Shown: positions 1-39,602 of the stretch, piece after piece
How the letters are laid out: the number at the start of each line of letters is the position of its first letter
Position numbering within the stretch: the stretch's first letter is position 1
DNA from: Mesotaenium endlicherianum
Taxonomy: Eukaryota
Length of the DNA: 39,602 nt
Assembly (NCBI GenBank): GCA_009602735.1
Contig: WELA01001243.1
Location: 186,445 to 226,046, forward strand
Direction: 5' to 3'
The notes under the pieces: generated by a model
Database searches by the model: none
Seen by the model: only the letters and a program-made list of their open reading frames with translations
What the model was told of the DNA's origin: nothing
Position numbers and translations under genes: made by a program

Positions 1-608
1 ATCTCGACACCGTGAACACGTGACAAGTGTTGCTCTCCGAAAAGTACTCCGCGGGGATCATATCGTGAACCCAACCTCTGTAATTTCACCTCTTCTTGCG
101 ATGTCGATGCACCCCAGAAATCGACGACCTACCTTGTCCGTGGTGGTTAGCATCAGCGACGAGTTTGCTATAGTGATGCTATGGTTGTCCTAGCGAGGTG
201 TTTGCGTACAAGAGAAGTCCTCCATGTGGAAGCCCGGCACTCTCTTCATCGACGTGACGTCACTCACGCCGCAGATATGCTTTTGCCAGCTTTCTCAACC
301 TTGATAGTACTCACATGGGCGTGTTCCATTCTGTGCAACAATTCTTCTCTTGGTAACCTCGCATCCACAGCCATGGCCATACACGGAAGCGCGTGGCCGG
401 ATCTTACGTCTTCCTCCCAGCTGGTGAATGCTTACTGATGCACTTCCCAAGGGCCATGCACATGCAACATTGGACCGGCTACGGTCCACGTCAGCCTTCC
501 GCCACACCCTTTCTATCTGACACCCACTGCCACCAGCTGTCTGCTCGTGGGGGTGCACAATATTGCTTCTCCTAAGGACCGGGGGAAGCGATTTGAATAA
601 CAGCAACT

Positions 609-850
609 TGATGCCTTAACTTGCTTGTGCTTGTGCTTGCTCCCTTCCTCCTGCAGAGGGCAAGGGGGGCATGTTCTGGCAAAAGGACAATCTGATTGTG
701 CGTGTGCTCGCTCTCTTGCTCCTCCTGCAGAAGGCCAGGGGGGGGGGATTTTCTGCACGAACGGCAGTCTGATGCTTTTGCTCGTCGTGCCTGTGCTTGC
801 TTGCTCCCTCCTGCAGAGGGCAAGGGCGGGATGTTCTGGATGAACGAGCG
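609..850 (+). repeat. Three tandem degenerate copies (~75-85 bp) of a 3' splice site plus exon start
   Basis: TGAT...pyrimidine tract...CCTCCTGCAG|A(G/A)GG with AG at 655-656, 729-730 and 815-816; copies read EGKGGMFW, EGQGGGIFC, EGKGGMFW. Confidence 0.75.
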
Positions 851-3158
851 GCCGGCGAACGTGGAGGTGGCGCTCACGATCGTCGCGCATGCGCACATGG
901 CATGGAAGGTGCTCCACGACCAGAAGATGCTGCCGGGGACCTCTGCCTCAGCAGCCGACGCGCGGCGCACTGCGGGGCTGCCAGCGTATGAGTGCCGTAC
1001 AACCCGCAGGCGCCTGAGCGAGAGCGAGGCCCCCCCAGACCTGCCCGAGCTCCTCGAGGGCGTCAGGGACGCGTACCCTCTCAACCTGCAGCGCACGCGG
1101 CCGGGCAAGCGGGGCAGCAGCCTGGACCTAGCTCCCGGCGCGAGCACGCCCCCCTGGAGTGTCGTCAGCGAGTGGAAGAAGGGGGCGCCGATACAGGTGG
1201 CGGACACCAGGCGGCCCACGGCGGTCCCGCCGTGCACGCCCAAGACGGACCCGAGCCCGAGGGTAAAGCGCGACATGACGCGCGAAGGGCACGGCGGCGG
1301 CGGTGCCTCCCGTGACAGAGGCAGCGCCGGGGGGGAGCCTGCTGGTGGGGGGGGCTCAGCCTCCTCTTCGCCCGTGAGGGCGTGGCCTCCTCCCGCAGCT
1401 TTCAGGGGGAGTGTGCCGGCCTGGGATGACAGGGACAGCCTTGCCGCGCTGTTCCACCTCCAGCAGCAGCAGCGGGCAGAAGCGGCCGAAAGGGCCGATT
1501 TGGCGCAGGAGTGGCGTGACAGGGGGATCGAAGCGGGCGGCGGCAGCGGCGACGGTGACAAGCACCTCCTTCAGGGTGAGAAGCAGCAACAGCAGCAGCC
1601 GAAGCAGCTCAGCGGGTACGGCCATGGCCTGAGGAGAGCGCGGAGCGGCGCTGAGCTTCTCTCGCCCCTCAGTCCAGATGCGGCCAGCCCCCCCCCCTCG
1701 TTTAACCCCTCCAGCGGCCCCTCTCCCTCTGTGCTGGACTTGCGGGTGTTGCTGGCATCCCCACAGAGGCCCCGGCCGCCCAACAGGACGCACGAGAGGG
1801 GCCCCCTGGGATGGGTGAGGGGGTCCGAAGAGCTGCTGCCCAACGTGCCTGGCAGCCGCCAAACTAGCCCCAGCCACACGCCCCTTTCCTCCAGCGGTCA
1901 CGGCAGCCCGAGACAGCAAGGAGGGGTGGGCGGCAGCAGCAGCCAGTGGGGCAGCCCCACAGTCCGCTCGGGGGGCAGCTCCCACCAGACGAGCCCCAGC
2001 CGTCAGCCCTGCAGCGCGCAGAGCAGCCCCAGGCCCATCACTTGCGCGTCGTTGTCCCAGCGCCACGTCATGTTTGCCCCCGACGAGCCCCCGGCGGAGG
2101 CTGCCCGCTGGGCGTCAGGCCCCCCGACGGCGGCAGCTGCGGCGTTGGTGTCATCTTCCGCCGCAGCCGTAGCGGCCCACAGCACTTGGGAGGCGCTGGA
2201 CGCGCTCGTCATGTCGTCATTGGACGACTGCCAGTACGCGCTCGACTCTCCGCCCCGGCAGCAGGACGCGTCGCTGCTGAGGCCTGCCTCTGAGAGGGCG
2301 TGTGAGGCCAGCGGCTGCAGAGCTGGCGGGGGAGGAGGCGGCGCGTCTCGAGAGCCTGCCCCCTATGTCCGCCAAGGGATGCCATTTGCAGACTTCAAGT
2401 CCAAGAAGGACTTGAAGAAGCTTCCTACGTTTCCGAACCACCAACGCGAGGAGGGGCTGGCTACCTCCGCCGCCACCACCACCACCACCAGCAGCAGCAG
2501 CAGCATCAGGAGGGGGGCCAGTGGAGAGCATTACCACCAGGCTAACGGGAATAGCTATACGAGGGAGAGCTCCCACAGCTCAGAGATTCACCCCAGCAAA
2601 AGCACATGGGGGGGCGCCCGGGATGTGTGGGGCAACAGCGCTGGCTCGCCTGCCAGGAGACGGCCGGAAGCTCCCCACTCTCACTCGTTATCGCCTGCGA
2701 AGTACAACGGCGGTTTGAGCACAGGCGCCGTAAAGAACCTGCAGAAGTCGCTGTCATCGTCGCGCATTCAGGCGCCGCCCCTGCCGCCCGCGCAGATGCG
2801 CGTGGTGGAGGTGGAGGAGGAGTGGGAGATCAAGCAGGAGGTGCGCTACTCTCTAAGGCGGCGGAGCAGCATGCCCGAGTGCGACATACAGGCAGAGGCG
2901 GCCGCCGCCCTGTGGCAGGCCCAGCAGAACGGGCCCGACGTGCGTGACACGCAGCTCAATCTGGAGGAGAGCGACTTCTTCCGGAGCAGCAGGAGGGGGC
3001 GCACGCACTCGCGCCGGAGGAGTCTGCCAGAGGGATGCGCAATGCAGGACATCCTCGCGGCGCGGGAGGTCACGTGCGCGATGCAGGACATTCTTCTTGC
3101 CGGGAGGGAGGCTGGGGAACAGTTGCGGACCTTCGATGCCACAGGAGGCCTTCGGTGA
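817..3158 (+). CDS. Large terminal exon of an unidentified host gene; mostly low-complexity/disordered protein (Ser/Pro/Gly/Gln-rich), upstream exons not located
   Basis: Stop-free 2.4-kb GC-rich frame (ORF 696-3158) ending TGA before an AT-richer 3' region; pyrimidine tract + CTGCAG acceptor at 811-816 opens the frame EGKGGMFWMNERPANVEVALTIVAHAHMAWKVL; no family recognised. Confidence 0.65.
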
Positions 3159-3296
3159 GTGATTAGGAGGCGGGAGTGGCGAATCGATAGAGCATTTTCA
3201 ATTTATATAACCTGCCCCCTAACAGTGACCTGATATCATTGTTAACTTATGGGCATGGTTTTGTTGTAGAGAGACTGTAGCTACTGTATTTTACCT

Positions 3297-3342
3297 TGTA
3301 CAATGTACTAGGATGTTGATGTACAATGTACTAGGATGTTGA
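3297..3342. repeat. 23-bp perfect tandem duplication in probable 3' UTR
   Basis: TGTACAATGTACTAGGATGTTGA x2. Confidence 0.8.
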
Positions 3343-4714
3343 TGTGAGGTGTCCCTGAGGAGATTATTGTGGGCCCCGTGCTTTGCAACATGCTGCTTTG
3401 ATCTGTAGGCTTTGTAGTTTTATGGGAGTTTAGGATGAGCTAGAGTAGCAGATTTTGACATGCCACTTCTGCTTTCGGCCAACAATAAGAGAGCGTTCTT
3501 AGAGTGGTTATGTTAGTGGTTGGGAACTTTGTCTGCTTTTTCCAGCAGTGAGCTCTGGCTGAAACTTTTGTAGTACCTATCTTTGCCAAAAAGATTCAGG
3601 CACGAAAGGACACACTTTATGGTACTCATCCTTAGTGCATGCATGTTTCAAAAACATCAACGGCGCTTATGCTTGCCAGTTACTTCCTTGGTTTGGGATG
3701 AGCAAATTCCGGCGGAGTATGTCGTGGTTGATTTGCAAGCATAATGTGTCATATTATTGGAACAAGTCCAACAACATACTTGATTTATTCGTCGAGTGCC
3801 TGAGTCATGTGGAGCTCGTAGAGTTTAGCAAAGTAGCCACGATTTTTTCCAAGGCAATCCAGTTGCTGCAAATTGACAGTCTTGAGCCCGAAGTCGAGAA
3901 CATGGTTGACCTGGGTTCACAAATAATTGCCATGGGTATTTTCTGCATGCACATCCAGGAACCATTTGGCGCGTACGCGATGACTAGCTAGAGCTGAGCT
4001 AGAGGTGGTCTCGGGTGGTGTGTAGCCAGTTTATAAATATAAAAACTCCATCGTGGTTATTGTAATGCATGCAATTGGAGTTCGTACCGTGAGAAAACAT
4101 AAAATTCAGAGCATATTAGAACGGTATAAGCAGGTGTACATAAATATTAATGGCACCATACAAAATCGCTCGGGGTCAGAAGTGCTGACAGGAGCTGACT
4201 CCGCAATGTCACAGGAGGAACGACCAACCAATTAAAATAACACGATTGGAATCGATCGAAAGCTTGAGGATACGGTCTAAAAAATATAGATAAGCATAAT
4301 CTGTGCCAATTTGGGCATCATATGAAGCGATATCAAGGGCATTTCAAAGTTCTACATCATTTCATTTGGCTTACATGAGCATGCAATGTAACCTGGTCAC
4401 AAATGCCCATGATCTCGCACGCACGACAGGCTCCCCCACCCCCTGTTCCATATCCTACTCTTCACTAGTGTGGCTCATAGTTCAGCTTAAATTAGAAAAG
4501 CTGATAGCATATGCAGGAGCAAAACTTGCACTTCCATTTTTGGTTCACCTTGTACAGTGGCCCCTACCGCTGTTCTTTGTTCCTGTCTGATGCGCGCCAT
4601 TCTTGAACTACCCTAGAAGATAAATTTGTGAAATGCTTATTGGTAGTCTCCCGCTTGGCCTAACATGACAAAATCAGTAGAGGAATCAAGCTAATTGTGA
4701 CCATCAGAGTCGAC

Positions 4715-5380
4715 ATGGCTGCTGCTGTCCGGGGTAGTCACTTCATTGTACAAGCTCAGAACTTTCACTCCCTACCGTGTAAAAGTCTGGTCAGATCTTC
4801 TGTACAGCTAAATGCTGGGCAATATTATGCTTCTTTTCACACAGAGATTACATCTGCTTTCTTTGGCATAAGAAGCTTTAGATCAAGTCCTAGTGTATCG
4901 AATACGCTATGCAACGTATCAGGATGGTTGCATGAAGAGAAAAATGTGACAACATCATCACGCCAGAGCTATCGTAGTGAGAATGTACGAGGACAAACAG
5001 CAGCGAGGGCCACCTTAGCTTCCTCGGCTTCGTCACCTAAATATATCCCTTTGTACACAGTTGCGCTTGTGGCCTTTTCTCTAGTCAGAGTATTACTTAA
5101 AGTCTTCAGACAAGGTAGCCTCCAAGGGAAGCAGAGCAAGCAATTGCGGCAAGGAAAGGATCTGGCAAACGGAGGGAGTGGAGATGCAGACTGGCTCCCT
5201 CAAGAGCAAGAAAATATTGGGAAACAGCTCCTGCATCAGGGAGGGCTAGGATTGGCTCTGCTGACGGCTTCAATGCCAAATGCAGCCCGAGAGCACTTTA
5301 GTCCGCTAATCGCTGGGTTAAGAGCAAACCCTACATTTATGTCAGCCCTCATTGCTTGGACCCTTGCCCAAGTTCTCAAG
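4715..5380 (+). CDS. DUF212 (acid phosphatase/vanadium-dependent haloperoxidase-related, divergent PAP2) gene, coding exon 1; probable plastid transit peptide
   Basis: ATG 4715, Ser/Arg-rich N-terminus, ends NPTFMSALIAWTLAQVLK at donor AAG|GTATGC (5381). Confidence 0.8.
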
Positions 5381-6308
5381 GTATGCTCTTGCTGGAGCTG
5401 ACAAGCTGGCTTCTGAGTGAAGCAGCTCATGTAACCGGGTAGTTTAAGCGTAGAAGCTGCTTCTGGGATAGAATGGGCTAAGATCACTGAAGTTACTGTA
5501 CTGTCCATGATCACAGTGTGTTCTAGTATGTTTCTGTTACCTACACTCTTTAATAAAAAAGTAACCACTACTTGTAACAGTTCCTGCAGTAATTGTGAAA
5601 CGTAATTAGAGCCCTTTCTTTTCTCTATGTTGCTAGAATACACTGTTAGAGAACTAGTGACTGATCTGACAATGGAACCCGTTCGTATGTAGGGGCATTG
5701 GCCTATACAATAGCTGTCTCTTGGACGAGGCTGCAGTATGAGTGATTGTGATTCTCAAAGCTTGACTTAGGGCGTCCCATGTGCATCAGACCCTCTGTCA
5801 GATTCGTGAATAGTCGTAGTCTTCTTATTCTTCCTGTTCTACCTGAAGAGCAACTTCCTTGCTTTTTGGACTACCAAAGGCTTGCTGCTATGACCACCAG
5901 GGGGCATGCTCATCATTCACACAAGAGTTTGCCGCAGTATACTTTTTGCATGAAGGCTGGCGTGAAGGGGCAATCTGTATACAGGGCTTCACTTCATGGA
6001 AGACTCGGCATGTGCTTTGTTATATGGCAATGGCTTGCGACAATCCTTGCATGCAATTTCTTGCGTGCACTCAGTGTGTGCGTATATAAGTGTGTACATA
6101 TTCATGCATATGTTCAGCAGCTTGTAAATACTGACTTTATCTGGCTTGTACGTAGCTGCTTAATCCCTGGACTAAGGAAGCAAGCAATCTGTGCCTTGAG
6201 GCAATGGTGGAGGTAGCTTGAGTGCGCCCATCACAATTAGCAAGAGAGGCCTGCATTCATTGATCTGAAGGGCACCTCTCTGCATATCTCGTGCCGGTAA
6301 ATGTGCAG

Positions 6309-6530
6309 GTGTTCACGACATATGCTGTGGAGAGAAGGTGGGATCCCAAAATGCTGATGGGGTCAGGAGGCATGCCATCCTCCCACTCAGCCCTGTGCTT
6401 AGCGCTGACGACATCTGTGGCCCTCACTCATGGCGTGACTGGGCCCCTGTTCCCCGTCTGCTTGGGTTTCAGCCTCATAGTGATGTATGACGCGACAGGT
6501 GTGCGCTACCATGCTGGCATGCAGGCTGAG
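6309..6530 (+). CDS. DUF212 gene, coding exon 2
   Basis: Acceptor TGCAG|GTG, family motifs SGGMPSSHSA and VMYDATGVR, donor GAG|GTGAGA (6531); phase 0. Confidence 0.93.
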
Positions 6531-7398
6531 GTGAGAACGAACAGCCTCCTTCTCCTGAGACTTGTACAACCTTTTTAAGTCTGGGGAAAACGTGCAGCAC
6601 CTTCCGTCACTGCCCTACAGACCCCCTTGTCTCTTCGTGATGAGTGGGAATGGGGGCCGGCGTGGGGACGCTCCATAAGGAGCTGAATTTAAACATGCTT
6701 TGTGATAGGTGAGAAGATTGTGAGCAAGGTATTGAGCAGTGTAGTAAAGAGGTTGTCTGGGACATTCAGTGTGGTGGCTCCTCGAATGAACAAAGTGTCT
6801 TTGAATGGATTTGGGGTACTAGGTACCCGGAAGTAGAAGCCTTTGAGTCTTTTTGAGTTGAAGCATCTGTGCATCGTTTTGCAAGCGTCCACTTAGGGAG
6901 AGGGCCAACTCTCGGAAGTCGCAAGTTGGCCCTTCAAGGCATTTGAGACTCGTTCCAGCTATTCCGTTGCACATGTCACATATCTGACGATCCTGCTCAG
7001 TTCGATTGACTCCATTGCGCTCATTCAGCTGCAATCAACCCAGCTATGCATGTTGTCCCTGTCTTTGTTGCGAGTAACACACTTTATCCATGTTTTAGTT
7101 GCTCATGCGCTCCTATGTGTCCTACTTGAGCTTTCCAAGGGCAAGGAGTTCCCGCTTGGGTAATCTACTAGGTACTGCTCTTCAGCCTATTGAGGCAGTT
7201 GTGCAGACGGGTGGAGGCTACATGTCCACATGAGTCTTGCTCTTTGCAGTGTATCGGGTCTAGGTTCTGTCGTGCGTTGGGGTCGCGGCTTGAGAGGAGC
7301 TACATTGTGTTGTATAATGTGGCATGTGGTATTGCTGTTGAATGACTATAGGTTGCTTCCTTCATGCGCTAAGAGCGTCTTGTGCTTTTTCCTGCCAG

Positions 7399-7566
7399 GT
7401 GCTGAATGTAATTGTGCAAGACCTTTTCCAAGGCCATCCAGTGAGTCAGAAGAAGCTCAAGGAGCTGCTTGGCCATACCCCTCTTCAAGTCGGAGCAGGA
7501 GCTGTTCTTGGTGCCGTTGTGTCATACTTCTACAACACAAGCACTTTGGCCGCAGTGGTGGTATAA
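7399..7566 (+). CDS. DUF212 gene, coding exon 3 (total about 351 aa)
   Basis: Acceptor TTTTTCCTGCCAG|GTG, motif LKELLGHTPLQVGAGAVLG, TAA at 7564-7566. Confidence 0.92.
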   Translation: MLNVIVQDLFQGHPVSQKKLKELLGHTPLQVGAGAVLGAVVSYFYNTSTLAAVVV

Positions 7567-9741
7567 AGTAGGGCGCACAGGCACCCTCTGGTCTCTTATA
7601 CTGCACCGAGTTGATGTATTTCATTTTTTTGTATCCACGCTCGTACCAATGTATGGGGATTGATTTTTGCGGATGTTAGCAACTTCTTGCAGATTTCAGT
7701 GTGTAGCAAGTTTGTGCAGCTATTATCAGATTTGTTGAGCAAATCAGGTCACCTTCATTTTTACATGTCTTCTCCATATGCATGCTTCCAACTGGAAAAG
7801 TTGGGCTTCTTGTGTGCATGTTGCCGCGTTACACTAAGTCCACGTCAGATTACGACGAGTCATGACGACATTCTCCTTGCATATGGTCAATTCTAAATTT
7901 AATCCAGCCAAGTTCTTAAGAGCCTTCACAAATACCGGAGGCCTTTGAGGAGTAAGGTGGTCCATGCGAGGAAACTAGTACATACTTTCACCTAACTAGG
8001 GGTAATCAACCAAGCGGATCTGAATGAAATACTCTTATGCCGCAAATGCTTGGGGGAAGATGAAGGCTTGATTCATCTTGTCTAATTAAGTGGTTTCTTC
8101 TTCATTCTATCTATGTTATGCGGCATGTCAACATTTTCTTTGTGGGATGCTTCCGGGTTATAGTAATGTTCGGGACATACTTTCATATGAGTGATGCATT
8201 CGATTAGTGTTCATAAAAGCAATTTCATCAATTTATCTGAGAGTATCTTAACCTACCATCCTGATGCATTGTTAGTATGCAAGGATGCATCAGGTAACTT
8301 GATGGTTGTGGATGCATTTGAATATTTTTTTAATGGAACAAGTTAATCTGCAACGTACTCATGTATCTACAATGTAAATTTGGGATCAATAACAAAATAG
8401 CGTGCAAGTCAATTTACATACTAAATGGACTCACATGTTGTGCACGCAGTCCGTCTATACCTGAACAATTATAGTCTTGAAGCACACACTTGATTGGAAT
8501 GTGCTTTTCTTGACAATGGGCCTCAGACGATAATCATGGTATGAAAATGTATCATATAAAGTATATGACGCAAAGGGACAAAGCAAATAAGGCTACTCTC
8601 ACTTTTGAGTGAAAGGCAAAACAACGTGGAAGAAAACCACTAGAAAAGATGTCTGGTCTATTCATCTACTTTAATAACATCGAGAAGTTAAAAAAGGTTG
8701 TCAATGTACTCGTTAATAGCCAGCGCTTACAGTGATTTGCTTTTCTATCATTTATTTCTATATTTTTGAGACTTTTGTTGAGCAGAGGTTGCATTTGTTG
8801 AACAAACACAACACCAGCCGTTCACCTTCATTCTTTGATTGGTTGTAAGCTGTCAATCTTGCTTCAATATATGGTGAATGTATGCTTGAGTGCGCATAGT
8901 GAGCATCTTAATGTAAGGGAATCGTCATGGGCCGGGACAACGAGCAACATCAAATAGGAGCATATGTCAATCTAACAGGGCAACAGGAGCCTTGTGATGC
9001 AACATTGTTAGAATTGCTGAAGTGAAGGGACTCTAAGACTCTAAGTACATTGCAGGCCTGTCGCCCCAAAGCAGGGACCCTAGTTTGATAATTCTCTCGC
9101 GTTCGAATTCGTGAGGGACGTGTAACACCACATATTTTTGACGGCCTTGTAATTTTGAAAGTTTAATTACTTCCAACAACTAACTTTTTGTAATTTGTCT
9201 CAAATTAAGTCGACCATTTGCAACCAACAGCGCTCGAAGTTGTAATCTAACATAAGAAGTGTTGACTGTAACAACAAAAACTGAACAAAACCAAATCTAA
9301 CGCGTATTTTTAGAATTTAATTGCATAACTCTAAAACATATGTGCTATACCGATACTTGAAATATGCATTGTTTAAGTAGGGCAAGAACTGCACGGCGAA
9401 AGACTTGGCCGGGCAGAAGAATACCAAACCAAATCTAACGGCGTGCTAAAAAAATTTGGGATACCATTGTGGCCCATCAGTGGGTCGATTGGTCAAAGGT
9501 AGATACTCAGAGTGGTAGTTCAGCACAGGAGGAGAGGAGCAAATCAAAGAGGAGCGCCGCAAAAGTTGAGACTAAAGAGAAGGAGTACTGAGTTGGGATA
9601 GTACTTAGGGAGGAAGAAGCATTGTAAACGGATTCGCATAAAGAGTAAAGTATAAACTTGCATGGCAGTTGTATATTGCTCTTGAATGAAGTGCATGATT
9701 GTCGTGTGCAAACTCGAAGTGTATTGTGCTTGCATACTTGG

Positions 9742-10460
9742 TGAAATGAATTGACTTACCAAATAGGCGATTAACAATTAATAAAGATCTTTATATCAGC
9801 AAGTAATCTTTATGGATTTTCCATTAACTGATTAAACGGCAAAAGGACAACACACTAGCAGTGAACAACACTCGTAAGTCATATGCGAGTAAACCAGCAT
9901 CAATCATGCAATCAGTAAACTCATACATAAGCAAGGTTAGAAGACAGTGCATATCAATGGCTTCTCGCCTTGGATTCAGATCTCTCTCAGTAAGCCATAC
10001 AAGAGAGTTGGCCTCGTTTCCGAATGCCAAACTCGAGAGCAATGCCTAGCATATGTACATGGAATGAGTTTAGTGTTCAACGGCCAGTGCGATGGCACCG
10101 CCTACCCGGGAGTTAACCACGTTGGTACGACCTCGGTTGACCAAATCCACCGCCATCTCCCATCATCCCGAATCGCCATCTATCATAGGGATGTTATCTG
10201 GCCATTCATCTAGCATACCACACTTACATGCATATCGAGGCAGTCGCTGCTACCGAGTACGGAAGTCAGCTGGCTGTCAAAGAATGTGTCAGAAAGCTGA
10301 CTTAAGCTGACTTCAGCCTGCTGCTTTCGGCTGAGTCATTAAACTGATATTAAATATAAAGTCCAGCAGACTGATTATTAACTAGAGTTCAGAAGGCTGA
10401 ACTTATTTAACTGTTATATTTAAATGAATATTATATCAACCAATATACTGATTCAATACA
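9742..10460 (-). repeat. 3' LTR of element B (719 bp)
   Basis: Reverse complement of the element A LTRs; abuts PPT. Confidence 0.93.
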
Positions 10461-10496
10461 ATCCCTCCAACTTAACATGTTGTCGCCTCAACAACA
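10461..10496 (-). promoter_or_regulatory. Element B terminal PPT with upstream hairpin
   Basis: Minus strand TGTTGTTGAGGCGACAACA-TGTT-AAGTTGGAGGGAT directly before LTR TGTA. Confidence 0.85.
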
Positions 10497-10579
10497 CTGA
10501 CACAGGGTACATAGGTTTCCCCAACTGAAATTACTGATCCCTCTCCCATCCAGCATGCTATGCCCTTGGCCCTCCGCCC

Positions 10580-12244
10580 TTAGGAGGGAGATACCCCTGG
10601 GGCCCCATGGTCAGGGGAGTCAGTCCTCCTCCTGTCTTGGGGTCTTCTGAAGCCTGTCAGACATGGAGGTTCCGTGTAGGGACCCGTCGGAGAACGCAGT
10701 AACTGTGCTGTTTCCTCCTGCACGATCTGAAACTGAATGGAGGCAGCCTTCTCCTGGGCATCCCTCAAACTGACTGGTACATATACCAGCATCCCAGAAG
10801 GATGTTGCATGACATGAGCTAAGGGTACATGCCCTCTCTGCGAGGGAGATGCCGGCAGGCCTCTGGCTATATCTCTAGCAGCCCTCCTGTCTGCCCTGTC
10901 TGACTGGGTCTCCTTGCCTGGAGATGGGGTCTGTCCTCTGGCAGTTCCCAGCCAAGTGATATCCTCCTCTTCAGCGAGTTGCTGCATGGCCAACCCCGTC
11001 TTCTCCCTTATAGGGGATGTGGCAGGCGTCAGGATCACGGCGGGGCTAGTGTCCTCCTCCTCGCCTTCCTCCTCGTCTTCCTCTGACTCCTCCTCCTCTC
11101 CGTCCCCGGGTTCCTCTGAGACTTCTGGGGTCTCTTCTGTCAGCTGCTCCAGCTCTTCCCGAGAAAAAGAATATCCTACTGACCTTCCCCTTTTGGGTGC
11201 TGGTGGGGGCTGCTGAGTCCGGACCGCATAGAGGTCCTTTTCCCCCTGCTTACTTGCCCATTTGGCATAAGCGTGCTTCCCTTTTGAGAATGACTCTCGG
11301 GCCCTGCTTCTGTCCCCCTGCATCTCTTGGCTCATGCAGTCTCTGACTCCATCCAATCTTGGGTCCCAAGCCGCAATGTGAGGGGGCAATACTATGTTCC
11401 CCTTTAGGTCTGTCAGGAAATCCTCATCCGTCGCCCTGTCATTCTGCTGGTCCCTCATGTTGATGGTCATCCACCGCCAATCGGTGGGCTTTTGGAAGAA
11501 GGCAGGGTCTGTCCTTTTAAGAGTACAAGGGTACCAGTGCCCTGCAAAGTCTAGCTGCCTGGTTTCCTTGGCCAAGAATTCCCAGCTCCTTCTCACCACC
11601 TCATTATACATGGCCTTGAACCTGTTATGGGATGTAGAGTCCTTAAAGCTGTCCGCGTCCATGGGGATCATCCTGATGACCCTATCTTCCCTCCAGATAC
11701 CAGGAATCGATACAGATCCTGCTTCATTCACCTGGGCCATTGCCTTGGCCTCTCTGACCGTATACCCTACCATCCTGGCGTAATCGTGGTAGAGGAGGAG
11801 CCCCGTGCTGACCTCTATATACTTGTCAAAGTTTTCGGATGCCTCCCCTTCCCTCTGGAAGATGTCCTTTTGTGACTCACTGCGACTTCTCTGAGCATAC
11901 TTGAAGGCCTCCTCCAGTAGATCGAAGCCCTTGCCCAGTACTGTGTAGCGGTAGCTGCTGATTCTCCTCTGCTCTTCTTCCGCCTGCTGCTTCCGCTTCT
12001 CCTCAGCTTACCTCTCCTCCTCTGCTTTCTTGGCCTCCTCTGCAGCTTTTCTGTCCAGTTCTTCCTGCCTCAGTCTGGCCTGTTTCTCCTCCTCCTTCTT
12101 CTTCTGTGCCTCCCGCTGTTGTTGGAGTCGTTGTGATTCCCGAGCGGAGATGGAGGATGATTCGATGTGTCCACGGAATTGCAAGTATTCTGCATGTGCC
12201 TCTTCCGCCCTTCTCTTCCTCTTGAGTTCCGACTTTTGAGTCAT
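10580..12244 (-). pseudogene. ORF3 accessory gene of element B (554 codons, one in-frame TAA at 12008-12010)
   Basis: ORF-track frames 12008-12253 and 10580-11773 are the same frame; shares YRYTV, YNEV.RRSWE, PTDWRWMT, LPPHIA.WDPRL, FSKGKHA, GHVPLA.V.QHP.GM with element A ORF3. Confidence 0.85.
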
Positions 12245-12528
12245 CCTGCTCAATCATAAACACAATGCAGTTAGTGAAGTCATGATATTTTGCCGATACT
12301 GAGTGCCCTTGATGAAGAGGAACGCGATCGAGAGAGTTCCGAGTGTGAAATACCTGGTGTGAGTGAATATAAGGGAAAATTGAGTTAGATAGAAAGTGAG
12401 TGTGAGCGCAGGTTGAGTGTGTAATATGGTTATCAGAGATTTTCCGACTGATCCCGAAACAGAATACCACTCCCCCCAACTTAATTTTAAAGGTGGGCTG
12501 CCTGTCACAACTGTCACTAACTGTCACA

Positions 12529-12565
12529 TCCCCCTCCAACTTATATGGAGACAGGACCTCCTGTC
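12529..12565 (-). promoter_or_regulatory. Internal hairpin + PPT-like module after pol in element B
   Basis: Minus strand GACAGG-AGGT-CCTGTC then AAGTTGGAGGGGGA-TGTGACAG; a further PPT-like AAGTTGGGGGGAG at 12470-12482. Confidence 0.65.
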
Positions 12566-12592
12566 ACCTTTCCATGTCTACTGAAGGGACAG

Positions 12593-15174
12593 TTAGGGCG
12601 GTGCCCCAGCCGCCCCAAGGTGGAACCGTTCAACGCCCCTTTGGCATTGGTCAGCTGGCTTTTAAACTCCCAAGTGTCCCCAGAGGCATCGTAACCCTTC
12701 CATCGGATGAGGTACTTCATGACATATTTAGACGATCGACGGACCGAGCGAGCGTCTAAAATCTCATATTCCTCAGGGTCACCGTCCTGGACAGCAGGGA
12801 CCAGTCCCGGTTGGACAGGTAACCGACCTGTAAACAGTGTATCACCTTTGATGTATGGTTCCAAAAAGGAGACATTAAAGACCGGCTGACCCTTGTAGTC
12901 AATTTGTAAGCATTTTGACTGACACGACGCACTACCGAATATGTACCGACCCAGACAAGGCCAAGCTTTTCGGTGACCACACCAGGGTGGTACAGGTGCT
13001 GAGAATGCAGTTTAACTAAATCGTCCTTAGAAAATGTCAACTCCCGACGGTGTTGATTAGCGTATTTTTGTTGGTTTTCGTGGGCTCCCTGCAGGTTCTG
13101 CTGGACTTCTGACAAGGTGTCAGCAAACTCCTGAGTTAACTGGAGGGAGATCGGATTTTCAATCCCTTCAGGGTCAGTTAAAGATTCCCCCAGTCCATCA
13201 AAAGGAGACTTAGGGACTCTACCCAGGTTGAGTTCAAAAGGAGTCTTGCCCGTTGACGCGTGCACCGCACTGTTGACCGCAAACTGAATTTGAGGCAACA
13301 GGTCATCCCAATTATCTTGTTTTTGGTTAATATATGCTCTCAGCACATCCTGCAGAACTCGGTTAGTTCTTTCAGTCTGCCCATCAGTCTGAGGGTGGTT
13401 TGCTATGCTGAGCAGCTGTTTGACTCCCATTTACCCATTAAAGCTCTCCAGAACTTAGAGGTATATTTCGGATCTCGGTCTGAGATGATATTAGAGGGTA
13501 GCCCATGTTGGCATACTACATGGTTGTAGAACTGTCTCGCTGTTTCGAGTGCAGTTACTTTGACAGTTGTGGGGATGAAAATGACCATTTTTGTCAGTTT
13601 ATCCACGACTACCAGTATCGAATTATGCCCATTAGCCGTTCGTGGTAGTGTGATCACCCAGTCCATGGATATAGTTTCCCAGCCCCCGCTGAGATGGGCA
13701 GCGGTTGCAAGAAACCTCCCGGCGGTGTGTGCCTAGACTTATTTCTTTGACACTAATCACAGGACTTCACGTAATTCAAGACCTCCCGGGGCAACCCCTC
13801 CCAATGATAATGTTTTGCCAGTTTGCCAACAGTTTTGGCCTGCCCCAAATGCCCACCCAGTAAACTGTCATGGGCTTGACTCAATAAAAGGGACCTTATT
13901 TTCAAGTTATTAGGAATGACCAGCTTCAGCCTGCCTGAAGTGGTTTCAGTCACCCAGACCCCTCCCTTAAGCTTATACCCGAGTGCAGTAGCACGACACA
14001 CACCAGTAGTGGGGCTGGGCTCAAATGTTGGGTCAGAAAGGTAGGCTTTCCTAAGTTGTTCAAGGAAGGACTTTTTCACCTTTAGTGAAGTGAGTGCACA
14101 CAGGACTTTATCTACAGCATGCTGACTGAAGTTCCTTTCGTGCAAGTCAGGTCTTCTAGAGAGTGCATCAGCAGGATTCAACTTCCCTGGTTTGTAGTCG
14201 ATCTGGACTTGGAACTGCTCCAGCATCTGGCTCCAACGGTTCTCCCTCCTCGACTTTTTCTGAAAGTGGGTCAGAGCTATGATATGTAATCACCTTGAAG
14301 GACTTACCATGTGAGTATGCTTTCCACTGTTTGAGCACATGAATGATAGCTAGCAGCTCTTTATCATGCACTGAGTAATTAATCTCCGCTGAATTAAATT
14401 TCATAGACTTATACAACACAGGGTGCCACTCCTGCCTTACCTTATCATCCTTTGTGGTTTTGTCCGCAGGCTGCAACAAAATAGCACCCATGGCAAAGTC
14501 AGAGGCATCAGTGACTACCTGCACCGGTTTGCTGGGGTCATACACGGCTAGCACTGGGGCAGAACAAAGGGCATCTTTAAGGGTCTGGAAGGCAGCCTGC
14601 TGCTCTTCCCCCCACACATACCCTATGTCTTTCTTAGTAAGGTCAGTCAGTTTACCTTTGTGGAATAATTCCCCATAAATCTTCTGTAGTGATTAGCCAT
14701 CCCGAGGAAGGATCTAACTTCAGAGACAGACTGTGGTACTGGCCAGTCCCTTATGGTCTGAACTTTCTTAGGGTCCACACTGATGCCCTCTTTACTGACA
14801 ACGTGGCCTAAGAATTCTATACTCTTTTAAAAGTTATCACACTTGCTCATTTTAGCATATGACTGATTTCTTTTCAAAATGTCCACGACTGTCTTTAAGT
14901 GTTCAGCGTGCTGAGTCTTATCTTTAGAGAAAATTAAAATATCATGCAGGAAGACTTGCACAAATTTATCCAAATAAAACCGAAAAATGTCATTCATAGC
15001 ACCCATAAAGGTTGCGGGAGCATTAGTCAGTCCAAATGGCATCACGTTGAACTCGTAGTGTCCATAACGTGTGCGGAAGGCAGTCTTGTGTTCATCCCCT
15101 TCAGCAGTTCTGATTTGATGATAACCACTCTTGAGATCTATCTTACTGAACACCTTAGCACCAAATAGGGTATC
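12593..15174 (-). pseudogene. pol: Element B pol, 3' part (RT, RNase H, integrase, chromodomain), frameshifted
   Basis: Fragments nearly identical to element A pol ([41 protein letters not shown]); FLDD mutated to FLHD; several frame breaks. Confidence 0.93.
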
Positions 15175-15179
15175 AAGCT

Positions 15180-15951
15180 TGTAATGAATCAGTATATTAG
15201 TAGATAGAATATTCATTTAAATATAATAGTTAATTAAGTTCAGCCTGCTGAACTTTAGTTATTAGTCAGTTTGCTAGACTTTACTTAATAGTCAGTTTGC
15301 TGAACTTTACTTAATAGTCAGTCTGCTGGACTTTACATAAGTATCAGTTTACTGACTCAATGGAAAGCAGCAAGCTGAAAGTCCATATAAGTCAGCTTGC
15401 TGACACATTCTTTGACAGCAAGCTGACTTCCGTACTCGGTAGCAGCGAACTGCCTTGATATGCATCTAAGTGCGATATGCTAGATGAATAGCCAGATGAC
15501 ATCCCTATGATGGATGGCCATTCGGGATGATGGGAGATGGCGGTGGATTTGGTTAACCGAGGTCCTACCAACGTGGTTAACTCCCGGGTAGGCGGTGCCA
15601 TCGCACTGACCGTTGAACAGTAAACTCATTCCATGTACATATGCTAGGCATTGCTCTCGAGTTCGGCATTCGGAAACGAGGCCAACTCTCTTGTACAGCT
15701 TACTGAGAGAGATCTGAATCCAAGGCGAGAAGCCATTGATACGCACTGTCTTCTAACCTTGCTTATGTATGAGTTTACTGATTTGCATTATTGATGCTAG
15801 TTTACTCTCATTTGACTAACGAGTAGTATTCCCTGCTAGTGTATTGTCCTTTGCCGTTTAACGAGTTAACGGAAATACCATAAAGATTACTTGCTGATAT
15901 AAAGATCTTTATTAATTGTTAATCGCCTATTTGGTAAGTCGATTCATTTCA
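15180..15951 (+). repeat. 5' LTR of element A (772 bp)
   Basis: TGTAATGAATC...GATTCATTTCA with terminal inverted repeat; followed by PBS. Confidence 0.95.
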
Positions 15952-15952
15952 G

Positions 15953-15964
15953 TGGTATCGGAGC
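15953..15964 (+). promoter_or_regulatory. Primer-binding site, tRNA-iMet type
   Basis: TGGTATCGGAGC 1 nt after the LTR; one A>G difference (G:U compatible) from the plant TGGTATCAGAGC. Confidence 0.9.
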
Positions 15965-15985
15965 AGTTATCACAGTCGTCTTGGT

Positions 15986-17464
15986 ATGGTAAGGACAAGG
16001 TCTGAAACTAGCAACTCCCGAGACATGGAGAACCAGGATAACGAGAATGTCGAAAACCAGGCTCAAAGCCATGTAGCGGGAAACCGTACCTATTCGGAAG
16101 CAGTAGCGGATACTGCAGCTAGGGAGGCAGCAAATGAGGCAGCTGCTATTGCCTCAGTCGCAGCTCAGCAAGCTGAGGAGGAGATAGCCAGACTAGAAGC
16201 TGAACAAGTAGCAAAGGCCGCTGAAGATATACAAAGGAGGGAAGGACAGCCAGCTGACGAGCGCACTGTTGAAGAACTTATGGCATCAAGGGCCAATGTT
16301 CTGAACCCACCTCCTGCCGTACAACTCAATGTACCCCTAGGTCAAATACGTGACCGGCTGAATGCGGCAGGAATTGCTGCTGCAGGAGCAAGAGGGATTG
16401 TTGAGGACACTACTCAGCGAGTAGATGCCAATGCTGCTGCTGCATTTGCTAATCTACCACCCCAAAATGTAGACTTGGGAGCATTGTTCGTTCAGATGCA
16501 GTCGCAAATGGCGACCATGTATCAGTCCCAGCAGGAGGACAAAAGAATCATAATGTCCCTACTCCGGGACAGAGACCAACTGGGGTCTCACACCACTAGT
16601 GGTGGTGGCCGAGGGCCTAGTAAGCCCAAGCCGAAACCTCCCCAGGACTATGATCCTGAGGGAAACAGAAAATATTACCTGATCAAGTTTCTCGCGGATG
16701 TTGAGCAGTGGCTGGAGAACTACCCAGAACTGCAAGATTACGAGAAGGTCAGGCACACCGGTGCGCTACTGAAAGGCAGTGCCGCAGACTGGTGGCTTTA
16801 CTGGAAGGAAGAGCGTAAGGCTCGGCAACTCGGTGACCCTACGTGGGTAGAGTTTGTCGAGAAGTTGCATGAGAAGTTTGATGTCATCAACCAGCAGGAG
16901 AAAGCTATCTATGCGATGATCTCCCTGACACTGAAGCAGACCACTTCAGTTGCTGAGTTTGCTCAAAAGTTCCAAGAGAACATGATGAAGCAGCCTGATT
17001 TGCCAGAACGGTATAGGATAGCATACTTCAGGTATGGCTTGAAATCCGAGGTCTCTGGTCATTTTGCTGAGAAAAAGTATGAGAAACTGGCTGACTTGAT
17101 CCAGGATGCTGACGCCTGGGATCAGCAGCAGTTCAATCACAAGCGCCAGAGTAACGCTTTGGTGTCTAAGATTGTCAAAAAGCCCCACGGTTCCTACAAT
17201 GCAGTTGAAGGAGACCAGGCTGAGGATAATCAGGGTGATGAATATGAGTATGAGTACAATGCTATTCAGTCTAGAGGTAGAGGTGGTCCCTCTCGAGGTG
17301 GCTATGGAAGGGGTGGTGGTAGGACTAAGCCGAGACCAGCCTCAGCAAAATCTACTTGCTACCATTGTCAGCAGAAAGGCCACTACAGAGAACAGTGTCC
17401 GGTCAAGCACCTGCCTAAGGTCGAGAGAAAAGACCAGCCTTTAAAAGACAGCAACAGTCAGTAA
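15986..17464 (+). CDS. gag: Gag (492 aa) of element A
   Basis: Capsid-like [10 protein letters not shown]...[22 protein letters not shown] repeats, CCHC knuckle [14 protein letters not shown]. Confidence 0.95.
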
Positions 17465-17487
17465 TCCAGTCTACTGACTGTGAGGAT
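17440..17487 (+). promoter_or_regulatory. Predicted -1 ribosomal frameshift signal joining gag and pol
   Basis: T TTA AAA heptamer in gag frame (17440-17446), 7-nt spacer, perfect 10-bp stem ACAGTCAGTA/TACTGACTGT; the -1 frame is open into pol. Confidence 0.8.
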
Positions 17488-20400
17488 GCTAGAGATAGTG
17501 AGTCGTCACTAGCTGCCCTCGTAGCAGGTATTATGGGTCCTGCTGAACTGGATTCACTATGCATGCCTGACAACCAGATAAAGGAGACCATCAGCAATAT
17601 AGACGTCCAGAGAGTGCACACTCTGGATGCTCTTGTTCCACCTGATGTCCAACATTTCTTTGCTACGTCAGGAGAACAATGCGAAAGTCAGGAAAAGACA
17701 GTCCCCCCTATCCTACTGCATTGCATGATTGCAGGTAGGAAGGTGAGGGCATTTGTTGACGGAGGGGCGTCACATACTTTTATCCACAAGGACTTAGTTA
17801 AGCGGCTAAGGCTGCCTACTGTCACCCAAGGGAATAGAAAAATATTCCTTGGAGATGCCTCAAGTATCCCGGGAGGAGTTATAACCAAGCCTATTGAGGT
17901 CCAGTTAGGTTCTGGCATTGCAGTTCTAACTGAAACGCTTACATTTGAGGTACTCAACACTGGCTTTTATGATCTCGTGCTAGGCAGGTCCTGGCTTAAT
18001 AGACATCAAGCTGAAGTGTGTTGGAGCAGAGGTACAGTTAAAGTGAGAGGAGCCAGTGATGGGCAGACTGACTTGGCACCCACCAGTGCTCTTCCTCTTG
18101 TCCTGTGTGGATGGCAAATGAAGGAAAAGAAGAGGCTTCCAGAAGGATGCAAGTTGCTGAATGCAATGGAGTTCGTCAAAAGCTGGAACCAGAAGGAAGA
18201 CAGAATGTTCTGTCTGCTGCTAAGAGAGGTACCTCCTCAACCTGAAGAAGTGGTTGAGAAAAAGGTACACCCTCCGGAACACCCTACTGCTGCAAACATT
18301 GTTGCTCAGTACACGGATGTGTTTAATATGCCTCCAGGACTACCCCCTAAGCGGGAAGTAGATCATAGGATTGATTTATTACCTGGTAGCCAGCCACCCT
18401 GGCAACGCACGTATGGCTTGTCTTATTTGGAGAGTGAGGAGTTGAAAACACAGATTGCAGAGCTGGAGGAAAATGGTTACATTTCTCCCAGTAAATCACC
18501 GTACGGCGCACCTATCCTATTTGTTAAGAAAAAGGATGGCAGTATGCGGATGTGTGTGGATTACAGAGCCCTGAACAGAATTACAGTAAAGAACAAGTAT
18601 GCTTTACCCAGAATCGAGGACTTGCTTGATACCCTGTCTGGCGCTAAGGTGTTCAGTAAGATAGATCTCAAGAGTGGTTATCATCAAATCAGAATTGCTG
18701 AGGGGGATGAACACAAGACTGCTTTCCGCACACGTTATGGACACTATGAGTTCAACGTGATGCCATTTGGACTGACTAATGCTCCTGCTACCTTTATGGG
18801 TGCTATGAATGACATTTTCAGACCTTATTTGGATAAGTTTGTGCAAGTTTTCCTGGATGATATTTTAATTTTCTCTAAAGATGAAGCTCAGCACACTGAA
18901 CACTTAAAGAAAGTGCTGGACACTCTGCGGAAAAATCACTTGTATGCTAAAATGAGCAAGTGTGATTTCTTTAAGGAAAGTATTGAATTCTTAGGCCACG
19001 TTGTCAGTAAAGAGGGCATCAGTGTGGATCCTAAGAAAGTCCAGACCATAAGGGACTGGCCAGTACCACAGTCTGTCTCTGAAGTTAGATCCTTCCTCGG
19101 GTTGGCTAACTACTATAGGAGATTTATTGAGAATTATTCCACAAAGGCCAGTAAACTGACTGACCTTACTAAGAAAGACATCGGGTATGTGTGGGGGGAA
19201 GAGCAGCAGGCTGCCTTCCAGACCCTTAAAGATGCCCTTTGTTCTGCCCCAGTGCTAGCCGTGTATGACCCCAGCAAACCGGTGCAGGTGGTTACTGATG
19301 CCTCTGATTTTGCCATGGGTGCTATTTTGTTGCAGCCTGCTGACAAAACCACAAAGGATGGTAAGGTACGGCAGGAGTGGCATCCTGTGTTGTATGAGTC
19401 TATGAAATTTAATCCAGCGGAGATTAATTACTCAGTGCATGATAAAGAGCTGCTAGCTATCATTCATGTACTCAAACAGTGGAGAGCATACTTACATGGT
19501 AAAGCTTTTAAGGTGATTACAGATCATCTAGCTCTGACCCACTTTCAGAAGAAGTCCAAGCTGTCGAGGAGGGAGAACCGCTGGAGCCAGATGCTGGAGC
19601 AGTTCCAAGTCCAGATCGACTACAAACCAGGGAAGTTGAATCCTGCTGATGCACTCTCTAGAAGACCTGACTTGCAAGAAAGGAACTTTAGTCAGCATGC
19701 TGTAGATAAAGTCCTGTGTGCACTCACTTCACTAAAGGTGAAAAAGTCCTTCCTTGAACAACTTAGGAAAGCCTACCTTTCTGACCCAACATTTGAGCCC
19801 AGCCCCACTACTGGTATGTGTCGTGCTACCGCACTCGGGTATAAGCTCAAGGGAGGGGTCTGGGTGACTGAAACCACTTCAGGCAGGCTGAAGCTGGTCA
19901 TTCCTAATAATTTGGAAATAAGGTCTCTCTTACTGAGTCAAGCTCATGACAGTCTCCTGGGTGGACATTTGGGGCAGGCCAAAACTGTTGGCAAACTGGC
20001 AAAACATTATCATTGGGAGGGGTTACCCCGGGAGGTCTTGAAATATGTCAAGTCCTGTGACCAGTGTCAGAGAAATAAGTCTCGGCACACACCACCCGGA
20101 GGTCTCTTGCAACCGCTACCCATCCCAGCGGGACGCTGGGAAACTATATCCATGGACTGGGTGGTCTCACTACCAAGAACTGCCAACGGGCATGATTCAA
20201 TACTGGTAGTCGTGGATAAACTGACAAAAATGGTCATTTTTATCCCCACAACTGTCAAAGTGACTGCACTCGAAACAGCGAGACAGTTTTACAACCATGT
20301 AGTATGCCAACATGGGCTCCCTTCTAATATCATCTCAGACAGAGACTCAAAATTCACCTCTAAGTTCTGGAGAGCTTTAATGGGGTTAATGGGAGTCAAA

Positions 20401-21249
20401 CAGCTGCTCAGCACAGCAAACCACCCTCAGACTGATGGGCAGACTGAAAGAACTAACCGAGTTCTGCAGGAGGTGCTGAGAGCATATATTAACCAAAAAC
20501 AAGATAATTGGGATGACCTGTTGCCTCAAATTCAGTTTGCGGTCAACAGTGCGGTGCACGCGTCAACGGGCAAAACTCCTTTTGAACTCAGCCTGGGTAG
20601 AGTCCCTAAGTCTCCTCTAGATGTGCTAGGGGAATCTTTAACTCACCCTGAAGGGATTGACAACCCGGTCTCCCTCCAGTTAACTCAGGAGTTTGCTGAC
20701 ACCCTGTCAGAAGTCCAACGAAACTTGCACACGGCCCAAGAAAACCAACAAAAATACGCTAATCAACACCGTCGGGAACTGACATTTTCCAAGGGGGATT
20801 TAGTCAAACTGCATTCTCAGCACCTGTACCTCCCTGGTGTGGTCAAGAAAAAGCTTGGCCCTGTCTGGGTCGGTCCATATTCGGTGGTCCGTCGTGTCGG
20901 TCAGAATGCTTACAAACTGAACATGTCAGCTGAATACAAGGGGCACCCGGTCTTTAATGTCTCCTTCCTGGAACCGTACATCAAAGGTGATACACTGTTC
21001 ACAGGTCGGTTCCCTGTCCAACCGGGACCGGTCCCCGCTGTCCGGGACGGCGACCCTGAGGAATATGAGGTCGATGAGATTTTAGACGCTCGCTCGGTCC
21101 GTCGATCGTCTAAATATGTCATGAAATACCTCATTCGATGGAAGGGTTACGATGCCTCTGGGGACACTTGGGAGTTTAAGGACCACTTGACCAATGCCAA
21201 AGGGGCGTTGACACGGTTCCACCTTCGGGCCGCTGGAGTCCCTCCATAA
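17440..21249 (+). CDS. pol: Pol of element A: protease, RT, RNase H, integrase (HHCC, DDE, GPY/F), C-terminal chromodomain (first Met 17533)
   Basis: [64 protein letters not shown]...[17 protein letters not shown]...[16 protein letters not shown]. Confidence 0.97.
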
Positions 21250-21276
21250 CTGTCATTTCAGTTGACACGGGAAGGT

Positions 21277-21312
21277 GACAGGCGGTCCTGTCTCCATTTA
21301 AGTTGGAGGGGA
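21277..21312 (+). promoter_or_regulatory. Internal hairpin + PPT-like module after pol in element A
   Basis: GACAGG-CGGT-CCTGTC (21277-21292) then AAGTTGGAGGGGA (21300-21312), same core as the terminal PPT. Confidence 0.65.
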
Positions 21313-21485
21313 AAATATATGACAGTTAGTGAGCGAGAGCGATAAAAACACACTCATACGTTTATGTGTAGCGCATCGCAACTACGTCAACTTTTAGCAA
21401 TCATCCTGTAAGGTAAACAGCAGCGAAGCCACTATACTAAATACTAACATACTTCCTGCAATCCCTATGACAAAGGTCCATATCC

Positions 21486-21519
21486 TACTAACTTGTGCCC
21501 TGGTTACATGTGCAGGATG
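21486..21519 (+). promoter_or_regulatory. Branch point and 3' splice site immediately upstream of ORF3 ATG
   Basis: TACTAAC (21486-21492) ... TGTGCAG|G ATG (AG 21514-21515); equivalent CACTAAC...GAGCAG|G ATG in element B (12276-12242). Confidence 0.7.
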
Positions 21520-23193
21520 GCGCCCACCACACAAAAGGAGGACAGAAAGCGCAAGGCAGAAGAAGCCAGGAGGACAATGGAGCAATACCAGAAGGAGCTG
21601 GCGGCGACGTCCCTCACCAGGAGAGAACAAGAAAGGGTCCGCAAACAACAAGAGGCGGCAGAAGAGGCACAGAGGAAGAAGGATCAGGAAGCGGAAAACC
21701 TCAGGAAGGCTGAGGAGGAGAGACAGAAGAAACAGCAAGAAGAAGCGGCAGCGGCAGAAGAGGAGAAAAGAAAAAAGATTGAAGCGGACAGACAGAAGAG
21801 CTTGGCCACTTACAGGTATACTGTGGTGGGTGGCCAAAACTTCGATAACCTGAAGGAAGCATTGCTGGCAGCCCAGGAGATCAACAGGCTGGAACAGACA
21901 ACACTGCTACAGAAGGAAGGAGCTACAGCACTGGACAGGTACATCGAGACACACACCGGCGTGGTCCTTTACGAAGATTATGCTAAGATGGTGGGCTATA
22001 CAGCAGAGCAGGCCCGGTATCTCGCAGATGATTCAGAGGACAAGCCGGTCCCCATACCGGGAATAGTGGGAGATCAGAGACTCATCCGGATGGTGAGCAT
22101 GCGGCCCGATAGCTTTAAGGATACGGTATTCTACCTCACACTCCTGCCAGCTTACAATGAAGTTGAGAGAAGGAGCTGGGAGTACTTGGCCAGGGAAGCA
22201 GGACAGCAGATGTTCTCTCCCCACTGGTTCCCGTGTAAACTGAGGAAGGCTGAGCACGGACCCCAGTACTACCAGCAGCCAACAGACTGGAGGTGGATGA
22301 CCGTCACAAATAAGAAGCAGGAGTGTGACCGAGCCCAACCGGATGACTTCCACTATGGCCTAGACGGCTATCTCATCCTACCACCTCACATTGCCCCTTG
22401 GGACCCCAGGCTGAATGGATGCCTGAGCAATATGAATGCAGAGACCAAGGAACATAGGAGGAGGGGAAGAGACTACTTCTCTAAGGGAAAGCATGCCTTT
22501 GTCAAATGGGCAAAGAATGCAGGCCGGATAGATATCAGTAGGCTGAAGGCCAAGCAACCTCCAGCGCGCCCTAAGAAAGGGAGGTCGGTAGACTACTCCA
22601 TGTCTACTAGGGAGCAGGACGACTTAGTGGACGAGACCCCTACTCTCTCCGAGGAGGAGGATGAGGAGGATGAGGAAGAAGAACAAGGCAGAGGAGAAGC
22701 ATCAGCAGCAGGTACTCAGGATACCCAGGGACAGGCAGTGGCACTTCCTAAAGAACCACGATCAGGTGTGTGGAATGTGATCCCCGTTATGGCGACAACT
22801 GGACCCCGCGCTCGCTCCCCCAGCCCACCTGCCCAAGCAGGGGAAGAAGCTGATCTGACTGTACTGGGCAGCAGACACAGGCAGAAATCCCCAGAGGACA
22901 GGGGTGCCAGAAGAGGGACACGCGGGTGGGCCAGAGGTATGCCAGCCTCCCCCTCCGCTCAGGGGCATGTACCTCTAGCCAATGTATTTCAGCATCCTAC
23001 TGGAATGCCTGTCTATGTGGGAATCAACACCCAAATAGTTGAAGAGCAGGCCACCATCCTCCGTTCTCCTCGAGGGCCAACTTTAGAGCAAACAGGGTTC
23101 TTTAGAAGGCCAGCTGACAGACCTAGAGGGCTGTCCAGATCTAGGTCCAGATCTCCGTCCCCTGATCCTGAAGCCCCAGGAACCACCCCTTAA
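21517..23193 (+). CDS. ORF3: uncharacterised 558-aa accessory protein (N-terminal charged coiled coil, aromatic-rich central domain, acidic tract, SP/RS-rich tail)
   Basis: Intact ORF between pol and 3' LTR; homologous copies in elements B and D with conserved motif blocks; no hydrophobic segment seen. Confidence 0.9.
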   Translation: MAPTTQKEDRKRKAEEARRTMEQYQKELAATSLTRREQERVRKQQEAAEEAQRKKDQEAENLRKAEEERQKKQQEEAAAAEEEKRKKIEADRQKSLATYRYTVVGGQNFDNLKEALLAAQEINRLEQTTLLQKEGATALDRYIETHTGVVLYEDYAKMVGYTAEQARYLADDSEDKPVPIPGIVGDQRLIRMVSMRPDSFKDTVFYLTLLPAYNEVERRSWEYLAREAGQQMFSPHWFPCKLRKAEHGPQYYQQPTDWRWMTVTNKKQECDRAQPDDFHYGLDGYLILPPHIAPWDPRLNGCLSNMNAETKEHRRRGRDYFSKGKHAFVKWAKNAGRIDISRLKAKQPPARPKKGRSVDYSMSTREQDDLVDETPTLSEEEDEEDEEEEQGRGEASAAGTQDTQGQAVALPKEPRSGVWNVIPVMATTGPRARSPSPPAQAGEEADLTVLGSRHRQKSPEDRGARRGTRGWARGMPASPSAQGHVPLANVFQHPTGMPVYVGINTQIVEEQATILRSPRGPTLEQTGFFRRPADRPRGLSRSRSRSPSPDPEAPGTTP

Positions 23194-23270
23194 GGTGACA
23201 GGCTGAAAAGATAGTCAGTAAGGGAGGCTGGTCAGGGTCAGTTTCTTTATTTAAAGCTTTTGCAGTTTAA

Positions 23271-23306
23271 TGTTGTCGAGGCGACAACAAGTTAAGTTGG
23301 AGGGAT
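23271..23306 (+). promoter_or_regulatory. Terminal hairpin + PPT of element A
   Basis: TGTTGTCG-AGG-CGACAACA (23271-23289) then AAGTTGGAGGGAT (23294-23306) abutting LTR TGTA. Confidence 0.88.
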
Positions 23307-24025
23307 TGTAATGAATCAGTATATTAGTGGATATAATATTCATTTAAATATAATAGTTAATTAAGTTCAGCCTGCTGAACTTTAGTTAATAATCAGTCTG
23401 CTGGACTTTACATAATTATCAGTTTAATGACTCGGCCGAAAGCAGCAGGCTGAAGTCAACTTAAGTCAGCTTGCTGACACATTCTTTGACAGCCAGCTGA
23501 CTTCCGTACTCGGTAGCAGCGAACTGCCTTGATATGCATCTAAGTGCGATATGCTAGATGAATGGCCAGATGACATCCCTATGATGGATGGCTATTCGGG
23601 ATGATGGGAGATGGCGGTGGATTTGGTTAACCGAGGTCCTACCAACGTGGTTAACTCCCGGGTAGGCGGTGCCATCGCACTGACCGTTGAACAGTAAACT
23701 CATTCCATGTACATATGCTAGGCATTGCTCTCGAGTTCGGCATTCGGAAACGAGGCCAACTCTCTTGTACAGCTTACTGAGAGAGATCTGAATCCAAGGC
23801 GAGAAGCCATTGATACGCACTGTCTTCTAACCTTGCTTATGTATGAGTTTACTGATTTGCATTATTGATGCTAGTTTACTCTCATTTGACTGACGAGTAG
23901 TATTCCCTGCTAGTGTATTGTCCTTTGCCGTTTAACGAGTTAACGGAAATACCATAAAGATTACTTGCTGATATAAAGATTTTTATTAATTGTTAATCGC
24001 CTATTTGGTAAGTCGATTCATTTCA
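23307..24025 (+). repeat. 3' LTR of element A (719 bp)
   Basis: Direct repeat of 15180-15951, followed by TSD AAGCT. Confidence 0.95.
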
Positions 24026-24030
24026 AAGCT

Positions 24031-25213
24031 AGTCCTTGATTCTCGGTAAAGCATACTTGTTCTTTACCGTACTTCTGTTCAGGGCTCTGTAATCCGCACA
24101 CATCCGCATACTGCCATCCTTTTTCCTAACAAATAGGATGGATGCGCCGTAAGGTGATTTACTGAGAGAAATATAACCATTTTCCTCAAGCTCTGCAATC
24201 TGTGTTTTCAACTCCTCGCTCTCCACATAAGACAAGCCATAAGTGCGTTGCCAGGGTGGCTGACTACCAGGTAATTAATCAATCCTATGATCTACTTCCC
24301 GCTTAGGGGGTAGTCCTGGAGGCATATTAAATACATCCGTGTATCGAGCAACAATTTTCGCAGCAGTAGGGTGCTCCGGAGGGCTTACCTTTTTCTCCAC
24401 CACTTCTTCAGGTTGAGGAGGTACCTCTCTTAGCAGCAGACATACTATTCTGTCTTCCTTCTGGTTCCAGCTAATGACGAACTCCATTGCATTCAGCAAC
24501 TTGCATCCTTCTGGAAGCCTCTTGTTTTCCTTCATTTGCCATCCACACAGGACAAGAGGAAGAGCACTGGTGGGTGCCAAGTCAGTCTGCCCATCACTGG
24601 CTCCTCTCACTTTAACTGTACCTCTGCTCCAACACACTTCAGCTTGATGTCTATTAAGCCAGGACCTGCCTAGCACGAGATCATAAAAGCCAGTGTTGAG
24701 TACCTCAAATGTAAGCGTTTCAGTTAGAACTGCAATGCCAGAACCTAACTGGACCTCAATAGGCTTGGTTATAACTCCTCCCGGGATACTTGAGGCATCT
24801 CCAAGGAATATTTTTCTATTCCCTTGGGTGACAGTAGGCAGCCTTAGCCGCTTAACTAAGTCCCTGTGGATAAAAGTATGTGACAACCCTCCGTCCACAA
24901 ATTCCCTCACCTTCCTACCTGCAATCATGCAATGCAGTAGGATAGGGGGGACTGTCTTTTCCTGACTTTCGCATTGTTCTCCTGACGTAGCAAAGAAATG
25001 TTGGACATCAGGTGGAACAAGAGCATCCAGAGTGTGCACTCTCTGGATGTCTATATTGCTGATGGTCTCCTTTATCTGGTTGTCAGGCATGCATGGTGAA
25101 TCCAGTTCAGCAGGACCCATAACACCTGATACGAGGGCAGCTAGTGACGACTCACTATCTCTAGCATCCTCACAGTTAGTAGATTGGATTATTGACTATT
25201 GCTGTCTTTTAAA
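24031..25213 (-). pseudogene. pol: Element B pol, 5' part (protease and RT N-terminus)
   Basis: ORFs 24275-25120 and 24029-24235 match element A pol; YALPRIKD continues across element A into LDTLFGAK; premature stops. Confidence 0.92.
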
Positions 25214-26585
25214 GGCTGGTCTTTTCCCTCGACTTTTGGGAGGTGCTTGTCTGGACACTGCTCTTTGAAGTGACCTGGCTGCTGGCAATGGAAGCAAATC
25301 GATTTTGCTGAGGCTGGTCTCGGCTTAGTCCTACCACCACCTCTTCCATAGCCGCCTCGAGGAAAACCACCTCTACCTCTAGACTGTATGGCATTATACT
25401 CATGCTCATACCCATCACCCTGATCATCCTCAACCTGGTCTCCTTCAATTGCATCGTAGGAAACGTGGGGCTTTTTGACAATCTTAGACACCAAAGCATT
25501 ATTCTGGCGCTTGTGATTGAACTGCTCTTGATCCCAGGCGTCAGCATCCTGGATCAAGTCAGCCAGTTTCTCATACTTTTTCACAGCGAAATGACCAGAG
25601 ACTTCGGATTTCAAGCCATACCTGAAGTATGCTATCCTATACCGTTCTGGCAAGTCATCGCATTGATAGCTTTCTCCTGCTGGTTGATGACATCAAGCTT
25701 CTCATGCAACTTCTCGACAAACTCTACCCACGTAGGGTCACCGAGTTGCCGAGCCTTACGCTCTTCCTTCCAGTAAAGCCACCAGTCTACGGCACTGCCT
25801 TTCAGTAGCGCACCGGTGTGCTTGACCTTCTCGTAATCTTGCAGTTCTGGGTAGTTCTCCAGCCACTGCTCAACATCCGCGAGAAACTTGATCAGGTAAT
25901 ATTTTCTGTTTCCCTCAGGATCATAGTCCTGGGGAGGTTTCGGCTTGGGCTTACTAGGCCCTCGGCCACCACCACTAGTGGTTTGAGATCCCAGTTGGTC
26001 TCTGTCCCGCAGTAGGGACATTATGATTCTTTGGTCCTCTCGTTGGGACTGATACATGGTCGCCATTTGCGACTGCATTTGAACGAACAATGCTCCGAAG
26101 TCTACACTCTGGGGTGGTAGTCTAGCAAATGCAGCAGCAGCATTGGCATCTACTCGCTGAGTAGTGTCCTCAACAGTCCCTCTCGCTCCTGCAGCAGCAA
26201 TTCCTGCCGCATTCAGCCGGTCACGTATTTGACCTAGGGGTACATTGAGTTGTACAGCTGGAGGTGGGTTCAGAACATTGGCCCTTGTTGCCATAAGTTC
26301 TTCAACAGTGCGCTCGTCAGCTGGCTGTCCTTCCCTCCTTTCTGTATCTTCAGCAGCCTTTGCTAATTTTTCAGCTAATTTGGCTCTCTCCTCCTCAGCT
26401 TGCTGTGCTACGACTGCGGCAATAGCAGCTGCCTCATCTGCAGCCTCTCTAGCTGCAGTATTTGCCACTGCTTCAGAATAGGTACGGGTTCCCGCTACAT
26501 GGCTTTCCGCCTAGTTTTCGACATTCTCGTTATCCTGGTTCTCCATGTCTCGGGAGTTGCTAGTTTGAGACCTTGTCCTTACCAT
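25189..26585 (-). pseudogene. gag: Element B gag, broken by an ~79-bp frameshifting deletion near 25655
   Basis: ORFs 25632-26468 and 25189-25653 match element A gag; segment equivalent to ~16920-16999 is missing, with short TGA microhomology. Confidence 0.92.
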
Positions 26586-26606
26586 ACAATGAAGACTGTG
26601 ATAACT

Positions 26607-26618
26607 GCTCCGATACCA
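26607..26618 (-). promoter_or_regulatory. PBS of element B (tRNA-iMet type)
   Basis: GCTCCGATACCA on + strand = TGGTATCGGAGC. Confidence 0.9.
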
Positions 26619-26619
26619 C

Positions 26620-27367
26620 TGAAATGAATCGACTTACCAAATAGGCGATTAACAATTAATAAAAATCTTTGTATCAGCAAGTAATCTTTACGGATTTTTC
26701 GTTAACTGATTAAACGGCAAAAGAACAATACACTAGCAGTGAATAATACTCGTAAGTCATATGCGAGTAGACCAGCATCAATCATGCAATCAATAAATTC
26801 ATACATAAGCAAGGTTAGAAGACAGTGCGTATCAATGGCTTCTCGCCTTGGATTCAGATCTCTCTCAGTAAGCTGTACAAGAGAGTTGGCCTCGTTTCCG
26901 AATGCCAAACTCGAGAGCAATGCCTAGCATATGTACATGGAATGAGTTTACTGTTCAACGGCCAGTGCGATGGCATTGCCTACCCGAGAGTTAACCACGT
27001 TGGTAGGACCTCGATTAACCAAATCCACCGCCATCTCCCATCATCCCGAATCGCCATCTATCATACGGATGTCATCTGGCCATTCATCTAGCATACCACA
27101 CTTACATGCATATCGAGGCAGTCGCTGCTACCGAGTACGGAAGTCAGCTGGCTGTCAAAGAATGTGNCAGCAAGCTGACTTAAGCTGACTTCAGCCTGCT
27201 GCTTTGGGCTGAGTCATTAAACTGATATTAAATATAAAGTCCAGCAGACTGATTATTAACTAGAGTTCAGCAGGCTGAACTTATTTAACTAGNGTTCAGC
27301 AGGCTGAACTTATTTGACTGTTATATTTAAATGAATATTATATCAACCAGTATACTGATTCATTACA
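26620..27367 (-). repeat. 5' LTR of element B (748 bp; one extra 29-bp U3 repeat; two N bases)
   Basis: Direct repeat of 9742-10460; ends CTGATTCATTACA on + strand. Confidence 0.93.
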
Positions 27368-29145
27368 CTTAGTGGTTGTATCGGGTCGACGTTGGAGCCG
27401 TGTGCCTGATTGCCTCGCACCATGGTTTCTTGATGTGTCTCTATAACAGCTTAGGACGACTTTGTCGACCCGCAAAAAAACTTGAGAGGCAGTTCAATCG
27501 CTATAAGAGACTTGCTGAGTGCCTTATATAAAGTTTTGAGAGGAAACAAACCACAAGTTGGGCTTCCACCTTTAACTTAAGGTGATGATTATCAGCACAA
27601 CATATAGCACAATATAGTGTCGTGCCTAACCACGTCGAGATCGGGGCACGTGTGTTGATCTCCAACACGTGCGCCATTGGCCTGGTCGACTTGTCGGTGC
27701 ACCTTCGCACGTGGGTTGTCAAACTGGTCAATCACCAAGGATCGATTTCCGCACGTGTGTCGCTGGTTGGTTGCATGAGGGTAACCATCTATTGGTCATC
27801 CTGCACTAGCACAAGCTAGTTTGGGGGTAGAGTCTCTTAGAGTTTTCCACACCAAGTGTTATCTCCTAGTTCCTGTTTTTGGACTTCGCAATTCTTGCAG
27901 AAAGTTTTTTACTACTTAATTTTCTGGACACAGTATGACACAAGTGTCTACATTTTGATACGCTTTTGCCCAAGCTAAAGGATGTTGACCATAATTCACT
28001 TTGCAGAAAGCACGTCAAACAGGTTAAACAAGAAACTTCAGAATTCAGAGTAAATTGTCCACTAGGGTTTTGCTTAACTTTCAAAAGCCACAGCTTACAA
28101 AAATCTGAATCTTACAGCACCTATGTCAATTTGATTAAGTCTTTTGCTCCTAGCCACACGCCTGCCAATTCTTTGTTGCATGCTGAACTTTCTCTTTTTT
28201 TTAATGAGGGTTACTCTTGCTAATCCTACTCTGTCATGTCCATTGTTGTCGAGTTCCTTTGGTGTCAAGATGTAGTAACAGAGGGTGGAGAGTGAATGAC
28301 AGTTCGTAGTGGTTGGTTGGGTTAGAGTGGTAGATGAGGATGGTTAAGTCCATGTAGAGTGGTGGTGAACAATGAAATCCATGATCCGCTCATGAGGATC
28401 TGCTGTTCAGCAGCTGTGAGGCTCTCGCATCACGCGCACTATCCTCACCTCCACACGTGGTGCCGCCGCCCACACGTGTGGAGGTTAACCTTCAAGTTTG
28501 CTTGCCTTAAGGATTGGCTCGGGTACCCTGTGGGGTCCCCCACGGACTATTGCTAAGTCGTCACGTATAGTAGACAATCTCGACGATTATGCCCCCGGGA
28601 TTGTTAGGGGATAGGGAGAGTAAGGGGTGAAGGGGAGGCGAATTAACGTTGACTTGAGACGTTGGAGTTCGTCCGTCCGTAGGTACGATTTGTGTGTACA
28701 GTAACGCGGTGACGCGTTATCCGTGTTAGGTAGCTCTTTTTTTTCTTCGTAGGCACTGGGCATAGGTTGTGACTCGTAAGGGCACGCTACTTAGGCCAAA
28801 AGCTAACTCCATTATGGCGTTACTTTTGTGTGTTTGTTGTACATGCTTTGAGTTGCTGATCTTTTTTACTACGTGACTTATTGATTGCTCTGCTGGTTAT
28901 GCGTCAATGTTTGCCTCTCTTCGCTAGTAGGCCGCTTGTATTGCACTCCATTGAAGCATATTAAGAATGGATTGTATGCACTCTGGCTTGGCCATGACAC
29001 AAGCTAATCGCTCACGTATTCCTCCGCGCTCCTAGAGTTAAATCCCGCATACATAGTAAACGCAAATACTAGTCCGCCCCAGCTCATCACATACAAAAGC
29101 TAACTTTGCATACTACCCGGGTTAGAAGCTAGGAGCGGGTAGAAT

Positions 29146-29620
29146 TGTAACGATCCGCCGCGTGGCCGGATGCGGCGAATGCGACACGTCGCGGATGCGA
29201 CCGAAAGCTTCGATTTAAATTGTATAAGTACAATTGGTGCACGATCAAAGTACCTCAAATTACCTTTTCGTTCGTATCGCTACATTGGTACCGGAGCGCA
29301 AACGTATGCAATCTTGTCCAAGAGACGAGGGTTCAAATCCCGCAGGGTGAAAAACTCGTCGATGGTACGACCGTACGGCGATCTTTGGATTGTACGAAGA
29401 AAGGACACTATCCCGAAACAACGTCCCTCGCGCCGCCGGGGCTTGAGTGCCCGGGACGTGCACACTTGTGGGTGGGAGGATCGTAAAGATCCGCCGCGTG
29501 GCCGGATGCGGCGCGTGCGACACGTCGCGGATGCGACCGGAAGTATTGGTTTGAATTGTATAAGTGCAATTGGCGAGCGATCAAAATACCTCGACTTACC
29601 TTTTTGTTCGTATCGCTACA
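29146..29620 (+). mobile_element. TRIM (terminal-repeat retrotransposon in miniature), 475 bp
   Basis: 139-bp direct repeats 29146-29284 and 29482-29620 (TGTAACGAT...ATCGCTACA), PBS-like TGGTACCGGAGC 29286-29297, hairpin then PPT GGGTGGGAGGA before the second repeat; flanks AGAAT/AGTAC. Confidence 0.85.
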
Positions 29621-31646
29621 AGTACTACCCGCGGAGCAGATCCCATGAGGGAATCCCACGGGGGTTTGTTGCTTGATTGCCTCTTTGTTCACTCTGAGAC
29701 CGGTCTAGTAGGGAAACGGCGAAACGTCATGACCGGAGACGAGCGGAGAAATACCATTTCTCCGCTCGGGCCTGTTTTGCTGTGTTTTTTTGCCTTCAAT
29801 GGACCCCCCCGCTTGCTTCTTGAAAGCGGAGACGTTACAATGCATCTACGGCATTAAAGGGCTAACTAGAGCATACTATTCAAAAATTACATGCATCTAC
29901 GACATTGCAGGGCCAATCACAGCACACTTTGAAATGCAATCAAAAAAAAGCTGTAACCAATCAGAAGACACCAGTTTGAGCGCTAACTTTAAGAGTCAAG
30001 CCGTCTGCCAAGAGTTTCTGACAGCGAAAACCCATTGACTTCCAACAACAAAAAATGTCGTTGTCACTTATCGGCGATCTGACACATAGAATCCGAATTT
30101 GACTTCATTTGATTAGCGGCTCCGACCGCGTCATGATGCAGCCACGATAAAGCGGCGAACTTTTTGACACGTGGACAAAAGAGAACATAGCATGTTTGGA
30201 CAAAAACGTATCATGGCGACATGCCAAGTTTTACCAGCAAGAGGCCAAAACCTCGAGGCCTTAACCCCCACAGAGGTTGAATTCTTCGTCAGGCTTAAAC
30301 CCCAGAGGGTCTAGCCATGAGAGGCAAAGCCCTTAGCTTAGTAGTCGCTTGGAGGCGCTGCAGATAGAAAGTTATAAAATTTTGGTAGCGCCCGTGCGAT
30401 AGTCGTTGTGGAAAAGAGCTTGCTACGACACTTCTTTATGCTTTAATGAGCGCAATACGATTGGCCAAACTAGGCACACGACCCTGTGAGGGCCACCCCC
30501 GCCACCCAGATTGAGCCAAGGAACCTCGACGGCTAAGGAAACAACCTCGCCACCCTTTTACAACATTCGTGGCCCATGTAGCCCGCTGACAATTGGGTGG
30601 GAAACGAGGAGCTCCGTGGGCATCCGGACTTATCCGGTCGAGCCTGTCAGTGCCATACCCGCCGCCTGTCCAGGACCCACGTGACCTGTCAGGGCCGCAG
30701 CGGGCTCCTTCCAGCCCGGACCAATCACACAAAAGCAAGAGCAGGCCAACCTTTGCAACCGGCGACTTTGGCCCACTTTGGCCCGTCGCCCGTCGCCTTT
30801 TTAACGATTGTTGACAGAGGAACCGGCAACCACCGGCAACGGGGTGCAGGCGTGTCAGGCCACCCCCGCCACCCGGCTACTTTTGCAAATGAACTTCACT
30901 TGACTTCGTTTTTGCAAATTTGTTTTGGACTTTTGTTACAAACTCGTCCTTGAGAACGTTATTGGCACACTCAAACTTAACGTCGGCCAATCAGAAGATA
31001 GTATCCGTGACCATTTCAAGCAATAGTTACGCTTCTCATACTTAGCCGAAATTGCATGGTAGACATTGCACGCGACGATGAACATTTCTACGCTTCAAAG
31101 ATGGAGATCAGACGGTGATCGTTCCCATGCACTTTCTTCGGCATTTAGCGTAGAAAATCCCAGTAAACACCATCTTCGCCTGCCATGGAGGGGTCATGTT
31201 CTCCACTTTGCATGGCTTAGCGTTGAAAAAATCCAAACGGAGATGGTCGGGGATCGACACCCGGGGCGTTCTTTGCCGTTTCGGTCCAAATCGGTCTTAG
31301 AGTGTATACTTGTATAAGGTAGGAGCAATCCGGGAGACGGCAGCCACAGTAGGTCATTGCAACTACTGCAAGTGCTGTTAAGACTTGCAGCTGCTGCAAG
31401 AGCTGTTAAACCGTTCAATGGGGTCCACGTCCACGCCGCTGTAGCTGCCACAACCGCTGCAATTTCTTCAACCGCATTTGTTGCTTCCGGATTGACAGAC
31501 GCTGGCATTACTCCCACAACCGGCAGCTGCTGCAAGTCATCTTGGAAGAACAGTGGCGGAGCAAGACGCGGAGTCCAGCACAGCAGGTCCGATAATGTCG
31601 AGCTACTTCCACGCGTAGTGGATCTCTACTTTCTGCCCTTGTGTAG

Positions 31647-32839
31647 TGAAATAAATCGACTTACCAATATGAGAGGGGGATGCTGGCTGACCTCTGGCTG
31701 CCTTCTTGGCAGCCCTTCTGTCAGCTCTGTCTGATTGAGTCTCACCTCCTGGAATGGGACTCCTCCTAATAAAACTCCCCAGCCACTGGAGATCTGGGTC
31801 TCTTGGTGGGCTAGTATCCCCAAGCTGCTGCAGGGCTGCATGTGCAAAGGCCCTTCCAGTGGGGGATGTAGCGGGGGTTTGTGCCTCAACAGGACTAGAC
31901 TCCTCTCCGGCGCCTTCCTCTTCTTTGTCCTCCTGTTCCTCTGAGACTTCTGGAGTCTCTTTGGTCATCTCCTCCACCCGTTCCCGAGAAAAAGAGTATC
32001 CCACTGACCTCCCCCTTTTGGGTGCAAGTGGGGGTTGGTGGGTCCTGACCGCATACAGGTCTTTCTCCCCTTGCTTACTAGCCCATTTGGCATAAGCATG
32101 CTTCCCCTTAAAACAAGAATCTCTAGCCCTGGTCCTATCCTCCTGTGTCTCCTGACTCATGCAGTCCCTGACTCCATCCAGTTGTGGATCCCATGCTGCA
32201 ATGTGAGGTGGCAACACTATCTTACCCTGCAAATCTGCCAGGAAATCGTCTTCCTCAGCTCTGTCACTATGCTAGTCCTTCATGGTGATGGTCATCCAGC
32301 GCCAATCAGTGGGCTGTAGAACAAAAGCAGGATCCGTCCTCTTCAAAGTACAGGGGTACCAGTGACCTGAGAAATCCAGCTGGCTGGACTCCCTTGCCAG
32401 AACTCCCAGCTTCTTCTCTCCACCTCGTTATACATGGCCTTGAACCAATTGTGGGAAGTGGCATCCTTGAAGATGTCTGTATGCATAGAGATCAACCTGA
32501 TGACCCTGTTTGTGTCCCAAATCCCAGGTATTGGCACCGTTTCAGATTCACCTATCTGGGCCAATGCTTTGGCCTCCCGGATCGTATACACCACCATCCT
32601 GGCATAGTCATGGTACAGTAGAAGCCCCGTGCTGACTTCTATGTACTTGTCAAAACCTTGGGCTATCTCCCCTTCCCGCTGCAGTATGTCCCTCTGTGAT
32701 TCACTTCGGTTCCTCTGGGCGTACTTGAAGGCCTCCTCCAAAAGATCAAAGCCCTTTCCCATCACCGTGTAGCGGTAGCTTTTGATTCTCCTATGTTCCT
32801 CCTCTGCCTGCTGCTTCTGTCTCTCCTCAGCAAACCTTT
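31647..32839 (-). pseudogene. Remnant D: third ORF3 copy (B-like), fused to the last ~21 nt of a family LTR and cut by element C
   Basis: ORFs 32343-32765 and 31603-32232 closely match element B ORF3; TGAAATAAATCGACTTACCAA at 31647-31667 equals the LTR terminus. Confidence 0.85.
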
Positions 32840-33759
32840 TGTAACGTTTTTTCTTTTCAAGAGTATCTTTCCCCGGTATTCAAGGAATATTTAATTGAAG
32901 TGGAAAGAAAATCTATATACTTGTGCGAATTGACGAATACTTGAAATAGCGAAAATGAAAACTAATGTAGAATGTGTGCTTGTGAGAGTTGCACTCACAA
33001 TGACTCTTGCGAGTATTTATACTTGCAAATCGTGAGGCACTGGAGTGCTTCGAGTCACCACCTAGGATACTGGTTCATGTTCAACGAAAACGGTCAAAGG
33101 GGTACGACCCATTCGGCCGAATGCTCGAAACGCACCGTTTGGAAATTTGCAGACTTTTCGACGGTTTCCAGAAAACCGTTTCACGCCAAACGGGCGTTTT
33201 CGCGTTCGCGCGACTGTTGAAAAGTCGCGACTGTTCGTGGAGTCGCGTACACATGCGTTCGTCATGAATCGGGAGTTATAAATAATTACTTCTCCAATTG
33301 ATTAGGTGTGAACGTTTCAAACGACGAGTCGCGGGTTCGAATCCGCTCGGATGCAAAGTCGCTTTGCATATTATGTGTCGTTTGACTTTTACGACTGTTT
33401 CTTCGTATTAACGACTGGTCGTAAATGCGAAATCTATGACTGTGCATTATCCGAAACAATGACAATCATACCAACTTAACCAATCCGAGATTTATTAAGT
33501 TATCATCTCATACTCAATCAAAGTAACTTTATGAATAATTATGTTGTAATTTTGCGAAGTGGTTGAGTTACGTTACGACGCTTTTTGCAATAGTATCTCG
33601 GTCGTTTCGCCAATCGACCAGGAATTAATCGGCACACGCGTGTGGCAAATAATAGAATATGATGCAATCATTTATCAAATAGTATGATAAATAGTAAAAC
33701 GTACTCTAGGTAATTGGGAAAACGTCCCAAGTACGCCTAAAATAGCTTGGATCATTACA
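32840..33759 (-). repeat. Putative 3' LTR of element C (920 bp)
   Basis: Starts TGTAATGATCC right after PPT (minus), ends CGTTACA exactly where ORF3 homology of D begins; partner LTR absent. Confidence 0.72.
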
Positions 33760-33899
33760 CTCCTCCCCACTTAAAAGAACTTAACGTCCTCGTTAAGCGT
33801 ACGTCTTTTATGTCTGAAAGTGTCAATACTAGCATTGACTAGCGGAAAACATTGGTGAGCGATTGGACTATGCATCATCACAGTGACGGAAAAGAGCGG

Positions 33900-36800
33900 T
33901 TATTTGGCCGCGTCTCTTTTGCGTTTGTTCCATGGTTTACGAAGAGTGCTTGGTAGCACACCTGCCTTGGCACAGAGCTCTTGAGCTTGAGCCCATCGTA
34001 ACCAATACCTTTGAATCAAGTCCTTACAACTTAGGAGGATCTCATTCTGAGGTTTATACGAATTCCAACTAGAATCGTAATCTGGCCATTTAATCAAAAG
34101 CTCCACTCTAAGAGGCTTATGACGGGTATAACAATGTCCTAAGACTTCCTCTACATCCCAGGCCTTATCATCATCGTCAAGTTCCAATTCTGGTGCTTGT
34201 GGCTGATAGCGGCCATCAGACCTAAACGGTTTTAGTAAATTGACATGAAACACAGGATGCGTTCGCCCCATGGATTTAGGCAAATTCAGTCAGTGTGCAA
34301 CAGGTCCAATCTTTGCAATAATGGTAAAAGGGCCAACCCAACGAGGCAGAAGCTTGCGCTTTCCTGGGTGCTTGAGTTGTAGGTTTTTAGTTTGCAAAAG
34401 TACTTTATTGCCAACTTGAAACTTAACTCAGTCCTGTGCGTGTCAGCAAACATTTTCTGTCGGTCTCGAGCAGTGGCCAAGGCCAACTTCGCGATTTTGT
34501 GCACCTCTTGAAGAGAATGGACAAATAGGCGTGCACTTGGTACTCTCATGGTTGACATCCCCGTCTGACCTTGAACGACGTGTGTCAGGGGAGTGTGCGG
34601 ATGTCGCCCATAGTTAAGGAAAAATGGAGTTTTCTTAACACTATCCTGATAAGCATTATTAACTGCGAACTCTGCAACTGAACGAAGGGTGTCCTAGTTG
34701 TCTTGGCGAGGATTCACATAATGCCTAAGAAATTGTTGCAGAACGCGGTTCAAGCGCTCTGTCTAACCATCGGTCTGAGGAAAGAAGCTAGTTGACATCT
34801 TAAGGTTCGTGCCGAAATGCAAGCAAACTTCCTGCCCGAAGTGGCTCGTAAATCTACTGTCACGATCATTTATGATCTCTTTTGGCCTGCCATGCAACTT
34901 GAACACATGATCGACGAAGAGGCGCGCGGTCTCGACGGCATCAAGTGATGGTTTAGTGCCACAAAGTGTACCATCTTAGTGAAACAATCCACGACCGTTA
35001 ACACCCCATTGTGTCCTCTATCGGTGGTAGGCAATTCCACGACAAAGTCGAGGCTCATGCTTTCCCAAGGAGCACATGCAAATTCCAATGGTTGCAACTT
35101 CCCAGCTGGCAACGTATTGCTCGGCTTATTCCTCTGACATGTTGCGAAGTTGACGATGTACTCGGCAACATCAACCTTTCAGGGACGGCCAAAAGTAACC
35201 TCGGCGCAAAGCGTGTGTGGTTTTGGTAATTCCATGGTGACTTGAGTAAGGAGAGTCATGCGCTTCTCGTAGTAGCACATGTCTTACTTGGCCTTTTGGG
35301 ACAGCAATGCGCCCATTGTGCCACAAACCGTCCTCAAACGAATAGATTGAGTGTTCTTTCCTTTTATCCAAATTGTCCATTGTCACGGCTACACCGCTCA
35401 AGTCAGCATCCTCGAGATGTAGGAAAAACGGATCTTTGAGATAGCCCTCATGAAATAGTTGATGCAGGTCAAGTACTTCAAAGGTTTGCATGCTACCCAA
35501 ATCGGGTTGGCTCGCGTCACCAGGCCGTGCAACGCCAGTCGTCTGGGGGGGTACAGCAGAATCAAGGGTGGCCGCCCTTGAAACCTGACCGTTTCGTCCT
35601 TGCAAACTAGCAACAGTTCCCAACAGTAAGTGGTGAAGGGGAATTCGACTTAGAGGGTCCGCAACATTATTGCGACGACGGCGATACGCCCAGTTAAAGT
35701 GGAACCGTTGCAAGAACTCAGACCATCTCGTCTGGCGCCTCGATAGTGTTGGCTGTGTTTGAAAGAAGGTTTTTGGGCAGTGATCCGTAACCACTGTCAA
35801 ACCCTTGCAGCCTTCCAAATAACATTGCCAAGTCTTCAAAGCGTATATGACTGCCCAGAGCTCCTGCTCTGTCGTGGAGTAAATTTGTTCGGCAAGTGTC
35901 AGCTTTCGACTCTAAAACTGATAGGCTTGCCTGCTTGCAGCAGAACAGCCCCTACTCCAACACCAGACGCATCGGCGATTACCTCGTAAAGGCAAGTCGG
36001 GATCGGCTAATAAAAGAAGTGGCGAATTAGTGAGTGCATACTTAATGCGCTCCAACGCATGTTGCGTGTTCTCATCCCAAATGAACGGCTTATCTTTCCT
36101 TGTCAGAGCAGTGAGTGGCGCGGCCATCACTGAATAACCTTGCATAAACTTACGAAAGTAGTTAGCAAACCCAAGGAATGAACGTACAGTACGTACATCT
36201 TTTGCGACAGGCCAGTCAGCGACGCACGCAGTCTTGGCAGGGTCAGGGCGCACCTCTTTCGAACCCACTATATGTCCGAGGTACAAAAGTTCATCCTTCA
36301 GGAAGGAACATTTCTCGAGCTTAGTATACAGCTGTTGCTCACAAAGGATTTGCAACACCAATTCAAGGTGCTTGTAATGCTCGTCCTTGTTCTTTGAATA
36401 GACAAGGATATCGTCGAGGTAAACCTGGACAAATTTCCCCAAGTAAGGTCGAAACAAATCGTTCATCGTGCTTTGGAATGTCGCGGGTGCATTGGTAAGT
36501 CCAAAACTTAGAACTTTGTATTGGAAATGCCCAATAGGCGTCCGAAAGGCTGTCTTGGGTACATCCTCTGGTGTGATTTGTATCTGATGATAGCCTTGGG
36601 CTAAATCAAGCGAGGAGAACACGCATGCCTCCTTCAGCGAATCAAACAAGTCATCAATGCGAGGTAACGAATAGCGGTTCTTGACCGTTATGTTGTTCAA
36701 AGCACGATAATCAATGCACATCCTGAGCGTCCCATCTTCTTTTTGAACAAAGAGGATGGGGGCCCCAAATGGAGAAGAGCTCGGCTCAATCCATCCTGAT

Positions 36801-37220
36801 TCAAGCAAATCGCTAATTTGGTCCTTCATTTCGTTCATCTCCAACGAACTGAGGCGATAAATCGGTCTCCAAGTCAGTTGAGAATTGGGAATGAGAGGAA
36901 TCGTATGTCCAATACCTTATCAGGCGGAAGCCCGGCTAGTATTTCACTTGGAGACACTGATTTGTACTTTTGCAAAAGAGCAAAAAGTTCAACTGTAAGT
37001 GTCTCTTCATGACCAATCACGTCTAACACGGGCTCTTCCGTAAAGAGCTTAGTGGAAGTGACTGGGGAATCAGGTCGCAGTAATCCAAAGAAAACATTTT
37101 GACCTCGTTTTGCCAAACGTCTAGCTTGCTTGTGGACAAGAGAGGAGTCTTCGAAGGACTTTCAATGGCCCTATCGGGCGTAAGAGACTGGAGAGTAATC
37201 GTCCTTGTCCCATTGCTTAA
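33900..37220 (-). pseudogene. pol: Element C pol with multiple frameshifts and stops
   Basis: RMCIDYRALN, VYLDDILVYS, NVADPLSR, EAHDSPYSSHHG, WESMSLDFVVELP, HPVFHVNLLKPF, chromodomain WDVEEVLGH...LLIKWPDYDSSWNSY. Confidence 0.92.
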
Positions 37221-37933
37221 GTGTTCCCCGGTAATCAGAATATGTGGAGTTATTAAAATATTTATTACTTAAAATAAATAAATAAATCACATGTATTTGT
37301 GTATTCATGTCATACACTAGTGTGTAGAATATGCAAACTTAATACCTTGCATAGAGGTCTGTAAGACATCCTATGTACATTTGAGTTTCAAAACTCTTGT
37401 TGGGCCACCCCAAAAAGATGGTCCACATGAGACCCGGACCTGCCAAGTGCTACAACTGGTAGAGTATTTTTGTTTTGAGTTCAAAATTTTGTACACATAC
37501 TCATCATGTATACAAGCACCTCTAGCTAAAATCACAATATGTGGATGAAGTGTGGAGAAAGTGGTGACTGCTCAAACTTAGCACTTTTGTCGATGTTTTT
37601 TTTTACAAAATGTTTTTCACATTTCTGGTCAAAGAAAAATCCACTTTTAAAAATAAGGCAAGGCCATGAAGAGGGAGATATAACCTTCCAGAAAATACAA
37701 GCCTCTTTTTCATAGGCCTATTGATGTACTCTAAACAATTCAAAGTGTATGAGTAGTTGTTGGACCAAAAAACGTACATTTCATTGGGCCACCTAGTGTT
37801 AATCTTTCGGTTGGCATGCACGCTTTTGTGGCTTTTTGCCCACGTCTTAAGTTGTGTCAATCTTGATGTGGCAACTCCATTGAAGGGTTACTGTCGAGCT
37901 GGCCTGTTTACTCAGCGTGGCGTGACTCGTCCA

Positions 37934-38001
37934 TCGCTAAGCTAGCTGCTGGGTCAGCTCTCTCTGAGTCGGCGGTCGCTAAGCTAGCTGCTGGGTCAGC
38001 T
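37934..38001. repeat. 26-bp direct repeat, 42-bp period
   Basis: TCGCTAAGCTAGCTGCTGGGTCAGCT at 37934 and 37976. Confidence 0.75.
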
Positions 38002-39184
38002 TCCTTGACTTGGCAGGTGCCGACATGCACCATTTGCGGGGCCTAGTGGGGTTAACCTTGCAGGTGACATAGATGTCAAATGCCCACCCATCACTGAGAC
38101 TTTTGACCTGTCTTGGTCACGCTTGCGCGTGTCAGGACTTTGACTGTCATCGCTGACTTTGCACATATCAGAAACCTTAGTTGGTGAGTCAATGCTGAAT
38201 TTCTGTAGCTGAACCAGCCGTGACTTGGGCCACGCATGCTGCGCCGTCCATCACGTAACGGTCGCGATATGACACAAAGTTCACATGTTCTTGTACGTTC
38301 ATATTGGCTGGTATTCTTTTCGGCGCATGTGCATGACGAAGCTAGTTAACAGCGCCACTGTGGGTCGTTTTTCCTCAAGGGACGCTGAAAGCTACAAAAC
38401 AAGTTGCCGCTTAATGCGCCGTGTCTAAGAAAAAAAGGCCAGTGTAAGCGCGCACAGAGTTGTACGAACGAGCAATGCTTCGGTAACAGTGTCAAACAAA
38501 AAAAGTGACCAAGATCGGCCGCGATTTTAATTATAAAAACTGTTCTCCGAACATATTGTCAATCACACCCTGAGAATGGGCAATGGGTGGTATGTGCCGT
38601 TTCCTACTTTTACAAAAGTATGCGAGGTATGCTGGGGCAAATCGCTCGACGAGGGCCGGCAAATAGTCGGAGAACACTGTTTTCACCTTTAAAGTAGGCC
38701 TGCAAAATGCAGGTAGGATACGGTCTGGAAGTCATCTCTTTTCCAAAAAGTAGGAGGCTCTACCTTTGCAGGCACCTCGAGGCTCAAGCTTGGTCGAACT
38801 GCACTACTAGACGCTTGAATACATTTTTTACGACAATCATATTTTTGACACTCAGTTCCACCTCGTGCCTCGAAGTGATCGAATGCAAGTGACCCAACTT
38901 CAGCGGAGGTAGCCCAGAGTGATCTAACAACCGTGGAAATTAGCCGCAAGCTTGTTCGTGCTTGGGTGTTCTATTTTTACTCTTACACTCGTTCTTTTGA
39001 ATTCCTTTGTGATCGTATGATGTACTTCCACGGTGCACATGGCACATTATGCAGGGGTGTGCAGGGGTGAAGGCAGGGCTTTTGTCCGTGTTGATTATTG
39101 GAAGATAGTGAGTGATGGGGCCTGGTATGTGCTCTCGACAGCAAGTGTCCCCGACTTTCGGCTTGAACAGCTATAGAAGGTGCC

Positions 39185-39290
39185 CCTTCTCTTCCTTCCC
39201 TCTCCTTTCCTCTATCTTTACTCTCTGGCTCTCTCCCTCTCTCTATCCCTTTCTCTTTCCCTCTCTCCCACCCTCTCTCCCCCCCCCCCC

Positions 39291-39321
<31 letters not shown>

Positions 39322-39329
39322 TGTGTGTG
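39185..39329 (+). repeat. Imperfect (CT)n/polypyrimidine microsatellite, probably intronic
   Basis: CT-rich tract with a poly-C run, upstream of a candidate acceptor. Confidence 0.85.
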
Positions 39330-39428
39330 CAATCAGCAGGTTGTTGCAATCAGCAGCCCTGCCGAACAAGTGACCTCATGTGAAGGGGGTGGGATTGTGG
39401 GGATTGGGGTGGGGTTGTGTGTGCGCAG

Positions 39429-39602
39429 GCTCGAGAGGCGGCAGCGCATATGCGACCGAGCGGCTGCTGCCGTCCTGGTCGCACTTGTTGCCCCATCAGG
39501 TGGGCCAGCTGTGCAGCCAGGTGCACGAGCACGTGCAGTTGCTGCTGCTGGTGCATGCGCTGAGCGCGGCGGAGGCGCACCTGCAGGACGTGGCGCGCGC
39601 CA
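39429..39602 (+). CDS. Probable partial exon of a host gene running off the window
   Basis: GTGTGTGCGCAG| acceptor at 39427-39428; open frame with G/C-ending codons: SRGGSAYATERLLPSWSHLLPHQVGQLCSQVHEHVQLLLLVHALSAAEAHLQDVARA. Confidence 0.45.

Follow-up and report, generated by a model that had tools for sequence, protein, structure and literature searches.

Extra open reading frames (ORFs) are common and heterogeneous in plant retrotransposons and are reported mainly from the OTA and SIRE lineages (PMC6317226; PMC7264820; PMC11963269); their function is regarded as an open question (PMC7264820; PMC11963269). Athila, Calypso, Bagy2, and the Sireviruses carry an additional sense ORF between pol and the 3' LTR (PMC7264820; PMC2829016). 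For Athila4, Calypso, and the Sireviruses, extra polypurine tracts (PPTs), an inverted repeat at the PPT, and repeated motifs around the 3' ORF are also described (PMC2829016), and splicing or an internal promoter has been proposed for expression of these 3' ORFs (PMC7264820; PMC2829016). Bongo3, a Tekay chromovirus of Beta vulgaris, has an additional PPT past the chromodomain, immediately at the stop of gag-pol (PMC3605345), and further internal copies of the plus-strand primer are the central PPTs of Ty1, HIV-1, and EVADE (PMC7197481). Recombinants between elements have been reported from the grass CR chromoviruses, from Ty1, and from ONSEN; chromovirus variants were found to recombine and the recombinants to amplify (PMC4079200; PMC6894440). 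Swapping of env in endogenous retroviruses yields a 3' gene whose history is discordant from that of gag-pol (PMC10536682).

The chromovirus family described here was analyzed in a stretch of 39,602 nucleotides from Mesotaenium endlicherianum (contig WELA01001243.1), denoted as the window. Its full-length member, element A, shares with Bongo3 the second PPT at the end of gag-pol; the available text on Bongo3 mentions neither an extra ORF nor an exchangeable cassette, and Bongo3 belongs to an angiosperm clade, whereas the reverse transcriptase (RT) of A falls outside the angiosperm group (PMC3605345). Athila, Calypso, Bagy2, and the Sireviruses are non-chromovirus gypsy or copia elements, whereas the additional ORF of the present family (ORF3) exhibits neither a transmembrane segment nor detected similarity to anything; in this comparison, only the present family carries two synonymously saturated ORF versions on one backbone. 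The multiple-PPT signature of Sireviruses (Ty1/copia order, PPT octamers near the 3' LTR) is absent, as the order is that of gypsy elements and a single internal copy lies 2 kb upstream. In contrast to the swapped env genes, ORF3 does not encode an envelope, and the element is an intracellular one of a plant-lineage host. LTR, UTR, and polyprotein segments are exchanged in the grass CR, Ty1, and ONSEN cases, not an accessory gene of saturated divergence (PMC4079200; PMC6894440). Each single ingredient, i.e. extra PPT, 3' ORF, and inter-element recombination, is known already. Their combination was not found described in the literature covered (titles and abstract openings, with few subscription papers); the supplements of PMC6317226 may list extra ORFs of chromoviruses.

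Layout of the locus and the chromovirus backbone

The window contains a nest of related elements (Table 1). Two elements, A and B, had been proposed from the letters alone. A was recovered as such, and "B" turned out to be one element that A splits into the parts B and C. Reading of the junctions revealed AAGCT on both sides of A and CTAAG/CCAAG flanking the B/C element. The LTR pair of B/C diverges by 4.2% and that of A by 0.8% outside one tract, thus B/C is the older element.

Table 1. Features of the nested elements; positions are those of the window, and + and - denote the strand.
Feature	Positions	Strand	Remarks
Element A, full-length chromovirus (Ty3/gypsy)	15180..24025	+	inside pol gene of element B/C; 5-bp target duplication AAGCT
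A 5' LTR	15180..15951	+	LTR alignment
A gag (Ty3 capsid, zinc knuckle)	15986..17464	+	
A pol, -1 frame: PR-RT-RH-INT-SH3-chromodomain	17419..21249	+	
Final ~25 codons of pol, in which the A and B types have already diverged from each other	21174..21249	+	X7 fork, third positions
Internal module, conserved; inverted arms TAACTGTC/GACAGTTA with short hairpin and PPT copy (21299-21310) between them; four TGACA/TGTCA motifs	21247..21332	+	
Type-specific leader of A	21333..21516	+	
ORF3, A type, 558 aa	21517..23193	+	
Terminal hairpin 23271-23289 and PPT 23293-23304	23271..23306	+	
A 3' LTR	23307..24025	+	
B, 3' portion of the older host element (frameshifted 3' part of pol, module, B-type ORF3)	9742..15178	-	
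3' LTR of B	10460-9742	-	
B internal module and degenerate second copy ~60 nt downstream (GTGACAGG...TAAGTTGG), leading to third PPT-like tract	12470..12600	-	
ORF3, B type, 554 codons	10580..12244	-	one premature stop near 12008
C, 5' part of host element: 5' LTR 27367-26620, gag, pol 5' part	24026..27367	-	
E, third, broken ORF3 remnant	31650..32840	-	ends in family's LTR end; own backbone outside window

Element A shows the chromovirus domain order PR-RT-RH-INT followed by a C-terminal chromodomain (Chromo PF00385, E 2e-8, residues 1216-1268), and the family possesses the corresponding ends: TG...CA LTRs, a 5-bp target duplication, and a terminal PPT. At the gag/pol overlap, the gag frame contains T TTA AAA (17440-17446), presumably, by its form, a canonical -1 slippery site. 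The 5' LTR is followed by TGGTATCGGAGC at the position of the primer-binding site (PBS; seen by eye), a candidate PBS of the initiator tRNA-Met type. Members of the Tcn1 clade mostly lack a tRNA PBS and are self-priming (PMC6317226); the candidate tRNA-Met-like PBS, seen by eye, would argue against Tcn1 membership of A. The best identity of the A RT is at most 61% among the 120 matches listed. In the RT tree, which took 58 of 122 sequences (aligned over 270 residues or more, and either labelled or no less than 58% identical) and lacks labelled references for Chlamyvir, Tcn1, Galadriel, Tekay, Reina, and CRM, A clusters with Closterium and with unnamed proteins (support 0.89) and lies apart from the angiosperm group (1.00). 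By eye, the chromodomain of A is of the aromatic-cage type (cf. PMC6317226). Both the RT grouping and the chromodomain type suggest an alga or a plant other than a seed plant as the host.

The two LTRs of A differ at 14 of 197 positions in the first ~280 alignment columns and at 4 of 522 in the rest. The divergent U3-side tract of the 5' LTR (15180-15450), which also comprises a 52-nt repeat expansion, would render LTR-based dating of A wrong. This mosaic structure suggests, independently of ORF3, exchange between copies, either by switching of the RT or by ectopic conversion. The LTRs of A and those of B/C separate into two pairs at 24 of the 25 sites that are informative.

Several neighbors were noted in passing. 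In the region 31650-37100, element D is a decayed, 5'-truncated chromovirus of a different family, the RT of which groups with Haematococcus elements. Its 919-bp LTR adjoins remnant E, where a deletion of more than 1 kb joins ORF3 directly to the family's LTR end. A host gene with introns occupies 4664-7500, with a DUF212 (divergent PAP2) match in the exon at 6309-6530, and a GC-rich open frame of 820 codons without Pfam match lies at 696-3158. A direct repeat of 147 nt (86%) at 29138-29620 begins near TGTAACG and is possibly the solo LTR of another family.

Divergence and expression of ORF3

According to the original prediction, A and B are, by eye, at least roughly 90% identical in Gag, Pol, and LTRs and only about half identical in ORF3, with sharp edges on both sides. 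The comparison bore this out. In 100-nt windows between 18624 and 21223, 85-99% of the aligned pairs are identical; the value is 83% in 21224-21323, falls to 39-65% of columns in 21324-23223, and reaches at least 90% again in the LTR. The BLAST match over pol ends at A 21332/B 12514, and the next one starts at A 23271/B 10496, at the edges proposed. The ORF3 products are 49% identical in amino acids, and the codon-aligned DNA is 56-59% identical. For A versus B/C, dS is 0.14 in gag (462 codons), 0.065 in the 5' part of pol (399 codons), and 0.21 in its 3' part (849 codons), with patchy regional values in pol from 0.065 to 0.28; the noncoding LTRs of the two elements differ by 6.0-7.7%. ORF3 is synonymously saturated between A and B (pS 0.80 over the whole ORF and 0.79 in the core, where 36 of 48 fourfold sites differ). 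Similar synonymous divergence of backbone and ORF3, which had been named beforehand as counter-evidence, was hence not observed, the divergence in ORF3 being at least 6-fold greater than in pol. In the leader and the 3' UTR of the cassette, alignment of A and B is no better than that of shuffled sequences (118 and 128 of 300 shuffles, respectively, reach the score).

The protein of remnant E is 79% identical to B and 51% to A. Over 282 codons, ORF3 of B and E differ with dN 0.112 and dS 1.22, and the resulting dN/dS of about 0.09 shows ORF3 to be a genuine gene on which purifying selection acts strongly. Since ORF3 is saturated and gag-pol and the LTRs show much younger values, the ancestry of ORF3 is far older, by several-fold, than that of the gag, pol, and LTR flanks in the one A/B pair that possesses both parts.

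The ORF3 product consists of an N-terminal coiled-coil-like helix, a conserved core, an acidic linker, and a Pro/Arg/Ser-rich tail, and contains basic clusters including PKKGR/PKRGR. As a sense ORF between pol and the 3' LTR, ORF3 occupies an env-like position. An env function was rejected because a transmembrane segment is lacking (maximum 19-residue hydropathy of 0.73 for A and 0.92 for B). No homologs were found among 4803 candidates, among 588 metagenome contigs, or in the PDB. A search against 1.84 billion sequences returned one spurious repeat protein (E 8e-4), Pfam just a sub-threshold low-complexity match, and Atlas no usable match to the core. The structure model (pLDDT 40.6, pTM 0.20) is unusable, with the long N-terminal helix as its sole confident part.

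At the end of the leader, before the start codon, both A and B carry ACTAAC...GCAG/GATG (the slash marks the putative junction), possibly a candidate branch point with a 3' splice site. The end of each family LTR displays a splice-donor-like TTTG/GTAAGT (15930-15939, 24004-24013), which might pair with the acceptor-like site at 21515. Three raw RNA runs with the same species label (X22, X23, and X24; 6-12% of each) gave sparse coverage of ORF3: most reads lie on the LTR, ORF3-B received few (X23 and X24) and ORF3-A none (X22 and X23, both of the two runs compared), and no splice joint for ORF3 appeared among the sparse reads of the three runs. Sparse reads over the 3' end of pol and the B-type leader (20070-21419; 12164-12800) have the orientation that antisense RNA would show, perhaps the read-through of one locus.

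The internal and terminal modules

Both edges of the cassette had been proposed to carry a hairpin followed by a PPT. The PPT 12-mer TAAGTTGGAGGG occurs four times in the window, precisely at the four places foreseen (A 21299 and 23293; B 12543 and 10474), at a composition-based expectation of 0.0008 per element, and a third, degenerate PPT-like tract is indeed present in B at 12482. The hairpins exist as well (GACAGG/CCTGTC in the internal, TGTTGTCG/CGACAACA in the terminal module), but they are only modestly stabler than shuffled sequences (z -2.2, -1.9, -1.2, and -0.9). The view of the two modules as repeats of each other did not hold, as they share just the 12-13 nt of the PPT. Likewise, the proposed relic LTR start was rejected: TGTGACAG follows the PPT in B only, A exhibits ATATGACAG there, and the family LTR starts with TGTAATG, of which only TGT matches. 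TGTGACAG is instead one of the TGACA/TGTCA motifs, the density of which in the module (4 per 100 nt) is the maximum of the window, equalled at one other place only. An ancestral 3' end is a possible origin of the internal module.

The noncoding bases of the internal module are 89% identical between A and B (70 of 79), which is close to pol; the differences break none of the 21 predicted pairs, and compensatory changes are absent. The PPT copy, located 50 nt past the pol stop, is identical to the 3' PPT over 12-13 nt in A and B and is kept at 12 of 12 positions in both types, while the adjoining leader is without detectable similarity, which points to a present function. Decay like that of the leader would be expected of a neutral relic; the internal PPT is thus probably still functional, and its likeliest role would be to prime the plus strand at a second site. 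This role would be analogous to that of the central PPTs of Ty1, HIV-1, and EVADE, whereas the present copy is noncoding, follows pol, and sits at 69% of the element length instead of near the center within pol (PMC7197481).

As a separate observation, AAGGTGACAGGC of the internal module recurs at the ORF3 stop codon of A (23192-23203); B lacks this copy. A metagenome contig matching the module motif was rejected as a chance match of 20 nt.

Origin and probable exchange of the two ORF3 types

Family-level evidence stems from public sequencing runs; X1 is possibly from the same sample as the source DNA, and X7 and X15 belong to different studies. The summed depth in X1 is about 1.8-2.0 million for the LTR, 0.90 million for gag-pol, 0.51 million for ORF3-A, and 0.30 million for ORF3-B (medians for the internal parts), with an LTR-to-internal ratio of ~2 as expected. 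Summed contig depth is not equal to copy number, and B, being decayed, is under-counted by these values; as fractions of pol depth, the A type accounts for about 0.56 and the B type for about 0.33 (sum 0.90). The family is largely two-type, with little room for copies devoid of ORF3. A deletion joint between internal and terminal PPT was not found among the joints listed (15 of 54 and 15 of at least 307).

In X7, the two types fork from one pol path. A single pol contig (686 nt, depth 49.8) ends at B 12668, equivalent to about A 21174; this point precedes the end of pol by ~75 nt and the internal PPT by ~125 nt. Two contigs with a summed depth of 52.7 continue from there. The B-like arm (17.3) runs without a break as far as 12545, and the loose end of its counterpart (depth 35.4, obtained by subtraction) reads by eye as A 21212-21241. 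Another loose end, located on the 3' side at 10496, matches A 23261-23270 (by eye), and the first ~140 nt of U3 exist in two variants with depths of 34.9 and 12.7. Given the two U3 variants, the types may represent subfamilies in partial linkage, between which exchange was rare and old and not ongoing. In the window itself, the third positions of the last 8 pol codons differ between A and B in 5 of 8 cases, a small count chosen post hoc, versus 101 in 851 codons farther upstream (P ~0.001), and only 1 of 844 upstream windows reaches five differing third positions.

In the simplest reading, a gradient of divergence rises toward the cassette, the module is conserved by selection, and the apparent edge at 21332 is where the constrained element stops. 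The 89% identity of the module would also result if an earlier crossover at its 3' edge had been followed by linked divergence. On the 3' side, hairpin and PPT are the first shared sequence, and a past crossover there, next to it, or at the start of U3 is plausible.

Taken together, two abundant and very old ORF3 versions reside on the much younger backbone of a high-copy family, most likely as a result of inter-copy recombination that re-assorts the shared flanks around the cassettes; the probability of this reading is put at roughly 0.6. Of the original interpretation, the divergent ORF3 versions on one gag-pol/LTR backbone are retained on account of dS and the X7 fork, but switching at repeated modules is not, as the fork lies ~125 nt before the PPT. 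The re-assortment would probably be brought about by template switching during reverse transcription, with the cassettes being too divergent to recombine with each other. Retroviral template switching is reported to drop below 1% under 82% similarity (PMC3187697); as it needs high similarity, the ORF3 cassettes stay intact. Crossovers would fall mainly into the long homologous pol region upstream and into the terminal hairpin, PPT, and U3 downstream. The internal stem-plus-PPT module would then be a cis-element held by selection inside a divergent block and not a switch point, most likely a second plus-strand priming site and possibly also a control region of ORF3. ORF3 itself is predicted to be a soluble nuclear accessory protein, produced from a spliced or internally promoted RNA. 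Two abundant, conserved, half-identical orphan protein versions on a near-uniform backbone offer a natural controlled comparison. Re-assortment of this kind would mean that a chromovirus from outside the seed plants exchanges cassettes in the manner of env, which family trees based on RT would hide.

A possible, although clearly less probable, alternative assumes one or a few old captures of the ORF3 of a sister family via RT recombination or ectopic conversion of integrated copies, perhaps after hybridization or horizontal transfer, since when the A and B types would have persisted as partly linked subfamilies without ongoing swapping. It overlaps with the re-assortment reading, the main difference being the frequency of exchange. 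The type-linked U3 start and last pol codons in X7 and the separately pairing LTRs of A and B/C are in line with such captures, and comparable histories have been reported from CR elements of grasses (PMC4079200), whereas patchy pol dS, the single pol path in X7, and the mosaic 5' LTR of A suggest repeated exchange.

Rather unlikely is the mechanism initially proposed, in which the hairpin and PPT modules are the crossover points where the RT pauses and swaps the cassette between co-packaged RNAs. The identity edges coincide with the modules, the noncoding module is well conserved, and on the 3' side shared sequence resumes with the terminal hairpin (loose end at 10496 in X7); moreover, hairpins and pauses promote strand transfer (PMC3187697), and for Sireviruses additional PPTs have been proposed as an aid to recombination (PMC2829016). 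Against this, type-specific sequence in X7 runs unbroken across the module from ~125 nt before the internal PPT, and the excess of third-position differences lies directly upstream of the module. Exchange of alleles requires homologous flanks and not a repeat of the 12-13 nt that the modules share, and an internal-to-terminal PPT joint is missing among the joints listed.

That the module is mainly a DNA promoter or enhancer for ORF3, with TGAC-core sites for a TALE homeodomain (KNOX/BELL) factor or for ORF3 itself and the PPT as an incidental feature, is unlikely. The density maximum of TGACA/TGTCA agrees with this view, as does the multiplication of the motif in B and in variants from X1. TGAC is a submotif of plant KNOX-BELL sites, with YGAC shared by the Chlamydomonas zygote element (PMC4889651), and repeated motifs cluster upstream of the ENV-like genes of Sireviruses (PMC2829016). 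Yet the motif was chosen post hoc, the full zygote element is unmatched, and the exact 12-nt PPT copy is left unexplained. Contigs of the X1 run contain an extra or duplicated GACAGTTA arm past the module (21317-21353).

More speculative, and quite improbable, is the idea that the ORF3 versions are ancient accessory regulators, e.g. sequence-specific proteins that are anti-silencing or trans-activating and switched on by the TGAC cluster, for instance in the zygote, which frequency-dependent selection keeps in one genome. If true, this would constitute a balanced polymorphism within a transposon family, with a swappable cassette carrying its own control module.

Rapid evolution of the ORF3 protein without any exchange was rejected as very improbable: plant retrotransposons generally show strong divergence in their extra ORFs (PMC6317226), but here synonymous and noncoding saturation is confined to the cassette, dN/dS is about 0.09, and protein-level selection cannot raise dS. 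An assembly chimera, conceivable in a nested and repetitive region, was rejected as practically negligible because both elements are flanked by target duplications and the junctions are bridged by contigs (X1 10356-10564 and 12461-12613; X15 23095-23322). A further X1 contig joins gag to the start of the 3' LTR (16823/23307) and possibly represents an internally deleted derivative.

Follow-up and report, generated by a model that had tools for sequence, protein, structure and literature searches.

Predicted splice signals before a third open reading frame in a chromovirus of Mesotaenium endlicherianum

The window analysed here (39,602 nt; contig WELA01001243.1 of assembly GCA_009602735.1, forward-strand positions 186,445 to 226,046) contains an LTR retrotransposon with a third open reading frame, ORF3, which starts 267 nt behind the pol stop codon. 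The question raised by the locus was how this frame is expressed. A sequence-only reading had proposed that a splice acceptor directly before the ORF3 ATG gives rise to a spliced subgenomic mRNA.

The element (element A; 15180-24025, plus strand) was an intact Ty3/gypsy chromovirus with the order LTR-gag-pol-ORF3-LTR. The hallmarks of a chromovirus, TG...CA LTRs, a primer binding site (PBS), a polypurine tract and a 5-bp target duplication, were all present, and pol gave Pfam matches in the order PR-RT-RH-INT together with a C-terminal chromodomain (Chromo E 2e-8). The 5' and 3' LTRs were 97.5% identical (18 substitutions in 720 aligned nt). The PBS carries a motif that we take to be of the tRNA-Met type. 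The features of element A were as follows.

15180..15951, plus strand: 5' LTR (TG...CA), with the target-site duplication AAGCT at 15175-15179 and 24026-24030
15931..15939, plus strand: candidate major donor TTG/GTAAGT, intron start 15934, located 5' of the PBS and 18 nt from the end of the LTR
15953..15964, plus strand: PBS motif TGGTATCGGAGC
15986..17464, plus strand: gag, 492 aa, with Ty3 capsid and zinc knuckle
17419..21249, plus strand: pol, in the -1 frame and overlapping gag, with protease, RT, RNase H, integrase, SH3 and chromodomain
21298..21315, plus strand: first polypurine-tract-like motif, just 3' of pol, sharing its 13-nt core with the second tract listed below
21410..21418, plus strand: local donor-like site AAG/GTAAAC, intron from 21413, 103 nt
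21486..21492, plus strand: predicted branch point TACTAAC, branch A at 21491
21507..21516, plus strand: predicted acceptor ATGTGCAG/G, with AG at 21514-21515, G at 21516 and the ATG at 21517
21517..23193, plus strand: ORF3, 558 aa
23292..23304, plus strand: second polypurine tract, directly 5' of the 3' LTR
23307..24025, plus strand: 3' LTR

Within the gag/pol overlap, a T TTA AAA heptamer at 17440-17446 (plus strand) was in the correct phase for -1 ribosomal frameshifting. The 5' part of the LTR (15228-15380, and 27311-27270 in the second family member described below) comprised tandem units of 26-29 nt whose copy number varied between LTRs, with a gain of 52 nt in the 5' LTR of A and of 29 nt in that of the second element. 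A possible 73-nt leader intron was also seen in the LTR (15767-15839, plus strand; GTATGA...CTAAC...TGCTAG), the removal of which would delete three upstream ATGs. Its possible branch reads CTGAC in the 3' LTR of A and CTTAC in the second element, and 9 of the 43 differences between the two 3' LTRs fall inside it (10% of the length). Hairpins before polypurine tracts were dropped as evidence; one of six folded better than its shuffles at z < -2.

In a quick RT tree, whose rows carry organism names rather than clade labels and include no named Tcn1 reference, element A was placed with metagenomic and Closterium elements (SH-aLRT 89) and outside an 18-row seed-plant group (99), so that its RT did not fall inside the seed-plant chromovirus group as that of a Tekay element would. 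Overlapping gag and pol frames (15986-17464 and 17419-21249) were shared with Tcn1; self-priming without a tRNA PBS, the other Tcn1 trait considered, was not, as a Met-type PBS is present. Among Tcn1 members, 83% are given as self-priming, 5% as having a tRNA-Met PBS and 60% as having overlapping gag/pol frames (PMC6317226). Aromatic residues were read by eye in the chromodomain of A, and section 9 of the same source limits such residues, within plants, to non-seed groups. Together with the plant-type Met PBS and the position of the RT outside the seed plants, these residues point to a non-seed green plant as host. Measured against the REXdb descriptions there, element A resembles Tcn1 in its overlapping frames and shares the 5-bp target duplication and the chromodomain, and its Met-type PBS is like that of most Tekay and Galadriel elements. 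For chromoviruses, the REXdb listing gives 3' forward extra ORFs for Tekay only (18%, seed plants), with none entered for Tcn1, Chlamyvir, Galadriel, Reina or CRM (PMC6317226). PMC2864245 names an 'add. ORF' in the legend to a figure of Tcn1-related elements. The present arrangement was not found described for a chromovirus in the literature searched, and the per-element table of REXdb may list rare cases.

Element A sits inserted in pol of a second family member, element B (minus strand, 27367-9742), a copy organised in the same way but broken at several places. A third copy of ORF3 was found further along the window. The corresponding features were as follows.

26620..27367, minus strand: 5' LTR of B, with the same donor as A at 26640-26632
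24031..26585, minus strand: gag and 5' part of pol of B, interrupted by the insertion of A, with a gag frame break near 25656
12595..15174, minus strand: 3' part of pol of B, in several frames (broken)
12348..12390, minus strand: spacer of B, with CTAAC at 12388, a pyrimidine tract and CAG/GTATTT, readable as acceptor (12354) and local donor (12353)
12245..12276, minus strand: predicted branch point CACTAAC and acceptor GAGCAG/G of B
10580..12244, minus strand: ORF3 of B, 48% identical to ORF3 of A (protein), with an in-frame stop at 12010
9742..10460, minus strand: 3' LTR of B
31647..32837, minus strand: third ORF3 allele, a 5'-truncated broken fragment, 79% identical to B (nt), acceptor region missing

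The third allele abuts the end of a family LTR, running straight into its last ~22 nt. Element C (pol 36913-33901) was considered as its owner and rejected, since C has its own tract and an LTR start at ~33770. Element C itself (36913-33760, minus strand) is a distant, decayed chromovirus with a tract directly behind pol, which is 42% identical to that of A (aa); in the quick tree it grouped, on a long branch, with Haematococcus elements. Host genes with GT-AG introns are present in the window, for example a DUF212 gene at ~4700-7560. A GC-rich open frame of 820 codons at 696-3158 (plus strand) gave no Pfam match and is probably a large host exon. Stretches resembling a tRNA B-box (by eye) at 33355-33320 and 29340-29325 (minus strand) are possibly SINE relics, and a 147-nt direct repeat (29138/29474) adjoins the latter.

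Elements A and B had ~92% of the backbone in common, with a dS of 0.06-0.17 for gag and pol and LTRs 92-94% identical. For ORF3, at 48% protein identity, the dS of the core was ~2.9, near synonymous saturation (the whole-gene value was saturated), and between B and the third allele dS was 0.9-1.1. In all five finite comparisons of alleles dN/dS was 0.11-0.20, and ORF3 is therefore a coding gene under purifying selection. Similarity between A and B stopped ~20 nt past the first polypurine motif (~21332) and resumed at 23267-23271, just before the second tract. The cassette of A (21298-23304, plus strand) is situated between two tracts with the same 13-nt core; its counterpart in B is at 12543-10463 (minus strand), where another tract-like motif stands at 12484-12470. 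The first tract might serve as a central tract for priming of plus-strand DNA, or might be where an older LTR once began. In contigs of run X8, a B-type spacer was joined at 21311, and a cassette 3' end unlike that of A or B joined the common backbone at 23267, which points to a further allele in the population. From the A/B breakpoints and these joins we infer that the cassette is exchangeable and that one recombining backbone carries several old alleles of it.

Every motif coordinate given in the sequence-only reading was right when the sequence was rechecked, and so was the claim of near-identical spacing: from the branch A at 21491 to the end of the AG at 21515 is 24 nt in A, and on the minus strand of B, with CACTAAC at 12276-12270, the branch A at 12271, the AG ending at 12246 and the ATG at 12244, it is 25 nt. 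The acceptor of B is a tandem GAG-CAG. The accompanying claim that the pol-ORF3 spacers of A and B do not align had to be narrowed, since the first ~83 nt (21250-21332) do align; it holds for the rest (local-alignment shuffle P of 0.29 for the last 50 nt and 0.77 for the middle). An acceptor motif in front of the third ORF was conserved in both of the alleles in which the 5' end is present, A and B being the only two independent ones, and with a core dS of ~2.9 for ORF3 these two have been apart long enough to randomise unselected sequence.

The arrangement was rare elsewhere in the window. Out of 1385 ATGs, 23 follow YAG/G and four of these also have CTRAC upstream; two of the four are the ORF3 starts, which leaves a background of 2 in 1383 other ATGs. 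When the cassette-specific spacers were subjected to 20,000 dinucleotide shuffles, a YAG no more than 3 nt from the ATG with CTRAC 18-35 nt upstream, a pattern that had been defined after the motif was seen, occurred in 1.8% (A) and 0.8% (B) of shuffles (P 0.018 and 0.008). A stricter first-AG rule gave 0.9% (A) and 0.6% (B); B itself fails this rule because of its tandem GAG-CAG, and the rule was then relaxed. Over 9 nt the acceptor of A, ATGTGCAG/G, is identical to that of an intron in the host DUF212 gene (intron end at 6308); the borders of this intron are backed by continuity of the Pfam profile (positions 22-94, then 96-126). The acceptor motif before ORF3 is real and beyond chance, and on this evidence the predicted acceptor is probably functional. 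A second TACTAAC in the spacer of A (21442-21448, plus strand) is followed by a pyrimidine run with no YAG.

Candidate donors for this acceptor were then compared. The donor TTG/GTAAGT had been said to occur in every LTR of the family, and it was indeed found in four of four family LTRs, as well as at 31667 in a fifth LTR end that is truncated; its presence in each says little, because the LTRs are 92-97.5% identical. On the sense strand of A (8.8 kb) GTAAGT occurred once per LTR only, and it is the only perfect donor hexamer of the element. In shuffled LTRs, GTRAGT was found within the last 60 nt in 3% and within the last 230 nt in 12%. Related chromoviruses were represented by 80 loci, as a rule with an RT identity of 50-67%, and of the 19 with a Met-type PBS one had GTRAGT within 60 nt of its LTR end. 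The exonic side of the LTR donor (TTG) is poor, and the junction would put T at -3 of the ORF3 ATG; with the local donors, or in unspliced RNA, A stands at this position. The local donors AAG/GTAAAC (21413) and CAG/GTATTT (12353) do yield introns of 103 and 108 nt as had been noted. Both donor options named in that reading are thus present, but they are only two of 23 donor-like sites in the 6.3 kb upstream of the acceptor of A (about 1 per 275 nt); the backbone being young, B retains 17 of the 23. The gag donor ATG/GTAAGG (15989) is unlikely for ORF3, since an ATG would then stay 4 nt upstream and out of frame. The local donor of B is also a good acceptor, which makes a two-step route via 12353/12354 possible in that element; the spacer of A is without an equally good upstream acceptor. 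The LTR donor would be the single most likely partner of the acceptor.

The explanation that we favour, tentatively and at a little short of even chances, is that ORF3 is translated from a spliced subgenomic mRNA, most likely by joining of the LTR donor at 15933 to 21516. Transcription would start in the LTR, and some transcripts would lose an intron of 5,582 nt that contains the PBS, gag, pol and all spacer ATGs, so that the ORF3 ATG would become the first codon of exon 2. The product would be a soluble, probably nuclear accessory factor of the RNA-export or anti-silencing type and not an envelope protein. A spliced RNA without a PBS would not be reverse transcribed from a tRNA primer, and so no intronless copies would arise from it; the persistence of the splice signals and the evolutionary stability of the arrangement would thereby be explained. 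ATGs upstream of ORF3 include an out-of-frame, overlapping one in each element, at 21467 (A) and 12257 (B), within 50 nt of the start, and these would hinder an unspliced ORF3 message. That ORF3 is expressed separately from gag-pol, as had been proposed, is soundly argued from a selected gene, its start 267 nt past the pol stop and the upstream ATGs.

Unlikely, yet narrowly the best of the alternatives, is that the cassette forms a small gene of its own, with an internal promoter behind the first tract, a short 5' exon, a leader intron of 103 or 108 nt and the same acceptor; the promoter would possibly be a relic of an older LTR. In keeping with this, AG/GTA is found at 103 and 108 nt in the two elements (shuffle P 0.087 for A and 0.058 for B), joining at the local donor gives A at -3, the spacer begins like an LTR with a polypurine tract followed by TG, and in element C and several relatives a true tract lies at most ~200 nt behind pol. 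However, neither local donor has a G at +5, the two do not align with each other, and donor-like sites are common, at about 1 per 275 nt. A short sense intron also removes no replication signal and would be expected to be lost by reverse transcription of the spliced RNA, whereas both alleles keep it.

It is unlikely that no splicing takes place, with CAGG-ATG being a start-codon context, ACTAAC a coincidence or a promoter element, and ORF3 translated from an unspliced internal transcript; GTAAGT in the LTR would then be a chance occurrence or a U1-binding site only, controlling polyadenylation. Foamy virus LTRs do provide a case in which U1 binding without splicing controls the choice of polyA site (PMC3694450), the start codon of unspliced ORF3 RNA has A at -3, and no junction was seen, with ORF3 at zero depth in three polyA runs. 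Against this, given the AG, CTRAC at 18-35 nt was found in just 6.4% (A) and 3.7% (B) of shuffles, while the real spacing is 24 and 25 nt, and out-of-frame ATGs are found within 50 nt of the start in both A and B. Joining of the acceptor to a donor in gag or pol, such as CAG/GTATGG at 17032, a good phase-2 donor that B has as well, would place the first ~349 gag codons in frame with ORF3, as in the gag/ORF fusion that forms CERV of Cer1 (PMC10309623), but is very improbable, as one of the five gag donors is expected in phase 2 by chance, the 17032 site is constrained by coding, and both alleles keep their own ATG after the acceptor although the N-termini otherwise diverge.

Three polyA raw-read runs, which carry the same species label as the best-matching DNA run, were mapped on 15179-23305 at 90% likeness, with 6-12% of each run being read. 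A total of 752 reads mapped (228, 325 and 199 per run). Over 21412-23037 of the A-type cassette the depth was zero in all three runs, and as ORF3 was uncovered the splice at 21515/21516 is neither shown nor refuted by these reads. Reads on the LTR were mostly 90-99% alike and ran into unrelated flanks at the LTR end, so they derive from other loci. The X8 contigs, whose even depth suggests DNA, span the acceptor unbroken and say nothing on splicing. The only joint listed in the polyA reads was unrelated to ORF3: at 19335-19495, a 159-nt skip with CT..AC ends was seen in three RNA reads of run X23, equivalent to an antisense GT-AG intron in pol of some copy. At 15721-16262 and 20057-21411 the first mate was mostly on the plus strand, which means antisense transcription in most stranded libraries; the RNA reads there come from other, 90-99% similar copies.

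The protein encoded by ORF3 comprises a charged N-terminus with basic clusters, a conserved core (~aa 95-365), an acidic tract and a low-complexity tail. Basic clusters were present in both A and B (RKRK/KRKRR and PKKGR/PKRGR). The N-termini of the two proteins diverge, and even so each keeps its own ATG right after the acceptor. No transmembrane segment was found (highest 19-residue hydropathy 0.73 in A and 0.92 in B), and both proteins have hydrophilic N-termini, with no signal peptide and 0 N-glycosylation motifs. A HMMER search of 1.84 billion proteins gave no credible homologue; the sole match was set aside as an artefact of scores summed over tandem repeats (pairwise E 0.23). A word-based search also returned no homologue (7992 candidates scored, lengths 306-977), the best Atlas value was 0.84, below the lead threshold, and nothing in Pfam scored above cut-off. 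Among metagenomes none of 212 pattern matches, and among related pol loci none of 80, yielded an ORF3 homologue. The predicted structure had a pLDDT of 36.5. With no transmembrane segment and no homologue, ORF3 is not an env. The analogy with env drawn in the sequence-only reading holds for the mode of expression only, since the protein is without signal-peptide and transmembrane features. A nuclear accessory role may be suggested from composition and by analogy with CERV.

Spliced extra ORFs are already known from Athila, Bagy-2, errantiviruses and Cer1, and the splicing mechanism itself would be unsurprising to a specialist. The env-like ORF2 of Athila in Arabidopsis is expressed from a spliced subgenomic mRNA (PMC7197481), and a spliced third-ORF RNA of barley Bagy-2 is cited in PMC7264820. 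Neither of these belongs to the chromoviruses, and transmembrane domains are present in some of their ORFs; element A is a chromovirus in which the splice is predicted and ORF3 is without a transmembrane segment or a Pfam or sequence homologue. For the Drosophila errantiviruses gypsy, Tirant and Kuruka, splicing of env is described, with an acceptor conserved across diverged elements and a donor that is not obvious, much as seen here (PMC13669377); their third ORF is a true envelope glycoprotein, unlike ORF3 of A. CERV of Cer1 in C. elegans is a five-exon gag fusion with a demonstrated RNA-export role (PMC10309623), whereas ORF3 keeps its own ATG, gave no homology and has a function proposed by inference. 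Foamy viruses likewise have a strong donor inside the LTR, and hence in both LTRs, that may also control polyadenylation (PMC3694450). These are vertebrate retroviruses in which the donor is upstream of the polyA signal; in A the donor, assigned to U5 in the sequence-only reading, may lie in U5 or in R, depending on where the start and polyA sites are. In bdelloid elements a spliced third-ORF RNA is stated to be typical (PMC5408684), and for Diaspora it has been proposed that an extra ORF was lost when mis-spliced RNA was packaged (PMC1142308).

What is new is the lineage, the orphan protein and the divergent cassette alleles between two polypurine tracts. It is a speculative and rather unlikely extension that a chromovirus outside the seed plants behaves like a complex retrovirus, with an LTR donor leading, perhaps in two steps, to a PBS-less mRNA for a new nuclear accessory protein (RNA export or anti-silencing), encoded on an exchangeable cassette with at least three alleles far older than the backbone, as would result from an arms race with the host.

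What the extra ORFs of plant LTR retrotransposons do has long been an open question (PMC7264820, PMC6317226). Few of them are documented as spliced, and the cases compared here are all non-chromoviruses. Element A is young and intact and supplies exact coordinates for the predicted junction. The orphan gene that it carries is not env, is subject to purifying selection and belongs to a chromovirus lineage with no such ORF in the REXdb listing; the divergent, exchangeable ORF3 alleles make this gene a candidate factor in conflict with the host.

What the first reader, a model, noticed from the sequence alone, without database searches (positions are those of the whole stretch)
21517..23193. Chromovirus family carrying a conserved, non-env third gene (ORF3) of unknown function
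Seen: a sense ORF of ~555 aa between pol and the 3' LTR, present in three copies (A intact, B one stop, D remnant). It has an N-terminal E/K/R/Q coiled coil with KRK, a ~250-aa core with conserved blocks (YRYTV, LYxDYAxMVGYT, IPGI, YNEVxRRSWE, HWxPCxL, PTDWRWMT, LPPHIAxWDPRL, FSKGKHA), a basic PKxGRS motif, an acidic tract, then an SP/RS-rich tail with a conserved GHVPLAxVxQHPxGM island. No signal peptide or TM helix is visible. Established: extra 3' ORFs are typical of errantiviruses, Athila/Tat and SIRE elements, not chromoviruses. Inference: a nuclear regulatory protein, such as an anti-silencing factor analogous to VANC of VANDAL transposons or a Rev/Tat-like RNA regulator. Motif conservation across deep divergence implies purifying selection.
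Basis: partly seen in the sequence, partly recalled or inferred. Interest (0 to 1): 0.88.

Follow-up and report, generated by a model that had tools for sequence, protein, structure and literature searches.

The report
Swappable orphan gene in algal retrotransposon
A Gypsy-type jumping gene in a green alga carries a real, selected third gene of no known family, found in very different versions on near-identical copies of the element, and it likely makes a spliced nuclear helper protein that would help the element stay active.

Summary
Observation confirmed. ORF3 (21517-23193, 558 aa) lies between a chromodomain-bearing pol and the 3' LTR of an intact, young Ty3/gypsy element (A). A sits inside sister element B. 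The host is a zygnematophyte alga. ORF3 is under purifying selection (B vs D dN/dS 0.07-0.15) and has no homologue among 1.84 billion representatives, in Pfam or in PDB. Three additions. (1) A and B share 91-95% nucleotide identity over gag, pol and LTRs (pol dS 0.14), yet their ORF3s are saturated at synonymous sites (41% aa identity): ORF3 versions move between backbones. (2) The cassette is bracketed by two copies of the polypurine tract. (3) Both ORF3 starts keep a branch point and 3' splice site one base before the ATG in otherwise unalignable leaders, pointing to env-style splicing; no spliced read was seen in six low-coverage RNA runs. Corrections: the N-terminus looks like an ER/K single helix rather than a coiled coil, D's backbone is not in the window, and chromoviruses do carry extra ORFs (18% of Tekay have a sense 3' one). 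Function is untested. The scan noted orphan ORF3s in other genomes, none similar in sequence.

The parts
15180..15951 (+). Element A 5' LTR (TG...CA); U3 holds 26-nt tandem repeats (4.2 copies, 15246-15355)
   Evidence: TSD AAGCT on both sides
15934..15939 (+). Predicted splice donor G|GTAAGT at the LTR's 3' end (present in all four LTRs and in D's LTR stub)
   Evidence: use as donor is inferred, no joint seen
15953..15964 (+). Primer-binding site, tRNA-Met-like (assignment recalled)
15986..17464 (+). gag (capsid, zinc knuckle), intact
17440..17446 (+). Predicted -1 frameshift heptamer T TTA AAA in the gag/pol overlap, kept in B
17419..21249 (+). pol frame: protease, RT, RNase H, integrase, SH3, chromodomain with aromatic-cage residues
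21298..21313 (+). Internal PPT copy (PPT1), 13 of 13 nt identical to the terminal PPT; A/B nucleotide homology ends at 21332
21486..21516 (+). Predicted branch point TACTAAC and 3' splice site CAG|G, one base before the ORF3 ATG; same layout in B
21517..23193 (+). ORF3, A type, 558 aa: ER/K helix (about 9-98), conserved core (99-345), PKKGRS, acidic tract, SP/RS-rich tail with a conserved island (477-497)
23271..23305 (+). Short hairpin and terminal PPT (PPT2); A/B homology resumes at 23271
23307..24025 (+). Element A 3' LTR (97.5% to the 5' LTR; only 4 of the 18 differences lie after alignment column 300)
10580..12244 (-). ORF3, B type, 554 codons with one stop at codon 79
12245..12276 (-). 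B-type branch point CACTAAC and acceptor CAG|G before the ATG
12470..12543 (-). Two internal PPT copies in B's leader (starting 12543 and 12484)
9742..27367 (-). Element B as a whole (LTRs 26620-27367 and 9742-10460; TSD CTAAG/CCAAG), with A inserted into its pol near codon 402
31647..32838 (-). ORF3 remnant D (third version, closer to B) joined at 31668 to the last 22 nt of the family's LTR

Best explanation
ORF3 is a genuine, selected accessory gene of an algal chromodomain Ty3/gypsy family that likely is expressed, like env, from a spliced subgenomic RNA and likely encodes a nuclear protein that would act in trans on the element's own LTR chromatin to keep it transcribed against host silencing. 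Steps. (1, shown) The gene is intact in a young element and conserved at the protein level. (2, shown) Very old ORF3 versions sit on near-identical gag-pol-LTR backbones, so the cassette and the backbone have been re-assorted. (3, inferred) The re-assortment came from template switching between co-packaged RNAs, with crossovers in the shared flanks next to the two PPT copies. (4, inferred) An LTR transcript is spliced from the donor at 15934 to the acceptor at 21515, removing PBS, gag and pol (5.6 kb) and leaving the ORF3 ATG one base after the joint. (5, inferred) The protein enters the nucleus through its basic motifs; the 250-aa core binds its target, the ER/K helix is a stiff spacer, the acidic and SP-rich parts recruit or are regulated by host factors. 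(6, weakly inferred) The target is the LTR, possibly its 26-nt U3 repeats. Odds: real accessory gene 0.95; spliced expression 0.7; nuclear regulator of some kind 0.55; chromatin-level activation or counter-silencing 0.3-0.35.
For: Selection: B vs D dS about 1.3-1.4, dN 0.10-0.19, dN/dS 0.07-0.15, differences concentrated at third codon positions (0.10/0.10/0.42 in the second half of the core); A vs B pS 0.80 (saturated), pN 0.34, dN 0.45. Backbone: pol A vs B dS 0.14, dN 0.034 over 988 codons; synonymous differences 87 of 677 sites in pol against 131 of 166 in the ORF3 core; backbone dS is itself patchy, 0.065-0.345 over seven segments (chi-square p 7e-7), as expected from repeated recombination. 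Both types occur in independent public data: an X1 contig matches 21253-22728 with 2 differences, and X1, X13 and X16 show B-type leader as loose ends at 21311; X4 holds B-type contigs. Splice signals: of 1385 ATGs on both strands of the window, 16 have CAGG directly before and 5 have ACTAAC 16-45 nt upstream; both ORF3 starts have both, while the leaders around them do not align. Rotifer ORF3s are reported as separate spliced units (PMC5408684 passage) and Bagy2 env-like RNA is spliced (PMC7264820). Nuclear features: K[KR]xR at 351-356 in all three copies, no TM or signal peptide. Precedent: algal gypsy elements carry epigenetic cargo; VANC targets form tandem repeats (abstract of PMC5735166), and this LTR has 26-nt repeats whose number varies between LTR copies.
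Against: No spliced joint in 6 RNA runs (3 laid on A; 3 on B; 6-24% of each run read). Depth at the A start was 0-2.7, so that blank is weak; at the B start X14 had about 33-fold depth with no joint listed, though the stranded runs show those reads to be antisense. A-type ORF3 had no reads at all in X10. The splice pattern was noticed first and counted afterwards, on two related sequences. No fold could be predicted (mean pLDDT 35.6 and 37.7) and no DNA- or RNA-binding domain was detected. No similarity to VANC or any Pfam extra-ORF family. VANC and its targets co-diverge, whereas here two very different ORF3s serve nearly the same LTR, which fits a host target or an enzyme as well. The RS repeat of A is not kept in B (10 against 1 RS/SR pairs in the tail). 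One re-assortment event, not recurrent swapping, would explain A vs B.
Confidence: 0.4

Rival explanations
1. ORF3 works after transcription: it binds the element's RNA (for example the hairpins beside the two PPT copies) to export unspliced genomic RNA, balance splicing, or block small-RNA silencing (Rev-like or suppressor-like).
For: A spliced element needs a way to keep unspliced RNA; short hairpins precede both PPTs in A and B; many invariant Trp, Tyr and Arg in the core; SP/RS-rich tail; a silencing-modulating role was proposed for Tekay aORFs.
Against: RS repeat not conserved in B; no RNA-binding domain found; no Rfam match above chance in element A; the hairpins lie in recently shared backbone, so their conservation says little.
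Confidence: 0.2
2. The core is an enzyme of an unrecognised or highly diverged fold (nucleic-acid or chromatin modifying), captured like the DNMT, DAM, AlkB and DEDDy cargo of other retrotransposons.
For: Conserved polar residues shared by A, B and D include His236, Cys240, Asp257, His291, Asp296 and His326; strong constraint; enzyme cargo is common in algal and rotifer gypsy elements.
Against: No hit in Pfam, NCBIfam, PHROGs, PDB or 1.84 billion representatives; the LPPH block lacks the D/N/S of amino-methyltransferase motif IV and no motif I is visible (motifs recalled).
Confidence: 0.17
3. ORF3 is a particle, integration or self-restriction factor: it binds Gag or integrase and controls copy number or excludes competing variants, and different versions persist as incompatibility types.
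For: Old versions persisting on a homogenised backbone is what frequency-dependent selection predicts; it is co-packaged logic that retrotransposon accessory proteins often follow (own knowledge, e.g. Ty1 p22).
Against: Gag and Pol of A and B are 88-96% identical while ORF3 is 41%, so there is no sign of co-divergence; nothing was tested.
Confidence: 0.15
4. ORF3 is an env-like entry protein.
For: Env position, env-like size and predicted env-like splicing.
Against: No signal peptide, TM helix or N-glycosylation site, and only 3 Cys with 1 shared position plus one nearby.
Confidence: 0.02
5. ORF3 is a neutral passenger: a captured host gene or the relic of a nested element.
For: The internal PPT followed by TG-like sequence could be the scar of an older 3' end into which a foreign segment was added.
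Against: dN/dS 0.07-0.15; no relative although the collection holds this host's gene models; no Gag, RT, integrase or recombinase domain. The scar may explain its origin but not its retention.
Confidence: 0.04

Closest known systems
Sense additional ORFs between pol and 3' LTR (aORF-3S / eORF-3'F) of plant LTR retrotransposons (PMC7264820; PMC6317226)
   Same: Position, orientation, over 250 codons, no database match, unknown function; splicing reported for Bagy2.
   Different: No TM segment (many aORF-3S are env-like); host is a zygnematophyte alga; sits in a chromovirus with an aromatic-cage chromodomain, for whose plant clades REXdb lists no eORF; no sequence similarity to the Pfam families of known eORFs.
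Tekay chromovirus extra ORFs (18% 3' sense, 33% 5' sense in REXdb; sunflower Tekay 13-2 5'aORF, PMC11728184)
   Same: Chromovirus with a conserved non-env extra ORF, predicted NLS, much disorder, proposed role in silencing.
   Different: Tekay is seed-plant only with a type II chromodomain; this RT falls outside the supported clade holding the angiosperm hits; ORF3 has a 250-aa aromatic-rich conserved core and is 3'. Direct comparison with Tekay eORF sequences was not possible.
Bdelloid rotifer LTR ORF3s (Vesta, Juno, TelKA; PMC5408684)
   Same: Non-env ORF3 in the env slot, described as separate spliced units, varying between related families.
   Different: There the ORF3s are unrelated enzyme or TM types that differ by family; here homologous but saturated versions of one orphan protein sit on 91-95% identical backbones.
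Algal gypsy elements with epigenetic cargo (KnitGypsy-Dnmt3, PMC5890265; DAM-LTRs and EpiLTRs, bioRxiv 10.64898/2026.05.21.726589)
   Same: Green-algal gypsy or chromovirus-like element with an extra, selected coding module.
   Different: Their cargo is a recognisable methyltransferase, in Klebsormidium fused into Pol; ORF3 is separate and has no methyltransferase match.
VANC anti-silencing proteins of VANDAL DNA transposons (PMC5735166)
   Same: Functional analogy only: element-encoded accessory protein; element has variable tandem repeats in non-coding DNA.
   Different: Different transposon class, no sequence match; VANC targets diverge with the protein, while both ORF3 types share one LTR.

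Membership tests
Ty3/gypsy chromovirus | Domain order gag, protease, RT, RNase H, integrase between LTRs with 5-bp TSD | tested here: met
Ty3/gypsy chromovirus | Chromodomain at the integrase C-terminus | tested here: met
   PF00385 at pol 1216-1268, 34.4 bits over cut-off 25.1; Y, W, Y, W cage-type residues present (cage positions recalled from HP1)
Named chromovirus clade (Tcn1, Chlamyvir, Tekay) | RT phylogeny with reference elements | tested here: inconclusive
   Quick tree of 88 rows (86 of 120 hits kept): A lies outside the 98-99% supported clade with the angiosperm hits, otherwise unresolved; no clade references in hand. Overlapping gag/pol resembles Tcn1, tRNA-type PBS resembles Chlamyvir.
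aORF-3S / eORF-3'F | Sense ORF of at least 250 codons between pol and 3' LTR, separate from the polyprotein | tested here: met
aORF-3S / eORF-3'F | Present in most copies of the family and conserved | tested here: inconclusive
   2 of 2 full elements in the window, plus remnant D; purifying selection; no genome held for a census
env / env-like | Signal peptide and TM anchor, glycosylation sites | tested here: not met
env / env-like | Expression from a spliced subgenomic RNA | tested here: inconclusive
   signals conserved; no joint in 6 low-coverage RNA runs
Described extra-ORF families (Athila ORF1, plant mobile domain, Transposase_28, DUF390, DUF601) and VANC-type domains | Profile match in Pfam | tested here: not met
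   no such family for A or B at E up to 1 or for the four core pieces at E up to 10; profile-profile search against Pfam was not available
VANC-like anti-silencing factor (function) | Sequence-specific binding to the element and loss of its DNA methylation in trans | not testable with these tools
   needs expression, ChIP and methylome
Retrotransposon-borne DNMT / DAM / AlkB / DEDDy / GDSL cargo | Catalytic domain match | tested here: not met

The most novel reading that the evidence does not exclude
An algal chromovirus keeps several ancient versions of an orphan regulatory gene in its env slot, expresses it by env-style splicing, and exchanges the versions between otherwise homogenised backbones as a cassette bounded by duplicated polypurine tracts: a balanced polymorphism of a retrotransposon counter-silencing factor with a new fold.
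Probability: 0.22. Interest if true: 0.78.

Novelty: new variant of a known kind. Interest (0 to 1): 0.47.

Why it matters
What the extra ORFs of plant LTR retrotransposons do is an open question (PMC7264820, PMC11728184). This case offers a young, fully intact element, a protein with a compact conserved core and no homologue, a precise splice prediction testable with one RT-PCR, and two natural versions on the same backbone that allow a swap experiment. If it counters silencing, it would be a retrotransposon analogue of VANC in the algal sister group of land plants. If not, it is one more orphan aORF-3S, a class that is already known.

Tried and rejected
No whole genome is held for this window, so no copy census. 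Homologue searches gave nothing real: word search of residues 90-360, 0 of 4140 candidates at E 0.001, lengths 306-977 only; HMMER profile over 1,835,955,588 representatives gave 2 hits, both repeat proteins whose many weak stretches add up, rejected on reading them; PDB sequences 0 at E 10; Pfam, PHROGs, NCBIfam only sub-threshold hits; metagenome contigs 0 of 212 and 0 of 81 pattern matches, viral contigs 0 of 49; genome contigs not scanned (prokaryotes). The ESM Atlas gave no answer. Two AlphaFold2 models from 4-5 rows had mean pLDDT 35.6 and 37.7; no fold search was run on them. No complex prediction was run. Run search: no RNA holder listed; runs added by species label were laid instead. 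Rfam: 2 chance-level matches. Rejected: coiled coil (no heptads); env; D as ORF3 of the neighbouring pol (a PPT and a TGTAA...TTACA-bounded 920-nt LTR-like segment lie between them; its partner LTR is not in the window); antisense coding (9-24 stops per frame); splicing from the donor right after the gag ATG (would put ORF3 out of frame); methyltransferase motif IV reading of LPPH. Short leader introns (donor-like sites at 21414 in A and 12353 in B) with an internal promoter remain possible and untested. The RT tree is a quick tree, capped at 8 Tanacetum rows and dropping hits covering under 330 aa.

Full report
What is there. The window holds a complete Ty3/gypsy element A on the plus strand (15180-24025), with LTRs of 772 and 719 nt, a perfect 5-bp target duplication, a tRNA-type primer site, an intact gag, a pol in an overlapping frame with a T TTA AAA heptamer, and a C-terminal chromodomain. 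A is inserted into the pol of a sister element B on the minus strand (9742-27367; TSD with one mismatch). A's LTRs differ at 18 positions, 10 of them in one 100-column bin of the tandem-repeat region and only 4 after column 300, so A is young. The first exon of a neighbouring host gene is 100% identical to a gene model labelled jgi/Mesen1; I read that label, from recall, as the zygnematophyte alga Mesotaenium endlicherianum.

The ORF. 21517-23193 is an open frame of 558 codons; shuffles of the cassette never exceed 321. B carries a homologue with one stop at codon 79, and D is a remnant with a frameshift, a stop and both ends lost. The listed motifs are present. There is no signal peptide, TM helix or N-glycosylation site. 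The N-terminal 90 residues lack heptads and are rich in i,i+4 salt bridges, which fits an ER/K single alpha-helix better than a coiled coil.

Selection. B vs D gives dS 1.3-1.4 and dN 0.10-0.19, dN/dS 0.07-0.15, although both copies have decayed since insertion. A vs B is saturated at synonymous sites (pS 0.80) with dN 0.45 (Nei-Gojobori counts). All five other frames are closed. The protein is therefore what is conserved.

The mismatch in age. A and B are 91-95% identical in gag, pol and LTRs, with pol dS 0.14 over 988 codons, yet the ORF3 core differs at 131 of 166 synonymous sites against 87 of 677 in pol. Nucleotide homology stops at 21332 and resumes at 23271. Backbone dS varies from 0.065 to 0.345 among seven segments (p 7e-7). 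So ORF3 versions far older than the backbone have been re-assorted with it, at least once. Both versions are seen in public runs: an A-type contig and B-type leader ends in X1, B-type leader ends in X13 and X16, B-type contigs in X4. D is a third version, but its backbone is not in the window: it is cut by the probable 3' LTR (33759-32840) of another gypsy family and joined to the last 22 nt of its own family's LTR.

Cis signals. A copy of the PPT lies just after pol (21298), identical to the terminal PPT over 13 nt; B has two such copies. It may be a second plus-strand primer or the scar of the older 3' end; neither is shown. Both ORF3 starts are preceded by a branch-point consensus and CAG|G, one base before the ATG, in leaders that otherwise do not align. 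Among 1385 ATGs in the window, 16 have the acceptor pattern and 5 the branch pattern; this count was made after the pattern was noticed. A consensus donor lies 18 nt before the LTR's end. A joint 15933/21516 would give an env-style subgenomic RNA.

Expression. The run search listed no RNA holder. Six RNA runs with the same species label were laid, 6-24% of each. Reads were few, mostly 90-99% alike and often antisense, as expected of read-through from decayed copies. A-type ORF3 had depth 0 in X10, up to about 3 over the core in X13 and X16, and about 20 over 22528-23055 in X13 with a loose end at 22939. B-type ORF3 had sense depth up to 8-9 over its 5' half in X11 and X17. No splice joint was listed. 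Expression and splicing are thus neither shown nor excluded.

Relatives and fold. Nothing real was found in 1.84 billion representatives, the word search, Pfam, NCBIfam, PHROGs, PDB, metagenome or viral contigs. The collection holds this host's gene models, so an annotated host paralogue is unlikely, though the word search covered only lengths 306-977. AlphaFold2 failed. The RT's best hits of near-full coverage are 48-61% identical and the tree does not place it in a named clade.

How it most likely works. An LTR transcript is spliced to free ORF3; the protein goes to the nucleus and acts in trans on the family's LTR chromatin to sustain transcription. Gene reality and re-assortment are shown; splicing, localisation and target are inferred, the target weakly. 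Rivals are an RNA-level regulator, an unrecognised enzyme, and a particle or self-restriction factor. Env and neutral cargo are close to excluded.

What is known. The claim that chromoviruses lack such ORFs is too strong. PMC6317226 (passages; Additional files 4 and 5 read) lists sense 3' extra ORFs in 18% of 782 Tekay elements and none for Tcn1, Chlamyvir, Galadriel, Reina, CRM or unclassified chromoviruses; its Athila row looks shifted against file 4, but the Tekay row has all four cells filled. Additional files 1 and 3 (per-element table, sequences) were too large to read and could hold a relative. PMC11728184 (passages) describes conserved NLS-bearing Tekay 5' aORFs. PMC7264820 (main text read) reviews the class. 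PMC5408684 (passages), PMC5890265 (passages and section 9), bioRxiv 10.64898/2026.05.21.726589 (passages), PMC5735166 (abstract and outline), PMC9289625 (passages) and PMC13524379 (passages) give the nearest parallels. Nine searches (listings only unless named above) showed no paper on this family; Steinbauerova et al. 2011 was not read, and subscription journals are not covered.

Earlier notes of this scan: no look-alike by sequence; two notes on another gypsy type in this genome led to PMC5890265; several notes report orphan ORF3s in gypsy elements of other genomes. They are unchecked and show only that the layout recurs.

Verdict. A real, selected, orphan accessory gene; a new variant of the known aORF-3S kind, marked by old versions on a shared backbone, a second PPT and a conserved splice site. 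Interest 0.47.

Noticed in passing
window 33990-36916 (-) and 32840-33759 (-): A second, decayed chromodomain gypsy family (pol about 42% aa to A). Its PPT and LTR start (TGTAATGA) resemble those of A/B; its 5' part is not in the window.
   Followed up: partly
window 4715-7560 (+): Three-exon host gene of Pfam PF02681 (DUF212, acid phosphatase/haloperoxidase-like), identical in its first exon to a 351-aa gene model.
   Followed up: partly
window 696-3158 (+): 820-codon GC-rich, low-complexity frame with no Pfam match; probably a host exon.
   Followed up: no
window 15246-15355, 23354-23423, 27238-27319: 26-29-nt U3 tandem repeats whose number differs between the LTRs of one element (4.2 against about 2.5 copies in A).
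   Followed up: partly
window 15986-15994 (+): The gag ATG is followed directly by a donor-like GTAAGG in both A and B; joined to the ORF3 acceptor it would be out of frame.
   Followed up: partly
window 19888-21207, reads of X10 and X16: Antisense RNA over the integrase and chromodomain region from diverged copies of the family; X13 shows a 289-nt non-canonical deletion 20723-21013 in 8 reads.
   Followed up: no
window 29138-29284 and 29474-29620: 147-nt direct repeat, 86% identical, 336 nt apart, in non-coding DNA.
   Followed up: no
window 31647-31668 (-): The deletion that joins D's ORF3 to the LTR end falls about 5 nt before the predicted splice donor; probably microhomology.
   Followed up: no
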